DNA from: Candidatus Yanofskybacteria bacterium
Lineage (GTDB): Bacteria > Patescibacteriota > Minisyncoccia > Minisyncoccales > UBA10102
Reading direction: 5' to 3'
Length of the DNA stretch: 64,000 nt
Assembly: GCA_030688685.1 (NCBI GenBank)
Contig: JAUYJF010000006.1
Location: forward strand, 120 to 64,119
The notes under the pieces were generated by a model. It made no database searches. It was not told the DNA's origin and worked only from the letters and a program-made list of their open reading frames with translations. Made by a program: the position numbers and the translations under genes. How positions within the stretch are numbered: position 1 is the first letter of the stretch; every line of letters starts with the position of its first letter. Positions 1-64,000 of the stretch are shown here, one piece after another.

Positions 1-299
1 CCATAGAGCAGAACAGACCCTCGGAACCTCAGTACAAGCTTTTCGTCAATCGTATCTGGATTGAGATGCTTGGTATTGATCTTCACCTTTCGCTCGCCAA
101 GCCACTCAATATCAGCGCCCATGGATTTTAAAATCTCAAGAAACCGCAGAACATCCTCAATCAGCGGGAGGTTGTCAATAACACAATCCTCCGTTGTGAG
201 AATGGTCGCGGCCAACACGGGAAAAGCCGAGTTCTTGGCCCCCCTTACATCAATAGTCCCAGCAAGCGGCCGGGATCCGGTAATGACAAATCGCTCCAT
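1..299 (-). CDS. murA: UDP-N-acetylglucosamine 1-carboxyvinyltransferase MurA, N-terminal part; gene continues past window start
   Basis: The minus-strand translation from the ATG at 299 reads MERFVITGSRPLAGTIDVRGAKNSAFPVLAATILTTEDCVIDNLPLIEDVLRFLEILKSMGADIEWLGERKVKIN. This is the canonical MurA N-terminus. It is absent from the ORF track because it runs off the edge. Confidence 0.8.
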   Translation of the reverse strand, partial: MERFVITGSRPLAGTIDVRGAKNSAFPVLAATILTTEDCVIDNLPLIEDVLRFLEILKSMGADIEWLGERKVKINTKHLNPDTIDEKLVLRFRGSVLLY

Positions 300-442
300 A
301 GAATATGACTTATAGTATAAGAAACCGACAGGTTTAGCAAACCCTCCTCCTTAACGAAGGACAGTTTTAAAAAGAAGAAGCGCCCGGGCCCGCACAGTGT
401 TGTGCAAACCCAGGCACTTTGGAGCCGAAACCCTTCCTCCAC

Positions 443-649
443 TTACATAAGGAGGACCCTGATGGCAATACGGTCTTTGCCATCAAGCGGGTCTTTGGTC
501 TGGGCAGCCCTCACCTCGTGCTGCCCGCACGAGCATATGAATGTACCCAACCGATACGGATCCACGCAAGAAGGGAGTTCCCCCTCTTCGGCCCATAAGG
601 TCCCTGGAAAATCGTAGTCCACCTCTGACCGGTAAACAACCTGAGGCAT
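443..649 (-). CDS. small Cys-containing hypothetical protein (68 aa)
   Basis: A strong SD (GGAGGTGA) sits 5 nt upstream of the ATG at 649. It lies between a hypothetical gene and murA in the same orientation. It has a CxC plus C pattern and I recognise no family. Confidence 0.4.
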   Translation of the reverse strand: MPQVVYRSEVDYDFPGTLWAEEGELPSCVDPYRLGTFICSCGQHEVRAAQTKDPLDGKDRIAIRVLLM

Positions 650-677
650 CTATCACCTCCATCTTTTTTTGTGAGCG

Positions 678-1544
678 TTAGGCGCGGGCGCGGCGGATGC
701 GATTCACCGTACCCGCGACCTCCCGCATGATTGCCTCTACGAGGAGGCCATCCGGCAGGTCGTGGCCAAACGTTTCAACCGTATGGCCATGCGGCTCCAG
801 GAGCATCCAAAAGGCCTCGTCTTGCGCCATGCCATAGGGCGCACCAGAGGAGACCAGAAGTGACCCAGGAGTAGGATTGCCCTGGAGCCACTCCCGTATC
901 GTATCCTCTGTCGTGGGACGCACGGAAGGACCGCCTGGGATTATCGCTGGCTTCATGGAAGCGTCCACGAAGACAGCTGTGGTACCAAATTCCTGGGGCA
1001 TATCAACGGCTTGCTGCTCCCAGAGCCAGCGCATCATATCCAGCTCGGTCTTGATACCAAGTTCCTCGAAAGAAGCTTGAGGAAGAGGATCATATCCAGG
1101 ATACTCGAGGAGCGCCCATGCCTCCTGAAGATTCTCCCGGTCGGGTCGAAGCAACCGTTTTCCTCCAAAGACGATAGTCTCCTGCCATCGAACTCCATCG
1201 TCCCAGGCAGTCATAAGATCTTGAAGCCGGGCCACCGCCCGAACGAGGAGAGCACCCGGCCAAGCTGCCCGGGCATACCCCTGTTCGGAAGGCGTCGTTT
1301 TCATCCCGAACCCGCAAAGGTTCAGGTGGTAACGAAACCGCTCTGGGGGGCAAGAGATTTCCACTTCCTTGAGCTCCCACCGCTCCAAGGGCTGGCCATC
1401 CGGACCCTTCTGGAAGAAGCGGGCCTGGAGGGCATTATCAATGCTCTGCAGATCGTTTCCGGGCACCCGCACGTCCTGGAGGAACTGTGCAAACGCTTCC
1501 GTTGGTTGATTAACCGAGTCAAAGAGCAAATACGAACGACGCAC
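678..1544 (-). CDS. hypothetical protein (288 aa)
   Basis: Long clean ORF with a GTG start and GAGGTGA just upstream. It is upstream of the small Cys protein and murA in the same orientation. No domain recognised. Confidence 0.55.
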   Translation of the reverse strand: MRRSYLLFDSVNQPTEAFAQFLQDVRVPGNDLQSIDNALQARFFQKGPDGQPLERWELKEVEISCPPERFRYHLNLCGFGMKTTPSEQGYARAAWPGALLVRAVARLQDLMTAWDDGVRWQETIVFGGKRLLRPDRENLQEAWALLEYPGYDPLPQASFEELGIKTELDMMRWLWEQQAVDMPQEFGTTAVFVDASMKPAIIPGGPSVRPTTEDTIREWLQGNPTPGSLLVSSGAPYGMAQDEAFWMLLEPHGHTVETFGHDLPDGLLVEAIMREVAGTVNRIRRARA

Positions 1545-1610
1545 ATCTCACCTCATAGAATACAGATTTGTCCGCTTCGGACTATAAAAATATAACAATA
1601 AAATGGGAAC

Positions 1611-1639
1611 TTGTCAACTTCCCTGTTTTCGTGCATAAT
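1611..1639 (+). promoter_or_regulatory. sigma70-like promoter TTGTCA-N17-CATAAT, apparently giving a leaderless transcript for the PEGA gene
   Basis: TTGTCA at 1611-1616 and CATAAT at 1634-1639 are separated by a 17-nt spacer. The ATG at 1646 is about 7 nt downstream of the -10 and has no SD. Confidence 0.4.
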
Positions 1640-1645
1640 GAACAA

Positions 1646-3037
1646 ATGCAAAAGCGACACCGCACGATTCTTTTTTTTGTTCTGGCCGTTCTCTTTCTGC
1701 TCATAGCCCCCTCGCTTGCCTTGTATTCCCAGGGATACCGCTTTGATTGGAATCAGAGGAAGGTTACGCAAACCGGCGCCTTTTTCTTTAAGGTATCCCC
1801 TACCCGCGTTTCCATTTTCATTGACGGGGAACCGATCAGCGGCACAGACTTCTTTTTTGGCACCACCTTAACCCGCAACTTTCTTCCCGGTCCCTATCAC
1901 ATACGATTGGAAAAAGAGGGATACATCTCTTGGGAAAGAACATTAGAAATTCAGGAGAATGCCGTTACGGAAGCAAAAAATGTTATCCTCTTTCCCGCGG
2001 ATCTTAAATTCCAGGCGCTCCAAGAAGGCATAGAGAAAATGTGGCCGTCCGCTTCAGGTTCAAAGATTGTGTTTTTGGAACAAACCTCCCAAGGAGCGCT
2101 TCAGCTTTCTCTCCTGGACCGGAGCACAAACAGAAAAACAGTCCTCACTGCACCCTTGAGCCGTTCCAGCGAGATTCTGCATGTTCTTTTTGATCCCCAG
2201 GAGGAACGGGTATTATTCCAGGTCGCGGGCCAGGAACAAATCAATACCTTTATTCATCATATCAGCGCTTCCGCCACTCTCTGCGGTCAGCGGGCTTGTT
2301 CTCTTTCTCTTGCCGTAGCTCCCAAAGAAGTTGTGTTTTCGTCTTCACCAAATCGCGTTCTTGTCCTGCGAAACCTCGGGACGATCCAAATTCTCCAAGA
2401 GACAGATTACACAACAGGCCGGGATCTCGCGTATTGGGGAACACATGTTGCGGCTTTTACGGTTTCAGGGCAGAATCTTCTCTGGCTTGAACGTGAGGGC
2501 ACCATGTGGAGCGTCAATCTTGGCCCCCAAGCGTCACCGCAGATGATGCAAACAGCAAAGTTCCCGGTACGGCAGGAAACCTCATACATCCTTTCTGCTG
2601 AGGCGGGAAGAATCTTCTTGCGGGAGGCGGAAAAAGCATACCTCATAAAGAACCAAGAATTCCAAGAGATTGGAAACGGGGTGCGGGATATGCGCGTCAG
2701 CCCAGACGGCCGCAAACTTCTCCTGTCTAATAACTCTGAGATATGGATCCTCATGCTTCAAGACGATGACAGTCAACCGCGAAAGAGAGAGGGAGACAGA
2801 ATATTCATCACCCGCTTGTCAGAGCCCATATCCTTACCTCTTTGGATTACATCTTCCCATCTCATCTTCTCTGTGGGAAATACCATCAAAATAGCGGAAA
2901 CAGATGACCGTGACCGGATTACTCCTCTTGAAATTGCTTCCTTTGTGAACCCTCAGATCTTCTGGAGAGATGGGGAAAGAACTCTTCATGTTCTAAGTGA
3001 AGGAACGCTCTACGCTTCAGAACGCCTTATGAACTAA
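1646..3037 (+). CDS. membrane-anchored PEGA-domain / beta-propeller-like protein
   Basis: An N-terminal TM helix (ILFFVLAVLFLLIAPSLALY) is followed by a PEGA-like segment (FFKVSPTRVSIFIDGEP...GPYHIRLEKEGY). The rest resembles a TolB-like repeat region. The start was chosen at the internal ATG next to the promoter; the ORF track begins at 1568. Confidence 0.65.
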   Translation: MQKRHRTILFFVLAVLFLLIAPSLALYSQGYRFDWNQRKVTQTGAFFFKVSPTRVSIFIDGEPISGTDFFFGTTLTRNFLPGPYHIRLEKEGYISWERTLEIQENAVTEAKNVILFPADLKFQALQEGIEKMWPSASGSKIVFLEQTSQGALQLSLLDRSTNRKTVLTAPLSRSSEILHVLFDPQEERVLFQVAGQEQINTFIHHISASATLCGQRACSLSLAVAPKEVVFSSSPNRVLVLRNLGTIQILQETDYTTGRDLAYWGTHVAAFTVSGQNLLWLEREGTMWSVNLGPQASPQMMQTAKFPVRQETSYILSAEAGRIFLREAEKAYLIKNQEFQEIGNGVRDMRVSPDGRKLLLSNNSEIWILMLQDDDSQPRKREGDRIFITRLSEPISLPLWITSSHLIFSVGNTIKIAETDDRDRITPLEIASFVNPQIFWRDGERTLHVLSEGTLYASERLMN

Positions 3038-3046
3038 GGCGTTCTG

Positions 3047-3310
3047 TCAATTCCCCTCTTTCCACTCAATCCATTTTTGCTGGGGAATACCAGACTGACG
3101 TATAATGGTTTTCAGCGTCTTTGGATGAATGGAACTGTTTCCATGATATTGGACATGCGTTTGTCGCGGCCTTCCTCCATAATGTCCGAGATAATAAAAA
3201 TGACTTCCGCGCGCATGTGTGTGCTGGAAGCCATTTTCCTCTAGAAATTTCACAATATTTTTAAACGTCCAATTCTGTAATCCCCGAGACATATGCCTAC
3301 GCGTTGGCAA
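3047..3310 (-). CDS. hicA: HicA-family mRNA interferase toxin
   Basis: GFQHTHARGSHFYY...IHPKTLKTIIRQSGI matches the HicA pattern GSH...HP...TL..I..Q.G. It overlaps the upstream hicB by 14 nt. Confidence 0.6.
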   Translation of the reverse strand: MPTRRHMSRGLQNWTFKNIVKFLEENGFQHTHARGSHFYYLGHYGGRPRQTHVQYHGNSSIHPKTLKTIIRQSGIPQQKWIEWKEGN

Positions 3311-3626
3311 GCGTCATCCGTCCGGCATTGAGAATGCGCCCAAGATACTTTTGATATTTCTTCCGTAATTTCTCGTCTTGATACTCTGTCCACATGCCCT
3401 CATACTCGGCATCCGGTTTTTGGTTTAAGATGTCGTCACGAACTTTCACTTTTCGTGCCGCTTCAACATACCCTTGCACAGCATTCACAAGCTCAAAAAA
3501 AGCTTCTTGATACGAGCTTGCTTCAACCATGAGATTCAACTCAAGGGCAATACCAAAATACCTCCCGTCTTCATGAAAAATGAGATATCGAGTAGAACCT
3601 TTATCGCGAGTATTCCTGGATTTCAT
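3297..3626 (-). CDS. hicB: HicB-family antitoxin (RNase H-like fold, UPF0150-like)
   Basis: YLIFHEDGRYFGIALELNLMVEASSYQEAFFELVNAVQGYVE matches the HicB N-domain pattern. It is translationally coupled to hicA. Confidence 0.5.
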   Translation of the reverse strand: MKSRNTRDKGSTRYLIFHEDGRYFGIALELNLMVEASSYQEAFFELVNAVQGYVEAARKVKVRDDILNQKPDAEYEGMWTEYQDEKLRKKYQKYLGRILNAGRMTLANA

Positions 3627-3667
3627 GGTTTCATTATTCCACTTCCAGACGTTGCAGTCAACCTTTC

Positions 3668-3700
3668 TCCAAAAGAAAACGAGGCCTTTTGGGGGCCTCG
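3668..3700 (-). terminator. intrinsic terminator downstream of rpsI
   Basis: The GAGGCC/GGCCTC stem (3681-3699) is followed on the minus strand by GTTTTCTTTT. Confidence 0.5.
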
Positions 3701-3707
3701 AGTTCCT

Positions 3708-4136
3708 CTATCTCTTCCGCCACTGTCGCGCGCGTCTTGCTCTCTTGAGCCCTGGTTTCTGGCGTTCTCTGGCGCGAGGATCTCTCTTAAGGAATCCGAG
3801 GGCCTTGAGCTGAGGGCGCGTTTCAGGATTCAGAGAAACAATGGCGCGGGTCAGGCCATGGCGAACCGCTTCTGCCTGCGCGTGTATGCCGGATCCTGAA
3901 ACCTGAACGGAAACATCAAAGGGGGTATCCAGAGCTTGGAGAGCCTGGCGAACAATCTTTTGATCTTGGGTACCCTGGAAATGCGCCTCCATGGTTTTTT
4001 CGTTCACGACAAATTTCTCCTCCTTGCCTTTTTGGATTCTTACCCGGGCAATGGCGGATTTTCTTCTCCCTATTCCCTCCCAGTACTGCGGGGAGTCGGG
4101 AGTCTTTTTCTGCTGTGTGACAGTCGCTTTTGCCAT
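3708..4136 (-). CDS. rpsI: 30S ribosomal protein S9
   Basis: GRRKSAIARV...GGG..GQA.A.RHG.TRA and a C-terminal RRxRxxxKR tail. Confidence 0.95.
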   Translation of the reverse strand: MAKATVTQQKKTPDSPQYWEGIGRRKSAIARVRIQKGKEEKFVVNEKTMEAHFQGTQDQKIVRQALQALDTPFDVSVQVSGSGIHAQAEAVRHGLTRAIVSLNPETRPQLKALGFLKRDPRARERQKPGLKRARRARQWRKR

Positions 4137-4140
4137 AGTG

Positions 4141-4494
4141 CTATGCTTTTATCTTCAGCCGTTTTATCTGCCGGGAACGCAGTTTATTCTTTGGAAGCAT
4201 CCCATATACGGCTATTTTCAAAACTTCAGCGGGGCTCTCTTCAAAAAGCTTTTCCAGTTTCTTTTCCTTGAGCCCGCCCAAATATCCCGTGTGATGATAA
4301 TATGTTTTCTGCTTCAGCTTTCTGCCGGTGAACCGCATCTTGGACGCGTTTTCCACTATCACCTCGTCTTCTCCCTCCTTATAGGGAACAAAATCCGGCT
4401 TCTGCTTGCCTCGAAGAAGCACCGCGATCTGGGTCGCGAGACGACCGGGCGTTTGTCCAGTTGCGTCAATTGTATATGTTTGTTTTTCTGACAT
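4141..4494 (-). CDS. rplM: 50S ribosomal protein L13
   Basis: Typical L13 sequence (GRLATQIAVLLRGK...YHHTGY.GG). Confidence 0.95.
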   Translation of the reverse strand: MSEKQTYTIDATGQTPGRLATQIAVLLRGKQKPDFVPYKEGEDEVIVENASKMRFTGRKLKQKTYYHHTGYLGGLKEKKLEKLFEESPAEVLKIAVYGMLPKNKLRSRQIKRLKIKA

Positions 4495-4498
4495 ACGC

Positions 4499-4849
4499 TT
4501 ATTTTACAAATTCCAAAATCACCATGGGAGCTCCGTCGCTTGGTCTCGCCCCCAGCTTGATGACTCTCGTATACCCTCCTGCTCGCTCTTTATACCGAGG
4601 GGCTATCTCCTCAACAAGCTTCTTTGCGGTTTTTGTGTCGCTTGCTTGAATAAGGTATCTGCGGGCCGCGATATCTCCTCGCTTTGCTCTCGTAACTAAA
4701 CGCTCAACCACACGCACGGTCTCTTTTGCCTTTGCCTCTGTGGTCTGAATACGCTCTTGATCCACAAAAGAACGCGCAAGCCCTTTCAAGAGCGCCAGGC
4801 GCTGATTTCGCGGTCGTCCAAATTTTTTTCCGGTAACTCGCTTGCGCAT
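4499..4849 (-). CDS. rplQ: 50S ribosomal protein L17
   Basis: MRKRVTGKKFGRPRNQRLALLKGLA...GGYTRVIKLG. The start was placed at the internal ATG, 1 nt after the rpoA stop. Confidence 0.9.
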   Translation of the reverse strand: MRKRVTGKKFGRPRNQRLALLKGLARSFVDQERIQTTEAKAKETVRVVERLVTRAKRGDIAARRYLIQASDTKTAKKLVEEIAPRYKERAGGYTRVIKLGARPSDGAPMVILEFVK

Positions 4850-4850
4850 G

Positions 4851-5663
4851 TTATTTCTTTTTTGCTTTCGCGATCTTTGATTTTTTCGTAACGGGCGAAG
4901 CTCTCTTAACGAGAGAAGGTTGCTTCTCTCGTTTCTTCTCAACTGACTTTTTCTGCTCGGCGAGAGGGACTTGCTTTTCCTGCTTTTCTGGGCCCGCGAT
5001 CAAAGAAAAATGGTCGGTAAGAATTTTCGCCGCCTGGTAAAAAGCGACCTCAGGATCCAGGGTGCCGTCAGTCTCTATCTCCAGAATGAGGCGGTCAAAA
5101 TCTGTTCGCTCTCCCACGCGCATATTCTCCACCTTTTGGCTCACGCGGCGAACAGGACTATAGGCGGCATCCAAAAGAATAGTGCCGATTTCCTCTTTCC
5201 CCTTTCTCCGGTGCTCCGCGAGAATATATCCGACTCCCCGCTCAATCTGAAGCTCCATGGAGAATTCTGCCTGCTTGTCGGTAAGGGTGGCTATGTGCTG
5301 ATCAGGATTGGCAAGCTCCAGCTGAGAAGGAAGTTTCAGATCAGAACCCTTCACTTCTTTTTCTCCCTTCACGTGCAAGGTTGCGTGCTGGGGCTCATCT
5401 CCATGAAGGCGAAAACGGAGCTGCTTGATGTTTAGAAGAATGGAAACCACATCTTCATATACGCCCGGAATGGTGGTAAACTCGTGGGTTCCCTGGCCTA
5501 CTCGCACTTGGGTTACCGCGGCTCCCTGCAGTGAGGAAAGAAGAACGCGGCGCATGGAGTTTCCTATGGTAATGCCATATCCCGGATACAGTCCTTCAAC
5601 TTCAAAAACACCTCTCGTGCTCGTTTTCTCTGAAACTTTTGGTACGTTTGGAAAAGGAATCAT
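4851..5663 (-). CDS. rpoA: DNA-directed RNA polymerase alpha subunit, N-terminal domain only, with a Lys-rich tail
   Basis: It matches the alpha N-terminal domain (GYGITIGNSMRRVLLSSLQGAAVT). The last ~45 aa are a low-complexity KKEKQ tail with no recognisable alpha C-terminal domain. Confidence 0.9.
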   Translation of the reverse strand: MIPFPNVPKVSEKTSTRGVFEVEGLYPGYGITIGNSMRRVLLSSLQGAAVTQVRVGQGTHEFTTIPGVYEDVVSILLNIKQLRFRLHGDEPQHATLHVKGEKEVKGSDLKLPSQLELANPDQHIATLTDKQAEFSMELQIERGVGYILAEHRRKGKEEIGTILLDAAYSPVRRVSQKVENMRVGERTDFDRLILEIETDGTLDPEVAFYQAAKILTDHFSLIAGPEKQEKQVPLAEQKKSVEKKREKQPSLVKRASPVTKKSKIAKAKKK

Positions 5664-5665
5664 AA

Positions 5666-6193
5666 TTATCTGGAGTAATATTCTAAAATGAGAGAGATCT
5701 CAACCGACGGGGAAATCTCCTCCAATGTTGGTTCGCCTTTTATGGTTATGGACATTGCTTCAGGATCCAGGATCATCCAGGTGGGAGCTTCATGTTTCTT
5801 AAGGGCGAGTTTCACGTTTTGCATCAATATGGTTTTCTCAGATGAAGGATGCGCCTGAATCACATCCCCTTTCTGTACTTGATAAGAAGGGATGGTCAAG
5901 GGCTTTCCATTTACCAGAAAATGCCGATGGGAAACCATCTGGCGCGCTTGGTTCCGAGTCTGGGCAAATCCCGCGCGATACACAACATTATCCAAGCGCC
6001 GTTCCAGCCGCTGAAGAAAGAGCTCAGCCGCCGTTCCCCCTTTTGTAGCCAATTGCAGCGCCTCCTGCATATAGCGCTTAAACTGGCGCTCCCGTAAATT
6101 ATACTGAGAACGCAGCTCTTGCTTTTCACGCAGCTGCTTTCCGTATTCAGAGAGCTTTCCTCCTCCTCGTTTTCGTACGACTCCTTTTTGCAT
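5666..6193 (-). CDS. rpsD: 30S ribosomal protein S4
   Basis: S4 signature (LERRLDNVVYRAGFA.TR.QARQ.V.H). Confidence 0.95.
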   Translation of the reverse strand: MQKGVVRKRGGGKLSEYGKQLREKQELRSQYNLRERQFKRYMQEALQLATKGGTAAELFLQRLERRLDNVVYRAGFAQTRNQARQMVSHRHFLVNGKPLTIPSYQVQKGDVIQAHPSSEKTILMQNVKLALKKHEAPTWMILDPEAMSITIKGEPTLEEISPSVEISLILEYYSR

Positions 6194-6202
6194 ATATAAG
6201 TA

Positions 6203-6652
6203 TTATACTCGCCGAGGTTTGGGCGGCATGGGACCGTTATGGGGCACAGGGGTAATATCTCGTACGGAAAGAATTTCCATGGGTTTTGCCGCAAACGTGC
6301 GGAGCGCGGAATCTCGCCCAGGTCCGATCCCTTTCACGGAAATAGAAACCTTTCCGATTCCTTTATTTAAAGCGATCTGGGCAATGGCGTCTGCCACCTT
6401 GGAAGCCGCGAATGGCGTGGACTTCCTGGTTCCTTTGAACCCAACAGAGCCCGCGCTTACCTGCGCCACCACGTTTCCTGAGGCATCTGTTACAGATATA
6501 AGCGTGTTGTTATAGCTTGAAGATACATAAATCCTCCCCTCTTTTAGGGCTTTTTTGGAAGAAACAGGAGCAAGATCCGGCTGAACCGTCGCTTCCTTGG
6601 CAACTTCTGGAGTATCCTCCCCGCTTTTTTTTATGATTCGCTTTTTTCCCAT
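6203..6652 (-). CDS. rpsK: 30S ribosomal protein S11
   Basis: S11 core (ASGNVVAQVSAGSVGFKGTRKSTPFAA) with an N-terminal extension. Confidence 0.95.
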   Translation of the reverse strand: MGKKRIIKKSGEDTPEVAKEATVQPDLAPVSSKKALKEGRIYVSSSYNNTLISVTDASGNVVAQVSAGSVGFKGTRKSTPFAASKVADAIAQIALNKGIGKVSISVKGIGPGRDSALRTFAAKPMEILSVRDITPVPHNGPMPPKPRRV

Positions 6653-6661
6653 AGTTCTCTA

Positions 6662-7051
6662 TTAGGTAGGAGATGAGGCTGGCTTGCGGCCCGACCCTAC
6701 GGTCTTGCGCTTATTCCCGCGGACTGTTCGGGAATTAGTGCGTGTACGCTGCCCGCGCACGGGAAGGTTTTTCGCGTGCCGCGTCCCGCGCAATGATCCA
6801 ATCTCCCGCAAACGGCGAACATTCATTAGCAGATCCCGACGGAGCTCTCCCTCAACCTTACAATTTTTCTCAATAGCCTCTTTGATGGCGCTCACCTCTT
6901 GCGCCTTGAGATCCTTTGCTTTTGTCTCGGAATTTACGTTAACCTCTTTTAAGATGCGAATGCTCAAAGAAGGCCCAATTCCGTAGATTGAGGTCAAGGC
7001 AACCCATATTTTTTTTTCGTCTGGAATATTAATTCCTGCGATCCATGCCAT
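6662..7051 (-). CDS. rpsM: 30S ribosomal protein S13
   Basis: MAWIAGINIPDEKKIWVALTSIYGIG. Confidence 0.95.
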   Translation of the reverse strand: MAWIAGINIPDEKKIWVALTSIYGIGPSLSIRILKEVNVNSETKAKDLKAQEVSAIKEAIEKNCKVEGELRRDLLMNVRRLREIGSLRGTRHAKNLPVRGQRTRTNSRTVRGNKRKTVGSGRKPASSPT

Positions 7052-7067
7052 ATAATCAGAAAAGAAG

Positions 7068-7184
7068 CTAGCCTTGCCGCTGCTTATGTTTGGGTGTCAC
7101 TTTGCAAATAATTCGCAAGGCACCCTTTCTTCGCACGACTTTGCAGTCTTTGCATCGTTTTTTTACCGCAGCTCGGACTTTCAT
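7068..7184 (-). CDS. rpmJ: 50S ribosomal protein L36 (38 aa; missing from the ORF track)
   Basis: My manual minus-strand translation reads [38 protein letters not shown] followed by a stop. This is a classic zinc-ribbon L36 sitting between infA and rpsM. Confidence 0.9.
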
Positions 7185-7192
7185 TGGTTCTG

Positions 7193-7420
7193 TTACTTTT
7201 TATCGCGATACACAATTCTCCCTTTTGTCTGGTCATACGGGCTCATTTCTACCGTAACCCGGTCTCCCGGGAGAATGCGAATCCTATGGACAACCAGCTT
7301 GCCAGAAAGATACGCGTGAATTTCTCTCTCGTCATCCAGGCGAACGCGAAAACGAAGGCTGGGAAGTGTTTCAATGACTTCACCGCTCACTCGAAGTTCT
7401 TGTTTGGATTGATCCGCCAT
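7193..7420 (-). CDS. infA: translation initiation factor IF-1
   Basis: S1-like IF-1 sequence (GRIVYRDKK at the C-terminus). Confidence 0.95.
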
Positions 7421-7443
7421 TCTTGGTTTCCCTGAGTATGGTA

Positions 7444-8706
7444 TCAGAATGGCCGGCTTTCGTCAATATGGAGGTCTACCCGGATGCGATTCTCAGACCC
7501 GGGAACAGATTTTACCCAAAAAGGCCAGAGGGAAACCTTTGCCTGAGCCACCGACAGGTAGTCTGCCAGGATGCGCTCCGCGGCGCTTTCCTGGAGACCC
7601 TGGATCTGCTTCTTGATCTCAACTGGATCCACGGTTTCATAGGCAGTGCCGTGGGCTTCCATTTCCATGATCAGCACTTTTCCTTCTTCCTGCAAGCGGC
7701 CGTTCCCATAGGAAATCATCACCTCCCGCTCCAGTTCCTCATGGTGCAAAAGCCGCGTCCTCAGAAGTTCTGAGGCAAGCTCCTGGAGGTCTTCTAAGCG
7801 AAAGGCGACTCCCCGCACTTCTACCTTTGCAGAATAGTTAAATTCCCCGAGTTCCGCTCCTGGTCGAATGGGAGTTCCGGCCTCCAGAACGTGGAGTGAC
7901 AAAAGATCCGCGTCAAGCGTAAATCCGGCGGGAAGTTCAGCTTCCATGCTTTTATGCGCCTCCCGCTTGAGATCCGCGAGAATGGCATTCCGAGCCTGCT
8001 GAATGTCCTGATCGGTTACCACCGTGATCTGCTCAGTGCTTCCTCCTTTCATGGGTTCAAAGGACCTGGCGTATACCTGGGTATAAAGCGCGGATCCCGC
8101 GAGTCCCGGCAAAGCGAAATTTGATGATCCAATATTGTAACTCTCCCCCGCTTCGGCCGCTACAACCCGCACATCAAGCGTTCCCGGGGTCCCGGACGAG
8201 GCGGCCGCGGGAACAACAACGCGAGTCTCTATGCGAAAAAGTTTGTTATTTTCTGAAAGAAACCTCGTCTGGGCAACAAGCGTCTGGGCCGTTCTTTGGG
8301 TATTATAGACCCGAATGGTTCCCGTGGCGCGAGAACTCGCGCTTGAAAGCCCGAAAGCCGGATAGAGTTTTGTCGCTTGGCGCGATTCTGCAACCGCGTG
8401 TCCGGGAATTGAACGAATGAGCGGCTGAACAGCTTGAGAATCCGCAATAACGGAAACGCTTTCCTCCAGGGACAGTTCCCGAATCTGCGGCCAAACCTGC
8501 ACTTCTGCTTTTGCAAAAAAGAAATGCACCATGCCAAAGCCGCTCAAGAGCAGCAGCCCAAAAAGCATAAACAAGCTCCTTGGAACACGTCTTCCGTTCT
8601 GTTCATCTTCGTTCAAAGCATCTATGCGGAGCGTACGCTGAATGTCTCCCCGCCTGCCTACATGCGGCGGAGCTATGTCTATGATTTTTCTGTTATTTGA
8701 GGGCAT
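7444..8706 (-). CDS. single-pass membrane protein with a large extracytoplasmic domain, possibly PilN/PilO- or FtsQ-like (420 aa)
   Basis: A ~45-aa cytoplasmic N-terminus and one TM helix ([20 protein letters not shown]) precede a long ectodomain. It follows an FtsA/PilM-like ATPase gene. The function call is by position only. Confidence 0.5.
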
Positions 8707-9796
8707 AAGGCAAAAGAAGCATTGGAGTGTAGAGTGGATTTCCGGATCCTGGGAACTTGTCGTTTTTCGCGCAAAGGCTCGGGGTAAAAGAAGATATGGT
8801 CACGTGCTCTCCGAGAGCTTCGCGAAGCTTTTCCCGCAATACACTCTGAACTTCCGGAAGAAGTGATCCACCACCGGAAAGAAAAATGCGAGAACCAAGA
8901 ACGCGCTCACCCGAACACAGCGTCTCTACACATAGTGTAGCCCATCTCTCTGACTCTCGCAAGAACGCGCTGTGAAGTTTCGCGCGCAGGGGCTGAGAAA
9001 ACTCCCCCTGAGCATACCGCTCCTTGAGATCCCGCGCGCTCGCGTCCTGCATGCCGAGGATTCGTTCAAGATAGTGAGTGAAATACTTTGCTCCTCCTTT
9101 AAATTCTTGAAATGAAAGCAGCGTCCCCTGCCGCACCATGGCAACATGCGTCATGCTCTCTCCCATATCAATAAACGCGGAGTCTCCGCGAACACCCGGA
9201 AAGAAGCGCGCCGCTCCTTCTGCCATATGGACAAGCGAAACATCGGGGATCCCGGCAATCTCGTCAGTGTATCTGCGAGGAATGCACGTACCCAGATATC
9301 GGACGAGCAGCTGCTCTGCGGCAATTCCACGAAAGTCCTCTATCGCGTATCCATTCGCTTTCCGTTCCAGAACGCTCACGCGCGGAACTACGAGTTCCGC
9401 GGGAGTGATCCCCAATACTCTTGAGAAATACTCTTTGATGTCTTCCTCTGCCTTACTCTCCATTTCCTTTTCCAGGGTTTTTGCTTCCCTGTCGCTTATC
9501 GGACCTGAGCGTTTGCGCGCAAGAACATACTCTACCAGTTTTGCCCGGAAAATAGTCGGAGGGAAACTCAGGAGAACAGCATCCGGTTTTCCGTAGTGCG
9601 CCATCGCGGATTCCCGCATCCGCTCAACATCTTTTTTCCAGGAGAGCGCGTCGGTTTTCTTGTGCGAGAGAGAAAGAATATCCAGCGACTCTTTCCCCTG
9701 CCGAATCTGCGCTGACTTCATGAAAGAATCCCCGATATCCAAAAGAAAAAGGAGGGGGGAATCGCTTCTGGAATGAGACAACAGTGGAAATGCCAT
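8693..9796 (-). CDS. actin-like ATPase of the FtsA/PilM family
   Basis: The N-terminus has LLFLLDIGDSFMK (a phosphate-1-like motif). The C-terminus has IFLSGGGSLLPEV, which is typical of FtsA/PilM. Confidence 0.6.
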   Translation of the reverse strand: MAFPLLSHSRSDSPLLFLLDIGDSFMKSAQIRQGKESLDILSLSHKKTDALSWKKDVERMRESAMAHYGKPDAVLLSFPPTIFRAKLVEYVLARKRSGPISDREAKTLEKEMESKAEEDIKEYFSRVLGITPAELVVPRVSVLERKANGYAIEDFRGIAAEQLLVRYLGTCIPRRYTDEIAGIPDVSLVHMAEGAARFFPGVRGDSAFIDMGESMTHVAMVRQGTLLSFQEFKGGAKYFTHYLERILGMQDASARDLKERYAQGEFSQPLRAKLHSAFLRESERWATLCVETLCSGERVLGSRIFLSGGGSLLPEVQSVLREKLREALGEHVTISSFTPSLCAKNDKFPGSGNPLYTPMLLLPYALK

Positions 9797-9814
9797 TCTA
9801 TTAGTATACCAAAA

Positions 9815-11689
9815 TTACCCGTTCAGCCGCGCTTTTATGCGCCGAATGCCCGAAGACACAGCCTCTTCCTTTATAATTTTGAATACACCCAGCTCTTTGG
9901 TGTTCTGCGCGTGCGGTCCTCCGCAGAACTCCTTGCTGAATGCTTTTCCTTCCTTGTCCTGGGCAATATACACAGACACCACATCCCCGTATTTGACCCC
10001 GAATTCCATTTCAGCTCCCAATTTCAGAGCTTCCTCCTTTCGCATCTCTTTGCGCACCATATCAAGCTCCTCTTGGATCTTGGCATTCACGAGGTCTTCC
10101 ACTTGCTGAATCTGATCTTGGGTAAGTTTTGCAGGATAAGAGAAGTCAAGGCGCAGGCGTTCCGCGGTAATATTGCTCCCCCGCTGATGCACGTGGTCTC
10201 CAAGAATCTCTCGCAATGCCGCCAGCGTCAGATGGTGGGCGGTATGCAGTTTTGTCGTTTCGTAAGAAGTATCAGCCAAACCTCCCTTAAACTTGCCCGC
10301 GGAAGAGGTGCGGGAGAGCTCACGGTGCTCTTCTAAGAGCTTGCTGAACTCCTCCTTTTCAAGACCCATCCCCTCGCGTTCCGCGATTTCCTCCACCAGT
10401 TCAATGGGAAATCCATGGGTTGTAAAAAGAATGAACGCGTCCTGCCCCGAAACAACATTTCCTTTCTGGCGAATATGCTCTAAGAGTTTTAATCCTGTTT
10501 CCAAGGTTTTCGCGAATTTCTTTGCCTCCAGAGTGAGAATAATTCCAATCTCTTCCCGCTTCTGGGCGAGCTCCGGGTATGAGGATTTATAGAATTCAAT
10601 GTACGAGGATCCGATCTCAGAGATCCAGTTTGTTTCCTGTACACCCAATTGTCTTCCCTTAATCACAGACCTCCGAATAAGGCGGCGGAGAATGTATCCC
10701 CGCTCTTTATTGGAAGGCAGTACTCCGTCTGAAATCATCATAACAGAGCCTCGGATGTGGTCTGCGATCACGCGGAACGCCTCTTTGTTTTGCGCGTAGG
10801 GAATTCCCGCAACCTGTTCAATGGTCAGTAAGGCTTTTTGGAAAATATCCAGTTGAAATACGTCAGAATTTCCGGAAAGAGCGGCGGCAATCCGTTCCAG
10901 TCCTCCGCCAAAGTCCACGTTCCGCTGGGGCAGTTTTCCAAACGACCCGTCTTCTGCTTTCCGGTACTCCATGAACACAGAATTGCAGATTTCCATGAAT
11001 CTGCCGCAGTCGCAGTTTGGATGACATTCTTTCCCAAACGCGAGATTGTGCGGAGTATCCTCAAACTCATAGAATATTTCAGAATCAGGGCCGCCCGGCT
11101 CCCCCGTCGGCATCTTTTCAGGGACGCCAGATCTGCTCCACCAGTTTTTCTTGGAATCGTATAAGAAGATTCTTCCTCCCTGCATTCCTTTTTCGCTCCC
11201 CTGCTGTTCTGTTCCCAATTCCACCGCCTTTGCCTTAATCCCTTTTTCTTGGAACAGCTGCTTCCAAATCTCTATGGATTCTTCGTCCTTTGGTATTCCC
11301 AAGCGCGCGTCTCCCGCGAACGCCGTCACAGAGAGTTTTTCAGGATTGAAACCCAGCTCATCTGTCAAAAATGAAAAAACCCAGGGAAGCTGTTCCTGCT
11401 TAAAATACGCCCCGAGAGACCAGTTCCCCAGCATTTCAAAGAATGTGGTGTGCCGGTTATCTCCAACTTCATCAATATCTTCCGCGCGGAAGCACTTCTG
11501 GGAATTCACCAACCGCGTTCCCAGCGGATGCTTTTGCCCCAATAGATACGGCAAAAGCGGCTGCATGCCAGATCCCGTAAACAGAGTGGTGGGGTCGTTC
11601 TCTGGCACAAGCGAAGAAGAGGGAATAACAGTATGCCCTCTCTTCTGATAGAAGTCTAAGAACTTTTGCCGCACCTCGTTTGAATTCAT
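9815..11689 (-). CDS. alaS: alanine--tRNA ligase, short form (624 aa) lacking the C-terminal C-Ala domain
   Basis: Class II AlaRS N-terminal catalytic core (FTGSGMQP, CFRAEDIDE) is present. The editing domain HxxxH...CGG.H motifs are present (HTAHHLTLAAL, CGGPHAQNT). Canonical bacterial AlaRS is about 870 aa. Confidence 0.9.
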   Translation of the reverse strand: MNSNEVRQKFLDFYQKRGHTVIPSSSLVPENDPTTLFTGSGMQPLLPYLLGQKHPLGTRLVNSQKCFRAEDIDEVGDNRHTTFFEMLGNWSLGAYFKQEQLPWVFSFLTDELGFNPEKLSVTAFAGDARLGIPKDEESIEIWKQLFQEKGIKAKAVELGTEQQGSEKGMQGGRIFLYDSKKNWWSRSGVPEKMPTGEPGGPDSEIFYEFEDTPHNLAFGKECHPNCDCGRFMEICNSVFMEYRKAEDGSFGKLPQRNVDFGGGLERIAAALSGNSDVFQLDIFQKALLTIEQVAGIPYAQNKEAFRVIADHIRGSVMMISDGVLPSNKERGYILRRLIRRSVIKGRQLGVQETNWISEIGSSYIEFYKSSYPELAQKREEIGIILTLEAKKFAKTLETGLKLLEHIRQKGNVVSGQDAFILFTTHGFPIELVEEIAEREGMGLEKEEFSKLLEEHRELSRTSSAGKFKGGLADTSYETTKLHTAHHLTLAALREILGDHVHQRGSNITAERLRLDFSYPAKLTQDQIQQVEDLVNAKIQEELDMVRKEMRKEEALKLGAEMEFGVKYGDVVSVYIAQDKEGKAFSKEFCGGPHAQNTKELGVFKIIKEEAVSSGIRRIKARLNG

Positions 11690-11705
11690 TGCTTTAATGT
11701 ATCAT

Positions 11706-11740
11706 AAAAAAAGCATCCCGTTTAGTTTTTAGAGGGATGC
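11706..11740 (-). terminator. intrinsic terminator within the alaS leader, 17 nt upstream of the alaS ATG
   Basis: On the minus strand the sequence is GCAUCCC-ucuaaaaacuaaac-GGGAUGC-UUUUUUU. There is no room for a promoter between it and the ATG at 11689. Confidence 0.6.
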
Positions 11741-12018
11741 GATATAGTCTCCGCAGAGCTGAGAGCCAGGACAGAGCTAATGCGGATCAAGAAGTCCTAG
11801 CGAGGAGAGAGATTTCCGCTATACCCCCTCATCCGATTCCGTCCTGTCTCTGCAGCTCTCCAGAGGCTACCATGGTGTAACTCACCCTAATCTAGTTTTC
11901 CAAACAACTCCTGTTGAACTTTTATCACAGTTGAAGTTCTTCAACTTCAGTCAGGATAAAAACTCAATTGGAGGGGGCAGACATAAAGGATTGGACTTTC
12001 CTGCCTGCCCCAAAAAGA
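11741..12018 (-). promoter_or_regulatory. highly structured alaS 5' leader (candidate attenuator, T-box-like or other cis-regulatory RNA)
   Basis: There are nested inverted repeats. One is a 5' hairpin GGGGCAG...CUGCCCC. Another is the palindrome AGUUGAAGAACUUCAACU. The largest is an imperfect long hairpin of about 140 nt (CCUCUGGAGAGCUGCAGAGACAGGACGG ... GCUCUGUCCUGGCUCUCAGCUCUGCGGAG). The segment AGAUUAGGGUGAG resembles the T-box AAUUAGGGUGG core but is not next to the terminator. Confidence 0.4.
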
Positions 12019-12333
12019 TTATAAGTGCGTTCTCGCAGGATACAAGCGCACCACCTTTTTTGCGATGCATGCTTCGCCGAATTTTTCTTTCCAGGCTTCA
12101 ACAATCTCATCGCTGTTCTGCCCGGCCTCAATACGAGGTAGAACGAATTCGCGGGAGAGTCGTGCAGACGAAGGCACGACGCACCGCAGTTCGCATGCGC
12201 GCTTGTGAAGCGGCATGAGAACTTGCATGGCAATGGCCCATTGCCGAGCCATTGCCACTTCCTGGAATGTCGGCATGAATGGTGGACATTCTCCTAGAAT
12301 GTCCATTACAGTAGATGCCACCGACTCCGACAT
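12019..12333 (-). CDS. hypothetical small protein (104 aa)
   Basis: It has an AAGGAG RBS 6 nt upstream of the ATG. It is in an island of small genes and no family was recognised. Confidence 0.55.
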   Translation of the reverse strand: MSESVASTVMDILGECPPFMPTFQEVAMARQWAIAMQVLMPLHKRACELRCVVPSSARLSREFVLPRIEAGQNSDEIVEAWKEKFGEACIAKKVVRLYPARTHL

Positions 12334-12468
12334 TTTCTCTCCTTTCGTTTTTTCTTTCGGGCAATAAGCCCTAAAACATTTCTGCTCAAGAACTTATTGC
12401 CCAAAAGAAATCTATTTTTGAGTCAAAGAACTGCTTCCTCCTGTTGAATCTCCAAGTTTCCTTAGAAA

Positions 12469-12535
12469 CTCAATGAGAGTGGGAAGGGGCGCAAGGTCGT
12501 GCAGACCTCGATCCCTTCCCTTGTTTACCTCCTTT
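12469..12535 (-). repeat. conserved intergenic hairpin element, copy 1 (plus strand: CTCAATGAGAGT-GGGAAGGG...CCCTTCCC-TTGTTTACCTCCT)
   Basis: It shares GGGAAGGG/CCCTTCCC stem arms and the flanking CTCAATrAGAGT and TTTACCTCCT with copy 2 at 12897-12958. Each copy lies just downstream of a small minus-strand gene. The element includes an AGGAGGUAAA motif on the minus strand. Confidence 0.6.
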
Positions 12536-12546
12536 CTGCGGGGATG

Positions 12547-12855
12547 CTACCCCGCGTCGCTGATTGTAGCGTGTGGAAGGCGATGAAACGCCTCCCGCAA
12601 CTTCTCCGCCTGCTCCTCAGCAAGGACGCCCCTGCTGACGAGCTCCGGAAATATACTAACAAAAAACACATCCCCGCCGTCATCATACATATCTTCGTAG
12701 TAGAGGATTTGATTCTCCTCTACTACCACCGTTCCCTTCTCGTCATGGAACTGGAGTGTCTCCAGTCCCGGAATGACGTCGGGGTTGATGTCCGGAAAGG
12801 CGGCCACGAAATCCGCCTTTCGGACAAGTGTTATGTGCGATCCTCTGTAGGGCAT
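12547..12855 (-). CDS. small acidic hypothetical protein (102 aa)
   Basis: A GGAGG RBS is 5 nt upstream of the ATG. The sequence is D/E-rich. It has weak paralogy to 12950..13306 (YYEDMYDDGGDVFFVSIFPE versus YNGYAIATVVAEDVKEDRFFPGGE). Confidence 0.6.
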   Translation of the reverse strand: MPYRGSHITLVRKADFVAAFPDINPDVIPGLETLQFHDEKGTVVVEENQILYYEDMYDDGGDVFFVSIFPELVSRGVLAEEQAEKLREAFHRLPHATISDAG

Positions 12856-12896
12856 TTTGCCCTCCTATGAACCCCCAACAGTATAGTAATTGGGGG

Positions 12897-12958
12897 CTCA
12901 ATAAGAGTGGGAAGGGAAGCCGGAGTGCACCGACGATTCCCTTCCCCATTTACCTCCT
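12897..12958 (-). repeat. conserved intergenic hairpin element, copy 2
   Basis: CTCAATAAGAGT-GGGAAGGG-aagccggagtgcaccgacgatt-CCCTTCCC-CATTTACCTCCT. The stop codon of the upstream gene lies inside the AGGAGGTAAA motif of the element. Confidence 0.6.
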
Positions 12959-13306
12959 CCACCAACGCCACCACCTGCGCCGCCGCTTCAGGCGACGCAG
13001 CAGAATGGGATGAATTTGAATTTCAAGAATCACTATGCATGCGATCTTTCCGAAGCGGTCTTCACCGCCCGGAAAGAACCTATCCTCTTTAACATCTTCC
13101 GCTACCACAGTGGCTATGGCATAGCCGTTGTAGTTGTACGAAAAGATGTCGGGTACATATTGATCGTCCTCCAGTCCTCTGGAAAGACGATAAGCCCACC
13201 ACCTCGTCCTCTCTAGCGAGAGCGAAAAGTGGTGATACTCCCCAACCTCGTGGGGGACGTTCCCCGCGGAGGTGAGGGGAACAACCCGGAATCCTTGCGT
13301 GGTCAT
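12950..13306 (-). CDS. small hypothetical protein (118 aa) with an Arg/Trp-rich C-terminal tail encoded by the repeat element
   Basis: A GAAGGAGG RBS precedes the ATG at 13306. The C-terminus RRLKRRRRWWRWWRR is read through repeat copy 2. Confidence 0.55.
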   Translation of the reverse strand: MTTQGFRVVPLTSAGNVPHEVGEYHHFSLSLERTRWWAYRLSRGLEDDQYVPDIFSYNYNGYAIATVVAEDVKEDRFFPGGEDRFGKIACIVILEIQIHPILLRRLKRRRRWWRWWRR

Positions 13307-13393
13307 TCCTCGCCTCCTTCGGAGATCTTAATTTAATTTTGAAAGGTACTTCTTTCCCCTTCCCAAAAATACTTTTTCTAGAAAAGAATCTTT

Positions 13394-13439
13394 GGGAAAA
13401 GGAGCAGGCGCAAACGTAGCTTATTTACAACCTGCTCCA
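13394..13439 (-). terminator. intrinsic terminator immediately downstream of tRNA-Glu
   Basis: The GGAGCAGG/CCTGCTCC 8-bp stem is followed on the minus strand by TTTTCCC. Confidence 0.6.
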
Positions 13440-13448
13440 AAAAGTGCT

Positions 13449-13522
13449 CTGGTGGGGGCGAGGAGATTCGAGCTCCCGCTTCCGATGTGAAAGGCCGGTG
13501 ACCTTCCCGTAGTCGACGCCCC
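13449..13522 (-). tRNA. tRNA-Glu (anticodon UUC), CCA encoded
   Basis: My manual fold gives a 7-bp acceptor stem GGGGGCG/CGCCCCC, U8, a D-arm GACU/GGUC, the anticodon loop CUUUCAC (identical to the E. coli tRNA-Glu loop), a T-arm GGGAG-CUCGAAU-CUCCU, discriminator A and CCA. Length is 74 nt. Confidence 0.8.
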
Positions 13523-13641
13523 CACCGTAATGTGCTTGCTCCCGCGGTCCTTCCGGTGACTCCCCACCAGATTTCCGCTCATCGCGCGGAGCTTGCGCGC
13601 CCTGGTCTGACCCGCCAGGGAGGATTTTGACTGCGGTCTGC

Positions 13642-13983
13642 CTAGTCGACCACGTCCACCAGCACGTCCACCAGGCGAAAAGTGAACGTGGCGGCAGAGA
13701 TTTCCGCGTCGGTGAACTCGCGCGTCTCGCGCGGAACACCGGAAATCTCGGCCACTAGGCAGGAGTCCCCCGCCTCCAGGCGAATCCGCCCGCCCTTTGC
13801 AGAGCGAACATCAACGTCCAGATGCCGGGACACCGCGTCCAGGGTGTTCCCGTGGCTAGGGTTAGCCACGTTCTCCACTCCGGCGCGGATGAACTCCGCC
13901 GCTTCCTCGGGCGTTACCGTCCGAACGGCCACTTGGCCGTCGGGCAGCATGGAAAGCCCGAGGGTGGTATTGAAATACCTCAA
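13642..13983 (-). CDS. DUF1874 family protein (STIV B116 / AcrIII-1 / Crn2 ring-nuclease family)
   Basis: It aligns along its length with B116-like proteins. FNTTLGLSML matches FLTNAFSINML, NVANPSHGNTLDAVSRHL matches NAIGHDSTINLVNTL (with the conserved His), and RIRLEAGDSCLVAEI matches KVKMNEGDEALIIMI. The start was placed at TTG 13983, which has a perfect AGGAGG 5 nt upstream. The ORF track begins at 14109. Confidence 0.6.
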   Translation of the reverse strand: MRYFNTTLGLSMLPDGQVAVRTVTPEEAAEFIRAGVENVANPSHGNTLDAVSRHLDVDVRSAKGGRIRLEAGDSCLVAEISGVPRETREFTDAEISAATFTFRLVDVLVDVVD

Positions 13984-14332
13984 TTTTCCTCCTTTACCGG
14001 CATCCCATCTCGTTGCGGACTTATCGCGACAAGTTCTAGAGAACCGGAAATACTCGCTCTGTTTCCGGAGCGGCGAGCTGAACACTAATTTCTCTTGGAT
14101 CTCTTTCAATGAATCAAATACTGCAGATCAGATTAACTAATGCTCACTTCGCCGCTCCGGATGCATTTCAAAGAACAAACGGCTCCCTATATTGTTTGGA
14201 GAGAGCCGTTCAAGCAAAATTCGCTGCTATTTGCTAATCCTGCCTCTCTCCTTGCAGAACCAGCCCCTTTTTCTGTATTGACGCCAATATAACATACTAT
14301 TAAGAAAATGTCAAGTGCTGCGTGATGGTTCA

Positions 14333-14381
14333 ATAAAAAGGGGGCGAGAGCGCAAAACAACACGCGCGTTCATCGCCCCCC
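14333..14381 (-). terminator. intrinsic terminator after the 14398..14787 gene
   Basis: The GGGGGCGA/TCGCCCCC stem is followed on the minus strand by TTTTT. Confidence 0.6.
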
Positions 14382-14397
14382 TTCAGTAACCAAAGAG

Positions 14398-14787
14398 CTA
14401 GCTTGCGTAAACTGCGGATACGCTGTTTTGGAGTATCCACAAGAGCCGCCAGAGAGCTCCCTCTCCTTCCCTAAGCAGTATTCGTTCCTGGGCATCATCA
14501 ATGGCAATTTCCAATCGCCATTCCCCTTCAGGCTCCTTCGTGAAAACCCATAACTCCCCAGCGGTCTCAGGAGGCTCCATTACAAGGCTGTATACCTTGC
14601 CTGGAATTGAGACTACATCTATGGATATGTGACCTCCCCAAGAAGCCCGTAAGACGTACGAGGAGAGGGCTGCTTGCAGGCGCGCGATTGCCTCAAGCAC
14701 TGTTTCCAGGTTTTCCTGAGAGACTTCCAGGGAACCTCCGCCCCGGACAAACTTCTCCACCACCGCGCCAGCGTCGCGAGTAACCAT
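14398..14787 (-). CDS. hypothetical protein (129 aa)
   Basis: A GGAGG RBS is 5 nt upstream of the ATG and a terminator follows downstream. No family was recognised. Confidence 0.55.
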   Translation of the reverse strand: MVTRDAGAVVEKFVRGGGSLEVSQENLETVLEAIARLQAALSSYVLRASWGGHISIDVVSIPGKVYSLVMEPPETAGELWVFTKEPEGEWRLEIAIDDAQERILLREGEGALWRLLWILQNSVSAVYAS

Positions 14788-15085
14788 CTGTGCCTCCGTA
14801 TGTTTTTTGAGGATAAAACCCCTGTTGAATCCTCATCCATAGGATGAGAACTTAATGGGAGCGAGCAGGCGAAGGTATAATGAGTACTCTCCGCCTGCCC
14901 TTGTGTGCTACTTGGCAGGAGCGTTTTCTCCCTGCTTTTTACGGCAGGGAGCAAAAGCTCTTTGCCATGTTCTTGCCTTGTACCACGACACGCGGCTGCG
15001 TGGCACAAGGAAAGAGTATCCACTGAGCCAGTTCACCGTAACCATCATTTCTACCACCTCATCTGCCCGTATCTGCCATGGGCAA

Positions 15086-15400
15086 TCATTTACCGCATGC
15101 CTGCCGAAGAACTTCCACATCCTCTGGGCTGGGCCAATCGGCATACTGCCACATATGTGCTGGCGGGTGGTCGGCCAGCACAATTCCCGTCTCTCTGTCC
15201 ATTATCCAGAGAGTCCGGCCCCCCGCCGGGTTTATGATGGCTGCAACCATTACCACCCGATTAAAGGGCAGCGGAGCACCCGGCACAGATGCAAGGCGCA
15301 CAATGCGATCGCCATCCACCTCGTAGGTGCCCGGCGACAGTAGGCGTCGCCATTCCCAATCGTGCGCTTGCTGCCTGGTACTTTCCACAATGGCAGTCAT
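15086..15400 (-). CDS. hypothetical protein (~104 aa)
   Basis: The start was placed at the internal ATG, which has a GGGAGGGGAG RBS. The ORF track begins at 15490. Confidence 0.5.
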   Translation of the reverse strand: MTAIVESTRQQAHDWEWRRLLSPGTYEVDGDRIVRLASVPGAPLPFNRVVMVAAIINPAGGRTLWIMDRETGIVLADHPPAHMWQYADWPSPEDVEVLRQACGK

Positions 15401-15502
15401 AATACTCCCCTCCCGCGCATATCTTATGGAAAGGTCTATACTAGAAGTATCCCTTTCCCACGTTTTGTCAACCCCCCATGGAAAACTCACGAATTCTGCT
15501 CT

Positions 15503-16552
15503 TTAATGAGTCAGCACCCCTGCCCCAACCATCTCCTCTCCTTTATAGAACACCGCAAACTGCCCTGGAGTTATCGCGCGCTGGGCAGTCTGAAAGGAAA
15601 GGGTGTAGGAATCCTTTCCTGTTTCCGTAAGAGATACGGGAATTGATTGCTGGCGGTAGCGCAGGCGCACTTCCATGTCCAGATCCTGCGGCGCTTGGGG
15701 CAAGAGCCAATGCACGTTCGTCACATGCGCTTTTGCATGCAAGATATCTTTTTCCTGTTTGCTCACCGTAAGAGTGTTATTTAGCAGATCCTTTTCCACC
15801 ACATACCAGGGACCGCCAGACAAACCAATACCTTTTCTTTGTCCAATGGTGTAGTAGAAAGCGCCGTCATGCTCTCCCAATTTCTTGCCGGCTGTATCCA
15901 CGATAGAGCCCTTCTTTGGCTTGATGTACTGGCGCAAAAAGTCCCCGATCTCAATCTTGCCCACAAAACAAATCCCCTGGCTGTCTTTCCGCTCAGCATT
16001 AGGAAGACCGAACTTTTTTGCCATTTTTCTCACTTCGGTCTTTTTGTATTCTCCAATCGGGAAGAGAACCTTTGGTAAAACCTCAGGCCGAATAAAGGAG
16101 AGGAAATAGGACTGATCCTTCTCCTTATCTACACCTTGTAAAATGCGAGGCGCGGTACCATGCCGAGTAATACGGGCATAATGCCCTGTCGCCACATAAT
16201 CTGCCCCCAGAGCCATGGCACGCTCAAAAAAGAGACCGAACTTAATCTCTTTATTGCACATAATGTCCGGATTGGGAGTGAGTCCGCGGCGATATCCCTC
16301 CAGCATGTAATCCACTACTTTGGCGCGATATTCCACCAGGAAATTCCAGACATACAAGGGAATTCCCAGGTGCGCCGCTGCCAGCCTCGCTGACCGCTCA
16401 TCCTCTTGCGAGGTGCACGAGGCGCCTTCTGTCCAGCATTTCATGTATACCCCGATCACCTTGTATCCCTCTTTCCGCAAGAGAGCGGCGGCCACCGAAG
16501 AGTCCACGCCTCCGGAAAGTCCCACAAAAACTGTTTTCCCGTTCTGCTTCAT
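15503..16552 (-). CDS. mnmA: tRNA-specific 2-thiouridylase MnmA
   Basis: The PP-loop VFVGLSGGVDSSV is present. MnmA-type catalytic cysteines and C-terminal domains are present. Confidence 0.9.
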   Translation of the reverse strand: MKQNGKTVFVGLSGGVDSSVAAALLRKEGYKVIGVYMKCWTEGASCTSQEDERSARLAAAHLGIPLYVWNFLVEYRAKVVDYMLEGYRRGLTPNPDIMCNKEIKFGLFFERAMALGADYVATGHYARITRHGTAPRILQGVDKEKDQSYFLSFIRPEVLPKVLFPIGEYKKTEVRKMAKKFGLPNAERKDSQGICFVGKIEIGDFLRQYIKPKKGSIVDTAGKKLGEHDGAFYYTIGQRKGIGLSGGPWYVVEKDLLNNTLTVSKQEKDILHAKAHVTNVHWLLPQAPQDLDMEVRLRYRQQSIPVSLTETGKDSYTLSFQTAQRAITPGQFAVFYKGEEMVGAGVLTH

Positions 16553-16603
16553 CTGTTGTATTAAACCACAGAATGTTCAGCAGCGCAAATACGTGCGCGT
16601 ACA

Positions 16604-16632
16604 GAAAAGAGCAGGCGCTGCGCCCGCTCTTT
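16604..16632. terminator. bidirectional hairpin terminator between the small gene and mnmA
   Basis: AAAAGAGC-aggcgctgcgccc-GCTCTTTT. Confidence 0.5.
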
Positions 16633-16899
16633 TCAAGGTACAAAACTGACATTCTGACAGGAGAGGGCGGTTTTAACACCCTCCATGTCTTGCTCTGGTA
16701 CAGACTGGTAGTCAAAGAGGAGCAGCCCATCTGATGGATACTCCTCAGTGAGCTTGTACCCTATAACATGGATACGCTCCTCCTTCTCGCCCAAGACCAT
16801 GCGCCAGAGCACAACCCGTCCCTGCCAAGGCAGTTCTTGGACTTGCTCTAACCCATCGCTTGCCCCTTTTAGGAATGCGGGCATGCTTCGTCTTTTCAC
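16633..16899 (-). CDS. hypothetical small protein (88 aa)
   Basis: GTG start with an AAGGAG RBS 7 nt upstream. It is the last gene of the tpiA operon before the terminator. Confidence 0.45.
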   Translation of the reverse strand: MKRRSMPAFLKGASDGLEQVQELPWQGRVVLWRMVLGEKEERIHVIGYKLTEEYPSDGLLLFDYQSVPEQDMEGVKTALSCQNVSFVP

Positions 16900-16911
16900 G
16901 TTGGGTCTCCT

Positions 16912-17424
16912 TTACGTGAATTTGTCTGCAACGGAAGAAGCCACAAAGGACTCTGGCTTAATGCGCGGTTCAAATCCGTTGCCCCGAATCAATCCTGTAA
17001 TCTCTTTGATCATATCCCGCGTAAGTCCGTTCTGCCCCACATCCGCGTGGATGTATTCAAACGCCCAATCAATACCCTCCCCTTCCTGCTCCATAAACTT
17101 TACGAAATTCTCTCTCAGCCACAGAGCAAGCTCGCATGAGAGTAAAACCTCTTGAAGAATTCTGTCATGCAGATTGTAAAACCGACGGGGAGCGGGATAT
17201 TGGACCCGTTTAATAAAAAACCTCCCGCCTTCCCCTTTTCGCACCACAACAATAACGACAGGAAAGGTTGGGGTTTCTTCAGCTGAGGAATCGCATCCGA
17301 CAATCACTTCATAGCGCAAAGCAGGACGCTCTTTCATGTACGAGAGCATTTCCTTTAAGACTTCATCCACACCCATATTGCCCTTGGTAGGGTTGTAAAA
17401 CATCCCTTGAAGAACATCATTCAT
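16912..17424 (-). CDS. DUF458/YkuK-like RNase H-fold protein (tentative)
   Basis: EVIVGCDSS...PVVIVVVRKGEGGRFFIKR resembles YkuK-family proteins. The call is from memory only. Confidence 0.45.
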   Translation of the reverse strand: MNDVLQGMFYNPTKGNMGVDEVLKEMLSYMKERPALRYEVIVGCDSSAEETPTFPVVIVVVRKGEGGRFFIKRVQYPAPRRFYNLHDRILQEVLLSCELALWLRENFVKFMEQEGEGIDWAFEYIHADVGQNGLTRDMIKEITGLIRGNGFEPRIKPESFVASSVADKFT

Positions 17425-17441
17425 AGTAGCGCCTGCTCATT

Positions 17442-18158
17442 CTATACCTCTTCTGCCTGCTTGACAAGTTGGAGAAACTCTTGCGCGCGAAGAGACGCGC
17501 TCCCTACTGCCACACCGTCCGCCTCCCCATCTCGCAAGAATGAGGCCGCGTTGGAAGCGTCCACGCTTCCGCCATACAGAATACGCGCGCCGCAAGCCGC
17601 CTCTCGCATGCGCCCAATAGCTTCTTTCGCTTCTTCTGGACGCGCGGGCTCTCCTCCCTCGCTTGTACTGATCGCCCATACAGGTTCATACACCAAAAAG
17701 AGACGGGCTCTATCTTCCTTGGAAACTCCCGCGAGCACCCGCTCCATGGAATCCGCGAGCCCTTTTCCTGTTTGAGACCTGTCTTCCTCTCCGATCAGAA
17801 CAATGGGAATAAGGCCTGCTCCAAGAGCCGCCTGAACTTTTTTATTCACCATTTCCCGTGTCTCTCCCAAGTGGATCCTGCGCTCTGAATGCCCGAGAAG
17901 AACATACGAGCATCCCATGCTCTTGAGCTGGGCGGGCGAAACCTCCCCGGTGTACGCTCCTTCCTGTTCCCAGAAACAATCCTGAGCGCCAAGCGACACT
18001 CCAGGAGCAGCATCACGCACGAGATGGAGAAAAGGAAAAGGAGGGCACAGGATTATCTCTGCTCTGGCAACACGCTGAATCTCCTGCGCCAAGCTCCTTG
18101 CCTCTTCCGCGGAAGTCGGGTTCATCTTCCAGTTTGCTACAATATATTTTTTATTCAT
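17442..18158 (-). CDS. tpiA: triosephosphate isomerase
   Basis: ANWKMN, the catalytic His/Glu context (GHSERR) and the YGGSV motif are present. Confidence 0.9.
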   Translation of the reverse strand: MNKKYIVANWKMNPTSAEEARSLAQEIQRVARAEIILCPPFPFLHLVRDAAPGVSLGAQDCFWEQEGAYTGEVSPAQLKSMGCSYVLLGHSERRIHLGETREMVNKKVQAALGAGLIPIVLIGEEDRSQTGKGLADSMERVLAGVSKEDRARLFLVYEPVWAISTSEGGEPARPEEAKEAIGRMREAACGARILYGGSVDASNAASFLRDGEADGVAVGSASLRAQEFLQLVKQAEEV

Positions 18159-18789
18159 GGTTTTGCATATGGCGTTCCTGGCGAATCAAGCGAATATGCC
18201 TTCTGACCCACCAGGTAATAAAGAGAGTCGCGGCAATCAGAACAAGAATATCCACCTGTTTAAAGTATGCACTCATTGTATCCCAATTCTCTCCAACCAC
18301 AACACCAAGATACGTGAGAACAGCAGAATAGAGGAATGAGCCTACAAATACATAGAGGATAAAAGGCAGGACGCGCATCCTCGCCACTCCGGCCGGGATG
18401 GGAATAAACCCACGAAGCCCCGGAATAAGGCGGGAAAAAAAGATAATTGGGATTCCGTATTTCTGAAAAACACGCCACGCTTGATCAATGTCATGACGCG
18501 TCACAAACATATACTTGCCGTATTTATAGAGAAAAGGCAGTCCCAGATAGCGGGCTACAGAATAGGAAAAAAGAGTCCCCGCGATATTTCCCAAAGCTCC
18601 AACCAAGGCGACCATCCAAAGAGAAAAACGCTCCTGGGCAACCAAATACCCGGAAAATGGGAGAATGATTTCTGAAGGAAGCGGAAAAAATGAGCCCTCC
18701 AAGGCCATGAGCACAAAAATACCCGCGTACCCACCCGTGTCTATGACACTGAGAATAAAGTTGGTAATGCCTCCGACGATCTGATCCAT
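18151..18789 (-). CDS. DedA/SNARE-associated family membrane protein
   Basis: It has the DedA motif pattern (EGSFFPLPSE...GYLV) and multiple TM helices. Confidence 0.8.
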   Translation of the reverse strand: MDQIVGGITNFILSVIDTGGYAGIFVLMALEGSFFPLPSEIILPFSGYLVAQERFSLWMVALVGALGNIAGTLFSYSVARYLGLPFLYKYGKYMFVTRHDIDQAWRVFQKYGIPIIFFSRLIPGLRGFIPIPAGVARMRVLPFILYVFVGSFLYSAVLTYLGVVVGENWDTMSAYFKQVDILVLIAATLFITWWVRRHIRLIRQERHMQNHE

Positions 18790-18792
18790 ACG

Positions 18793-19863
18793 CTATTGCT
18801 TCCTGAGGAATTCAGCTGCTTTTTCCGGTTCAATCGTAGAAATCTCAATGCCCGTTCCCAATTCAAATCCGGCCCATGTGCCGGTCTTGGGGAGGATCTC
18901 TATGTGCCAATGATAGAGCGCGTACTCTCCCCCGTCCGGTGGGGCGGTATGAATGAAATAGTTGTAATCAGGGTCTCCCAAGCCCTTGGAGATCGCGCGC
19001 AGGGTTTTTTGAAGCGCAAGCGCCAAATCCCATTTCCCCTGCTCGGTAATGCCCTCAAAGTGCGCGGCATGCTCCTTTGGGTAAATCCTCGCTTCAAAGG
19101 CAACCCGGGAAGCAAAAGGACAGAGCGCCACAAAATGTTCGTTTTCATAAATAACGCGCGATTCATCTTTAATATCCCACGAGATCATGGCGCAATACGC
19201 GCAGGTTCCGGTGGCATCATGAAACTCCCGCAGTCCTTGAAGAGCCACATCCATGCCGGGACTTGTGGCAGGTATGGCAATAATTTGGGAATGCGGATGG
19301 GCAATGGAAGCTCCAGCTTCCTTTCCCTTATTTTTGAATATGGCAATATAGTGCACAAAGTCCTGTTGCTGGAGTTCCAGGTAGCGCGCGTGATACACGT
19401 CAATGAGCTCCTTTGTCTGCTCCTGAGAAAACTGGGAAATATCCTCTTGGTGATGCTTGGTAATAACCACTTCATGGAACCCCACTCCTTCCATTATTTG
19501 GTAGGGACCAATGAGATTGGTTTTCCACTGAAAGTTTTCTTGCGGGATAAACGCGGGATACTTATTCAAAAGGGAAATCGTGGTCCACTTTTCGGGGACT
19601 GTTCCATTGGAAGGAAGCTCTACCTGTTTTCCTTTGAAAAACGCGGCAGTGGGAGCTTCCTGATCAGTCAGATCCTCAAAAGGACAAGACTCTTTTCCGT
19701 TGAGCTCCTGTTGTTTCTTTTCCTGCTGAAAGCTTCCGGGCTTTCTCGCGCGTCCTGTGGCAATAGCAACCCAGCCACGCGAAATGACATCATACCTCAG
19801 CTCTGAGGGAGTTTGCGCTGCTTTATACCACTTGTGATTTCCGTTGAATTCTGCCATAGACAT
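18793..19863 (-). CDS. galactose-1-phosphate uridylyltransferase-like (HIT superfamily) protein
   Basis: The HPHSQI (HxHxQ) active-site motif is present. There is a CPFE near the N-terminus, and it has a GalT-like length. Confidence 0.65.
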   Translation of the reverse strand: MSMAEFNGNHKWYKAAQTPSELRYDVISRGWVAIATGRARKPGSFQQEKKQQELNGKESCPFEDLTDQEAPTAAFFKGKQVELPSNGTVPEKWTTISLLNKYPAFIPQENFQWKTNLIGPYQIMEGVGFHEVVITKHHQEDISQFSQEQTKELIDVYHARYLELQQQDFVHYIAIFKNKGKEAGASIAHPHSQIIAIPATSPGMDVALQGLREFHDATGTCAYCAMISWDIKDESRVIYENEHFVALCPFASRVAFEARIYPKEHAAHFEGITEQGKWDLALALQKTLRAISKGLGDPDYNYFIHTAPPDGGEYALYHWHIEILPKTGTWAGFELGTGIEISTIEPEKAAEFLRKQ

Positions 19864-20569
19864 TCAGTATGCTGTTCCAGCGAATCTTCAGCACTTCTCC
19901 CAGCATATTCACCATCCCACTCAGCTTTACTTTGCTGTTTGGATCATTGATCCACGTCACGGGAATCTCCCGAATACCGTACCCAAGCTTTTTTGCGAGC
20001 ACCAGCGCCTCCACGTCAAAGGCCCAACGGTCAATGCGAGTCCTCGCGAAAATATCCTCTGCGGCTTTCGCGGTGAATCCCTTAAATCCGCACTGAGTAT
20101 CCCAGTATCCCCACAGTCCTGAGAACGCTTGGACAATAATGTTAAAGACATCCCCGAGCCGCTGGCGAATCCACGGCTGGCGGACCGCGATAACAGATTC
20201 CTTGAGATCACGGGAACCAATCACCACCTCATACCCCTGCTCAAGCTCCGGCCACATGCGCTCAACCTGATCCACGGAAGTTGCGTTGTCAGCGTCCATA
20301 AAGAGCCGGAGGTCTCCCTTTGCCTCCAGCATTCCCTGGCGAACCACATACCCCTTCCCGTGATTCTGCTTGTTGTCCAAGAGGATAAGATTCTGGATGC
20401 GCTTCTGAGCGCTCTTTACCATGCCTGCCGTCCCATCTTTTGAGCCGTCATTCACTACAATAATTTCGTACTCATAGGGTTGGCGTTTGAGATACTTATC
20501 AACTTCTTCAAGAGTTTTCGGAAGCCGGCTCTCTTCATTGTACGCGGGAATGATAACAGATAAACGCAT
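19823..20569 (-). CDS. family 2 glycosyltransferase (polyprenyl-phosphate sugar synthase-like)
   Basis: VIIPAYNEE...VVNDGSKDGT and a DxD context. Confidence 0.8.
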   Translation of the reverse strand: MRLSVIIPAYNEESRLPKTLEEVDKYLKRQPYEYEIIVVNDGSKDGTAGMVKSAQKRIQNLILLDNKQNHGKGYVVRQGMLEAKGDLRLFMDADNATSVDQVERMWPELEQGYEVVIGSRDLKESVIAVRQPWIRQRLGDVFNIIVQAFSGLWGYWDTQCGFKGFTAKAAEDIFARTRIDRWAFDVEALVLAKKLGYGIREIPVTWINDPNSKVKLSGMVNMLGEVLKIRWNSILNVYGRIQRKSQVV

Positions 20570-20632
20570 TCAGCTAGTATAGCAAATCCAAAAGAAAAAC
20601 AGAATCCTGTTCAGGGTTCTGTTTTCACTTTG

Positions 20633-21379
20633 CTAATCCCTCGTAAGAACTTTGGGACCACTTGCTGTAATAGCTATGGTATCTTCAAAATGCGCTGAAA
20701 GCTTTTCATCCCTTGTAGAATAGGTCTGGCCGTCTTTCTCCAGTTTGAGATGGTAGGCGCCCGCGGTAATCATAGGTTCAATACAGATGACCATGCCTTC
20801 TTTCAGCTTCTCCCCTGTTTTCCGCTGTCCGTAGTTTGGGATCTGAGGATCTTCATGAAGATCGCGGCCAATCCCATGCCCGCACAATTCACGGACTATT
20901 CCGTATCCTTGTCCCTCCACATACCGCTGGATAGTATTCCCGAGATCCCCGATGGTGTTTCCTGGTTTTGCTTTCTTTACGCCCAAGCGCAACGCTGTTT
21001 TCGCGACGCGAACAAGGCGGCTTGCTTCTGGGTCCACTTTGCCCACAGGGAAAGTTCGCGCCATATCCAAATAGAGTCCCTTCCAAATCAAGCCAATATC
21101 CAGAGATACGATATCCCCCTCTTTCAGTGTTCTTTCAGTGGGAACTCCGTGCACAACTTGCTCATTTACAGAAACGCAAATATTTCCGGGAAACCCATGA
21201 TATCCCTGAAAGGCAATCTGAGCTCCCTTTTCTTTGATGAGTTTTCCCGCAAGCGCGTCAAGCTCCTTTTCCCGAATGCCGGGCGCTACGTTCTTCTTGA
21301 GTTCCTTCATGACCTCAGAAAGCATGCGCCCTCCTTCCGCCATAGAGCGCAGCTCTTCCTTTGTCTTCAGAGAGATCAT
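20633..21379 (-). CDS. map: type I methionine aminopeptidase
   Basis: Pita-bread fold motifs (HGVP, DIVSLDIG, HGIG). Confidence 0.9.
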   Translation of the reverse strand: MISLKTKEELRSMAEGGRMLSEVMKELKKNVAPGIREKELDALAGKLIKEKGAQIAFQGYHGFPGNICVSVNEQVVHGVPTERTLKEGDIVSLDIGLIWKGLYLDMARTFPVGKVDPEASRLVRVAKTALRLGVKKAKPGNTIGDLGNTIQRYVEGQGYGIVRELCGHGIGRDLHEDPQIPNYGQRKTGEKLKEGMVICIEPMITAGAYHLKLEKDGQTYSTRDEKLSAHFEDTIAITASGPKVLTRD

Positions 21380-21951
21380 TATAAGGCGAGTTTCTGGAGA
21401 ATTTCCTGTTCCACTTCATCCATCGTCTGTTCTCCATTGATTTCAATAAGATTCCCTTTTTTTCTATAATACTCTACAACAGGTTCCACTTCTTGACGAT
21501 ACCAACGCAGGCGTTCTTGAATCGCCTCTTGTGTGTCGTCATGCCGTTCTCTTTCAAGGAGGCGTCGGATAGCTTCCTCGTCAGAAAGATTCAAGTAAAG
21601 AACTTTGAAATCGCCCGCAAGTCCATAAAATCCAAGAGCTTCATCGAGAAGATGTGCTTCATACACCTTTCTTGGGCTCCCTTCAAATATAATTCCTCCA
21701 AGGTCGCTGTTCCCTTGGATCGTTTCAAGCTCATGAAGCCAGAGATGGAAAATAATAGGGGTTGGAATTAATCCACCTCGATCTAAAACCGCTTTGATTT
21801 GCCGCCCGGCAAAATCATCCACCTTTGCGCGAGCACGCAATAATTCGCCAGAACTGATTATTCTCAGGTTATATCTTTTCGCGAGCCGTTCTACCTGTGT
21901 CCCCTTTCCCGATCCTGATTTTCCCAGTACCGCAAATATCTTCATATGCAC
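21379..21951 (-). CDS. adk: adenylate kinase
   Basis: The P-loop GKSGSGKGTQ is present. It sits in the secY-adk-map order. Confidence 0.9.
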   Translation of the reverse strand: MHMKIFAVLGKSGSGKGTQVERLAKRYNLRIISSGELLRARAKVDDFAGRQIKAVLDRGGLIPTPIIFHLWLHELETIQGNSDLGGIIFEGSPRKVYEAHLLDEALGFYGLAGDFKVLYLNLSDEEAIRRLLERERHDDTQEAIQERLRWYRQEVEPVVEYYRKKGNLIEINGEQTMDEVEQEILQKLAL

Positions 21952-23232
21952 CTAAAACGTGTCGTACTCCCGCATTTGTAATTGCGCGCGCAGTTGGCGA
22001 AGAGTCTCCAAAACCACGTTCACAATAATGAGGACGGCGGTTCCACCCACAAGAAACTCAAAAGCAGCCACATCCGTAAGCCCTTGAATGACAGATGGCA
22101 TAACCGCGATCGTGGCCAAGAACAGAGCTCCCGTTACTAAGATCCTATTGAGAATATGCGAAAGGAATTTTGTGGTAGGAGTTCCGGGCCTCACTCCGGG
22201 AATAAATCCTCCCATTTTCTGGAGATTGGAAGAAATGGACTTGGGGTCAAAGGTTACGGCCGTGTAGAAAAAGGTAAACATAATGACCAGGCCAAAGTAC
22301 ATGAGCCCGGTAGCCCAGGGATTCGTAAAGAAGCTTTGCGCCGCGAGAGCGATCTGTCCGAGAATTCCGGGAGCGGCAACAAAGAAGGACGCTATCATTC
22401 CGGGAAACGTAAGAAGAGCCAGGGCAAAGATAATGGGAATAACGCCCGCGGGATTCACCGAAAGCGGAAGATAGGTGGAAGCTCCTCCGAACATTTTATT
22501 TCCCCGGACTCGCTTCGCGTATGACACGGGAATGTTCCGCCTTGCCTGTGTTACGTACACGACTCCCGCGATAATGGCGAGCGCCATGCAAAAGAAGAGA
22601 ATAAAGATCGGGAGACGCGCGGGATCCCAAAGAAAAGCAAACTGCGTGATCTGCTGGGGAACCATGGCGACAATCCCCGCAAAGATGAGAAGGGATACCC
22701 CGTTCCCGATTCCCTTTTCTGAAATAAGCTCTCCCAGCCACACCAGAAGCATGGTGCCTGCCGCGATTACCGTCAAAGCACCCAGCAGATGGAGAATCCC
22801 CATAGAAGCCACAACCCCCTGCTGTGTTAGGAGCATCAAGAATCCGTATCCCTGCACATAGGCAAAGGGAACAGTAAGCATGCGTCCGTACTGGTTGAAT
22901 TTCTGGCGCCCCTGTTCTCCCTCTTCCTTGTACAAACGGTTGAGCGCGGGAAAAATCATGGTCAGGAGCTGCATGATAATGGTGGCGGTAATATAGGGGC
23001 CTAATCCAAGCATGACAATAGACAAGCTGTCCATTGTCCCGCCCGTAAACAGGTTCAAAAGTCCGAAGATCTGGTTGCCTTCAAAGAATTCCCGCAGGCG
23101 GAGAGCGTCAATTCCGGGAACCGGAATATTCGCCATAATCCGGAAGACGAGAAAGACTCCAAGCACAAATAAAATTCGCCCTCGGAGGTCGTGTATTTTA
23201 AAAACTCTCAATACGTTGGAAAATACTCCCAT
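21952..23232 (-). CDS. secY: preprotein translocase subunit SecY
   Basis: 10-TM SecY sequence. Confidence 0.95.
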   Translation of the reverse strand: MGVFSNVLRVFKIHDLRGRILFVLGVFLVFRIMANIPVPGIDALRLREFFEGNQIFGLLNLFTGGTMDSLSIVMLGLGPYITATIIMQLLTMIFPALNRLYKEEGEQGRQKFNQYGRMLTVPFAYVQGYGFLMLLTQQGVVASMGILHLLGALTVIAAGTMLLVWLGELISEKGIGNGVSLLIFAGIVAMVPQQITQFAFLWDPARLPIFILFFCMALAIIAGVVYVTQARRNIPVSYAKRVRGNKMFGGASTYLPLSVNPAGVIPIIFALALLTFPGMIASFFVAAPGILGQIALAAQSFFTNPWATGLMYFGLVIMFTFFYTAVTFDPKSISSNLQKMGGFIPGVRPGTPTTKFLSHILNRILVTGALFLATIAVMPSVIQGLTDVAAFEFLVGGTAVLIIVNVVLETLRQLRAQLQMREYDTF

Positions 23233-23237
23233 AAAAA

Positions 23238-23669
23238 TTAGTCCTGAACTGTGCCTCCCGCTTCAAGAATTTTCTTGCGGGCGGGAGCTGATATTTCGCA
23301 ATCCTGAATCGTGAACGCTTTTGAAATCGCTCCTGTTCCGAGAATCTTCACGCGTGGTTTCTCTGCCTTCATTATACGGAAGGCGCGCTTTTCAATCAAC
23401 GATGCGGGAGAAACGGTTTCCCCGGAAGCAAACAGCTTCTCGAGGGTAAGCACATTGACCTCCTGCGCTTTGTGCTTGGAACTCTGGGTCCTGTACCCTC
23501 TCATCTTCGGGTATCGCTTGATGACTTCCCGGATGGACGGCTTTAAGCGCGCTCCCGCGCGGGATTTCTGGCCCTTCATGCCTCGCCCAGAGTACGTGCC
23601 TTTCTTGCCGCCTCTTCCTACGCGTTTCCTCTGTGTTGTTTGAGTTGTGGTAAGATTATGGATCTGCAT
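23238..23669 (-). CDS. rplO: 50S ribosomal protein L15
   Basis: KRVGRGGKKGTYSGRGMKGQKSR. Confidence 0.9.
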   Translation of the reverse strand: MQIHNLTTTQTTQRKRVGRGGKKGTYSGRGMKGQKSRAGARLKPSIREVIKRYPKMRGYRTQSSKHKAQEVNVLTLEKLFASGETVSPASLIEKRAFRIMKAEKPRVKILGTGAISKAFTIQDCEISAPARKKILEAGGTVQD

Positions 23670-23673
23670 ATGC

Positions 23674-24228
23674 TTATGCCTGTTGCGCTGCCGGTGTTTC
23701 AGGCGTCGCGGAAGGAGTATCCGTACTCACAGAAGCAGTTGCCGCCTGCGGTTTGCTGTCTCCGCGCAGTTTCTGAAGGGCCGCGATCACCGCGAGCGCG
23801 TTATTCAATTTATTGTGGGATTTGGAAAGAAACTTTCCTGAGACATTGCGAATTCCCGCCTTTTCGCAGATAACGCGCACAGGACCCCCGGCCACGATTC
23901 CTCTTCCCGCTCTCTGGGGACGGAGGAGAACCCGGGAAGCGGCGAACTTCGCTTCCACTTCATGGGGAATGGTGTGTCCCGCGACAGGGACCGTGACAAG
24001 ATTCTTTTTTGCCTGCTTGCCCGCTTTCTCAATCGCCATGGCAACATCCTTTCCTTTCGCAATGCCAACCCCCACGCGTCCTTTTTTGTCCCCCGCGACT
24101 ACAACAGCGCGGAAACGGAAACGCCGTCCGCCGGCGGCAACACGCGTAACGCGAGCCAAATCAAGAAGCTGAGGATCAAATTCATCCTTTTGGGCGGTAT
24201 ATGGTTTTCTGGCGCGTGTGTCTTTCAT
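23674..24228 (-). CDS. rpsE: 30S ribosomal protein S5 with a low-complexity A/T/P/S-rich C-terminal extension
   Basis: S5 dsRBD plus the C-terminal domain are present. No L30 gene lies between rpsE and rplO. Confidence 0.9.
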   Translation of the reverse strand: MKDTRARKPYTAQKDEFDPQLLDLARVTRVAAGGRRFRFRAVVVAGDKKGRVGVGIAKGKDVAMAIEKAGKQAKKNLVTVPVAGHTIPHEVEAKFAASRVLLRPQRAGRGIVAGGPVRVICEKAGIRNVSGKFLSKSHNKLNNALAVIAALQKLRGDSKPQAATASVSTDTPSATPETPAAQQA

Positions 24229-24233
24229 AATAG

Positions 24234-24587
24234 TTAAAAATTCAGGCCTGCCTTGCGTGCCCCATCGGCAACCGCTTTGACGCGCCCATGATAGGTATAT
24301 CCTCTTCGGTCAAAGACAGCAGCTTGTATATTCTTGCTTTTCGCTTTTTCACCAAGCAATGTTCCAATCTCCGCCGCTCTCTCCATTGGTTTCGCGCCTT
24401 TCTTGCTCATGTCGCGATCTGAAACAGAAGCAAGCGTATGCCCTTTGGTGTCGTCAATGAGCTGGGCATACAAATGCTGGTTGGAACGGAATACCACAAG
24501 ACGCGGGCGCTCCGGGGTCCCCGCGATCTTTGCCCGGATTCTTGCATGCCTCCGCGCGCGCTTCTCTTCTTTCAATTGCGTGTTCAT
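24234..24587 (-). CDS. rplR: 50S ribosomal protein L18
   Basis: L18 sequence. Confidence 0.9.
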
Positions 24588-24593
24588 AGTATA

Positions 24594-25154
24594 TTATTTT
24601 GTAGCTCCCGCCTTCTTTCCTTCTTTTCTGCGCACCCGTTCTCCTTCATATTTGATCCCCTTTCCTTTATAGGGTTCCGCGGGCCTCGTTGACCGAATCT
24701 GCGCGGCCCATTTGCCAACCTCCTCTTTATCAATGCCAGATACGGTTACGACATTCTTCTCAACAGCAAAGACAATGCCGGGAGCAGCTTCAAACCGCAC
24801 CGGATGCGTAAACCCCACAGAGAGTACGAGGGCCGTTCCCTCGAGGGCAGCCTTATATCCAATACCTTCAATTTCCAGCTTCTTTTCATACCCCTCGGTC
24901 ACTCCTTTCACCATATTGTCCAGCAAAGTGCGGGAAAGTCCCCAAAGCGCTTTCGCCTTGAGCGCTTCTCTGCCCTTGCGTTCAGGATACGCCGGCTCCA
25001 CAATCAAAGTTCCGTCTTGCTGTTGAACTTTGATCTCAGGTCGGATTTCACGGGAAAGCTTGCCCTTGGGCCCCTGGATAGTCACCAGGGTTCCCTCAAG
25101 GGCGACTTGCACCCCGGGCGGTATTTGAATTGGTCGTTTTCCTATTCTGCTCAT
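24594..25154 (-). CDS. rplF: 50S ribosomal protein L6
   Basis: Start placed at MSRIGKRPIQIP. Confidence 0.9.
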   Translation of the reverse strand: MSRIGKRPIQIPPGVQVALEGTLVTIQGPKGKLSREIRPEIKVQQQDGTLIVEPAYPERKGREALKAKALWGLSRTLLDNMVKGVTEGYEKKLEIEGIGYKAALEGTALVLSVGFTHPVRFEAAPGIVFAVEKNVVTVSGIDKEEVGKWAAQIRSTRPAEPYKGKGIKYEGERVRRKEGKKAGATK

Positions 25155-25161
25155 ATGCGTG

Positions 25162-25551
25162 TTACCAAATTTCACACAATAATTCCCCACCGATATTTTT
25201 TCGCTTCGCGTCTGTCTCCGTCATGATTCCGTGGGACGTGGAAAGAATCGCCATGCCTCTCCCGGTCTTCGCTTTGGCGATCCCCAACATTCCCGCGTAC
25301 ACCCTGAGACCCGGCTTGGAAACACGCTTGATGCCCGTAATAGCCGGCCTTCCGTCCTGATACTGCAGCTCAATCAGAATAATCTTTTTCGCCTGACGCC
25401 CCTTAAATTCCACGTTTTTAACGAATCCCTTTTTCTCTAAAATCTTTGCCACCGCGTATTTCAAGCGGGAAAAGGGAACTTCAACCGTGTGCTTTTTGAC
25501 GGTCTGGGCGTTGCGAATGCGGGTGAGCATGTCTGCGATTGGGTCTACCAT
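25162..25551 (-). CDS. rpsH: 30S ribosomal protein S8
   Basis: [15 protein letters not shown]. Confidence 0.95.
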
Positions 25552-25730
25552 GATGCTTTTCTAATTCCTGGAATTAATCCTTGATTCGCGAGTTCTCGGA
25601 AACAAATTCTGCACAAATTAAAATCACGAAGATATCCATGTTTTCGTCCGCACCGAAAGCAGCGGCGAATGGTTCGCGACTGAAACTTTGGTTTTCGCTT
25701 TGCGCGCGCGATAACTGATTTCTTTGCCAT
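25545..25730 (-). CDS. rpsZ: 30S ribosomal protein S14, zinc-binding Z-type (61 aa)
   Basis: CxxC...CxxC ([20 protein letters not shown]). Confidence 0.9.
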
Positions 25731-25811
25731 ATCTGAATATTTTTGAAGAATAAGGAAAATTTATTTTACGTGATTCTGAGAAAATATGAAAGATATATCG
25801 GAACGTATATA

Positions 25812-26369
25812 TTAGCTCTTGGTAAATGGGAATCCTAACGCGGAAAACAACTCCAATCCTTCTTCACGGGTTTTCGCGGATGTCGTAATCGTTACTTCCA
25901 GTCCGAAGATATTCCTGACCTTCTCTGGGCTAATCTCGGGAAAAAAGATGTGCTCTCTTATTCCTAGAGTAAGATTGCCCTCCTTGTCAACGGATGAGGA
26001 CTTTATCCCTCTAAAATCTCGGGTCCTCGGCAGCATGATATGGATCAGGCGATCAAGGAAATCAAACATGCGCGTTCCCCGGAGCGTAACCTTTGCTCCC
26101 ACCGGCATTCCCGCGCGGGTTTTAAAAGCCGCAATGGATTTTTTTGCCTGCGTGATCTGGGCTTTCTGGCCAGTAATAATCGTGAGATCTTTCACGATTT
26201 CTTCCGCGGTCTTCCGCTGATCATCTGATCCCTTGCCAGAAATAAGCCGTCCGAATGAGGTATTTACGGTTACTTTCTCAATCCTAGGCACCATCATCAC
26301 GCTCTTATACCCGAATTTCTCGCGGAGAGCCGGTGCTGCCTTTTTTTGTTGTTCTTGAAGCTTTTGCAT
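25812..26369 (-). CDS. rplE: 50S ribosomal protein L5
   Basis: L5 sequence. Confidence 0.9.
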   Translation of the reverse strand: MQKLQEQQKKAAPALREKFGYKSVMMVPRIEKVTVNTSFGRLISGKGSDDQRKTAEEIVKDLTIITGQKAQITQAKKSIAAFKTRAGMPVGAKVTLRGTRMFDFLDRLIHIMLPRTRDFRGIKSSSVDKEGNLTLGIREHIFFPEISPEKVRNIFGLEVTITTSAKTREEGLELFSALGFPFTKS

Positions 26370-26373
26370 AAAA

Positions 26374-26679
26374 TCACATGGCGGCCCCGCACGACTTGCA
26401 CATTCTTGTTTTTGTTTTTCCCTCTATCTTATATCCAACACGCGTGGCTTTTCCGCATTTGGGGCACACAACCTTTGCCTTGGAAACACCAAAGGGAGCG
26501 GGAATTTCAATAACTTGGCCTTTCTCTCCTGATTTCCTTGGGCGCACATGCTTTTTCAGAATATTGATTCCTTCCACGGCAATTTTCGCGTCTTGTGAAT
26601 GGACGCGCAAAACCTTCCCCTTTTTTCCCCGGTCTTTCCCCGCGATTATAAGAATGGTGTCGCCTTTCTTGATCTTCAT
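26374..26679 (-). CDS. rplX: 50S ribosomal protein L24 with a C-terminal CxxC...CxxC zinc ribbon
   Basis: KOW motif (KKGDTILIIAGKDRGKKGKV) plus a VVCPKCGK...CKSCG tail. Start placed at the internal ATG. Confidence 0.85.
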   Translation of the reverse strand: MKIKKGDTILIIAGKDRGKKGKVLRVHSQDAKIAVEGINILKKHVRPRKSGEKGQVIEIPAPFGVSKAKVVCPKCGKATRVGYKIEGKTKTRMCKSCGAAM

Positions 26680-26689
26680 GTGTTTGTCG

Positions 26690-27061
26690 TTACAGGACTT
26701 CGCTTGAAAGAGAAGCGATTTTTGTATAACCCGCCTCTCGAAGTTCCCGGGGAATGGGTCCGAAAATTCGGTTTCCCCGCGGTTCCTTTTTTCCTTTTTC
26801 AATAATAACAGCCGCGTTTTCGTCAAAATAAATGGAGGACCCGTCGGCTCTTCGGTATGGCTGGCGCTGGCGTACAATAACCGCGTGCACAATTTCGTGC
26901 TTCTTCACAAGCCGGCGGGGCTCCGCGTCTTTCACGGCGGCCACAATCACATCTCCGATCCTGGCGTATCTCCGCCTTGTTCCTCCCAGCACGCGGAAAC
27001 ACTGGATCATTTTTGCTCCAGTATTATCTGCCACCGTAAGTTGTGTTTGCGGTTGAATCAT
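26690..27061 (-). CDS. rplN: 50S ribosomal protein L14
   Basis: [17 protein letters not shown]. Confidence 0.9.
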
Positions 27062-27297
27062 GCTGTTTCTTTTGGTACTACTCTCCACCGTTTCTCGCGG
27101 GAAAGAGGGCGTGTTTCTTCAATGGTCACTTTCTCGCCTTCTTTGCGTTCATTCTTCTCATCATGCGCCTTATAGCGCTTGTGCGCCCGAAACCGTCTCC
27201 CGTATTTGGGGTGCTTTTTCCAATCCTCAACCTCCACGACAACGGTCTTGTCCATTTTGTCTGACACAATAATTCCGTGTAATTGCTTTTTTGGCAT
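27058..27297 (-). CDS. rpsQ: 30S ribosomal protein S17
   Basis: [17 protein letters not shown]. Confidence 0.9.
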
Positions 27298-27301
27298 ATG
27301 G

Positions 27302-27484
27302 TTAGGTTGTTTTCTTCGTCATTTCCGTGCATATCCGCGCGATATCTTTTCTCAACAGGCGAAGAGAACGCACGTTTTTCACCTTGCCCGCGGCAAGCTG
27401 AAAGCGAAGGGAGCGCGCCTCTTCCTTCTTGGCAGCAACAAGCTGCTCTAACTCTGCTTTTGTTTTGTCTTGAAATGATTCCAT
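27302..27484 (-). CDS. rpmC: 50S ribosomal protein L29
   Basis: L29 helical hairpin sequence. Confidence 0.85.
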
Positions 27485-27486
27485 AT

Positions 27487-27897
27487 CTAGAGTATCCGCT
27501 TTACAAATTTCGTCCGCACGGAAAGCTTGGACGTTGCTTGCTTCAGAGCTGTTTTCGCAACCGTTTCCGGAATCCCGTCCAGCTCAAACAGAATCCGGCC
27601 GGGCTTTATGGAAACCACATAATGATCCACGCCCCCCTTTCCTCCGCCCATGGGGGTTTCCGCTCCCTTCTTGGTGACCGGCTTGTCTGGAAACACGCGG
27701 ATCCAAAGTTTTCCCCCTTTCTTCAGGTGCCGGATAATGGTGCGGCGGGATGCTTCAATTTGGCGCGCGGTAACCCACGCGGTTCCCATGGATTTTAATC
27801 CAAAGGTTCCGAAATTCAACACGGTTCCCCGGGTTTCCAGCCCTTTCGCGCTGCCTCTCATCCATTTCCTGTGTTTTACTTTCTTTGGCGTTAACAT
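27487..27897 (-). CDS. rplP: 50S ribosomal protein L16
   Basis: L16 sequence. Confidence 0.9.
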   Translation of the reverse strand: MLTPKKVKHRKWMRGSAKGLETRGTVLNFGTFGLKSMGTAWVTARQIEASRRTIIRHLKKGGKLWIRVFPDKPVTKKGAETPMGGGKGGVDHYVVSIKPGRILFELDGIPETVAKTALKQATSKLSVRTKFVKRIL

Positions 27898-27913
27898 AAT
27901 GCTGACTGTTTAC

Positions 27914-27976
27914 TTGTGACTTTTGACTTGTGACAACTTCTGTCAACAGTCAATCGTCAAATGTCAATTGTCAAAT
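27914..27976 (-). repeat. strict 7-nt periodic array in the rpsC-rplP spacer: on the minus strand (TTGACA-like)x5 followed by inverted (TGTCA/AGTCA)x3
   Basis: On the plus strand TGAC is at 27917, 27924 and 27931, and GTCAA is at 27942, 27949, 27956, 27963 and 27970. The spacing is exactly 7 nt throughout. It overlaps the last three codons of rpsC. Confidence 0.6.
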
Positions 27977-28608
27977 ATTTCCCCTTTATATATCCAAACT
28001 TTAATTCCAATGGTCCCGTACGTGGTTGTCGCGACCACCTGCGCGTAATCAATATTGGCCCGCAGGGTCTGGCGGGGAAGCCGTCCGTCCTGCACCCATT
28101 CCCGCCTGGACATATCCGCTCCTCCCAAACGTCCCGCGATCTCAATCCGAGCGCCTTCTATTCCTTTCGTGCTCATGATCTTGGAAAGCGTCTGTTTCAA
28201 CACGCGGCGAAAAGGCATTCGCTTCTCAAGCTGTTGGGCAATAGCCTGGCCGGTTAAGGAAGCGGATTCCCAAGGATTCCTGATTTCCCGAATATCCAAC
28301 TTTATTTCTGTTTTCCTGGCAGTTCCAATAAGCTTCAGGAGAGCGCGGCGCAATTCCTCAATGCCAGACCCTCCTCTCCCGATTACCAATCCGGGCCGGC
28401 CCGTTGAAATAATAATGTTCAATTTCCCCGCCTGTCGCTCAATCTCAATACTGGCAATACCCGCTTCCTTGAGCTTTTTTGAGAGATAGGCGCGAATCCG
28501 AACATCTTCCTCCAAAAGCTTGGGGTAATCTTTCTTTGCGATCCATCGAGACGCCCATCCCTGGGTATCCTTGAGGCGAAATCCAATTGGGTGAACCTTA
28601 TGCGACAT
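27964..28608 (-). CDS. rpsC: 30S ribosomal protein S3
   Basis: KH plus the S3 C-terminal domain. Confidence 0.95.
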   Translation of the reverse strand: MSHKVHPIGFRLKDTQGWASRWIAKKDYPKLLEEDVRIRAYLSKKLKEAGIASIEIERQAGKLNIIISTGRPGLVIGRGGSGIEELRRALLKLIGTARKTEIKLDIREIRNPWESASLTGQAIAQQLEKRMPFRRVLKQTLSKIMSTKGIEGARIEIAGRLGGADMSRREWVQDGRLPRQTLRANIDYAQVVATTTYGTIGIKVWIYKGEIFDN

Positions 28609-28951
28609 GGTTTTCTTTGGTATCTGCTTGCTGTTCTGCTAATTCAATGGTTATATGCGAGGTCTTTTTCTGGATCGGAGTGGCCTGCCCTCTCGCTCGC
28701 GGCAGCCAGCGCTTCAGTTTGGAACCCTCCGCAACTTCAATGCGCGAGATAATCAAACGATCTGCCTCTTGTTGCGCGTTCGCGATCGCGGAATTGAGCA
28801 GTTTCAAAACAGGGTCTGTTCCCTTCTTTTGCGCAAATTGGAGAATCGTCCGCGCGCTGCCCGCGTTTTTCCCGCGAATAAGATCAACGACAAGCCGAAC
28901 CTTGCGGGGCGCTATGCGGAGATTGGAAAGTTTTGCTTTTGCGACTTTCAT
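28598..28951 (-). CDS. rplV: 50S ribosomal protein L22
   Basis: L22 sequence. Confidence 0.9.
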   Translation of the reverse strand: MKVAKAKLSNLRIAPRKVRLVVDLIRGKNAGSARTILQFAQKKGTDPVLKLLNSAIANAQQEADRLIISRIEVAEGSKLKRWLPRARGQATPIQKKTSHITIELAEQQADTKENHVA

Positions 28952-28953
28952 GG

Positions 28954-29241
28954 TTATTTCTTTGGTTTCTCTGCCTCTTTCTGTATTTTTCCTCCATGCC
29001 GCACAAATTTCTTCGTGGGGGAGAATTCACCTAAGCGATGCCCAACCATTTCCTCTCGCACAATGACAGAAATGAAATCTTTTCCGTTGTGCACAGCAAA
29101 TGTCATTCCAACCATTTCAGGGGAAATCGTGGAGCGCCGGGACCACGTTTTAATCGCGGTCTTCTCGCCGGGAGCAAGCTTGCTGATCTTCTCAAGAAGC
29201 CTGCTGTCTATATAGGGGCCTTTTTTCAGTGACCTGCTCAT
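28954..29241 (-). CDS. rpsS: 30S ribosomal protein S19
   Basis: [12 protein letters not shown]. Confidence 0.95.
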
Positions 29242-30029
29242 GATTTCTTTTTCTTTTCCCTTCTTCTCACGATAAGCTTATTGGACCATTTTTTCTTTCC
29301 GCGGGTCTTCACTCCCAGCGCTTTCTTGCCCCAAGGAGTCTTGGGCGCCTTCAATCCCACGGGGGCCTTTCCTTCTCCTCCTCCGTGCGGATGGTCAACG
29401 GGATTCATGGCGGTCCCGCGCACATTTGGCCTTCTTCCCTTTCTGCGCGCCGCTCCCGCGTTCTTCACGCGCTCATAGCGATGTCCTGGATTAGATACCA
29501 TACCCACAGACGCAAAACAAGAGCTCAGCACCTTGCGCACCTCTTTGGAAGGAAGCTCCAAAAGCGTATACTGCCCTTCGTGAGCGAGAATGGGAGCTCC
29601 CGCTCCCGCTCCCCTGGCCATCTTTCCTCCCTCTCCGGGAGCAAGCTCAATATTATACACCATGGTTCCCACGGGAATGTACCCTAACCTCATGCGATTC
29701 CCTCCTTTGATGTCGGTCTTTTCAGCGCACAGGATTTCCTGCCCTGCTTCTATTCCCTGGGGCGCAAGAACGTACCCTGATCTGCCGTTGTCATAGGAAA
29801 CGAGCGCGATGTGGGCGTTTCGGTTGGGATCGTATTCAATCCGTTCCACTTTTCCTTTCCTATTCAAAAATTCCTGGCCAAAACTTACGTTCCTCCATAA
29901 TTTTCTGGATCCTCCTCCCCGCTGCCAGGCTGTAATATGTCCAAACATATTCCGGCCCCCTGTTTTCTTCAGGGATTTCAGCAAGCTTTTCTTGGGCTGA
30001 TTTTTGCTCAGGGTTGTTTTCATGGTCAC
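29238..30029 (-). CDS. rplB: 50S ribosomal protein L2
   Basis: L2 signatures are present. The N-terminal start is uncertain. Confidence 0.9.
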
Positions 30030-30421
30030 AGAGAAGCAAATTCAATATGATCTCCTTTTTTCACCTGCACGATTGCTTTTTTCGCGATCGTTTTCTTGCC
30101 GATACCGCTTCGTCTTCTCACGTTCTTGATTCTGGAAGCTGCCATGCGCACACCGGTCACCTTCACTCCAAAGACACTTTCCACGGATTCCTTTACCTGG
30201 TGCTTGGTGGAGTTGGCAAATACATCAAACACATAGGTCCCGTGTTCGGCGCTCTTCACCGCTTTTTCGGTAACATGCGGCCGGATAAGCGTGCGTTCAG
30301 CCAATACAGAGGGATTCTTTGTTTTAGAATCTCCCTTTGAAACAGCGCTGGAAGATTGCTTTTTGCTTGCAGCCTTCTCTGCCGGTTTTTCTTTTTTCGC
30401 GAGGATATTTTTCAAAGGCAT
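30026..30421 (-). CDS. rplW: 50S ribosomal protein L23 with a Lys-rich N-terminal extension
   Basis: Start placed at ATG 30421, 1 nt after the rplD stop. The ORF-track TTG start at 30454 overlaps rplD. Confidence 0.85.
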   Translation of the reverse strand: MPLKNILAKKEKPAEKAASKKQSSSAVSKGDSKTKNPSVLAERTLIRPHVTEKAVKSAEHGTYVFDVFANSTKHQVKESVESVFGVKVTGVRMAASRIKNVRRRSGIGKKTIAKKAIVQVKKGDHIEFASL

Positions 30422-30422
30422 A

Positions 30423-31058
30423 CTATTTCTTTTTTCCCGCAAAGGTTTCTTCAAGAACCTGGATGGATTCTTTGGGAAGCACCAAATAGCGCGTATTCAG
30501 CAGATCCAGCGCGTTTAAGTCCCTCGCCTGCATGGGAACAGCAAAGGCAATGTTCTGGATCGCCCGGATCAACGCCTGGTTCATGGACGGAAGCGCGATC
30601 AGGGTACGCTTGCTGTCGCAGGGAAGGGAGGTAAGCATGGAGGCAATATTTTTGGTTTTTGCTTCCACGGCGCTCAGGTCATCCACGATAAGGATCTCCT
30701 TGTCCTTCATTTTTTCAGAGAGCACGCAAAAGAGCGCTTTTCTTCTCATTTTCTTGTTAATCTTCAGCTCAACCGTGCCGGTTCTCGGTCCAAAGGTTAC
30801 TCCTCCTCCGCGCCAAATGGGAGATCTCGTGGATCCGTGGCGGGCGCGCCCCGTATGCTTTTGCGCCCAGGGTTTTCTTCCTCCCCCGGAAACCTCAGCG
30901 CGAGTCTTCGCGTGAGCTGATCCTTGGCTCCTGTTGTTTTTCTGAGACGTTACAACCTGATGAACCAACGCGGGATTCCACGCCACATTAAACAGCTGCT
31001 GGGGCAATTCCATTGTCCCGATTTCTTCTCCTTTGGTGTTGTAGAGAGAAATAGTCAT
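30423..31058 (-). CDS. rplD: 50S ribosomal protein L4
   Basis: L4 sequence. Confidence 0.9.
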   Translation of the reverse strand: MTISLYNTKGEEIGTMELPQQLFNVAWNPALVHQVVTSQKNNRSQGSAHAKTRAEVSGGGRKPWAQKHTGRARHGSTRSPIWRGGGVTFGPRTGTVELKINKKMRRKALFCVLSEKMKDKEILIVDDLSAVEAKTKNIASMLTSLPCDSKRTLIALPSMNQALIRAIQNIAFAVPMQARDLNALDLLNTRYLVLPKESIQVLEETFAGKKK

Positions 31059-31654
31059 AGGGTATGTGAGCCGCGAATTTCCAGAAGCGTACCCCGAGCT
31101 CCAGGTACCGCTCCCTTCACTGCCATCAGACTATGCTCAGCGTCAATTTTCATAACCTGCAGATTTTTCACCGTTATGCGGGACCTGCCTGCTTGTCCCG
31201 GCATTCTCCTTCCCTTGATAACCCGCTGGGGAAACCTTCCTCCGACAGATCCGATAGTTCGCTGTTCATGCTTTACTCCGTGGGTTGAGTTTCTTCCCGC
31301 GAATCCGTGGCGCTTTACTCCCCCCTGGAATCCCTTTCCTTTTGAAACGCCCGCGACCGTAACCATATCTCCCTCCTGAAACAAAGAAACATCCAAGCTT
31401 GAGCCAGCTTGGAATGATTCGCCCTCACCTACCTTGAACTCTTTCAAATGCGTAAATGGGGCTGCTTTCTTGGACTTCTTGGGCTTTGCAATTTGCTTCA
31501 ATCCCGCCTGAATCGCGGAATACCCGTCTTTCTCGCTTGTTTTAATCTGGGTAACCGTCATTGGGCGCACTTGAAGAATGGTAACGGGAACAACCCGTCC
31601 TTGTTCATCAAAGATCTGCGTCATTTCAATTTTCTTTCCCAGTATTGCTTTCAT
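31055..31654 (-). CDS. rplC: 50S ribosomal protein L3
   Basis: Start placed at MKAILGKKIEMTQIFDE. The ORF-track N-terminal extension reads through the leader. Confidence 0.9.
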   Translation of the reverse strand: MKAILGKKIEMTQIFDEQGRVVPVTILQVRPMTVTQIKTSEKDGYSAIQAGLKQIAKPKKSKKAAPFTHLKEFKVGEGESFQAGSSLDVSLFQEGDMVTVAGVSKGKGFQGGVKRHGFAGRNSTHGVKHEQRTIGSVGGRFPQRVIKGRRMPGQAGRSRITVKNLQVMKIDAEHSLMAVKGAVPGARGTLLEIRGSHTL

Positions 31655-31777
31655 GTTTCCTGTTGTCGTGAATATCCAACAAAACACCGGGTACTGCCCC
31701 CGGTATGAAAAACGGAAGTCTGTACCTGAAGGGATCACCAAATCCTGTAGCCTGAAAGGTGAAACCGCATGTGCGTA

Positions 31778-31806
31778 AGTGTAACGCATTCCGCGCATTG
31801 CGTCAA
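31778..31806 (-). promoter_or_regulatory. candidate promoter TTGACG-N17-TACACT for rplC and downstream genes, with a ~117-nt leader
   Basis: Read on the minus strand. It is needed because a terminator and inserted genes separate rplC from rpsJ. Confidence 0.35.
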
Positions 31807-31835
31807 TAGGCATAAAAACTGAGCCTTGTACGGCC

Positions 31836-31877
31836 CTTAAAAAGGCGGGGGCGCTCAAGAAATGCGCTTCCCCCGCC
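31836..31877 (-). terminator. intrinsic terminator after the zinc-ribbon gene
   Basis: GGCGGGGGCGC...GCG-CUU-CCCCCGCC is followed on the minus strand by UUUUUAA. Confidence 0.6.
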
Positions 31878-31894
31878 TTATATTGAAGAGGTTA

Positions 31895-32104
31895 TCACCC
31901 CTTTCCATATGAGGCTACCTCCAAAGTACGTAGGTTCGCCTTGAGATTCTTCTTGCAGTCCGGACACCAGGCATTGCCATCCTCCAGCCGGTGGCCTCCC
32001 ACGTCTACCGAGGTGTTCCCCTCATAGTCCGTCGTCAGTACCTCCTTGTACCTTTCTCCACATATTCTGCACTGTGTGAAGCCTTGCCACTCTGTGTTTC
32101 TCAT
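31895..32104 (-). CDS. small zinc-ribbon protein (~69 aa; CRIC...CPDC)
   Basis: The RBS AGGAGGAGTAAGGAGG precedes ATGAGATG, and the second ATG is in frame. There are two CxxC pairs. Confidence 0.5.
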   Translation of the reverse strand: MRNTEWQGFTQCRICGERYKEVLTTDYEGNTSVDVGGHRLEDGNAWCPDCKKNLKANLRTLEVASYGKG

Positions 32105-32169
32105 CTCATCCTCCTTACTCCTCCTGAACTCCCTTTCTCGCTTCGGATGCTTCTTTATACGCCGCAAAG

Positions 32170-32229
32170 AGAAAAATGCAAATATACAAATAAAGAGACG
32201 AATGAGAGGCGGGATTCTTCCCGCCTCTC
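32170..32229 (-). terminator. hairpin terminator downstream of the TauE gene, about 300 nt after its stop
   Basis: A perfect 10-bp stem GAGAGGCGGG/CCCGCCTCTC is followed on the minus strand by a T-rich tract. Confidence 0.5.
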
Positions 32230-32529
32230 TCACGCGATATGCTTGGCAATCTCTTTTGAAGGAGCGTAAAGCTCCTTACTTGGCTCCGTAGGAGAATGCC
32301 AGCAAACTCTGCCGGTTCCGTCCCGGCATACCCACAATCTCCACCTCCCCTCATAGGTAATGCCTGGATTTTTACACCGCGGGCAAAAGAGCATGAAAAT
32401 CCTTCCTTTCTGCAGAAAGGGTGCAGGAGGTTCTTGCTAGTGTATCTTCCGCAGCAGGAAAGCGTCAAGAGGAATCCTCTCGTACTTTCGGTGGATCCGG
32501 TTCCTTGTTCCGGCCAAGGATAAACTTGT

Positions 32530-33249
32530 CTAGGCGAACACGAGAAGACGAAAGCCAACAAGGAGAAGAAAAACAGCTACAAGAAGTCGGAAGTACTTCT
32601 GGGGCACCTTTTCCACAATCCCCTTTGCGAGGACAGCCCCCAGCAAAGAAGCCGGAACAAACAAGAAAAGCCCCCAGAAAAGATGGGAGGGCAGAGTCGC
32701 CCCGCCGCTTATATACGCTCCAACGCGCGTACTATCCACCGCAAAGCCAATCGCCCCGGAGGTAGCAAGATACACCGCCTTTGGTAGATCAAACAGGCTC
32801 AGGAATGCGCCCCTCACCGCTCCCCCAATTCCAAAAATACCCGCAAAGAATCCGGACAATACCCCTCCCGCAAGCGCAGTACCACTGGTTTTAGGAAGCT
32901 TGAGCCGCGGCTTTAACAAAAGAAGCCCAACATAGCCAATAAGGAAAGCACCCAGTACGCGAGAGAGCAAAATCTCTGGTACCTCAAATACAAGCTGAAC
33001 GGCAAAGAAAGTCGCCAAAACCCCTGGAGCTCCAAAGAGCATGATAAGGCGCCACCGCAATCCCTCCCGGAAAAGCGCCACTTTCCAGATATCAACTGAC
33101 CAGTGAATAATCCCCGCGAACAGCAGGGTAACAGGGAGCGGAAAGAAAAAGAGCAAAACCGGCACCATGATAGTTGAGGTGCCAAAACCGCTCACTGTTC
33201 CCACAAAGGAAGCAACCGCAACAAGCAGCGCGAGCGCGAGGGTTTCCAT
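32530..33249 (-). CDS. TauE/SafE (DUF81) family anion exporter
   Basis: Two repeated 4-TM halves with Gly-rich motifs (GFGTSTIMVP, GIFGIGGAVR). Confidence 0.8.
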   Translation of the reverse strand: METLALALLVAVASFVGTVSGFGTSTIMVPVLLFFFPLPVTLLFAGIIHWSVDIWKVALFREGLRWRLIMLFGAPGVLATFFAVQLVFEVPEILLSRVLGAFLIGYVGLLLLKPRLKLPKTSGTALAGGVLSGFFAGIFGIGGAVRGAFLSLFDLPKAVYLATSGAIGFAVDSTRVGAYISGGATLPSHLFWGLFLFVPASLLGAVLAKGIVEKVPQKYFRLLVAVFLLLVGFRLLVFA

Positions 33250-33302
33250 GAGTGCTTTATACCATCAAATACGTGAATGGGGAAAACTTAGCCGAGCTAA
33301 GG

Positions 33303-33354
33303 TGGGACTAAAAATGACCAAGTCGAGTGAGTCATTTACGGAGCGGGGCGGTTT
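33303..33354. repeat. direct repeat copy L with the near-perfect palindrome AAATGACCAAGTCGAGTGAGTCATTT
   Basis: TGGGACTAA...ATGACNNAGTCGAGTGAGTCATTTACGRRGCGGGGCGGTTT is shared with 34154-34238. It lies between the TauE start and the NYN stop. Confidence 0.6.
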
Positions 33355-33486
33355 GGGGGTTTTCCAGCCCGCGAGCAGGTCCTTTGGTTCAGGACGACTC
33401 TTGACAGCTCTTGATCCTCTTTGCTATCATTAGAGTATCACCACGAAAAAGACCCTTGCATGGATCCGTCCATACTGGGGGCTTTT

Positions 33487-33987
33487 TCATTTTAGCTCAT
33501 ACCCTACCTTATGCTTTACCTCGTTTAAATATACAATCGGAACGCCTGTTCTCTTTAATAAAACAGAACACTTGCTTGTGGGCGCGGGAGAGACGATGTC
33601 ACAATGGACCCCTTTTTCTGCCCAAAACTTTACCAATGGAGTGTAGTCGCCATCGCTTGAGACAAGCACAACAGAGGCAACGCCCTGCTCAAAGTAATCT
33701 CTTGCCGCCTGGAGCACCAAATCAGCATCACAATTTCCCTTCGCCCTTCCGTTGCCATCGTAAATAACCTCTTTAAAGACCAGCACATACCCGATGTTTT
33801 GCAGAGCGGTATAAAGATTCGCGTGTTTGGGCATCAAGCCAATGAACAAATAAGCATCCGTCGCACCGAATTTTTGACGGATCCAAGACCGGAATTTTCG
33901 ATAATCCAGCTTCCACAATGAGGACTCAACACCCTTGTGAAGGTTTGCTCCGTCTATATACGCAATATTCTTGGGGGTGGGCTGCAT
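33487..33987 (-). CDS. NYN-domain (LabA/PIN-like) putative RNase (~166 aa)
   Basis: IAYIDGANLHKG...VLVSSDGDYTPLV is the NYN signature. Start placed at ATG 33987. The ORF-track TTG start at 34086 adds an unrelated N-terminus. Confidence 0.7.
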   Translation of the reverse strand: MQPTPKNIAYIDGANLHKGVESSLWKLDYRKFRSWIRQKFGATDAYLFIGLMPKHANLYTALQNIGYVLVFKEVIYDGNGRAKGNCDADLVLQAARDYFEQGVASVVLVSSDGDYTPLVKFWAEKGVHCDIVSPAPTSKCSVLLKRTGVPIVYLNEVKHKVGYELK

Positions 33988-34153
33988 ATTTTTGGATTTT
34001 ATTGACAAACTATCTCCACCATACCCCCTTTGGAAGTGGGTTTCAATCCTTCGACTACGCTCAGGACAAACCTGAATTTGAGGCAAATTTCCACCATTTG
34101 GCGCAGGGCTGGGCTAAGCCGTACTTAGTCTAGTTCACAATATGACACTAGTC

Positions 34154-34238
34154 TGGGACTAAGCGAGGAAAACTTGTCCCGATGAAGTTTTGGGGAAATG
34201 ACTCAGTCGAGTGAGTCATTTACGAGGCGGGGCGGTTT
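34154..34238. repeat. direct repeat copy R with the perfect 26-bp palindrome AAATGACTCAGTCGAGTGAGTCATTT
   Basis: The palindrome is at 34196-34221 with 10-6-10 architecture. Copy R has a 36-nt insertion relative to copy L. It lies between the NYN gene and the divergent small gene. Confidence 0.6.
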
Positions 34239-34357
34239 AAATTAGAGGCCCGTGGATGCACAGAGGTGCTTGCGCACCGGTGCTCATTGTACTAGCATGG
34301 GGCCAGAACATTTGTGCTACTCCCGCCATTCCATCAATCGCCAAAAAAGGAGGTAGC

Positions 34358-34534
34358 ATGCCTGCACGAAAAGAGCCGCCACTGGAGTTGCTGAGCCGGG
34401 ACGAGTTGCTCGCCTATTGCCAACAACTCCGCGCAAGTTGTTCGTTTTGGCAATGGTTATTCGGTGCTACACTGTTAGCGGCGATCATCGGAGGGCCAAT
34501 CGTCAGCACCATTCTTCGGCGCGGCATTTGTTAG
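34358..34534 (+). CDS. small single-TM protein P1 (58 aa)
   Basis: A perfect AAGGAGGT is 5 nt upstream of the ATG. The C-terminal TM is LFGATLLAAIIGGPIVSTIL. It is paralogous to the convergent minus-strand small ORF. Confidence 0.5.
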   Translation: MPARKEPPLELLSRDELLAYCQQLRASCSFWQWLFGATLLAAIIGGPIVSTILRRGIC

Positions 34535-34562
34535 GACATTGCTGAATCCAAGGCAGAACCCA

Positions 34563-34596
34563 GAAGGCTACTTCACCGCAGAAGTAGCCTTTTCAA
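34563..34596 (+). terminator. hairpin terminator after P1
   Basis: GAAGGCTACTTC-accgca-GAAGTAGCCTT-TTCAAT. Confidence 0.45.
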
Positions 34597-34643
34597 TGTG
34601 GATAATTTAACTAGACTGAGTTTGATAGGATTTCCAACTCCAG

Positions 34644-34675
34644 AAAAAGACCGCCCTTTGGGGGACAGTCTTTTT
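34644..34675. terminator. bidirectional A5/T5-flanked hairpin between the convergent small genes
   Basis: AAAAAGAC-cgccctttgggggaca-GTCTTTTT. Confidence 0.5.
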
Positions 34676-34697
34676 GTCTCATTACCTCAGCTAACAG

Positions 34698-34877
34698 CTA
34701 ACCCGATAGCCGACATACGTTATACGCCACTCCGAGCACGATGATGCCCAAGATTAAAGCTACAACGGTGGCCCACCAGCCTCTTTTCTCTCGACGCAGC
34801 TCTTCGGTGAGGCGCAGGCATTCCTGTGCCAGCTGCTCTCGACTCATTGAGTTATAGTCGTTCAAGGGGCTATTCAT
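34698..34877 (-). CDS. small single-TM protein P2 (59 aa; below the ORF-track cutoff)
   Basis: My manual translation reads MNSPLNDYNSMSREQLAQECLRLTEELRREKRGWWATVVALILGIIVLGVAYNVCRLSG. A GGAGGGA RBS is about 9 nt upstream. It aligns with P1 over SR[DE][EQ]L..xC..LR...W.W plus the TM. Confidence 0.45.
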   Translation of the reverse strand: MNSPLNDYNSMSREQLAQECLRLTEELRREKRGWWATVVALILGIIVLGVAYNVCRLSG

Positions 34878-35093
34878 CTTTCCCGTCCCTCCGCCTCGTA
34901 GAATTGGGGAGAAGTGAGGGGTTTCACCTGTTCTCCCATGAGGAGGGGAAGGAGAGATGCTTTAGAGTACATCAGCATGCGGTTTTGTTCAAGGCTGAAT
35001 GGGGATAACTTAACGAAGTTAAAGCAGGATTCTGGGAAAACCAAAAACCGCCTTTCGGCGGTCTCTGATCCAGACAAGTAATGCCTGAGTTTG

Positions 35094-35426
35094 CTACATT
35101 TTTATCTCAATATCCACTCCGGCGGGCAAATTGATGCTTGAGAGAGCGTCAATTACTTTCTGGTTGGGATCTGGGATATCAATGAGGCGTTTGTGAGTTC
35201 GCATCTCAAACTGTTCCCTCGCGTCTTTGTGCACAAACGGCGAGCGGTTCACCGTGTATTTGCGGTGCTCTGTAGGCAAAGGAATAGGACCTATCACCTC
35301 GCATCCCTGCCGAAGAACCGCTTCCACAATCTGCTTTGAGGAAGAGTCTATCACCTTGTGGTCATAGGCAGAAATACGGATCCTTAATCTTTGCTGAGTT
35401 GGTGTGTGCTTTTCAGCGGTCGCCAT
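35094..35426 (-). CDS. rpsJ: 30S ribosomal protein S10
   Basis: [18 protein letters not shown]...GPIPLPT. Confidence 0.95.
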
Positions 35427-35451
35427 TGGTGTTTGTAAGCTTTCTATGGAA

Positions 35452-36645
35452 CTAGTTTACGATCTTCGTCACAACTCCAGCTCCCACGGTTTTGCCTCCT
35501 TCGCGGATCGCGAATCTCTGCTGTTCTTCCATGGCAATGGGAACCTGAAGCTTTACCTTGACAGAGACAGTGTCTCCGGGCATCACCATTTCCGTCCCTT
35601 CAGGAAGCGTAACATCTCCGGTTACGTCCGTTGTTCGGAAATAGAACTGAGGCTTATACCCTGAGAAGAAAGGAGTGTGGCGTCCTCCTTCTTCTTTCGT
35701 GAGGACATAGATCTCGCACTCAAATTCCGTATGAGGAGTTACTGACCCTGTTTTTGCCATGACCTGCCCTCGCTCAATTTCATTCTTCTCAATGCCGCGG
35801 AGAAGAAGACCGACATTGTCTCCGGCCCTTCCTTCATCCAAGGACTTATTAAACATTTCAACTGATACCACGGTTGTCTTTCGCGTGTCGCCCAGACCAA
35901 CAATCTCCACTTCCTCGTTCTGGTGAACGATTCCGCGTTCAATGCGTCCGGTTGCCACGGTTCCGCGCCCCTGGATGGAAAATACGTCTTCCACCGCCAT
36001 AAGGAAAGGCTTGTCAATTTCCCGAACAGGCTCTGGAACATAGGAATCAACCGTACTCATAAGCTCGAGAATGGGCTTCACTGCCTCATCCTCGGGAGAA
36101 GCTCCTTCCAAGGCCTTCAAAGCGGATCCCCGAATGATTGGAGTTGTGTCTCCAGGATATCCATACTTCTTTAACAGCTCGCGGACCTCAGATTCAACCA
36201 AGTCAATCATCTCAGGATCATCCACCATGTCTACCTTGTTCAAGAATACGACAATGGAAGGAAGTCCCACCTGCCGAGCCAACAAGATGTGCTCGCGGGT
36301 CTGGGGCATAGGGCCGTCAGGAGCGGAAACCACAAGAATAGCTCCGTCCATCTGAGCCGCTCCCGTAATCATGTTTTTAATGTAGTCAGCGTGACCTGGG
36401 GCGTCAATGTGCGCGTAGTGCCTGTTTTCTGTTTCATACTCCAAATGGGAGATATTGATGGTAATCCCCCGCTGTCGCTCCTCTGGAGCAACGTCAATCT
36501 GATCCACCGATTTCTCCGATGAAATCAAGCCCTTCAGTTTCAGGGCATGGAGAATAGCGGCAGACAATGTGGTCTTTCCGTGATCCACGTGACCAATTGT
36601 TCCAATGTTCACGTGGGGCTTTTTTCTTTCAAATTTTTCTGCCAT
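35452..36645 (-). CDS. tuf: elongation factor Tu
   Basis: [22 protein letters not shown]. Confidence 0.97.
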
Positions 36646-36688
36646 ACGTCAGGATAATAAATAATGATGTAATAATGCTCTAGCTCAA

Positions 36689-36922
36689 TTATAGGGGCAA
36701 ATCCTCAATTGTCAATTCTTCTCTGGCTCTCACAGGCTCAGGAGAAGCAGGGCGCCCCCTTTCTTCCGGAACACTTGGCAATGCCGCGGTTTTGGGCACA
36801 ACCGCTTTCTGTCCTTTGTATTCTTCAAAGGAAAGCGCGACCAGAACCGGCTTGCCGTTCTCTACGATTACGACCTTTCCTCCTTCATGTTCAATAAATT
36901 CTTTAAGCTCTTGAATATCCAT
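36689..36922 (-). CDS. Phd/YefM-like antitoxin-fold small protein (77 aa), with no toxin gene adjacent
   Basis: ELKEFIEHEGGKVVIVENGKPVLVALSFEEYK matches the YefM/Phd N-domain pattern. The C-terminal half is Pro/Glu-rich and looks disordered. It lies between fusA and tuf. Confidence 0.45.
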   Translation of the reverse strand: MDIQELKEFIEHEGGKVVIVENGKPVLVALSFEEYKGQKAVVPKTAALPSVPEERGRPASPEPVRAREELTIEDLPL

Positions 36923-36928
36923 ACCGTG

Positions 36929-39037
36929 TTATTTTCCCCGTGCTTCAATGACGCCTTGCGCAATATGCGCTGAAGTCTCTTCATACGCTTCAAACTCCAT
37001 GGTAAACGTGCCTCTTCCTTCTGTAAGGGAACGAAGATTCGTGGCGTATCCGAACATTTCAGAAAGCGGCACCTTCGCGTGAATGATTTTCATGCCAAGC
37101 TGGTCTTCCGTTTCCTCAATCTTTCCCCGCTTTGAGGCAAGATCCCCGATGATATCCCCAAAAAACTCTTCAGGAATGGTAACCTCCAGGCGCATGATCG
37201 GTTCAAGCAGTACGAGATTCGCTTTTCGTGTCGCCTCCTGCAGTCCCATGGATGCGGCGATCTTAAAAGCAATCTCGGAGGAATCCACCTCATGGTAGCT
37301 TCCGTCATACAATGATACCTCAAAGTCAATGAGGGGGTATCCCGCGAGGACTCCTTTGTCTGCCGCCTCCCTGATTCCCTTTTCTACCGCGGGAATATAT
37401 TCATGAGGAATTGACCCTCCCTTAATTTCGTTCAAAAACGCGAAGCCCTGTCCGCGCTCTCGCGGCCTGACCCGAAGATACACGTGTCCGTATTGTCCGC
37501 GTCCTCCCGATTGCCTCACGTACTTGCCTTCGGCCTGCGCCTCCTGGCGAATCGTCTCCTTGTAGGCAACCTGAGGCCTGCCCACGTTCGCTTCAACCCC
37601 GAACTCCCGGCGCATCCGATCCACGATAATATCCAGGTGGAGTTCGCCCATTCCAGAGATGATCGTTTCTCCGGTCTCCAGATCCGTCTTGACGCGAAAC
37701 GTTGGATCCTCTTCCATAAGCCGCTTTAAGGCCTGGCCCATCTTTTCCTGGTCTTGCTTTGTTTTCGGTTCAATGCGTACGGAAATAACGGGTTCTGGGA
37801 ATACGATCTGCTCCAGAAGAATGGGGTTGTTCTCGTCACACAAAGTATGTCCGGTGGAAGTTCCTTTGAGCCCCACGGTGGCCGCGATATCTCCCGCGTA
37901 TAATTCTTCCACTTCTTCCCGCTCGTTCGCGTGCATGAGCAAGAGACGGCTGACGCGCTCTTTCTCTCCAACGGTTGAATTGAGCACGTAGGATCCTTTC
38001 TTCAGCGTCCCAGAGTAGATGCGGAAATACGTTAAGCTCCCCACGTACGGATCAGAGGCGATCTTGAAGGCGAGAGCGGAAAAGGGTTCTTCGTCCGAAG
38101 CCTTGCGCTCTACCTCTTCTCCTGTTTTTGGATGCACTCCCGTAACCGGCGGAACATCCAAAGGGCTGGGCAGGTAATCCACAACGGCATCCAGCACAAG
38201 CTGAACGCCTTTGTTGCGGAGAGCCGTACCCACAAGCACCGGAACAAGCTTTGAGGCAAGTGTCGCTTTCCGGAGCGTCTTCTTCAGTTGTTCCGCGCCT
38301 ATCTCCTTTCCTTCCAGGTAGGCATTCATAAGCTGCTCATCTTCTGCCGCGATTTTTTCCACCAGGGTATCATGCAGCTCCTTTGCCTTTGCCTTGAGAT
38401 CTTCTGGAATTTCCCGCTCCTTGGTAATTTGGCCGAAATCTCCCTCAAATTCATAGGCCTTCAAGGTGATCAGGTCCACCATTCCGGAAAATTCCCCTTC
38501 TTGTCCTATGGGCAAGTGGATGGCAACCGCGTTCTTGGTGAGTTTTTTTGCGATAGATTCCAGGCACCGATCAAAGGAAGCTCCCGTTCTGTCAATCTTA
38601 TTAATAAAGCAGATGCGGGGAACTTTAAATTTGTCTGCTTGCCGCCATACCGTTTCTGACTGGGGTTCCACTCCGGAAACCCCGTCAAAGACAACAACCG
38701 CTCCATCCAAAATGCGGAGGGAGCGCTGTACCTCCACGGTAAAGTCAATGTGGCCGGGGGTATCAATAATGTTAATGCGGTATTCATTTTCCTTGCCCCG
38801 GCTTTGCGTGTAGGTGGGAATCCAAAAGCATGTGGTCGCCGCCGAAGTGATCGTGATTCCCCGCTCTCGCTCCTGTTCCATCCAGTCCATGACAGCGGCG
38901 CCCTCATGCACTTCCCCGATCTTGTGGGAAATTCCCGTATAAAACAAAATCCGCTCGGTTGTTGTTGTTTTCCCAGCGTCAATATGGGCAATGATCCCAA
39001 TGTCGCGAACCCGTTCAATTGGATACTGTCTCGGCAT
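36929..39037 (-). CDS. fusA: elongation factor G
   Basis: [20 protein letters not shown], and full domains II-V. Confidence 0.97.
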
Positions 39038-39040
39038 AGA

Positions 39041-39508
39041 TTACCTCGCAAAATGCGCGAATGCGCGGTTGGCCTCAGCCATGCGATGCACGTTTTCCTT
39101 TTTCTTAATGGCCTCTCCCTCGTTATTGTAGGCAGCCAGGAGTTCCGCGGCTAGTTTCTCGCGCATGGGTTTTCCTTTTTTTGCGCGGGCTGTCCCAATA
39201 ATCCATCTCATGGCCAGACTCATTCTCCTATCCCCGCGCACTTCCATGGGAACCTGGTATGTTGCTCCTCCCACCCGCTTTGACCGCACCTCCATAGTGG
39301 GGGCGGCGTTGTCCAAGGCCTGCGCCAAAAGCTCCGCTGCTTCTTTCTTTGTCGCCTGGGCGCATGTTCCAAGCGCTTCATATACGATTTTGCGCGCGAT
39401 AGACTTTTTCCCATCCTGCATGACGTGATTGATGAATGAGGAAACAAGGGTGCTGTTATACACCAAGTCGGCTGGAATGTCTCGTTTTGCGATAATGCCT
39501 CGTGCCAT
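39041..39508 (-). CDS. rpsG: 30S ribosomal protein S7
   Basis: S7 sequence. Confidence 0.95.
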
Positions 39509-39511
39509 GTA

Positions 39512-39922
39512 TTACTTTTGCTTCTTTGTCCCGTATTTAGATCGCTCTTGCTTGCGCCCATCAACCCCAGCGGCATCAAGAATCCCGCGCACCACGTGGT
39601 AGCGCACGCCAGGAAGGTCTTTCACGCGTCCTCCCCGGATAAGGACAACAGAGTGCTCTTGCAGGTTATGTCCTATCCCCGGAATGTACGCTGTGGTCTC
39701 CATGCCGTTGCTCAGGCGAAGACGGGCAACCTTCCGAAGAGCGGAGTTCGGTTTCTTGGGAGTAGTGGTAAACACCCTGAGACACACTCCTCGCTTAAAA
39801 GGAGAAGCGTAATCCATGGGCCTGTTCGTCAAGGTATTGAACCCAAACGTCATTGCAGGGCTCTTGCTCTTTTTCTTTGTGGTTTTCCTTCCCTTTTTTA
39901 ATAGTTGATGAATTGTAGGCAT
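39512..39922 (-). CDS. rpsL: 30S ribosomal protein S12
   Basis: KKPNSALRK, and PGVRYH near the C-terminus. Confidence 0.95.
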
Positions 39923-39987
39923 GATAACGAAAATGCGCGTATGCGCACAAAGGGAGTATATCAGAGTGAATTTTCAGTGTCAATTCC

Positions 39988-40644
39988 TTAGTAGCAAAAA
40001 GGGAAGATTCCGGGGAGCGCGCACACAGGCACTCCTACAATAAGCTGAAAAAGCCCGAGGATAGGGATGAGGATAAGGCCAAAAAATAACCCGGGAAACA
40101 GGAAGATAAGCGCCAAGAGCATGAAGAATCCGTATCGGAAGAAGAAATCCCGAACCTCGGCAAGCTGCGGAGGAAGAAAGACGGATAGAACATGCGAGCC
40201 ATCCAAAGGAGGAATGGGAACCATGTTAAAAATACCAAGAATGATATTCAGGAGCACAATATCCCGAAGAATGGGAACTATCGCTTGAAGCGCTTCCTGG
40301 TTCATTCCAAACCGAAGAAGGAGCCCAAAGGTAACAGCCAAGGCAAGATTTGCCGCAATGCCCGCCAAACTTACCTGTACCTCCCCCCATTTCCTGTTTC
40401 TAAAGTTGAGGGGATTTACCGGGACCGGCTTTGCCCACGCGATAAGTCCCCGCACCGGAAGCAACACTAAAATAAGCGGCACCAGGATGGATCCCACAGG
40501 GTCAATATGAGGAATGGGGTTGAGCGTAAGGCGCCCCGCGTCCTTTGCGGTGGAATCCCCTTGCGAATAGGCGGCCAGCCCGTGAGAAACCTCATGAAGC
40601 ACCACAGAGAAAATCAGAACACCAATCAGGAAAATCACTTCCAT
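39988..40644 (-). CDS. site-2 protease (M50) family membrane metalloprotease, small form
   Basis: HEVSHGLAA (HExxH) within a TM helix, plus a downstream LDGSHVL (LDG) motif. Start placed at the internal ATG. Confidence 0.7.
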   Translation of the reverse strand: MEVIFLIGVLIFSVVLHEVSHGLAAYSQGDSTAKDAGRLTLNPIPHIDPVGSILVPLILVLLPVRGLIAWAKPVPVNPLNFRNRKWGEVQVSLAGIAANLALAVTFGLLLRFGMNQEALQAIVPILRDIVLLNIILGIFNMVPIPPLDGSHVLSVFLPPQLAEVRDFFFRYGFFMLLALIFLFPGLFFGLILIPILGLFQLIVGVPVCALPGIFPFCY

Positions 40645-40765
40645 ACCTTTTCTATAACACAGATTTCGTCTGAGAGCTACTTTGCCCTTAGTTTGCTCCA
40701 CCAAAATCAAGAGGGATGTGTTCTCATGGGAACATCCCTCTCATGTTGGTGCAGAAGCTGGAAGA

Positions 40766-41725
40766 CTACGCGGGACACAACTCCACATACTGCTGCACGA
40801 TGTTGGAGAACACCTTTGCGCCACGATTTGCAAATGCGGTGTTGATACCCACCGCCTTGGCACCTGCCAATCGGTAGTCCTGCACATCCTTCCCACACTG
40901 CACTCCCCCGGCCCCCATGAGGTCAATGTCAGAACGAAGCAGTTCCCGGAACTGCACTACCTGGCCTAGGGCGATTCCCTTGAAGCCTGGCCCTGCAAAT
41001 CCCGCCTTGCCTCCGCCGGGCGTAATGGCGGTCTTGGTACCGTCCCACCCAAAGCCATTGGGCCAGGTGTTTGATGCAACCACGCCCCGCACGACTCTCG
41101 AGCCATTGAGCACCTCGGCTGTTTGGCTCAAAAGATTGGGGGGAAGCGGTGAGAGCTTCACGGTAACCCTTACGGTAGTGGAGAAGAATGGGTCCTTCAG
41201 TTCCTGGAGAACTTCGTCCACGAGCACAGGTTCGTAGGAGAAAATCGTTTTCTGCCCGCCTTCTCCCCAAACATTGGAGCAACCGAGGTTGAGCTCAACC
41301 TGATCTGCCCACTGCGCTGCGAATGAGGCGAGCGCATGATACTCCTTCGGGGAGAATCCTGCCACACTCACAATGAGAGGTTTGTCAGTAGCATGAGCGA
41401 GTTCCCTCATCCTGGGAAGCGCCTTCTCGTAGTAGGGCATTCCCCCATTCGGCAGACCGAGAGAGTTGAGGGAGTACCTCCCCTCAGGGTCCATCCAGTA
41501 GGTATCACCCACGTTGAGCTCTCGCCGCTCCATTGTGATGGAACCCACGGTTATGGCACCGACAGGTGTTTTGGCGAGCTGTTCAACCTCCTCTATTGTT
41601 TTACAGCTCCCAGCTGCATTCACCAGGGGACACGCCAATGAAATCCCAGCAAAGACCGTCTCCACGGCACACCTCCAAGAATCAAGATCTGTCTCTCTCC
41701 TACCACTCTCAACAGAGAGCGTCAA
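40766..41725 (-). CDS. dihydroorotate dehydrogenase-like (class 1 DHOD/DHPD family) flavoprotein
   Basis: TIM-barrel DHOD motifs (NLGCSN, ASNTW, GGV..G.D). Confidence 0.7.
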   Translation of the reverse strand: MTLSVESGRRETDLDSWRCAVETVFAGISLACPLVNAAGSCKTIEEVEQLAKTPVGAITVGSITMERRELNVGDTYWMDPEGRYSLNSLGLPNGGMPYYEKALPRMRELAHATDKPLIVSVAGFSPKEYHALASFAAQWADQVELNLGCSNVWGEGGQKTIFSYEPVLVDEVLQELKDPFFSTTVRVTVKLSPLPPNLLSQTAEVLNGSRVVRGVVASNTWPNGFGWDGTKTAITPGGGKAGFAGPGFKGIALGQVVQFRELLRSDIDLMGAGGVQCGKDVQDYRLAGAKAVGINTAFANRGAKVFSNIVQQYVELCPA

Positions 41726-41850
41726 CGAAACCTTGCGTTTTTATAGAAAATGAGTATACTGGTCTTTGTATACGCGTTTCGGTATAGTTATCGTATTTTC
41801 TCGAAATCCGCTAACGTACCCATTCTCTCATTTCTTAAAAATACTCAACT

Positions 41851-42066
41851 ATGGCAAATCGGTGTGAAATATGCGCGAAAAAGAAGAACATCGCTTGGAC
41901 GCGGATAAAACTGCGGGGAAAGTACAACCCTACTTCCAAGCACGCCCAAAAGCCAAATCTCCAGTGGACCCAGCTTTTTGAACCATACGCCGCAAAATTC
42001 GGCGTGAGTGCCGGCACCCGCGTAAAAGCATGCGCCAAGTGCATGAAAGCGCTCTCAAAAACATAA
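41851..42066 (+). CDS. rpmB: 50S ribosomal protein L28
   Basis: MANRCEICAKKKNIAWTRIKLRGKYNPTSKHAQKPNLQ...CAKCMKA is the L28 pattern. Confidence 0.85.
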   Translation: MANRCEICAKKKNIAWTRIKLRGKYNPTSKHAQKPNLQWTQLFEPYAAKFGVSAGTRVKACAKCMKALSKT

Positions 42067-42083
42067 CATTAACTACTCATGAT

Positions 42084-42114
42084 AAAGCTCCGGCCCTCCA
42101 GCCCGGAGCTTTTC
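42084..42114 (+). terminator. intrinsic terminator after rpmB
   Basis: GCTCCGG-ccctccagc-CCGGAGC-TTTTC. Confidence 0.6.
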
Positions 42115-42148
42115 AGTAAGCATTTTTTCTGCTATCTTTTAAAGTATA

Positions 42149-42219
42149 CGGGCTGTAGTATACCGGCAGTACGCGTCCATGGGGTGGATGTAGACTGGGT
42201 TCGATTCCCAGCAGCCCGA
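42149..42219 (+). tRNA. tRNA-Pro (anticodon GGG)
   Basis: My manual fold gives an acceptor stem CGGGCTG/CAGCCCG with the C1-G72 pair typical of bacterial tRNA-Pro. It has U8, a D-arm GTAT/GTAC with GG in the loop, an anticodon stem CGTCC/GGATG with loop AUGGGGU (U33, GGG, G37), and a T-arm CTGGG-TTCGATT-CCCAG. CCA is not encoded. Confidence 0.8.
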
Positions 42220-42305
42220 CATCAAAATCTCATTTACTAGCGGGTATAAAAAACTTGCCCACAGCAGAAGTTGAATCTGCAACTTTTCGGACAGAAACTG
42301 TCTCA

Positions 42306-42334
42306 TTGACTTCTCTTTGCCGTTTTTCTAGGAT
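42306..42334 (+). promoter_or_regulatory. promoter TTGACT-N17-TAGGAT for the MazG-like gene
   Basis: Good -35 and -10 boxes with a 17-nt spacer. It is about 40 nt upstream of the RBS-preceded GTG start. Confidence 0.45.
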
Positions 42335-42375
42335 GCGCCTAGATCATTCAAGTACATGGCGTATAGGAGGTTGCC

Positions 42376-43029
42376 GTGAAAAAATCTTTGTCGTTGCATC
42401 AATGGCAACACATAGTTCGAAGAATATATGGTTGTAAGGACATGCGGGATTATACTCCCGAGTCACTTCTCCTCCACATCGTAAAGCAGATGGGGAGAAT
42501 CGCAAAAGCATTGCGGCGAGAGGATCAAAAGGACCTGCTGCGCGCTTTGCCCCGTTTCTATATCTGGGTAGTGTCATTCTGCGTGATGTACCGCATTGAT
42601 TTGGAGGAGGCGGTATGGAACAAGTACAAAGGCTGCTGTCCGTACTGCGGCGCCACAGAACATTGTTCCTGCGCCTCCAACAGCACCAAACCCGCGCAAT
42701 GGTACCGCAATGAATCAGTAATGCGGCCGCGGACTGTCGCAGAGTGGCAGGAAATGTTCAGACGGATATACGGAGAGACCAACCATACCCTGTCCCTCAC
42801 AGAAATCGGCCTTCACCTCGCAGAAGAGGTGGGCGAAGTCAGTGAGGCGTTTTATCTCCGGGAAAGAGACGGGGAAGCGCCCCTCCATTACGAGATAGCA
42901 GACACAATAGCGTGGCTGTTCGCGCTCGCAAATCGCCTGGGCATTGACCTTGGGGCCTTATCCTGGGAGGCGTACCCTGGGGTATGCGATACCTGCAGAA
43001 TGCGGGAATGCGCATGCCCGCTTGTATAA
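42376..43029 (+). CDS. tandem MazG-like nucleotide pyrophosphohydrolase domain protein with Cys clusters
   Basis: There are two EEVGE..EA...E.AD..WLFALANRLGIDL-type MazG helices. The GTG start has AGGAGG upstream. It contains CCPYCG...CSC and C-terminal CDTCRMRECAC motifs. Confidence 0.6.
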   Translation: MKKSLSLHQWQHIVRRIYGCKDMRDYTPESLLLHIVKQMGRIAKALRREDQKDLLRALPRFYIWVVSFCVMYRIDLEEAVWNKYKGCCPYCGATEHCSCASNSTKPAQWYRNESVMRPRTVAEWQEMFRRIYGETNHTLSLTEIGLHLAEEVGEVSEAFYLRERDGEAPLHYEIADTIAWLFALANRLGIDLGALSWEAYPGVCDTCRMRECACPLV

Positions 43030-43103
43030 AAATCTTTAAAGCTCTTCCATCCGCCTCGTGGGAGAGCTTTATTTTATGGAAAGTCATGCTACTATAGAAA
43101 ATC

Positions 43104-43400
43104 ATGCGTTTTGAAATTCCCCTCCAGAACCAAAATCTCCCGCAAATAATGCGGCAATGCGGATACGCGCCCGAAGGGCAGGACGGAGATGAATGGAAAT
43201 TCACGCGTCCCCTCCGGGGCGCCAGGTACCCGAGATTCCACATGTACGCCAGGACATCTCCGGATGCCGCGAAAGCCTCTCTCAATCTTCACTTGGATCA
43301 AAAACAGCCCTCGTACAGAGGGAGTTCAGCTCACAGCGGCGAGTACGACGGCCCGCTCGTGGAGCAGGAGGCCGCCCGTATTCAATCTCTTGTTTCCTGA
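43104..43400 (+). CDS. hypothetical protein (98 aa)
   Basis: An ORF with no SD. It converges on the HD gene with a 19-nt overlap. Confidence 0.35.
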   Translation: MRFEIPLQNQNLPQIMRQCGYAPEGQDGDEWKFTRPLRGARYPRFHMYARTSPDAAKASLNLHLDQKQPSYRGSSAHSGEYDGPLVEQEAARIQSLVS

Positions 43401-43966
43401 GCAAGCACTTGCTCCTGAATCTTTTTCCACCAGGAAAATTCCTGGTTTTTCAGCAGAGAAAGCTGCTTCTCGTAGATGCCTTGAAAAAACTTATTTCCTA
43501 CCCGCACTTCTTCCGCGCATTTTGCGATGAGGGAAAGGCGGTCTGCCGTTTTTACCATTTGCGCCTCAATTGATTTCCCCTCCCCTTCTTCCACCCACAG
43601 GGAGATGTATCGCTCTTTGAGGGTATCGGGGAGCCCCTCAAACTCTTGAGGAATGACTTCTTTATTTACCCTGCGTATTGTCTCTGTGATCTCCGGGGAA
43701 TAATGCTTAAAGGGAGTGAGAATATCTCCGGAAAACGCCTCTTCTTTATCATGGACAAGAGCCATGGCAAGAACCTTTTCCTTGTCCACCGTCTCCCCGC
43801 GCGCTTGCGTAAGATCGCAGAGAATGAGAGCGATATACGCGGTAAAGAATGAGTGTTCCGCCACGCTCTCGGGAAAATGCTGAGGCGTGGAAGAAAACCG
43901 CCGAATATGCGCGAGAGACCGTTGTAAAATATGCCCAAAGATTCCCATACAAAACCCTGCTCTCAA
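43382..43966 (-). CDS. HD-domain phosphohydrolase (YfbR-like 5'-deoxynucleotidase family)
   Basis: H...HD motif (VAEHSF...LVHDKEEAFSGDI). Confidence 0.7.
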   Translation of the reverse strand: MRAGFCMGIFGHILQRSLAHIRRFSSTPQHFPESVAEHSFFTAYIALILCDLTQARGETVDKEKVLAMALVHDKEEAFSGDILTPFKHYSPEITETIRRVNKEVIPQEFEGLPDTLKERYISLWVEEGEGKSIEAQMVKTADRLSLIAKCAEEVRVGNKFFQGIYEKQLSLLKNQEFSWWKKIQEQVLAQETRD

Positions 43967-44105
43967 ATTACCGATTCCGAAATAGATCTAGGTGAGTGCC
44001 GTATCCTTGAGCCCACAGGCCCAAGGAGCATCCAGCTCTCTTGGAACGATAATGCGGAATCGTAAAAAGGAGAACAGGGCACTTCTATTGTATCGTGCTC
44101 CAGAG

Positions 44106-44693
44106 CTACTCGTCAATGCCAAATCTCCGGTATTTGTAGATAGCAGCGTCGTGGAACCACTGCTGTAGTTCATGCGCGGCTTCCTCTGGTGTTTCAGAGG
44201 CATGCACTAGATTCATCACCGCTCTTTTTTCCTTGTTGGCAAGCAGAGGCGAGTCAGCGGAAAAGTCCCCGCGAATTGTTCCCATGTCCGCCAGATATGG
44301 CATAGTAGGACCCGCGATCTTGCGAACCATGTCCACGGCGTGGATTCCCTGCACCGCCATCTTCACCAGGGGAGCTGAGGTCATAAAATTAATAAGCCAT
44401 CCCCGTACCATTGTTCCAATTTCCAGATCATCTGCCGTTCCAAGTTCTTCTTTGGCGTCAAATCCGTACTTTTCGTAGGTGGCGAGAGTTTTCTGTCCCA
44501 GGCGCCTGATCCATGCCTCCTCCTTCGGATAATGATCATCCATTTCTTCGCGGGTTGGCTGGAACATCTGCAGGGCGATAATCTTGAGATCCCGCTGTTC
44601 AATTCGTTTGATGATCTCCCCGATCAAACCTTTCCTGACTCCGTCCGGCTTAATGAGCACAAATGTTTTTTCCTCTTTTGGATGCTCTGGCAT
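44106..44693 (-). CDS. ndk: nucleoside diphosphate kinase
   Basis: TFVLIKPDGV and NLVHAS (catalytic His region). Confidence 0.85.
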   Translation of the reverse strand: MPEHPKEEKTFVLIKPDGVRKGLIGEIIKRIEQRDLKIIALQMFQPTREEMDDHYPKEEAWIRRLGQKTLATYEKYGFDAKEELGTADDLEIGTMVRGWLINFMTSAPLVKMAVQGIHAVDMVRKIAGPTMPYLADMGTIRGDFSADSPLLANKEKRAVMNLVHASETPEEAAHELQQWFHDAAIYKYRRFGIDE

Positions 44694-44713
44694 TTCGTAT
44701 GATGTTATATGTT

Positions 44714-45547
44714 TTAATAGGAGAAGGAGATCGTAATATCCCCGTCCAGGTCCGTTCTCAATATACCTATACCATAGCGCCCGAAAGTTTCAATGGTTTC
44801 CTGGTGCGGATGCCCATAGGGATTGTCAAATCCGGCGGATACAACCGCAAGAGACGGACGAACTGTTTCCACAAACAAAGGACTGCTTGAGGTCTTGCTT
44901 CCGTGATGCCCAGCCAGCAAAACATCCGAAGCGAGCTGCTTGCCGGAATTCACCAGCTCTTGCTCAATACTCTTGGGCGCGTCCCCGGGAAAAAGGGCTG
45001 ATCCTCCGGGGGTTTCCAGGCGCAGCACGATTGATCCCTCATTCGCGTCCTTCTCGTATGCCGCCATATGATCCAGGGGAGCAAGCACTTCTAAAAACCC
45101 GCGATCTCCCCAGTACATGACTTGCCTTTCCCGCGCGAGAACGCCTTGGGCTCCCGAGCGTTCCATGGCGCTGAGAAAACGCTCAAAGGTGCCGGTCTCC
45201 TTCCCTTCCCCGGTCCATAAGATCCGCGCGACGGCATAGCGCTCAAACACAAACGCCAGCCCCGCGATATGATCCGCGTCAGCATGCGTCGCAACCACAA
45301 GATCAAGGGATCTCTTCCAAAAAGGAAGCGCTCCCCCAAGTTTTTTGAGAATAGTATCTCCTCTTCCTCCGTCAATAAGAATGGCGTGCCCTTGGCGCGT
45401 CCGTATCAGAATCGCGTCGCCCTGCCCCACGGCAAAAAAATGCGCATGGAGAGATTGAGACGCTTGCACCTCTTTCCATACCTCAATATTCGCGAACACA
45501 AGTAACCAAAATACTCCAAGAAGCAGCGGAGCAAGGCGAATACCCAT
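44714..45547 (-). CDS. metallo-beta-lactamase fold hydrolase (ComEC C-terminal-like), secreted or membrane-anchored
   Basis: HADADH motif (VVATHADADHIAGL). It has an N-terminal TM or signal segment. Confidence 0.7.
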   Translation of the reverse strand: MGIRLAPLLLGVFWLLVFANIEVWKEVQASQSLHAHFFAVGQGDAILIRTRQGHAILIDGGRGDTILKKLGGALPFWKRSLDLVVATHADADHIAGLAFVFERYAVARILWTGEGKETGTFERFLSAMERSGAQGVLARERQVMYWGDRGFLEVLAPLDHMAAYEKDANEGSIVLRLETPGGSALFPGDAPKSIEQELVNSGKQLASDVLLAGHHGSKTSSSPLFVETVRPSLAVVSAGFDNPYGHPHQETIETFGRYGIGILRTDLDGDITISFSY

Positions 45548-45779
45548 ACGCCCGAACGGTTACGCGCTTGGAAGAAACCGCATCATTTTTGTCTGGCAGA
45601 CAGGACACGCTCCCTGCATAGCTCTTCGCTTCTTCCCTCCCTTTGCGTCAATCTCTACCTCCTTCTCGTTTGCCATTTCTCTTTTTGTCTTGCATCGGAC
45701 ACAATATGCTTCAGTTGCCATATGAGTGTGGTATGTAATTGCTTATTGGATATAAAAATGACCTTTCAAACAGTATACT

Positions 45780-46487
45780 CTAACAAACAAGGACGCGAAA
45801 TGCCTCTCCATATTTCACACGCTTCTTTTTCCCAGCCGCCCGAGCCCGAGCAAGGATATGGCCCTTTGTCTGATCCAATGAAAACCACTGACTTTCATGG
45901 GAAAGAACCGCCTGAAGTTTTAATTGCATCGTGCTTGAGACATCAATAAAACGGTTCGGGGAATCAGAAGAGAAAAACCACAGCTCTTCCACCTGATGCG
46001 GAGCAAGCCCCTTTTTGAGGAGCGCGGGGAAAAAAGATATGTTGCCCACCGCAGGATACACCGCGTCAAATACCGTTTCAGCTCCCACGCGATGATCGCG
46101 GTGAGATCGATACGTACTTTCAAAACCGGAACTCGCAGGATCAAACGTAAAGATGATATCCGGGCGCAAGTCCCGAATGAACGCCACGAGCGCGCCTCTG
46201 AGCTTTTTTGTGTTCTCAAGCTCCCCATCCGTCTCTCTGAGAAAATGCACGGAAGAAACTCCCAACACATCCGCCGCGTTCTTCTGCTCTCTTTCCCGGA
46301 TACGCGCCAGCTTTTTTCCCCCAAACCCTGTTTTGTGGCTTCCCTTTGATCCGTCCAAAAGAATGAGTTCGTACACATCGCTCCCTTCGCGTACAAGGCG
46401 GGCAAGCGTTCCCGCGCATCCAAAATCTGAATCATCCGGGTGGGGAGAAATTACCAAAACCTTCTTTTTCTTGGCAAATACTGGCAT
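45780..46487 (-). CDS. PIG-L/LmbE family N-acetylglucosaminyl deacetylase
   Basis: VISPHPDDSDFGCAGT. Confidence 0.8.
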   Translation of the reverse strand: MPVFAKKKKVLVISPHPDDSDFGCAGTLARLVREGSDVYELILLDGSKGSHKTGFGGKKLARIREREQKNAADVLGVSSVHFLRETDGELENTKKLRGALVAFIRDLRPDIIFTFDPASSGFESTYRSHRDHRVGAETVFDAVYPAVGNISFFPALLKKGLAPHQVEELWFFSSDSPNRFIDVSSTMQLKLQAVLSHESQWFSLDQTKGHILARARAAGKKKRVKYGEAFRVLVC

Positions 46488-46524
46488 TTTCTCAGAAAAT
46501 TGCTATACTAGAGCAAACTAGTCC

Positions 46525-46817
46525 CCGCACTTACTACATTTCATTGCCTGAGAAGCTCGAGAATAAGCTCTATTCAACGAGCGACGACGAGACCTGTACC
46601 CGTAGGTACGTTGAGGAGGAGCGAGGAAGAAGATAGCTTTATTATGGAGCTTCCCTATGGGCAAGTGAATTTGAACCACCTTCTTTGTTGTCCCGCTGCG
46701 CGGGATCTCGCAAAGCGAGACTCGTCGTTCACGTATCGCCTGATACGCGTCACTCCTCGCGCCTTGAATCTGGTTCAACATTCATCTTGCTCAGACAACG
46801 AAATGTAGTAAGTGCGG
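46525..46817. repeat. 293-bp element bounded by a perfect 18-bp inverted repeat (CCGCACTTACTACATTTC at 46525-46542 and GAAATGTAGTAAGTGCGG at 46800-46817), possibly a MITE or a structured ncRNA
   Basis: The IR is perfect over 18 nt and about 20 of 22 when extended. The 257-bp interior has many local hairpins (UCUCGCaaaGCGAGA, CCGCugcGCGG, CGACGAG/CUCGUCG). It sits in the divergent spacer between the PIG-L gene and hup. Confidence 0.5.
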
Positions 46818-46866
46818 AGACGAAAAGGTCGGATAAAGGAATACACGAGAAATTGTATCATTTCCC

Positions 46867-47139
46867 ATGACAAAAGAACAAGTATTAGAAGCTATGGCCG
46901 AGGGAGCTGACATGTCCAAGGCGCAAGCAGACAGAGCTCTCGGCGCATTGTTGGATTCCATTAAGAAAGCGCTCAAGAAGGGAGATTCCCTCACGCTTTC
47001 CGGATTTGGAACATTCAAGGTTTCAAATCGCAAGGCCCGCCAGGGAATCAACCCGAAAACAGGGGCAAAACTCCAAATCCCCGCACGAACCGTTCCAAAG
47101 TTTACCGCGGGAAAGGGACTGAAAGAGGCAGTACGTTAA
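46867..47139 (+). CDS. hup: DNA-binding protein HU
   Basis: GFGTFKVSNRKARQGINPKTG. Confidence 0.9.
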   Translation: MTKEQVLEAMAEGADMSKAQADRALGALLDSIKKALKKGDSLTLSGFGTFKVSNRKARQGINPKTGAKLQIPARTVPKFTAGKGLKEAVR

Positions 47140-47156
47140 AGAGAAACTATAAGCAA

Positions 47157-47178
47157 AACCCCCATTCGGGGGTTTTTG
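47157..47178. terminator. bidirectional terminator AAAACCCCC-attc-GGGGGTTTTT
   Basis: A perfect hairpin flanked by A and T runs. It lies between the convergent hup and the response regulator. Confidence 0.7.
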
Positions 47179-47182
47179 CTTC

Positions 47183-47575
47183 TTACGGAGTCGCGGGAGA
47201 AAGTATCCGTTCCTTTACCTTGGTTATAATATCCTCCACCGTATGATCTGACTTTACAATGTAGTCAAACTCATCTTTTCCAAGCGCGCCCGCTATTTCA
47301 TGAAGAATATTTACATTCGTCAGCACGATCACTCTCGCATTTTTTCCCCATGGATCTTTCCGGAGGTTCCTGAGCACGGTCATACCGTTCATCTTGGGCA
47401 GTAAAAGATCCAGCAATATTAAATCGGGTTTCATTGCTAAGGCCGCTTCATACCCGTCTTTTCCATTATGCTCACAGCGCACAGAGAACCCGCTCAAAAG
47501 GAGCTGGTCTTCCAGGATTTTCGCGAGCGCCTCCTCGTCTTCAATGACAAGCACGGTATTTTTATGCTCTTCCAT
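47183..47575 (-). CDS. single-domain CheY-like response regulator
   Basis: Receiver motifs (VLVIEDEE, DLILLDLLLP, LTNV..K). There is no output domain. Start placed at the internal ATG. Confidence 0.8.
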   Translation of the reverse strand: MEEHKNTVLVIEDEEALAKILEDQLLLSGFSVRCEHNGKDGYEAALAMKPDLILLDLLLPKMNGMTVLRNLRKDPWGKNARVIVLTNVNILHEIAGALGKDEFDYIVKSDHTVEDIITKVKERILSPATP

Positions 47576-47624
47576 AGTCTTCAGTATGCCAAAATGCGCA
47601 AAACAGGTCAACCCCAGAGCACCT

Positions 47625-50168
47625 TTATTCGTATGTGTTTTCCTCCACCTCTCCCTTGACGGGCAGCTCCAGGTAGAACGTTGTGCCTTTTCCTTCCACC
47701 GAGGTAAACCAAATCCGCCCGTTTGAAATATCAATGAGGGATTTTGCGATATACAAACCAAGTCCTGTTCCCTCTTCCTTTGTATTGTCCGCGCGGAAAA
47801 ACTTGGCAAACACTTGCCGCTGCTGTTCCCGGGTGATCCCTATGCCCGAGTCAGACACCATGCACAGCACATGGTGTTCTCCATTGCGCAAAATACTGAT
47901 GCGTACCTGTCCGCCGTCCGGAGTGTACTTAACCGCGTTTGAAAGAATATTCTGCATAATAATCTGGGCTGCCACAGGATCCATGAAGACCTGGGGCAGA
48001 GAGGCCTCATATTCTTCCCCCAGATACAGGCGCTTGCTTTTCAGTCGCTCTTTCATTTCCTCAATCGTGTCCCGTACGATAGAAACAATGTCCACGGGCA
48101 CTGCTTTCACAAAGAAGGTTCCGGATTCCAAACGCGTTACGTTCAGAAGAGCATTGACCAGCTGAATCATGCGGCGATCAGCCCGATAGATAGAAGCGAG
48201 GTATTCCTTCTGCTTTTCATTGATGGCCCCCAAGGATGCCGAACTGAGGATTTCCGTGTACCAGCTAATCGTCGTCAGGGGGGTTCTCAGTTGATGGGAA
48301 GCAATAGAGACAAAATCCTGCTTGACCCGGTCCAATACTTGCTCTTCCGTCAAATCGCGCATGACAAGAACAGCACCAAACAATTCCCCTTTGAACATGA
48401 AGGGGGAACCGACAACTTCCACGGAAACTCTGGTTCCATTTTTTCGTATGTACACATACCTGCCCACAATTTTTCCTCTGGAAGTCAGCACCTGCGTCAA
48501 TGGGCGATCCTCTATCATAAGAGGTCTTCCTTTTTCTTCCCCATATTGCTCTGCGGGAATAACATTGGCAAATACTTTCCCGGAGAGTTCATGCTCCTTC
48601 CATCCGAGGATTTGTTCGGCTGTCCTGTTCGCGCGCACAACGCGTCCCGCGTTATCGGTAACAATAATTCCATTCCCGATGCTTTCAATCAGCGCTTCTT
48701 CTCTAATCCTTGCCTCATCCAGTACCCGGTTCCTCTCCTCAAGAAGCAGGTTGGATCCGATGAGCACTTCTTTCTGTTTCTCGGTTTTGACAAGCTCCTG
48801 CGAAACCCGCTCTGCCTTTCCTTCCAGCCTTTTTTCAAATTCCCAGGTACGCTGCACAAAGTAGCGCAACGCATGGGACAATTCTTCAACCTCATCTCCC
48901 GTAGGCGAATACGGAATAGGATGATGCTTGCCTGATGCCGCTTTTTTCGCGGCAGCAGTCAGCACCCTCATTGATCTGCTGAAAGAACGAGCCGCGAACA
49001 CCACGACTCCGAACGCGACACAAAAAATGAAGAGTTCCGCGAACAAAAAAGAAAAGAAAGAGACGGTAAGATATCGATAAAAATCCGTCAGATACACAAG
49101 AGAAACTGTTTTTTCTCCGGAAGCCGGATCTTGGCTGAATGCCACGAGCTTCACGTCCCTTGTGAGGTCATCCACAATACCCCTTTCGCCGGACGCGATT
49201 GCCCGCAAAGTTTCCACAGACACTTGTTTGCCAAGCTGATCCGCGTCGCGCGGAAGCATAAGAACCTCACCGCGGGTCCCGAGAGCAGCTCCCGCAGCTC
49301 CCTCTCTTCGCACGATCTGCTCCATGCGAGCGTACGTCTGATCCCGGAGAACGCGATGCAGGGCTTTAAAGGCGATAATATCCACAAGAAGGAAAGAACC
49401 CAGGAGAATAATAAAAGACGTGATCAACGACTTCTGGAGAATAGTGAGTCGGGGACTTTTCTGAAAGAGTCCGAATTCCTGCTCAATGCGCGAACGCGTA
49501 GATAAAAGCACTCTCCCAAGCAAAAACGCGTAGACAATCGCCAAAAACAAGGAAAGCGCGACCCCATTCAGCAGCACTTTTATAAATTCTACAAAAGGAA
49601 GGTGCGCAAAGAGCACAAGCTGCAAGCCTCCAATCGCATACCCTGCTACCATGAATGCCGCGGTGAGCAACCCCACGATGAGGGGAAAATACATAATTCT
49701 CCGATAGAGCGCCTGCGGAGAAATCGGCGAAAACCCGCCCTCAAGAAACTGCTGAATATGCCGAAAATAGAGAACACAAGATCCAATGAACAATCCCCCA
49801 ATAATCGGCAGTTCCCAGACAAACGCGAACGTAATCCAATGAAGCTGGAGGACGTTCAGGTTAATCGTGAGAAGAAAATAAACAGGCGCGAACACCCAAA
49901 ACCAGATCAACAGTCCTCCCCAGAGTATGAAAATCACTTGGCCGCGAGGAGCGAGCCCATCCCTTCGCTGAAACGCGAAAAAGTAGAGAGGAAGATTCAG
50001 GAGCACAAGAAAAGCGAGGAGAGCCGGAAAGGCCCACCACGAGATCGGAACATATCCTAGGATCGCGAGAAGCGCGTAGAGAGCGACACAAAAAAATCCC
50101 ACCCCAAGAAGGAGAATGAATCCAATGATCCTTCTCTTTTCTGTTCCATTGCGGTAAAGGAGATTCAT
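47625..50168 (-). CDS. multi-TM PAS-domain sensor histidine kinase
   Basis: About 9 N-terminal TM helices, PAS domains, an H-box (SHQLRTPL), an N-box, and G1/G2 (DSGIGI, GTGLGL). Confidence 0.85.
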   Translation of the reverse strand: MNLLYRNGTEKRRIIGFILLLGVGFFCVALYALLAILGYVPISWWAFPALLAFLVLLNLPLYFFAFQRRDGLAPRGQVIFILWGGLLIWFWVFAPVYFLLTINLNVLQLHWITFAFVWELPIIGGLFIGSCVLYFRHIQQFLEGGFSPISPQALYRRIMYFPLIVGLLTAAFMVAGYAIGGLQLVLFAHLPFVEFIKVLLNGVALSLFLAIVYAFLLGRVLLSTRSRIEQEFGLFQKSPRLTILQKSLITSFIILLGSFLLVDIIAFKALHRVLRDQTYARMEQIVRREGAAGAALGTRGEVLMLPRDADQLGKQVSVETLRAIASGERGIVDDLTRDVKLVAFSQDPASGEKTVSLVYLTDFYRYLTVSFFSFLFAELFIFCVAFGVVVFAARSFSRSMRVLTAAAKKAASGKHHPIPYSPTGDEVEELSHALRYFVQRTWEFEKRLEGKAERVSQELVKTEKQKEVLIGSNLLLEERNRVLDEARIREEALIESIGNGIIVTDNAGRVVRANRTAEQILGWKEHELSGKVFANVIPAEQYGEEKGRPLMIEDRPLTQVLTSRGKIVGRYVYIRKNGTRVSVEVVGSPFMFKGELFGAVLVMRDLTEEQVLDRVKQDFVSIASHQLRTPLTTISWYTEILSSASLGAINEKQKEYLASIYRADRRMIQLVNALLNVTRLESGTFFVKAVPVDIVSIVRDTIEEMKERLKSKRLYLGEEYEASLPQVFMDPVAAQIIMQNILSNAVKYTPDGGQVRISILRNGEHHVLCMVSDSGIGITREQQRQVFAKFFRADNTKEEGTGLGLYIAKSLIDISNGRIWFTSVEGKGTTFYLELPVKGEVEENTYE

Positions 50169-50270
50169 CCTATATACTACTATGAAACAAAACTACAAAG
50201 CAGTCAACAAAAAACTCAGGAGAACTGCCGTCTCCAGTCACAGAAATAACTTCGTTGCAGAGAAACCGCT

Positions 50271-50585
50271 TTACTCTTCAGCGGTAAAACACATATAGCA
50301 GACAACTCCTGGGATAAGCTGGAACTCAATCCCCTTTTCCCGGTCTTCCTCGGAAACCCCCGCATTCTTTGAAAGAATCCGTAAGCTTCCCTCGCCGTCT
50401 GCGATCTTGTTCTTGCAAACCGCGCACACGGTATGCTCTTTTTTTGTGTGAAGCGTGAGCAGCATGAGCTCCGCGTCCGCGAGGAAACTTTCCGTAACCA
50501 GGTCAGCGTCAGCTTCACGGATCGGTACCACCCCCTTCACTTCCCTATTGCACTTCTCGCATATTACGATCACGGCTTTTTTCAT
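50271..50585 (-). CDS. zinc-ribbon-like hypothetical protein (CEKC...CAVC...CYMC)
   Basis: Three CxxC motifs. No family recognised. Confidence 0.45.
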   Translation of the reverse strand: MKKAVIVICEKCNREVKGVVPIREADADLVTESFLADAELMLLTLHTKKEHTVCAVCKNKIADGEGSLRILSKNAGVSEEDREKGIEFQLIPGVVCYMCFTAEE

Positions 50586-50667
50586 ATATCTGCCATCCGC
50601 GTCATGAGAAACGCGCCATCATGAAATACTGCGCATACCGTCGACTCGTATGCTCCGTTGATTCTGG

Positions 50668-50713
50668 GAAAAACAGAAAAGGAACCTGCTTACTCTGGGT
50701 TCCATTCCTGTGT
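50668..50713 (-). terminator. terminator after trxB
   Basis: GGAACC-cagaguaagca-GGUUCC is followed on the minus strand by UUUUCUGUUUUUCCC. Confidence 0.5.
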
Positions 50714-50785
50714 TCTCTTGCCAAATTTCCCTTTCTTATACGATCGCGCGGTTTTTCTTGGCAGAAGGACTCCATAGGCAGAGTG

Positions 50786-51733
50786 TTACGCGCTCGCGTG
50801 AAATTCGCATCTGGACCCGTTCTTGCGCACATAATCGTACGCGGAAGTTGCCGCTACCGCCCCAAGCGCCGCGGCTGTGATATCTTGCTTGAACCCCTCA
50901 AAATGATTTACCGCGTCTCCAGCAGGAAATACCCCCGGAACATTGGTTCTCATCATGTTGTCCGCCTTCAGGTACCCGCGTTCATCAAGTTCAAGCCCCA
51001 GCTGATCCGCGAATGTTTTGTCAGGATCAAAGCCAATCTCAACAAACAGCCCGTCCACCGCGAGGCGTTCTTCTCCTCTGTATGAACGGCTCAAGACCAA
51101 GGATTCCAATTTCTTCTCTCCCACAATCTCTTTGACTTGTGTTTCAGCAAGTATCTCAACCTTCTCTCCGTGCGCTTTCATACGCTCCATGTTTACGGGC
51201 TCAGCATGCGGTTCTTTTTCCCTGGTAATAAGGTAAATCTTCTCTGCGTATTCCGCGAGGAAATTCACTCCCTTTACGGAAGAATCGCCTCCTCCCACCA
51301 TGGCAACCGTCTTTTTCGCGTACACGGGCCCATCGCATGTCACGCAATAGTGAACGCCCTTTCCGGTCAGCTCCTTTTCATTGGGAAGGTTCAGATGCCG
51401 GCGCTGAGCTCCAATAGCAAGAATAACCGCTTTCGCGTGCACACTCTCTTTTTCAGTGAAAACATCAAAGCACGCGTCCTTTTTTTTCACGCGGATCACT
51501 CTTCCCTCCCGGATTTCAGCCCCCGCGGCCAGCGCCTGCTCTTTCATGGCAGCCATGAGCTCGTATCCGTCAATAATCTTGTTGCCGGGCCAGTTCTCAA
51601 TCGCTCCCGCGGTCGCCGTTTCTCCTCCGAACTCCTCTCCGATAAGCAAGGTATTCAATTTATACCGCTCAGCATAGATGGCAGCCGACAAGCCCGCCGC
51701 TCCTGTTCCAATAATAACAAGATCGTAGGTCAT
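50786..51733 (-). CDS. trxB: thioredoxin-disulfide reductase
   Basis: FAD (GTGAAG) and NADPH motifs, and the CVTCDG redox-active pair. Confidence 0.9.
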   Translation of the reverse strand: MTYDLVIIGTGAAGLSAAIYAERYKLNTLLIGEEFGGETATAGAIENWPGNKIIDGYELMAAMKEQALAAGAEIREGRVIRVKKKDACFDVFTEKESVHAKAVILAIGAQRRHLNLPNEKELTGKGVHYCVTCDGPVYAKKTVAMVGGGDSSVKGVNFLAEYAEKIYLITREKEPHAEPVNMERMKAHGEKVEILAETQVKEIVGEKKLESLVLSRSYRGEERLAVDGLFVEIGFDPDKTFADQLGLELDERGYLKADNMMRTNVPGVFPAGDAVNHFEGFKQDITAAALGAVAATSAYDYVRKNGSRCEFHASA

Positions 51734-53592
51734 ACTGTTTCAATAGGCCTAGTATAGGTAATTTTCTTCTTTTCTTCAAAACGGGTTTCGTCCGCGAGGT
51801 AGAAGGCGCTGTTGATAAGCCCGATATGCGCGTACGCCTGAGGGAAATTCCCCAGAAATTCAAAGGACGAGGGATCCATCTGCTCAGCGTACAGTCCCAG
51901 GTGATTGGCGTATTCTACCATTTTTATGAAATGCTCGCGCGCTTCCTCTTTTTGGCCCGCGAGGGCGAGAGCGTCAATAAGCCAAAAAGAAGCAGGGACG
52001 AACGCCTCCTTTCTTGTGTGCAGGCCGACAGCCTCCGTATACCTGAGCAAAAGCCCGTTCTCCAGAGAAAGCTCCCGCTGGATTGCCTGGATCGTGAGGA
52101 GCATTTTTTCATCGTTCCCCTGAATAAATCCCACCGCGGCAAGCAAGAGGAGAGAGACATCAAGGCCCGTGGAATCAAAACTTTGCACAAACGATTTCTT
52201 TTCCTCTGACCATCCCCGTTTCATTACCTCCTCGCGGATCGCCTCTTTTTCTTTCTTCCAAAGCTCAATTTCTCCCTCAAACCCGTAGGCTTCAGCGATC
52301 TTGAGCGCGCGATCCAGCGCGACCCAGCACATCACCTTTGAATATACAAAATGCCGCTTTCCTCCCCGCACTTCCCATATGCCTTCATCCGGCTCGCGCC
52401 ATACCTTTACGACGTACTGGGCAAGCTTGCGAAAGATATCCCACGTGTATTCGGGAATTTCATAGGTAGGATCAAATCGGTGAATACGCCACACCGTATC
52501 AAGAAGGCTTCCGTAGATATCCCACTGTTTCTGAAGCGAAGCCTTGTTTCCGATACGCACTGGATGTGACCCGCGGTACCCTTCCAGATGCGAAAGAACT
52601 TCCTCGGTGAGATCCTTTTCTCCCCGAAGCCCATACATAACCTGCATGTCTTCGGGCTGAAATGCTTCCACGTTGCAGCATTCCCGGAGCAGCCAGTCCA
52701 TGTATCTGCGTGCTTCAGCATCATATCCCATCAAAAACAGGGCCTGTAATGTAAAAGCGGAATCCCGAATCCAGGAAAACCGGTAGTCCCAGTTCCGCTT
52801 TCCTCCCACCGCTTCAGGAAGAGAGGTCGTGGCGGCAGCGGCAATGGAACCTGGCGGCTCAAAGAAGAGGATCTTGAGAACAAGGGAAGAACGCACCACC
52901 ATTTCATGCCAAGGACCCGCGAACGCGCAGGTGTTCAGGTCGCAGTGATGCACCCAATCCTCCCAGAATTTTTTTGTTGCCTCCAGTTCTTTTTCATGGT
53001 GGGGCGCCTCCCATTCTTCAGGGACAGTGTCGTGGTAGTGAAACGTAAAATAGGCGGTTTCTCCCTCCTCCATGCGCAAGACGCAGCTTGCCCCGTTTTC
53101 ATCAAGAACGTACGCCCCTGGACCCACCAGCTCCCCTCTCTTATTTCCTTCATGGTATACGGCAATACCGTGTTCCATAAGAGAAAGCGTGGTCTCCCCC
53201 CGCGCGTAGTCAAAACGCGGGCTGAACTCAACCTTGAGCTCACACACTCCCTTTGCGCACACGAGTTTCCGATGAACCTCCGCTTTTTCTATTTCCTTCA
53301 TGTCACGCCCGGGCTGCGCTGGAATGAAGTCAATCAGCTCAGCAACGCCTGTTCTGGTTGTGAACCTGGTTATGAGAATATTGGTCTGCCCAAGATATTC
53401 CTGCTCCGCGTCATAGGATCCAGAAGGAGCGATAGACCACTTTCCGCCCTTCTTGTCATCTAAGATCGCCGCGAACACCGAGGGAGAATCCAGATAAGGA
53501 GCTGGCTTCCAATCAATAGAGCCGTCTTTTGCGACCAAGGCGGCGGATCTGAGGTTTCCAATAATTGCGTAATCCCGAATAGGTTTATACAT
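51730..53592 (-). CDS. glycoside hydrolase family 15-like (glucoamylase/trehalase-related)
   Basis: Typical GH15 N-terminus (IGNLRSAALV..DGSIDW) and an (alpha/alpha)6 catalytic region. Confidence 0.75.
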   Translation of the reverse strand: MYKPIRDYAIIGNLRSAALVAKDGSIDWKPAPYLDSPSVFAAILDDKKGGKWSIAPSGSYDAEQEYLGQTNILITRFTTRTGVAELIDFIPAQPGRDMKEIEKAEVHRKLVCAKGVCELKVEFSPRFDYARGETTLSLMEHGIAVYHEGNKRGELVGPGAYVLDENGASCVLRMEEGETAYFTFHYHDTVPEEWEAPHHEKELEATKKFWEDWVHHCDLNTCAFAGPWHEMVVRSSLVLKILFFEPPGSIAAAATTSLPEAVGGKRNWDYRFSWIRDSAFTLQALFLMGYDAEARRYMDWLLRECCNVEAFQPEDMQVMYGLRGEKDLTEEVLSHLEGYRGSHPVRIGNKASLQKQWDIYGSLLDTVWRIHRFDPTYEIPEYTWDIFRKLAQYVVKVWREPDEGIWEVRGGKRHFVYSKVMCWVALDRALKIAEAYGFEGEIELWKKEKEAIREEVMKRGWSEEKKSFVQSFDSTGLDVSLLLLAAVGFIQGNDEKMLLTIQAIQRELSLENGLLLRYTEAVGLHTRKEAFVPASFWLIDALALAGQKEEAREHFIKMVEYANHLGLYAEQMDPSSFEFLGNFPQAYAHIGLINSAFYLADETRFEEKKKITYTRPIETV

Positions 53593-53638
53593 GCGCGAGC
53601 TCTCTTTGACTGTGATTCGGTCATTCTACCACTGAACA

Positions 53639-53923
53639 CTAGGAACCCAAAGAAAGCAGTTCTGAGAGCTTCTGGCGGTCAAACCCGATAACAATGGTTC
53701 CGTCAACGTCAATAACGGGAACTCCCATCTGCTCTGATTTTACGATCATATCTTCCCTTGCCTGCTCGTCTTCCGCCACGTTCTTTTCCTCGTACGCCAC
53801 GTTATTCTCTTTGAAGAACTCTTTTGCCGCGCGGCAATATACGCATGTTGGAGTTGTGTAAATGGTAACTTTTGCCATACTATCAATGAATTTATTTGTA
53901 TCGGTGATCGACTCGCTTCTCAT
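53639..53923 (-). CDS. glutaredoxin/NrdH-like thioredoxin-fold protein
   Basis: CVYC active site in VTIYTTPTCVYCRAAK. Confidence 0.8.
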   Translation of the reverse strand: MRSESITDTNKFIDSMAKVTIYTTPTCVYCRAAKEFFKENNVAYEEKNVAEDEQAREDMIVKSEQMGVPVIDVDGTIVIGFDRQKLSELLSLGS

Positions 53924-53929
53924 TGTACT

Positions 53930-54289
53930 CTATCTTTCTTTTTCCTCAAGTTCCTCGTCACTGTACCCAAAGTAATGGGCGAATTCATGGATAATCGTGC
54001 GCCGGATAATCTCTTGCAATTCTTCTTCATTCCCCGCCTGGCTCTCAATCGCTTGGCGGAACAAAGTAATCTTGTCTGGAATGCTTCCTCCGAACCCTTT
54101 CCCCCATTCCGTTTCAGGAACTCCCTCGTACAGCCCGAGGAGAATCTCTCCCCGTTCCAGCTCAAGACGCTTCTTCTGCTCTTTGCTGGGAGATGGTTCA
54201 ATGCACACCGCAACATTCCGCAGGCGATCTTTAACATCCTGAGGAAGCCCTTCTATGGCTTTTTCCGCGAGCGCTTTAAATTTCTTCAT
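53930..54289 (-). CDS. zincin-like metallopeptidase-family small protein (HEFAH)
   Basis: HExxH (IIHEFAHYFG). Start placed at the internal ATG. Confidence 0.55.
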   Translation of the reverse strand: MKKFKALAEKAIEGLPQDVKDRLRNVAVCIEPSPSKEQKKRLELERGEILLGLYEGVPETEWGKGFGGSIPDKITLFRQAIESQAGNEEELQEIIRRTIIHEFAHYFGYSDEELEEKER

Positions 54290-54332
54290 GGAAGCAGTAT
54301 ACACTACCCTCTGGCGCCCAACCAAAACCCCG

Positions 54333-54899
54333 CTAAAAGCGGGATTTGAGCTGGCGTTCCATTTGACGATAGTTCGGGAATGTTTTTGCCACCTGATGCC
54401 AAAAACGGGCGGAGTGGTCCAGATGCCGCAAATGGCAGAGCTCGTGCACAATAATGTAGTCAGCCACCTGGCGAGGAAGAAACAAGAGCTTGTAATTAAA
54501 GTTCAGGTTTTTCTTTGAGGAGCAGCTTCCCCACATGGACCTGTGGTTTTTAATGCGCACCTTGCCATATTGGACCCGATAGAGAGACCGATAATAAGCA
54601 AGGCGGCGGTTTACGAATTCCCTCGCCTTTTCCTTATGCGCCAGGTAGAGCCTACGGTCGCTCTTAAAGAAGATCCCGCCCTCAAATTTGCGGAAGAGGC
54701 GAATTTGCTCAATCATCCAAAGAGCCTTCTGCCGGATGAACGCCCGAATGAGCCCCTCATCCATCCCTCTGGGGATCGTCAGGACAAATCTGCCATCGTA
54801 ATAGGCATCCAGGCGCATGGTTTTCGCGCGCCGGCTCACCTTTACCGCGTAGCGGAGTTTGCGATTTTTTATCGTTATTTGCCGCTGCATAGACTTCAT
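54333..54899 (-). CDS. YgjP/DUF45 family metal-dependent hydrolase (M48-like)
   Basis: HELCHLRHLDHSARFW motif. Confidence 0.7.
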   Translation of the reverse strand: MKSMQRQITIKNRKLRYAVKVSRRAKTMRLDAYYDGRFVLTIPRGMDEGLIRAFIRQKALWMIEQIRLFRKFEGGIFFKSDRRLYLAHKEKAREFVNRRLAYYRSLYRVQYGKVRIKNHRSMWGSCSSKKNLNFNYKLLFLPRQVADYIIVHELCHLRHLDHSARFWHQVAKTFPNYRQMERQLKSRF

Positions 54900-54982
54900 G
54901 TATAGCAGAACTCCCCTTTTCCGTCAAAAGGAGTCTGATACAAGCAACGACGTTTGAGAGCGGCCTCTTCTTGCAAGGAAGA

Positions 54983-55471
54983 CTACCGTATCTCCAAGAG
55001 TTCCACCTCAAATATGAGTGTTGCATCTTGCGGAATAACGCCGGGAATCCCCTGCGCTCCGTACGCCAAATGAGGAGGGATGGTCAGGAGACGCTTTCCT
55101 CCTATTTTCATTCCCTGAACCCCCTGCTCCCATCCCTGGATCACCTGCCCCGCCCCCAAAGTAAATTCGAGGGGAGTGCCTCTATCAAGGGAACTGTCAA
55201 ACTTCGTTCCGTCCAGCAAAGTACCCGTGTAATGCACGGAGACCTCATCTCCATTCTTTGCCGCTTCTCCCTCTCCTTCCGTGAGATCTTCGATGACGAG
55301 TTGTTCTGCCATTATGGTTAAAGATTCTTCTTGGTTATTTTGCTCCTGATTCACCGGAAGGGTTAGGGTATCTGCACCAGTATCCAGGGAGACTGTGTCC
55401 TGAAAGTAAAAGAACGAAAACACCCCGCCTGCCGCAAGAAATAAAATGAGAGAAATAAGGTACTGCTTCAT
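54983..55471 (-). CDS. FKBP-type peptidyl-prolyl cis-trans isomerase, secreted
   Basis: FKBP signature (VHYTGTLLDGTKFDSS...GWEQG..GMK.GG.R). It has an N-terminal TM or signal segment. Confidence 0.85.
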   Translation of the reverse strand: MKQYLISLILFLAAGGVFSFFYFQDTVSLDTGADTLTLPVNQEQNNQEESLTIMAEQLVIEDLTEGEGEAAKNGDEVSVHYTGTLLDGTKFDSSLDRGTPLEFTLGAGQVIQGWEQGVQGMKIGGKRLLTIPPHLAYGAQGIPGVIPQDATLIFEVELLEIR

Positions 55472-55476
55472 AGTAT

Positions 55477-55923
55477 TTAGAGTTCTTCCCTTCTTTGCCG
55501 CTGAATAACCCGCCAGTGGTAGAGATACAGGGGAAACCCTACCAATGCCATGGCCAAGGAATTGGATGCTTCCCGCTGTCGGCGCACAACGACAGGATCA
55601 ATCCGGGCGGAACGTTCCTGCCACTCGTTGTACTGGACAATCCACTGGGCCAAAAACTCCTTCTCTTCGTCTGTAAGAGCAATCTCCTCCTTCTGTTCCA
55701 GCGTGCCATTGGTATCTTTTGCAACTCTCTCCAGAGAGAACGCAGGGTATGGAGCGCGATCCCATAAACGTTCCTCTTGTTCCACTTGGGTAAACACAAA
55801 CGCCTTGAGAGCCATATCAATGAACCTTACCCCGCTGATGATAATCAGTACCAATCCCACCAGCGCGAACAGATACAAATAAATAGTGCGAATAATGGGA
55901 GCTGCGACAGATTGTTTTGCCAT
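55477..55923 (-). CDS. hypothetical membrane protein (2 TM)
   Basis: Hydrophobic N- and C-terminal helices. Confidence 0.5.
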   Translation of the reverse strand: MAKQSVAAPIIRTIYLYLFALVGLVLIIISGVRFIDMALKAFVFTQVEQEERLWDRAPYPAFSLERVAKDTNGTLEQKEEIALTDEEKEFLAQWIVQYNEWQERSARIDPVVVRRQREASNSLAMALVGFPLYLYHWRVIQRQRREEL

Positions 55924-56065
55924 GCGTTGTTATAGATATTATTGGTAATTGAGTCAGTATAGCATATTCCCTTTCCGCGCCATAGGCCCATATAGACGCT
56001 TGATTTTCCCTGGAGAATCTAGTATGCTCGCTTTTAGTAAATCTCTGTGAAAGTGAGGCAGGATC

Positions 56066-56707
56066 ATGGATAACGTCGACCCCGCGCAGTTGGAAATCAT
56101 CGACAGCCTGATCCGGGATGGCATCCTTACCAAGGTAAACGGCACAATGCCAAATTCCCTTGAAGGAAAACGCTGTCTTCTGGTGATGTGCGGCGACATG
56201 AATCATCGGCGCGATGTACAAGAGTTCTTCGAGAGAAAAATGGGAGCAGAAATTCACCTACTCAAGCTCCCAGGAGGCGCTGTTGAGCTTTCCCCGTACT
56301 CGCCTCGCAATAGGCTCTTTCCAGGCGACTTCGCTGCGCGCATGCGGGACGTGGTCAGGGCAATCAAAGCGCAGGGTCTGAATCATATCATTTCTGCCGG
56401 GCACTACCGATGTGGATCATGTTCACTCGATGAACTTGATCCAATCGGCAGCATGCTCCTGATCAAAAACGGGAAGAAGGAAACTATCCGCGCACTTACG
56501 GATAATTACCGAGAGCTGCGGGAGGCAGTGAGAGGAGCCGACTTCTGGAAGCCTAGCGAGCAGGACATCTCCTGCTTTCTCCATTGTTTTGCGGGAGATA
56601 TACTCACCGAGCACATCCAACAGGCGCGCACAGCATGGTTCATTTCAAGTGGTCTCGAGCCATGGATCATGCAGCACCACCCTGAGCTCATGCAACTCCT
56701 TATCTAA
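56066..56707 (+). CDS. hypothetical protein (213 aa)
   Basis: A GTGAGG RBS is about 7 nt upstream of the ATG and a strong terminator follows downstream. No family recognised. Confidence 0.5.
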   Translation: MDNVDPAQLEIIDSLIRDGILTKVNGTMPNSLEGKRCLLVMCGDMNHRRDVQEFFERKMGAEIHLLKLPGGAVELSPYSPRNRLFPGDFAARMRDVVRAIKAQGLNHIISAGHYRCGSCSLDELDPIGSMLLIKNGKKETIRALTDNYRELREAVRGADFWKPSEQDISCFLHCFAGDILTEHIQQARTAWFISSGLEPWIMQHHPELMQLLI

Positions 56708-56717
56708 GCAGGACCAA

Positions 56718-56752
56718 AAGCCACCAGAACAATTCTGGTGGCTTCCCTTATT
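56718..56752 (+). terminator. intrinsic terminator after the 56066..56707 gene
   Basis: AAGCCACCAGAA-caa-TTCTGGTGGCTT followed by a T-rich tract. A second hairpin CAGCCAGGTG/CACCTGGCTG at 56788-56814 follows. Confidence 0.55.
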
Positions 56753-56832
56753 TGTATAAACGTAAGCAGAACAAGGGGAAATAATACAGCCAGGTGAATT
56801 GTTCCACCTGGCTGCTTTTCTCCGCGAAGGTG

Positions 56833-57282
56833 TCATGAAGGGTCGGAAGAATCCTCAAGCACGAGGACTACCAACTCTTTCGGCCCACCCACACCCGGTA
56901 TTTTTTCCAGCAGAGTGTGGATGTGCCTCTTGACCATCTTTACGGATATTCCAAGCAATTCTGCGATTGCTTGGTTGGAAGCGCCCTCCCGCAACAGTTT
57001 CAATACCTGTTCTTCGCGTGGCGTGAGGGGTTTGGCAAGCTGCAAAGCGCAAGAGTAACCAAAATGTTCGGCTGCAAGCTTTACCAGCTCTCTCCTCCTC
57101 AACTTTTCTTCGCTGGTCCGGAGAAGCTTGCCACTAAACCTAGATACGTGCGCTTTGACGGTGCGCACGGTCATGCCCAACATTTTTGCGATTATCTTGT
57201 TTGAATGCCCCTTCCCTACCTCCCGTAGCACCTGCTCCTCGCGGCGCGTAAGAGGAGGGATAGCTTGCGGAAGAACTACCAT
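56833..57282 (-). CDS. tandem LuxR/GerE-type HTH protein with no receiver or ligand domain
   Basis: There are two copies of LTxREx(Q)VL...G.SNK.IA..LG.SV.TVK.H. Start placed at the internal ATG. Confidence 0.7.
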   Translation of the reverse strand: MVVLPQAIPPLTRREEQVLREVGKGHSNKIIAKMLGMTVRTVKAHVSRFSGKLLRTSEEKLRRRELVKLAAEHFGYSCALQLAKPLTPREEQVLKLLREGASNQAIAELLGISVKMVKRHIHTLLEKIPGVGGPKELVVLVLEDSSDPS

Positions 57283-57366
57283 ATCGCGCCTCCTTCTTTC
57301 TGCTATAGAACATATATACATTGAGAGCCTGTTTTGTCAACACCACACTTCAAGCCGCCAGACGAA

Positions 57367-57687
57367 CTATGTCGCTGGCGGCTTTTTCATTTTTTCCCGA
57401 TGATCGCGGAGCCCACGAATAGTTCCTATAGTCGCAACAATGACTATCGTGGTAGTCGCTGTGGCTCCCGCAACAATAAAGAAGGTTCTTCTGCTGAAGT
57501 GCAGGAGCGCCAGCTTTTTGGCGAGCTTGCGCAGCTTTTTTTCTGCCCCGCGGGGATCTTTGGCAGCCTCCCTGGCAATCTCTTCTGGATTGCCAGGGAT
57601 TCTATACTTCCTCATAAACCTCTCAAGGGTGGTAGAGGCAACCACCACACCAGGATCTTCACCAGATCCGTGATCATCTTGATTCAT
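57367..57687 (-). CDS. hypothetical protein with a C-terminal TM helix
   Basis: An ORF with a hydrophobic C-terminus (FFIVAGATATTTIVIVATIG). Confidence 0.4.
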   Translation of the reverse strand: MNQDDHGSGEDPGVVVASTTLERFMRKYRIPGNPEEIAREAAKDPRGAEKKLRKLAKKLALLHFSRRTFFIVAGATATTTIVIVATIGTIRGLRDHREKMKKPPAT

Positions 57688-57746
57688 TCTCTCCTCCTTT
57701 CAGAACCAAACTGCGGCGTATGTATCAGTAGACGACCAATGTGCTT

Positions 57747-58169
57747 TTATCTTCCAACTTCCTCTTTCTGGGGCGTCATGGGAAGAATATCTCCGGAAAG
57801 GCGGATGAGAAGTTTCTCAATGGCGGCATTCGGGAAATGCGCTCGTAAGGCAACTTCCGCGCGATCAAGCTGTTCTCTTTGGAACTGCGTTTCCTCTTCA
57901 AAGCCGGCGAACGTTTGGCTTCCTCCATACGCGCCGCAATCCTCATGCTGAATAAGAATAATAGTATCTGGATGATGAAGCCGATCTGAAACCAGGAGAT
58001 CTCCAAGCTCTACGTTGTTCTGTTCCCCGTCATCCAAGAGATGCTTAATCCCCCCGGCAAGAGAAAGAAGATCGTAATTCTCAGGGTATCGGGTGTCCAA
58101 ATACGTGTTCAAATATTTCTGAATGCGGAAATCAATGCAATGAACCGCGACTGCTTTACATGAATGCAT
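57747..58169 (-). CDS. beta-carbonic-anhydrase-like protein
   Basis: A CxDxR-like motif (VHCIDFR) and HxxCG (HEDCGA). Confidence 0.5.
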   Translation of the reverse strand: MHSCKAVAVHCIDFRIQKYLNTYLDTRYPENYDLLSLAGGIKHLLDDGEQNNVELGDLLVSDRLHHPDTIILIQHEDCGAYGGSQTFAGFEEETQFQREQLDRAEVALRAHFPNAAIEKLLIRLSGDILPMTPQKEEVGR

Positions 58170-58178
58170 AGGTTTTTA

Positions 58179-60722
<2,544 letters not shown>

Positions 60723-60725
60723 ATA

Positions 60726-62276
60726 CTATGCGCTTAAAAAACTCACTGAAAATTCGCTTATCGCTTTTTTCATCTTCTCTTGCGCCTCTTCCGGGAAATC
60801 TCCTGTTTCCTGAATCGAAGAAAGGATCGCGGGGTGATGGTTCTTCAGGTACTCCAGCAATTTTCCCTCAAACTCCCTCACGCGCTCCAAGGGAATCTCA
60901 TCCAGGTACCCTGAAGTTCCCGCAAAGAGTACCGCGACCTGCTCCTCAAAAGGCAGAACCTCCCCCTGGCCTTGCTTGAGGAGTTCTGTGAGGCGAGCTC
61001 CCCGCGTAATGCGCCTGCGGGTTGCTTCGTCCAGGTCTTGGGCAAATTGCACAAAAGCAGCAAGCTCCTGGTACTGGGCAAGTTCCAGTTTCATGGGTCC
61101 TGCGACTTTCTTCATTGCCTTGGTCTGGGCAGCTGACCCCACCCGCGAGACAGACGCTCCGATATTGACGGCGGGCCGCTGGCCGCGCGCGAAAAGATCG
61201 GTCTCCAGAAAGATCTGCCCGTCGGTAATAGAAATAACGTTTGTGGGAATGTAGGCGGAAATATCATTCGCCTGTGTTTCCACAATTGGAAGAGCGGTTA
61301 AGGAACCTCCTCCTTTTGCTTTTGAGAGCTTGGCGGCGCGTTCCAATAACCTGGAATGAAGATAAAAGACGTCTCCCGGGTATGCCTCGCGGCCAGGCGG
61401 GCGACGGAGCAACAGGGAAACCTGCCGCCATGCTTGGGCGTGCTTTGAAAGGTCATCATATATAATGAGCACATCTTTGCCCTTGTCCCGGAAGTATTCT
61501 GCCATGGTGCATCCCGCGTACGGAGCCATGAACCAAAGCGGTGAGGGATCAGAAGCTTCAGCTACAACGACAATCGTATAATCCAGCGCTCCTTTTGTTT
61601 TCAGTTCCTGCGCAATCTGGGCAACCTTGGAAGCTTTCTGGCCAATAGCGACGTACACACATACAGGACGGGTTGCTTCCGGCTCATTCTTTTGGTTTAA
61701 AATAGCGTCAATCGCAAGAGCGGTCTTGCCAATCTGGCGGTCCCCGATAATCAGCTCGCGCTGTCCTCTCCCAATGGGGATGGTAGCGTCTATTACTTTG
61801 ATACCGGTGGCAAGGGACGTATTCACGGACTCCCGGTCAATCACAGAAGGAGCCCGACGCTCAATGGGAAGCTTCTCAAGCCCCGCAGCAAGAGGCCCTC
61901 GCCCGTCTACGGGAACACCTAAGGGATTCACAACTCTCCCTAACAAGGATTCCCCCACGGGAACTGAAAGAACGTGTTCTGTGCGCCTCACGATATCCCC
62001 TTCCTGCACCTCAGATTCCCCTTCCAGGAGTACAGCTCCAAGGGAGTATTCCTCCAAGCTCAACACAAGAGCGGAAAAGGAAGCTGCCTTCTCGTTCTGT
62101 GAGGGAGCGGGAAACCGCTCCACGCGAATCATCTCTGAGAACATCGCGTTGGGAAGTCCTTCCACCTGTACAATGCCATCGGCCACAGAGACGACCCGGC
62201 CCACCTCTTCCCCTTTTGTCTTGATCTCTACTCCTTCAAGCTGTTTTTTTAATATGTCAATAAATCCCTTGTCCAT
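60726..62276 (-). CDS. atpA: F1 ATP synthase alpha subunit
   Basis: GDRQIGKT Walker A. Start placed at [11 protein letters not shown]. Confidence 0.95.
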
Positions 62277-62280
62277 GAAA

Positions 62281-62673
62281 CTATGCATTATGCAATTGAT
62301 TTTGAATTCTTTGAAGCTTTCCCCGCACGGTCGCGTCAAGGAGCGTATGTGTTCCTAAAAAGAGGGCGACTCCTTCTCCGAGCGCGGGATTCCGCGACAC
62401 TGTACTATCATATCCCAGCTCAGAAAGCCGCTGTTCCAGAGCGCGCATCATCTTCTCTGGCATCTCCTCTCCTCCGATGAGCTGAGCGTGAGAAGAGTTC
62501 TGAGCGCGCCATCTCCGGGAGAACTCAAAAAGTATAGCCCCTCTCAGTTTTCCATCTCCCTTCTTCTTTAAAAACTCAACGAAGCGCGCTCCCATTGCCT
62601 CAAATTGCCGTTTTCCTTTTTCTTCCGCGAGTTCCGCGAGAAGCTGCGCATAGAGAGAAACTTTACCGTGCAT
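62281..62673 (-). CDS. atpH: F1 ATP synthase delta (OSCP) subunit, short
   Basis: Identified by position and an OSCP-like helical sequence. Confidence 0.7.
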
Positions 62674-63172
62674 GGCTTTGGAGTGATTCTTCTATTTCCT
62701 GAAGAAGCGCTTCCCTATCCTTCGCGGTCATTGCGCGCTTGAGAACCTTTTCGGCAGAGAGGAGCGCCAATGTTGCGATTTCCTCTTTTGCCTCCTGGAT
62801 AGCCTGATCCTTTTCTCTCCGAATATCTTCTTGCGCGCGAGCGAGTTCTTTGCCCGTCTCCTCTTTTGCGCGGGCGATCATCTCCCGCTCCCGTTCCGCT
62901 CCCCTTTCCTTCGCCTCAGACAGGAGCTGCTCTGCCTGACGCTTTACGCGGGCCAATTCCTGCTTGCGCATTTCCTGCGTGCGCGCTATTTCATCCTCCG
63001 CTTTCTGGCGCATCTCCAATCCTTCCTGAATGCGCTTTCTCCGCTCTTCAAGAAAGGACAAGAGTGGACGGAACACAAACCAGGCAAGGAGACCTGCTAC
63101 AATGCCAAAATTGACCGCTTGCGCAAGCAGCAAACGCCAGTCAATTCCAAATTGTGCGAGCAGATCTCCCAT
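62663..63172 (-). CDS. atpF: F0 ATP synthase subunit b
   Basis: An N-terminal TM then a long charged helix. Start placed at MGDLLAQ. Confidence 0.8.
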   Translation of the reverse strand: MGDLLAQFGIDWRLLLAQAVNFGIVAGLLAWFVFRPLLSFLEERRKRIQEGLEMRQKAEDEIARTQEMRKQELARVKRQAEQLLSEAKERGAEREREMIARAKEETGKELARAQEDIRREKDQAIQEAKEEIATLALLSAEKVLKRAMTAKDREALLQEIEESLQSHAR

Positions 63173-63192
63173 TTCCCAAGAAAAGGTCAAAA

Positions 63193-63420
63193 TTATACAA
63201 ACTTAATAGACAATGCGACTACCAGTGCGTAAATCGCGATGGCTTCCGCGAACGCAATCGCCAGAATCATGGCGGTTTGAACCTTGGAAGCAGACTCCGG
63301 ATTCCTTCCGATCGCTTCCATTGCTTTTCCTGCAAGCATCCCGATCGCAATGGCGGGACCTACGACTCCAAGTCCGATTGCCAATGCTGCTGCGAACGAT
63401 TTTGCGACTTCTAACTCCAT
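63193..63420 (-). CDS. atpE: F0 ATP synthase subunit c
   Basis: Hairpin with GRNPE and the conserved carboxylate context (FAEAIAIY). Confidence 0.95.
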   Translation of the reverse strand: MELEVAKSFAAALAIGLGVVGPAIAIGMLAGKAMEAIGRNPESASKVQTAMILAIAFAEAIAIYALVVALSIKFV

Positions 63421-63457
63421 ATCAGTAGGGAATAAATAAAATAATAAGCGACCTTGT

Positions 63458-64000
63458 CTAATGTTCTTCCGCGTGGCCTTCGGTTGCTATTTTCAAGAAG
63501 ACCAGTGTCAGCATAGCAAAAATAAACGCCTGGATAAACCCTATGAACAATTCCAGCCCGTAAAAAGGGACGGGCGCGAGGAAGGGCACCAGGGCTAAGG
63601 CAACCACCAGAAGCACTTTTCCCGCGAAGATATTCCCAAAAAGACGGAAGGAAAAGGAAAGTACTTTGGCAAGTTCTCCCACAAGCTCCAGTAATCCCAC
63701 GAACAGAAATACCGGTCCCTTGTTCAATACAATGTATTTGGATGCCTGCGTGAAAAATCCAAGTTTTTTCATGCCATATATCTGTGCTCCAACCACAGAA
63801 ATAAGCGCAAGGGCAAGCGTGGTGTTCAGGTCGCTGTTCGCTCCCCGGAAGATTGGCTTTAATACCTGTTCCCCGTGGTATTCCTGGAAAAACCCGATGG
63901 AACCCACTCCCGGGAGAATGCCCAGCCAATTATTGAGAAGAATAAAGAGAAAAAACGCGGCAACCAAAGGGAAAAACTGCATTGCTTGTTTGCGGTTTCC
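63458..64000 (-). CDS. atpB: F0 ATP synthase subunit a, C-terminal part; the N-terminus is beyond the window end
   Basis: Conserved Arg helix (FSFRLFGNIFAG) and C-terminal TM helices. Confidence 0.85.
   Translation of the reverse strand, partial: GNRKQAMQFFPLVAAFFLFILLNNWLGILPGVGSIGFFQEYHGEQVLKPIFRGANSDLNTTLALALISVVGAQIYGMKKLGFFTQASKYIVLNKGPVFLFVGLLELVGELAKVLSFSFRLFGNIFAGKVLLVVALALVPFLAPVPFYGLELFIGFIQAFIFAMLTLVFLKIATEGHAEEH

Follow-up and report, generated by a model that had tools for sequence, protein, structure and literature searches.

In cyanobacteria and plastids, the str operon ends in tufA-rps10. In E. coli, transcription of the S10 operon is reportedly attenuated by L4 at a hairpin and U-run located before the first gene of the operon, in work attributed to Zengel and Lindahl. 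The distribution of this leader has been reviewed (PMC3616713), and a candidate L4 r-leader has been described upstream of rplC-rplD-rplW-rplB in Archaeoglobi (Eckert and Weinberg, 2020, PMC7247131). Archaea keep uS10 separate from uL3-uL4-uL23(-uL2) (PMC10833476), and in Salmonella the genes bfd-bfr-hopD lie between the str and S10 operons (Brandis, Cao and Hughes, 2019, PMC6735719). Here we describe a locus of an uncultured member of the Parcubacteria (CPR) in which rpsJ and rplC stand apart. The explanation that we favor, and consider likely, is that six small, lineage-specific and individually terminated accessory genes occupy the spacer between the fusA-tuf-rpsJ and rplC-rplD-rplW-rplB... 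units, and that the leader of rplC was inherited.

The interval between rpsJ and rplC

The window, by which we mean the whole 64,000-nt stretch of DNA that was analyzed, carries fusA (36929-39037), tuf (EF-Tu; ORF at 35452..36645), rpsJ (S10; 35094..35426; Pfam Ribosomal_S10, 7.3e-36) and rplC (L3; 31055..31654, with its ATG at 31654; Pfam Ribosomal_L3), all on the minus strand. The end gene of the fusA-tuf-rpsJ unit, rpsJ, follows tuf directly after 25 nt without a hairpin, while rplC opens the rplC-rplD-rplW-rplB... unit. The 3.4-kb separation reported in a first-pass annotation of this DNA is confirmed: the gap runs from 31655 to 35093 (3,439 nt), and about 43% of it is non-coding. The two small membrane-protein genes, NYN (LabA-like) nuclease gene and TauE/SafE gene listed there are all recovered as ORFs, the NYN and TauE genes also by Pfam. 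Zinc-ribbon content is present too, but as two ORFs and not the single gene proposed. At least five hairpin terminators had been predicted, and we find six strong ones that fold far better than shuffled sequence (terminator strength being taken as folding energy against shuffled sequence, z).

The tuf-rpsJ unit ends in an intrinsic terminator, ACCGCC-GAAA-GGCGGU with a U-run (35036..35070, minus strand; -21.4 kcal/mol, z -5.15), whose motif is unique within the window. TM1 (34698..34877, minus strand), an ORF for a single-pass membrane protein of 59 aa, is preceded by GGAGGGA at 8 nt from the ATG. It has a terminator hairpin at its 3' side (34640..34679, minus strand; -17.2 kcal/mol, z -2.6) and matched no family in searches that included Pfam. 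The TM2 ORF (34358..34534, plus strand; AAGGAGG before the ATG) encodes a 58-aa membrane protein with weak similarity to TM1 (E 0.013). TM1 and TM2 lie on opposite strands and converge, an observation absent from the earlier annotation, and a bidirectional terminator sits between them (34555..34591; -19.6 kcal/mol on the minus strand, -19.0 kcal/mol on the plus strand).

The NYN gene (33487..33987, minus strand; 166 aa; Pfam PF01936, 5.5e-14; PADLOC NYN, 4e-6) also has a 3' terminator hairpin (33443..33490, minus strand; -23.0 kcal/mol, z -4.7). Next comes the gene for a 239-aa membrane transporter of the TauE/SafE (TSUP) family (32530..33249, minus strand), which matches Pfam PF01925 over its full length (1.9e-28). 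An independent Logan contig confirms that it adjoins zinc-ribbon ORF 1 (32230..32394, minus strand; 54 aa, CPRC ... C-x7-C), for which searches including Pfam returned no family and which is followed by a hairpin at 32204..32229 (minus strand; -25.5 kcal/mol, z -4.9). Zinc-ribbon ORF 2 (31895..32104, minus strand; 69 aa, CxxC ... CxxC) has a strong AGGAGG before its ATG, and a search of 1.8 billion representatives returned 17 distant homologues (E 3e-8 to 1e-3), mostly of 63-99 aa. The hairpin 3' of this ORF (31842..31879, minus strand; -24.7 kcal/mol) is predicted to insulate the rplC unit from the insert. A seventh hairpin, at 31684-31706, belongs to the rplC leader.

Two repeats, D1 and D2, occur nowhere in the window but in the insert. 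The first copy of D2, a small hairpin followed by TTATCCCCATTCA, lies upstream of TM1 (34996..35029, minus strand). The first copy of D1 (34196..34238, minus strand; -11.0 kcal/mol, z -4.9) contains a palindrome, AAATGACTCA-N6-TGAGTCATTT, and the second copies, D1 and then D2, lie directly upstream of TauE (33274..33354, minus strand). No copy of D1 was found in the rest of the window, the fetched related loci or viral contigs. A lone 32-mer that looks like a CRISPR repeat (GTTTG...ATTGAAAC; 34040..34071, minus strand) is present once in the window, gives a sub-threshold match to Rfam CRISPR-DR9 (19.2 bits, E 0.95) and had no match in the viral contigs searched.

Gene order in related genomes

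Of 148 scorable related CPR loci, rpsJ immediately precedes rplC in 145, where the two genes are 122 nt apart at the median and 1,119 nt at most (median 126 nt over the 127 loci left after removal of duplicates). The two genes are contiguous in every named neighboring group (Wildermuth-, Nealson- and Staskawiczbacteria), and no homologue of an insert gene was found within 10 kb of rplC in the 145 related loci. Given these short gaps and the lack of insert homologues at the related loci, the arrangement in the window is derived, not ancestral. The insertion event postulated in the first-pass annotation is thus supported by contiguity in essentially all sampled relatives, and the order of the window, judged by synteny across the 145 loci, is not lineage-wide. 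The claim that an operon was interrupted fares less well. In relatives, tuf and rpsJ are separated by a median of 56 nt, with 209 nt as the largest distance seen, and median gaps are 4-6 nt for the junctions between rplB (L2) and rpsC (S3). With rpsJ tightly linked to tuf in the clade, the rpsJ-rplC spacer already resembles a natural operon boundary, and the insertion looks like one between transcription units rather than inside one. Across 5.8 billion proteins, the best non-self L3 shows 63-64% identity and the collections searched hold no close relative, so the event can be neither dated nor polarized by a sister genome.

The locus closest to the window is represented by a genome record (L008) and a metagenome record (L092), deposited separately but perhaps from the same data. 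It shows 61.4% mean identity over seven ribosomal proteins, against 58.9-59.5% for the next loci. No rpsJ lies within 2.35 kb upstream of its rplC, the contig ending before any rpsJ, and the cargo found there consists of an NYN pseudogene, a MazE/PIN pair and a serine hydrolase gene. The absence of a nearby rpsJ together with different cargo means that the split is perhaps older than the present gene content. It would then predate the species, the junction would be a recurrent landing site where cargo turns over, and the six genes would be later arrivals. We regard this history as possible but less probable than the favored explanation, which it refines and does not exclude. The L008 contig starts with a terminator 22/23 identical to the post-rpsJ terminator of the window, a motif that just one further genome shares within the fetched loci. 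The junction has also expanded repeatedly: L020 has cohesin and dockerin genes upstream of rplC and lacks rpsJ there, L039 has a 1.1-kb gap with a 192-aa ORF, and five further loci have gaps >300 nt. However, the L008 contig ends before any rpsJ, so that homology of its site with that of the window is only putative, the NYN proteins of the two belong to different subfamilies with only local similarity (35%), and no other cargo is common to both. Moreover, Wildermuthbacteria, in which the two genes are contiguous, are only marginally more distant from the window than L008.

A conserved leader upstream of rplC

According to the first-pass annotation, the insertion had supplied rplC with a new promoter and a new leader. 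The rplC-proximal half of that leader (31674..31727, minus strand), comprising an AGGUAC box, the GC hairpin (31684-31706) and a U-run, is instead conserved across the clade. Of 138 distinct relatives, 113 have the GC hairpin and U-run, whose end lies 19 nt (median) upstream of the rplC ATG. In an unfitted MAFFT alignment, 90% of hairpin cells are paired and 7/7 pairs have compensatory changes, values that 0/500 shuffles reach. When model R1 was run over 1.3 Mb, nearly all matches with E <0.01 lay directly upstream of rplC. Three loci (L062, L031 and L065) have extra spacer between the motif and rplC, not upstream of the motif. Model R2, built exclusively from relatives, has its top match within the window at this element (17.8 bits, E 0.2). 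The hairpin of the element folds at -15.2 kcal/mol, the alternative helix amounts to a weak 5 bp (GGUAC/GUACC), and in alignment A1 its GGTGTTTTGTTG tail and AGGTAC box line up with those of relatives. The window thus appears to have kept a diverged copy of a clade-wide element, which argues for a leader that was inherited rather than newly acquired.

A segment upstream of the hairpin covaries with its tip. An upstream complement of at least 6 bp exists for 53% of 72 distinct apical segments, compared with 11% for swapped segments and 4% for reverse-complement controls, and in this alignment-free test 0/2,000 permutations reach the observed pairing mean. Compensatory classes of this alternative helix include ATAGCC/GGCTAT, ATTGCC/GGCAAT, ACTAACC/GGTTAGT and GCAAATGCT/GGCGTTTGC, and on a model-fitted alignment 5/6 pairs are compensatory. 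On the plain MAFFT alignment the helix is not significant, a null result that we attribute to register errors. This covariation suggests a terminator/antiterminator switch. No Rfam family matches the leader in the window or in L003, and it is apparently an undescribed RNA switch conserved across the clade.

The rplC-proximal hairpin might alternatively be no more than the intrinsic terminator of the tuf-rpsJ unit, with a functionless upstream pairing. Contiguous-gene genomes indeed have no other terminator-like structure 3' of rpsJ, and the MAFFT result for the alternative helix fits such a view. We nevertheless find it unlikely. Where rpsJ and rplC are separated, the hairpin stays beside rplC (in the window, L008/L092, L020 and L039), and rpsJ in the window has a separate terminator of its own. 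The short distance from the hairpin to the ATG leaves no room for a downstream promoter, so rplC transcripts must cross the hairpin. The permutation test on the upstream segment and the failure of the leader model to match ordinary terminators elsewhere in the 1.3 Mb also speak against a plain terminator.

The candidate rplC promoter, TTGACG-N17-TACACT, had been placed correctly at 31806-31778 (31778..31806, minus strand). A second promoter-like site, TTGACG-N18-TACACT, lies upstream of zinc-ribbon ORF 1 (32439..32468, minus strand). With 9/12 positions matched, the candidate is weak on its own, since the region shows no enrichment of sites of this quality (9, compared with 5.5 +/- 2.0 in shuffled sequence). 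Relatives have promoter-like sites at the same position, with the -35 over the last rpsJ codons. In the same alignment columns, L092 has TTGACG-N17-TAGAGT, L020 has TTGACA-N17-TATAAT, and L113 has TTGAAA-N17-TATATT, which overlaps the rpsJ stop codon. The rplC promoter may therefore be inherited like the leader.

In Parcubacteria the spacer of ~120 nt holds a promoter-like site and a leader that we take to be of attenuator type, in which a GC hairpin and U-run precede rplC and an upstream segment can pair with the hairpin tip to give a terminator/antiterminator alternative. The extra DNA in the window lies upstream of both the promoter-like site and the leader, so that rpsJ transcription would end at its own terminator, the insert genes would be read as separate small units, and rplC and downstream genes would still be read from their own promoter via the inherited leader. 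The gene content, the hairpins, the derived order and a leader that is conserved and covaries are observed; we infer that transcription starts at the promoter and is attenuated at the hairpin, and that the switch responds to a ribosomal protein, by precedent L4.

Origin of the inserted DNA

The insert is host-like in GC (0.50, the window as a whole having 0.51) and in GC3, which falls within the host range. In tetranucleotide composition it is rather distant, exceeded by only 3/122 window chunks. The best non-self homologue of TauE is 66% identical, and homologues of TauE and NYN occur as single genes in many different contexts. Homologues of NYN with 78-84% identity are found on other CPR contigs, inside R-M or defense operons or standing alone; this identity with R-M operon genes contrasts with at most 64% for L3. 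Pfam finds no integrase, transposase or recombinase domain among the insert proteins, and we found neither flanking direct repeats nor a target-site duplication at the insert. The DNA therefore most likely arrived as single-gene cassettes, through recombination of the illegitimate or homologous kind.

A mobile element or defense island that integrated site-specifically in a single step would fit the R-M/defense neighborhoods of NYN homologues, one of which adjoins a serine recombinase gene. It would also fit the PADLOC match of NYN (4e-6), the insert-only D1 and D2 repeats and the tetranucleotide distance. We consider such an origin improbable: in addition to the missing recombinase domains and direct repeats, there is no tRNA at the insertion site, GC and GC3 are host-like, PADLOC finds no system on the insert beyond the lone NYN, NYN has no phage match, and the D1 and CRISPR-like motifs are absent from the viral contigs.

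The junctions of the insert with rpsJ and rplC are seen on a single MAG contig, and independent Logan contigs reach no further than 34 nt past rpsJ on the tuf-rpsJ side (contigs of the same run) and otherwise span just TauE and the start of the first zinc-ribbon ORF. Even so, an assembly chimera joining foreign DNA between ribosomal-gene fragments is very improbable. Order and orientation are ancestral on both flanks, so a chimera would take two exact mis-joins; the insert is host-like in GC and GC3; rpsJ has a proper terminator behind it, and rplC a promoter-like site and leader in front; and L008 and L092 (maybe the same data) show an analogous arrangement. Archaea always keep uS10 apart from uL3-uL4-uL23 (PMC10833476) and the direct test would need a sister genome, which the collections searched do not contain, but the contiguity at 145/148 loci (median 122 nt), Wildermuth-, Nealson- and Staskawiczbacteria included, makes it highly improbable that rpsJ and rplC were never adjacent in this lineage.

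Comparison with known systems

The insertion is an ordinary small multigene insertion at an operon boundary, and the rplC leader is the more novel result. Like the Archaeoglobi L4 r-leader, the leader is a conserved RNA motif directly upstream of rplC and the same gene set, but it belongs to another domain of life, and Rfam gave no match to either the window or L003. It shares with the E. coli S10 leader a terminator-like hairpin and U-run located tens of nt before the first cistron of an L3/L4 operon, as well as a competing upstream structure. Unlike the E. coli leader, to which it has no detectable sequence or Rfam relationship, it precedes rplC rather than rpsJ and is much shorter (~45-60 nt).

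As with bfd-bfr-hopD in Salmonella, a few unrelated, non-mobility genes lie between colinear ribosomal operons whose order and orientation are kept. The boundary here is one gene further, after rpsJ and not before it, the host belongs to the CPR, and the insert is 43% non-coding with a terminator per gene. Finally, the locus resembles the archaeal and cyanobacterial-plastid organization in that rpsJ travels with tuf, the L3 gene opens its own unit, and the junction between rpsJ and rplC is a natural break point. In contrast to that organization, the two units are still adjacent (~120 nt) in relatives of the window, and in the window itself they are only 3.4 kb apart rather than dispersed.

Accessory genes between rpsJ and rplC

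The window derives from a bacterium of the Candidate Phyla Radiation (CPR), whose nearest ribosomal proteins are those of Wildermuthbacteria and of a Patescibacteria MAG. The genes flanking the insert keep the ancestral order and orientation, all on the minus strand and contiguous in relatives: fusA (36929-39037), tuf (35452-36645) and rpsJ (35094-35426) on one side, and rplC (ATG at 31654), followed by rplD, rplW, rplB, rpsS, rplV and rpsC, on the other. Between rpsJ and rplC lie 3,439 nt with six genes (31655-35093), which confirms the separation by accessory genes proposed in a first-pass annotation.

Next to rpsJ, the insert encodes two single-pass membrane proteins of 58-59 aa, TM1 (34698-34877, minus strand) and TM2 (34358-34534, plus strand), which are convergent and show a weak mutual resemblance (E 0.013). 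They are followed on the minus strand by an NYN/LabA-like nuclease gene (33487-33987; PF01936, 5.5e-14), with a score of 53.3 bits against a Pfam gathering cut-off of 24.2, and by a TauE/SafE (TSUP) transporter gene (32530-33249; PF01925, 1.9e-28, 100.2 bits against a cut-off of 32.6) that covers the profile at full length (positions 1-237 of 237). Two zinc-ribbon ORFs (32230-32394 and 31895-32104, both minus strand) complete the set. The second has a sparse family of comparably small homologues, and an exact-protein look-up found no record of its product. All four small ORFs have good Shine-Dalgarno motifs. The gene kinds and hairpins of the first-pass inventory are present, but it had counted one zinc-ribbon gene and left unremarked that the two membrane-protein genes lie on opposite strands.

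About 43% of the insert is non-coding, a high share for a CPR genome. Six hairpins of -17 to -25 kcal/mol, which fold far better than shuffled controls, are located after rpsJ, after TM1, between TM1 and TM2 (bidirectional), after the NYN gene and after each zinc-ribbon ORF; the earlier count of at least five terminators becomes six in the insert region plus one in the rplC leader. With hairpin terminators of their own, the insert genes each look like a separate transcription unit. The TauE gene lacks a Shine-Dalgarno motif (33249-33262, minus strand), and a TATAAA hexamer ends 6 nt ahead of its ATG, suggesting a leaderless mRNA.

Upstream of the insert, fusA and tuf are separated by a 77-aa Phd/YefM-like ORF (36689-36922, minus strand; sub-threshold Pfam E 3e-4), of which tblastn found a homologue in 34 of 161 related loci, wherever placed within the locus. 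A perfect TTGACA-N16-TATAAT at 36715-36688 overlaps the 3' end of this ORF and is probably the tuf-rpsJ promoter. Further upstream, the stretch preceding rpsL-rpsG (39988-46487) is devoid of rpoB and rpoC, so that the classical rpoBC-str linkage is absent there; it carries genes for an M50 peptidase, dihydroorotate dehydrogenase, tRNA-Pro(GGG), MazG-like, YfbR-like HD, NDK, metallo-beta-lactamase-fold and PIG-L proteins. The tRNA-Pro(GGG) at 42149-42220 (plus strand) is an ARAGORN call on which the Rfam tRNA model is silent at its gathering threshold.

A derived and rare arrangement

The comparison covers 161 loci that surround L3 homologues, fetched from metagenomes and species-representative genomes, in which S10, EF-Tu, L3 and the insert proteins were searched for with tblastn. 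In the 145 loci with both genes, rpsJ is directly upstream of rplC, with a median gap of 122 nt and a maximum of 1,119 nt (median 126 nt in the deduplicated set of 127 loci). The gap reaches at least 300 nt in 8 loci, and in two genomes (loci L008/L092 and L020) the sequence ahead of rplC is free of rpsJ over at least 1.8 kb. No homologue of an insert protein was found by tblastn within 10 kb in the fetched loci. Given this contiguity, the arrangement of the window is derived and rare; the same order was not seen across the lineage, and the reading as an insertion stands.

The search for L3 in genome and metagenome contigs and among 5.8 billion proteins returned nothing above 63-64% identity besides the window's own protein, and the insertion is for this reason undatable. 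Exact look-ups of S10 and TauE gave only 1.1-1.3-kb Logan contigs from run SRR13727534, none of which spans the insert junctions; a single MAG contig supports both.

By seven ribosomal proteins, the closest relative is L008/L092 (61.4% mean identity), which has no rpsJ within 2.35 kb of rplC (L008 1-2350). Upstream of its rplC leader are a serine hydrolase gene (Ser_hydrolase), a toxin-antitoxin pair of MazE/PIN type and an NYN pseudogene interrupted by an in-frame stop at 466-468. The contig starts in a terminator identical at 22 of 23 positions to the one that follows rpsJ in the window, a motif that the fetched loci contain in just one further genome. On these features the rpsJ-rplC split may be older than either lineage, with turnover of the cargo afterwards.

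Other expanded junctions carry different content. In L020 (1-1840), genes for cohesin- and dockerin-like secreted proteins and then a consensus TTGACA-N17-TATAAT precede rplC, and in L039/L157 (L039 8878-10000) a 192-aa ORF without a Pfam match occupies a 1.1-kb rpsJ-rplC gap. The rplC-rplD gap has a median of 10 nt, but in 11 of 129 loci it is longer than 300 nt (maximum 1,831 nt); this junction may be a second insertion-prone site, or the long gaps may be artefacts of start-codon estimation.

Nature and origin of the cargo

Searches of the six insert products against Pfam, NCBIfam and PADLOC found no integrase, transposase or recombinase domain, and no integrase or recombinase gene was found in or beside the insert. 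We found no flanking direct-repeat pair and no tRNA target at the insert, the nearest tRNAs being at 13450 and 42149. The insert has a GC content of 0.50 against 0.51 for the window and a GC3 of 0.51-0.64 against 0.50-0.63 for host genes, both in line with the host; the tetranucleotide distance of the insert is about 2 sd above the mean, a mild deviation. Judged by integrase, repeats or tRNA target, and distinct composition, the insert does not look like a genomic island or an integrative element.

The NYN gene has many homologues in other CPR contigs at 70-84% identity, well above the ceiling of 64% for L3. It recurs in type I and type IIG restriction-modification operons: one homologue separates hsdM from hsdS in a type I operon, 6 kb from a TauE gene, another adjoins an Eco57I-type enzyme and an AAA_15/21 ATPase, and a third adjoins an MvaI/BcnI enzyme and a DEAD helicase. 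In other contigs the homologue stands alone among metabolic genes. We infer from these contexts that the NYN gene is a roaming single-gene cassette. One of these contigs (L168) carries a second NYN gene with a TauE gene nearby. TauE homologues are at most 66% identical and occur singly in unrelated housekeeping neighbourhoods.

The insert has two repeat families of its own, with no copy elsewhere in the window, in the fetched loci or in viral contigs. D1 is a 43-mer with a 10-bp palindrome (AAATGACTCA-N6-TGAGTCATTT) and D2 is a small hairpin plus a DnaA-box-like TTATCCCCATTCA; their copies lie upstream of TM1, NYN and TauE (33274-33354, 34196-34238, 34996-35029 and 34593-34610). D1 and D2 may be regulatory modules in shared use or relics of a stepwise assembly.

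Other origins were considered and rejected. The hairpin-bearing D1 and D2 could have marked an integron-like cassette array, but there is neither an integrase nor a regular cassette boundary. For a phage or plasmid origin, the NYN protein has no phage match and only rhizobial plasmid matches at about 28% identity, and D1 is absent from viral contigs. The DnaA-box-like TTATCCACA and TTATCCCCA of D2 raised the possibility of a replication origin, which was rejected because the cumulative GC skew keeps its direction across the region, flattening only at about 33000-35500, and because the flanking genes share one orientation. A solitary 32-mer, GTTTGTCCTGAGCGTAGTCGAAGGATTGAAAC, at 34040-34071 (minus strand) resembles a CRISPR repeat and has a sub-threshold Rfam CRISPR-DR9 match; with a single unit, no further copy in the window even with 3 mismatches allowed and no match in viral contigs, a CRISPR array or remnant was dismissed.

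A probable operon boundary

The interval between tuf and rpsJ is 25 nt in the window and has a median of 56 nt in relatives, never exceeding 209 nt. Also in relatives, the rpsJ-rplC spacer has a median of 126 nt, against median gaps of 4-6 nt at the rplB-to-rpsC junctions. Ahead of rplC, a promoter-like site (TTGACG-N17-TACACT, 31806-31778) matches the consensus at only 9 of 12 positions, and the region shows no enrichment of such matches. In the MAFFT alignment it nevertheless falls column by column on TTGACG-N17-TAGAGT of L092; the same columns hold TTGACA-N17-TATAAT in L020 and TTGAAA-N17-TATATT in L113. The last of these loci is closely related to the named Wildermuthbacteria loci, and its -35 element lies inside the last rpsJ codons. 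Given these shared columns, the candidate rplC promoter, first taken to be new, is plausibly inherited. A remnant of the rpsJ 3' end at this promoter was also considered and rejected, as only ATTGA is in common.

The tight tuf-rpsJ linkage, the aligned promoter and the contrast in spacer length point to a boundary that existed before the insertion. In these bacteria rplC seems to be the first gene of the "S10 operon" and rpsJ the last of the fusA-tuf unit, an arrangement matched by the cyanobacterial and plastid str operon. The long spacer, the promoter-like site and a hairpin with a U-run ahead of rplC are sequence evidence that favours an insertion between transcription units, not within one. 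The interruption of a transcription unit that had been proposed is thus not what the locus suggests: the insert appears to sit at a boundary and to cut none.

A putative leader RNA upstream of rplC

In 113 of 138 distinct relatives, a GC-rich hairpin followed by a U-run ends ahead of the rplC start codon, at a median distance of 19 nt. In a MAFFT alignment of 53 sequences, 90% of the cells in its seven stem pairs are standard pairs and all seven pairs show compensatory double changes; none of 500 shuffles matched the observed values. A 5-9-nt segment located about 7-22 nt before the hairpin can pair with the left-arm tip plus the loop, and in some cases also with the first bases of the right arm. 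Segment and tip change together across relatives (ATAGCC/GGCTAT, ATTGCC/GGCAAT, ACTAACC/GGTTAGT, GTAACC/GGTTAC, GCAAATGCT/GGCGTTTGC and GATTAGCC/GGCTAATT).

On the plain MAFFT alignment this alternative helix was not significant, because the variable linker puts the upstream segment out of register; an alignment-free and a model-fitted test were used in its place. With one representative per distinct apical segment (n=72), 53% had, in the 38 nt upstream, a complement of 6 bp or more, against 11% for swapped segments and 4% for a reverse-complement control, and none of 2,000 permutations reached the observed mean pairing. Of the 6 pairs in the model-fitted alignment, 5 have undergone double changes. 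Since the hairpin loops have only 3-5 nt, the upstream pairing must open the top of the hairpin, and the two predicted structures exclude each other in the manner of a terminator and its antiterminator. For the alternative helix, a covariance model built on a narrow ATAGCC-type seed (R1) was searched over 1.3 Mb of loci, and nearly all matches with E <0.01 lie directly upstream of rplC; the element is therefore not a generic terminator. In a few lineages (L062, L031 and L065) additional non-coding sequence separates the motif from rplC.

The copy in the window is weaker. R1 did not detect it; a terminator-structure model seeded only with the more GC-rich relatives (R2) was run over the 64 kb with filters off, and its best match is 31674-31727 (minus strand; 17.8 bits, E 0.2), exactly at the expected place, with no comparable score for the six insert terminators. 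An alignment of rplC upstream regions (A1) shows an AGGTAC box and a GGTGTTTTGTTG tail common to window and relatives. The alternative pairing in the window is weak (GGUAC/GUACC, 5 bp, with a long linker). Together these comparisons indicate that the rplC leader, described at first as new, is an inherited, clade-wide RNA element whose own copy here scores weakly.

The expanded spacers bear on which gene the hairpin serves. In all four (the window, L008/L092, L020 and L039 with its 192-aa ORF) it stays beside rplC, and in the window rpsJ has a separate terminator; the hairpin thus belongs to the rplC unit. Because it ends about 19 nt before the ATG, rplC transcripts must pass through it, and from this position we read it as a predicted attenuator. 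Two features of S10/L4-type attenuation leaders, a conserved hairpin with a U-run and a covarying, mutually exclusive pairing, can be recognised here at sequence level. On balance we lean towards the view that the Parcubacteria rpsJ-rplC spacer holds an undescribed ribosomal-protein leader, a compact terminator/antiterminator switch of about 45-60 nt governing rplC-rplD-rplW-rplB and following genes, probably sensed by L4 or L3.

Rfam 15 contains no family matching the leader, at gathering thresholds or permissive E-values (31600-35100 and the L003 spacer), and its sole match in the window at the gathering threshold is a tRNA. In the open literature we found no account of this element; closest to it is a candidate L4 leader that precedes rplC in Archaeoglobi (PMC7247131). 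The element, apparently undescribed, is more novel than the insertion itself.

Discussion

Ribosomal-gene order is a near-invariant marker for the binning and phylogeny of uncultured bacteria. The rpsJ-rplC break shows where this assumption can fail, the reason being that the junction looks like an operon boundary. The comparison of the insertion with relatives also exposed a clade-wide structured RNA before rplC, outside all Rfam families. The window, L008, L020 and L039 can be regarded as natural experiments pointing to an element that belongs to rplC and not to rpsJ. Should it be an autoregulatory attenuator, it would be, as far as we found, the first ribosomal leader described for the CPR; these bacteria would then set the control point of the "S10 operon" one gene later than E. 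coli, and accessory genes would also have landed repeatedly at the rpsJ-rplC junction. The NYN gene, far better conserved across CPR lineages than ribosomal proteins and repeatedly found within restriction-modification operons, is a lead for the biology of defence and selfish genes in the CPR.

The finding is real and was correctly read as an insertion. It is of a known kind, a small multigene insertion without mobility genes between operons of the translation supercluster. In Salmonella, bfd-bfr-hopD lies between the str and S10 operons (PMC6735719), and the likeness is in flanks that keep their order and in an insert without mobility genes. In archaea, uS10 is always apart from uL3-uL4-uL23 (PMC10833476), which resembles the split of the S10 gene from the L3-headed unit in the clade of the window.

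Follow-up and report, generated by a model that had tools for sequence, protein, structure and literature searches.

Introduction

Proteins of the YqjD/ElaB/YgaM family (DUF883), which are about 100 aa long and occur mainly in Pseudomonadota, are all-helical and combine a cytoplasmic N-terminal part with a single transmembrane (TM) helix at the extreme C-terminus. Many bacteria have a single-TM SecE of about 60 aa, which consists of an amphipathic helix and one C-terminal TM segment. Phage holins carry a charged hydrophilic C-terminal domain and adjoin the endolysin in the lysis cassette. [quoted passage not shown] In the par locus of pAD1, Fst and RNA II are convergent and share a bidirectional terminator, which is the site of RNA–RNA contact, and one of the two partners is a non-coding RNA of ~40 nt. 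Direct repeats of par-like loci give complementarity at the 5′ ends and block the Shine–Dalgarno (SD) sequence. Type I toxins, among which Fst/Ldr is counted, are in general toxic when over-expressed and depolarise the membrane, and their mRNAs have a structured 5′ leader in which the SD sequence is sequestered.

The stretch of DNA analysed here, 64,000 nt of contig JAUYJF010000006.1 and called the window below, belongs to a metagenome-assembled genome of Candidatus Yanofskybacteria, an uncultured groundwater bacterium. It contains two convergent open reading frames (ORFs), P1 and P2, which an earlier note had described as paralogous proteins that resemble small toxins or holin-like proteins, in a layout that suggests antisense cross-regulation. 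The reading preferred here, to which we give about an even chance, is that P1 and P2 are two separate convergent genes for tail-anchored mini-proteins within a variable island. If real, they would be two unannotated membrane mini-proteins in Patescibacteria, where small membrane proteins are hard to recognise.

Predicted Structures of P1 and P2

P1 is encoded on the plus strand at 34358–34534, where an ATG at 34358 opens a frame of 58 aa plus stop (MPARKEPPLELLSRDELLAYCQQLRASCSFWQWLFGATLLAAIIGGPIVSTILRRGIC). P2 is encoded on the minus strand at 34698–34877, with the ATG at 34877 and the stop at 34698, and is 59 aa long plus stop (MNSPLNDYNSMSREQLAQECLRLTEELRREKRGWWATVVALILGIIVLGVAYNVCRLSG). 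Hydropathy analysis detects one hydrophobic segment in each protein, at the C-terminal end, with Kyte–Doolittle maxima over 19 residues of 1.94 for P1 and 2.41 for P2, and places the TM segments at about residues 31–53 of P1 and 34–54 of P2. In agreement with this, single-sequence AlphaFold2 models consist of one continuous helix, spanning residues 14–55 in P1 (pLDDT 71) and residues 13–58 in P2 (pLDDT 83.5). Both proteins are thus predicted to be polar in the N-terminal half and to end in a membrane anchor with a tail of only 5–6 residues, and the convergent pair of ~58-aa ORFs with a single C-terminal TM segment that the earlier note had described is borne out by coordinates, hydropathy and models alike. 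The two anchors have in common a face of small residues, A-T-[LV]-[LV]-A-x-I-x-G, and in P1 two basic residues (RR) come directly behind the TM helix. The SR[DE][EQ]L stretch of the two proteins resembles the start of the double-glycine bacteriocin leader, whose consensus is LSxxELxxIxGG; this candidate was rejected since no GG follows and no ABC transporter with a peptidase domain is among the identified neighbours.

The similarity between P1 and P2 is marginal. BLASTP aligns them at 16.5 bits (E 0.013) with 13 identities in 38 positions and 8 gap positions. Global shuffles attain their Smith–Waterman score of 39 in 0.2% of cases, and shuffles that keep the layout of a polar N-terminal and a TM C-terminal part do so in 2.5% (P about 0.025); with the N-terminal halves alone, the proportion is 4%. 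In a comparison of 246 small ORFs from the window, P1 and P2 are reciprocal best matches, and the runners-up score 38, 38 and 36. The likeness is mainly generic, being made up of an S-x-x-E/Q helix cap, an interfacial Trp residue and a helix face of the form A-x3-A-x3-G, and no inverted repeats joining corresponding parts of the two genes were found. The proposal that P1 and P2 are paralogues is therefore not established.

The Island between rpsJ and rplC

P1 and P2 lie within a 3.2-kb hypervariable island between rpsJ, encoding S10, and rplC, encoding L3. The distance from S10 to L3 is 3236 nt here, as against 6–330 nt in most of 80 related loci. The terminator of rpsJ (35039–35070, minus strand; −26.2 kcal/mol, z −5.9) is where the variable island begins on its upstream side, and it shields P2 from transcription of str/S10. 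This terminator is conserved in the nearest relative, where DNA similarity stops at it and resumes inside L3, and the island of that relative carries different cargo, namely another NYN gene, MazE, PIN and a Ser hydrolase. The neighbouring NYN gene of the present island has 362 metagenome relatives, which are never found beside S10, TauE or L3 and never together with P1- or P2-like ORFs. Both the rpsJ–rplC junction as a cargo hotspot in this phylum and the compact NYN gene cassette, which moves between restriction–modification and other contexts, may be of more general use.

No homologue of either ORF was found in a word-indexed search of 5.8 billion proteins, and tblastn against 165 fetched loci found no relative of P1 or P2. 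A metagenome scan with P2 and viral scans with both ORFs found no homologue, tblastn against phages and DNA searches of phages and plasmids revealed no similarity, and PDB sequences gave no match to either protein. Pfam, NCBIfam, PHROGs and PADLOC contain no family that matches P1 or P2, with nothing below E 0.03 in PHROGs. An exhaustive HMMER search of 1.84 billion representatives with P2 returned only P2 itself and one repeat protein, a DUF350-like membrane protein (P0003), whose match is driven by TM segments. The two are 45% identical over 36 residues (...EIKRGN-AVALIFG-LVIGMAYV... in P0003 and EKRGWWATVVALILGIIVLGVAY in P2), and the E-value of 4.5e-5 is a sum over four repeats of one TM-rich unit in a polytopic protein of 316 aa. 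Since the first TM helix of the unit is missing from P2, which also has no DUF350 match in Pfam, this is treated as similarity of TM composition and not as homology.

Nor was conservation found in related genomes, an outcome that the earlier note had said would count against the ORFs. The power of this test is low, because the closest recorded genome is only 80% identical in S10 and 89% identical in EF-Tu and has the island replaced, so that the DNA in question is absent from it. P1 and P2 are most likely lineage-specific orphans.

Start Signals and Coding Potential

The earlier note had credited both genes with good SD sequences. This holds for P1, which is preceded by a perfect 9-mer (AAAGGAGGT, 34346–34354, plus strand) 4 nt before the ATG, and only in part for P2, where an SD-like GGAGG (34888–34892, minus strand) lies 10 nt before the ATG, a long spacing for this genome given that well-supported SD-led starts in the window have spacings of 3–8 nt. 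The window contains 32 copies of AAGGAGG where 7.8 would be expected, and 13 of them stand ahead of an ORF start (ORFs of 40 aa or more); the motif is a genuine start signal in this genome. The region upstream of P2 (34878–34960, minus strand) may form a structured leader with a folding energy of −35.6 kcal/mol (z about −2, a stability equalled by 11 of 200 shuffles), in which CAUCU..UCCU..CCCUCC could base-pair with GGAGGG..GGGA..AGAUG, a tract comprising the SD sequence and the start codon, if the start of the predicted transcript is as assumed. The P1 leader is no more structured than its shuffles (z 0.1). In a consensus promoter scan, neither gene has a passing promoter on its own strand; upstream of P2, a weak promoter-like sequence (TTGAAC-17-TACTCT, 34992–34964) falls below the threshold of the scan. 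A 10-nt sequence common to the upstream regions of both genes (TACGAGGCGG) is attributed to chance, as ~0.5 inverted matches are expected per 1 kb and its distances to the two starts differ.

ORFs of this length (50–100 aa) are expected in 88–98% of random 1-kb sequences, an ORF with a TM-like segment in about 3%, and an ORF with both a TM segment and an SD sequence in 0.05–0.2%; such an ORF on each strand appeared in none of 4000 random sequences, under thresholds that were set after the ORFs had been seen. Because ORFs with a TM segment and an SD sequence are so rare in random sequence, P1 and P2 are probably genes and not chance ORFs. Within the window, 2.4% of ORFs of 45–75 aa have a hydrophobic stretch of TM grade. 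They include the real ATP synthase c subunit, and the others are mostly out-of-frame-looking sequences, unlike the protein-like P1 and P2.

Codon usage and annotation point the other way. Host-like codon usage was looked for in P1 and P2 and was not seen: in synonymous codon usage they are outscored by 99.5% of host gene segments and by ~80% of spurious ORFs, and the full codon usage of P1 is indistinguishable from that of spurious ORFs. Since the synonymous codon usage of the conserved neighbouring NYN gene is also atypical (4.6th percentile of host genes), host-like codon usage does not separate acquired genes from non-genes. The earlier note had held that one of the two ORFs escapes the ORF track; in the NCBI annotation it is both that are missing, judging from the consecutive protein accessions, which leave only two numbers, for S10 and EF-Tu, between NYN (...087) and the Phd-like protein (...090). 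P2 is called as a gene in a Logan contig (L001). The same 1-kb stretch contains three other ORFs of 55–67 aa, which have no Pfam match, so that a decayed pseudogene was rejected as an explanation. A non-coding RNA was likewise rejected, because the stretch gives nothing in Rfam at gathering or permissive thresholds and contains no tRNA or tmRNA.

Hairpins and an Inverted Motif around the ORFs

The 3′ ends of P1 and P2 had been described as facing each other across a single bidirectional A5-hairpin-T5 terminator. This hairpin, called B here (34644–34676, both strands), does exist and folds in both directions, more strongly on the minus strand (−17.2 kcal/mol, z −3.2) than on the plus strand (−13.0 kcal/mol). 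It lies 21 nt after the P2 stop, where it would end the P2 transcript, and its minus strand matches only the terminator part of the Rfam Thr_leader model. However, a second terminator-like stem-loop, hairpin A (34562–34593, plus strand; core AAGGCTACTTC / GAAGTAGCCTT, then TTTT), intervenes 27 nt after the P1 stop. Hairpin A has 13 bp, a folding energy of −19 kcal/mol (z −3.9) and a T-run on the plus strand only, and it ranks 19th of 370 hairpins adjoining a T-run. The two hairpins are 50 nt apart and do not overlap, and A is the stronger one. The AAG...CTT TT style of hairpin A matches other gene-end hairpins of the window, and both hairpins are in the style of those that end other genes of this genome. 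As there is one terminator-like hairpin for each gene, A for P1 and B for P2, the two transcripts need not overlap.

A motif of 12–13 nt (ACTNAGTCNAGT) is present in three exact copies within 500 bp and nowhere else in the 64 kb, where ~0.12 would be expected. The motif can also be written ACTYAGTCKAGT(T) or ACTYAGTCKAGTT. Copy 1 is at 34123–34135 on the plus strand (ACTTAGTCTAGTT). Copy 2 (34201–34212) is part of an operator-like 26-nt palindrome, AAATGACTCAGTC/GAGTGAGTCATTT, at 34196–34221 on both strands, 137 nt upstream of the P1 ATG. Copy 3, ACTCAGTCTAGTT on the minus strand (34609–34621), lies between hairpins A and B and is inverted relative to copy 1 with a 12/13 match, so that copies 1 and 3 bracket P1, its SD sequence and hairpin A as inverted repeats. 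One chance match apart, none of the other fetched loci contains the motif. An integron cassette with attC was considered and rejected, since the heptamers near hairpin A that resemble core sites are, by eye, in the wrong order and imperfect. The locally unique inverted motif around P1 may be of general use.

Alternative Readings of the Locus

One or both ORFs may be untranslated by-products of a stretch of non-coding island DNA made up of regulatory sites, decayed cargo and terminators belonging to neighbouring or ancient transcripts. The lack of conservation anywhere, the absence from the NCBI annotation, codon usage like that of spurious ORFs, the ease with which random DNA yields ORFs of this length and the presence of three more in the same stretch are all consistent with this reading, and the repeated motif shows a non-coding function of this DNA. 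Against it stands the occurrence, twice and on opposite strands, of an ATG, an SD sequence, an amphipathic helix, a TM anchor and a terminator, a combination never seen in the 4000 random sequences; moreover, the P1 SD sequence is a perfect 9-mer in a genome where this motif marks real starts, and the two products look like proteins. On balance we regard non-translation as rather unlikely. A different possibility concerns P1 by itself, and it can coexist with the preferred reading: the inverted repeats would delimit a discrete segment of 499 bp (34123–34621) that is a small non-autonomous mobile element or is invertible by a recombinase, or else the three copies would serve as operators through which a DNA-binding protein regulates P1 together with the divergent NYN gene. 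The number and local confinement of the copies, the inverted 12/13 pair enclosing P1 with its SD sequence and hairpin A, and the palindrome around copy 2 speak for this possibility. So does the orientation of P1, the only candidate plus-strand gene in a block of ~15.5–41.7 kb in which the recognisable genes are all on the minus strand; inversion would bring the two ORFs into tandem, the arrangement that a duplication would also give. The flanks show no target-site duplication, neither the window nor the 165 other loci contain a second copy, no recombinase or transposase was identified nearby, and an independent Logan contig, though probably from the same sample, has the same orientation. We consider this possibility improbable. 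Extending it further, P1 and P2 could be a diverged duplicate pair of tail-anchored, membrane-active mini-proteins that act together, as effector and partner or as a hetero-oligomer formed through the A-x3-A-x3-G face, with the expression or orientation of P1 switched through the three motif copies by inversion or by a DNA-binding protein. This would be an undescribed small-protein module in the rpsJ–rplC island of Patescibacteria, and we consider it highly unlikely.

The idea of small membrane-damaging toxins, type I- or holin-like, whose mRNAs would act as mutual antisense RNAs upon read-through of the shared bidirectional terminator draws on the size and hydrophobicity of P1 and P2, which fit small membrane toxins, on the bidirectional nature of hairpin B, the kind of element through which the par RNAs meet, on the predicted ability of the P2 leader to sequester its SD sequence and AUG (z about −2), and on the toxin–antitoxin pair MazE–PIN in the island of the nearest relative. 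However, hairpin A lies between P1 and hairpin B, and a P1 transcript would have to read through one terminator before arriving at B, and through another before entering P2. The predicted energy of the P1/P2 mRNA duplex is within the controls, 26% of shuffles pairing as well, when measured by duplexfold, a blunt instrument on sequences longer than 300 nt; the leader of P1 shows no structure beyond that of its shuffles. In addition, the order of domains is the opposite of the Fst/Ldr signature, no toxin, holin or defence family matches either protein, and there is neither an endolysin or phage gene nearby nor any similarity to phages. Neither the antisense cross-regulation nor the toxin or holin identity proposed in the earlier note is supported by these results, and we judge their combination to be very improbable.

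The reading of P1 and P2 as two separate convergent mini-genes in the rpsJ–rplC island accommodates these observations as follows. Each gene would produce a protein of ~58 aa that folds into one long helix, in which the first ~30 residues, polar or amphipathic, are expected to be cytoplasmic, and the last ~25 residues would insert into the membrane as an anchor with a tail of 5–6 residues, giving a C-tail-anchored membrane mini-protein. The face of small residues on the anchor may let the helices pack on each other or on a partner protein. Transcription of P1 would end at hairpin A and that of P2 at hairpin B. Both genes, whose codon usage is foreign to the host, are most likely accessory cargo of recent acquisition, as are the island's other genes. 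Taken alone, the two amount to an ordinary case of orphan genes to which no function is assignable. If they are real, the case shows that standard annotation skips genes of less than 60 aa, and that intrinsic signals such as an SD sequence, a TM anchor and a terminator can support small genes that have no homologues.

Comparison with Known Systems

The locus resembles par in that small hydrophobic peptides are encoded in convergent units with a bidirectional intrinsic terminator, hairpin B, between them. In contrast to par, both partners are ORFs here and hairpin A separates the units. Direct repeats of the par type were not found, as the only two-copy matches, of 11–13 nt, are at chance level, and 5′ complementarity does not exceed chance. 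P1 and P2 also differ from Fst/Ldr toxins in having the polar or charged part first and the TM segment last. Like holins they are small membrane proteins, but they end shortly after the TM segment, in place of a charged C-terminal domain, and their neighbours are S10, NYN and TauE, with no endolysin.

SecE has the same size and the same two-part helix layout as P1 and P2. Neither protein, however, matches SecE in Pfam or NCBIfam, the KVxWP-type motif is absent from both, the genes are not located by nusG or rplK, and two dissimilar copies are present in a variable island. DUF883 proteins are larger than the 58 and 59 aa of P1 and P2, which have no DUF883 match in Pfam at E up to 1 and show no evidence of ribosome binding, their ribosomal neighbours reflecting the insertion site of the island. 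Nevertheless, YqjD, ElaB and YgaM are the best architectural analogues of P1 and P2, in architecture only and not by homology: they share the all-helical fold with the cytoplasmic N-terminal part and the TM helix at the extreme C-terminus, a Trp residue close to the interface of the membrane, a TM segment with small or Gly residues, which have been linked to dimerisation, and, in the case of P1, the RR pair after the TM helix.

Reading frames, start signals and architecture of P1 and P2

The P1 reading frame extends on the plus strand from the ATG at 34358 to the end of its stop codon at 34534 (58 aa), and the P2 frame extends on the minus strand from the ATG at 34877 to the stop end at 34698 (59 aa), in agreement with the coordinates, strands and lengths in the earlier note. 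P1 is the C-terminal end of a longer 92-aa frame opened by the ATG at 34256, and its 58-aa start is marked by a perfect SD sequence, AAAGGAGGT (34346–34354, plus strand), 4 nt 5' of the ATG at 34358. An SD-like GGAGG (34892–34888, minus strand) lies 10 nt 5' of the P2 ATG. AAGGAGG is present 32 times in the window compared with an expected 7.8, 13 of these 32 copies are followed after 3–11 nt by a start codon opening an ORF of at least 40 aa, and the spacer of most well-supported AAGGAGG-led starts in the window is 3–8 nt. Therefore, the ribosome-binding site of P1 is excellent and that of P2 is usable but atypical in its 10-nt spacing.

Many other genes of the window lack an SD sequence and have instead a TGnTATAAT-like box 6–10 nt before the ATG (for example, the minus-strand starts at 6193, 9796, 11689, 20569, 33249 and 50168), suggesting that their mRNAs are leaderless, and a second gene set carries the canonical AAGGAGG. 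For some window genes (e.g. 21325 and 57282), translation probably begins at the SD-led internal ATG and not at the start of the longest ORF.

In both proteins the first half is polar and the C-terminal end carries a single, strongly hydrophobic segment. On the Kyte–Doolittle scale, the highest 19-residue value reaches 1.94 in P1 and 2.41 in P2, in agreement with the C-terminal TM segment previously assigned to each. AlphaFold2 run on single sequences predicts one continuous helix in each protein, spanning residues 14–55 of P1 (mean pLDDT 71) and 13–58 of P2 (mean pLDDT 83.5). [quoted passage not shown] The pattern A-T-[LV]-[LV]-A-x-I-x-G is common to both anchors, and a small-residue face of this type can mediate packing between helices.

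Similarity between P1 and P2

BLASTP aligns P1 with P2 at 16.5 bits (E 0.013 for a single comparison; 13/38 identities with 8 gap positions). Global shuffles attain the Smith–Waterman score of 39 in 0.2% of cases, and shuffles in which the polar and hydrophobic halves are kept apart do so in 2.5%; when the N-terminal halves are compared alone, 4% of shuffles score as well. The two proteins are each other's best match among the 246 ORFs of 45–75 aa in the window, where other ORFs reach 38, 38 and 36. The features common to both, namely a Ser helix cap, an interface Trp and the small-residue face, are generic for their architecture, and an inverted-repeat search finds no repeat linking corresponding parts of the two genes. 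The evidence for paralogy is thus weak: a duplication is possible, but the description of the pair as paralogous is unproven.

The rpsJ–rplC island

The window belongs to a MAG contig of 65,435 nt (NCBI, Candidatus Yanofskybacteria bacterium). The minus-strand gene order is S12, S7, EF-G, a 77-aa Phd-like ORF, EF-Tu, S10, a strong terminator (35039–35070) and P2, followed by P1 on the opposite strand and then by NYN, TauE, a 69-aa zinc-ribbon-like ORF, a strong hairpin (31842–31879), L3 and L4. The S10–L3 gap is 3236 nt here, compared with 6–330 nt in most of 80 related loci; a minority of these loci carry other insertions of 0.7–4.8 kb, one of which is a type I restriction-modification system enclosing an NYN gene. 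Unrelated insertions of this size are found at the junction in other Patescibacteria (comparison loci L009, L017, L025, L032, L047, L048 and L055). The nearest genome on record (loci L163/L164) has the same flanks, with identities of 80% for S10, 89% for EF-Tu and 78% for EF-G. Its DNA similarity to the window ends right after the S10 terminator (35040) and resumes within L3 (31655), and its S10–L3 interval shows no sign of either P1 or P2 and is occupied by another NYN gene, MazE, PIN and a serine hydrolase. Different cargo between shared breakpoints indicates that P1 and P2 are cargo of a fast-turnover island of 3.2 kb (31859–35040), and the rpsJ–rplC junction looks like a cargo hotspot within the ribosomal gene cluster.

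The NYN gene (33416–33987, minus strand, 166 aa) and about 70 nt past its stop are 70–81% identical at the DNA level to sequences on dozens of contigs from groundwater metagenomes. This homology stops exactly at the ATG and the neighbours differ each time (L082, L083, L055 and about 75 other loci), and this segment behaves like a compact mobile cassette. The NYN gene comes after a 752-aa ATPase/helicase-like ORF in L082, and in L055 an NYN gene lies between hsdM and hsdS. In L083 it comes after an N6-methylase of 653 aa, and the final ~20 residues of this methylase recur past NYN. A short minus-strand frame (33389–33490) overlaps the NYN stop and coincides with a hairpin (33449–33484); its peptide is conserved (MKKPPVWTDPCKGLFRGDTLMIA compared with MKKPPAWTDPYKGLFRGDTIIIA in L083, 2682–2906), and it may represent either a very small coupled ORF or an RNA or DNA element that is conserved in the cassette.

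The 77-aa ORF in the fusA–tuf interval (36689–36922, minus strand; NCBI hypothetical MDP2641090.1) has weak, sub-cut-off similarity to the Phd/YefM antitoxin (Pfam E 3e-4). Since counterparts with 34–44% identity occupy the same position in several Parcubacteria (L004, L022, L029, L060, L080 and L163–L166), it is a conserved str operon resident in the group. The 69-aa ORF (31898–32104, minus strand) has two CxxC pairs with weak Pfam zinc-finger matches only, AAGGAGG 5 nt 5' of its ATG and the strong 31842–31879 hairpin on its 3' side; it is probably unannotated because its exact sequence is absent from the protein collection. Three Saccharibacteria loci encode a conserved membrane protein of ~90 aa directly 5' of rplC (L009 14630–14896, L048 11150–11431 and L057 11092–11364), which has the pattern ...YFLKLL.YL..G..W.K...HF..DRK.EYAV.L.A..VG... 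and is unrelated to P1 and P2. The rpsJ–rplC gap of a Nomurabacteria MAG (L017, 3346–4518) holds an ORF of 390 aa that carries a YVDD motif and probably encodes a reverse transcriptase of retron or group II intron-like type.

P1 is the sole candidate plus-strand gene in about 26 kb of minus-strand genes. The motif ACTYAGTCKAGT(T) has exactly three copies in the 64-kb window compared with about 0.12 expected, all within 500 bp: 34123–34135 (plus), 34201–34212 (plus, inside a 26-nt palindrome at 34196–34221) and 34621–34609 (minus, between hairpins A and B). The first and third copies are inverted, agree at 12 of 13 positions and flank P1 with its SD sequence and hairpin A. The other fetched loci lack the motif, one chance match aside. 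Its copies may serve as a set of operators, mark the two ends of a small mobile element or form the arms of a segment that can be inverted; the flanks show no target-site duplication, and no recombinase is identified nearby.

Transcription termination and coding status

The bidirectional A5-hairpin-T5 element described earlier exists as hairpin B (34644–34676), 21 nt from the P2 stop, but it is not alone in the spacer. Hairpin A (34562–34593), which has a T-run on the plus strand only, starts 27 nt past the P1 stop, and its 11-bp perfect core extends to 13 bp (−19 kcal/mol, z −3.9). Hairpin B folds more strongly on the minus strand (−17.2 kcal/mol, z −3.2) than on the plus strand (−13.0 kcal/mol). 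Both have the AAG-stem-CTT-TT form of many gene-end hairpins in the window and rank 19th (A) and 38th (B) among 370 T-run-adjacent hairpins; in a permissive Rfam search, hairpin B matches only the terminator portion of a leader model. In the simplest reading, the P1 transcript ends at hairpin A and the P2 transcript at hairpin B, with 50 nt between them. An upstream CCUCC tract in the P2 leader can pair with the SD sequence and AUG (z about −2), and the P1 leader structure is unremarkable (z 0.1). Under the earlier note's model of membrane toxins with antisense cross-regulation, mutual antisense would require read-through of one terminator from P2 into P1 and of two from P1 into P2. With separate terminators, and with complementarity between the predicted mRNAs not above that of shuffled sequences (26% of shuffles pair equally well), this model is very improbable.

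That one or both frames are untranslated is unlikely but carries appreciable weight. An ATG ORF of 50–100 aa arises in 88–98% of random 1007-nt sequences of matching composition and the same stretch holds three more ORFs of 55–67 aa, so ORF length alone is uninformative. A TM-grade hydrophobic segment is rarer: about 3% of random sequences contain one, as do 2.4% of the small ORFs of the window. One of these small ORFs encodes the genuine ATP synthase c subunit, and the others mostly resemble out-of-frame noise. A TM segment combined with an SD sequence is found in 0.05–0.2% of random sequences, and none of 4000 has such an ORF on both strands, figures that are indicative only because the thresholds were set after the fact. 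P1 and P2 each have a correctly oriented terminator, and nothing else accounts for the 1-kb gap, since it matches no Rfam family, contains neither a tRNA nor a tmRNA, and its other ORFs have no Pfam match. Codon usage counts against P1 and P2 as genes: by full codon log-odds P1 scores as a spurious ORF and P2 ranks at the 12th percentile among segments of real genes, and by synonymous usage both fall below 99.5% of real segments. However, the neighbouring NYN gene, which is certainly real, reaches only the 4.6th percentile, so the synonymous measure separates host-adapted from other sequences rather than genes from non-genes. The NCBI protein accessions (TauE ...086, NYN ...087 and the 77-aa hypothetical ...090) leave room for S10 and EF-Tu only, and from this run we infer that 34087–35093 has no annotated protein.

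Among 5.8 billion proteins, the only matches to P1 and P2 are identical sequences from one 1127-nt Logan contig with 100% identity to window 33950–35076. When P2 is compared exhaustively with 1.84 billion representatives, the sole further match is a protein of 316 aa with four DUF350-like repeats, rejected as a relative because its score stems from four copies of a TM-rich unit. No relatives emerge from a metagenome scan with P2, from scans of viral sequences, or from the phage and plasmid sets, the PDB and four family libraries. This absence weighs little either way, since the collections contain no closer relative. On balance, the most likely explanation, at about even odds, is that P1 and P2 are separate genes specific to this lineage, each encoding a tail-anchored membrane mini-protein and both carried in a variable island. 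The original observation is largely correct, apart from the number of hairpins and the paralogy.

Known systems with similar features

Convergent transcription and a bidirectional terminator are features that P1 and P2 share with par/Fst, a type I toxin-antitoxin locus. However, one par partner is a non-coding RNA, the complementarity on which par/Fst depends is not present in P1 and P2, and the order of the Fst signature (TM helix, Trp, charged C-terminus) is reversed. A holin, SecE and a double-glycine bacteriocin precursor are rejected on motif, family-model and context grounds. Although half the size and without a DUF883 match, P1 and P2 have their closest analogues by architecture in C-tail-anchored bacterial proteins such as YqjD and ElaB, and they would belong to a familiar kind, the orphan small membrane proteins.
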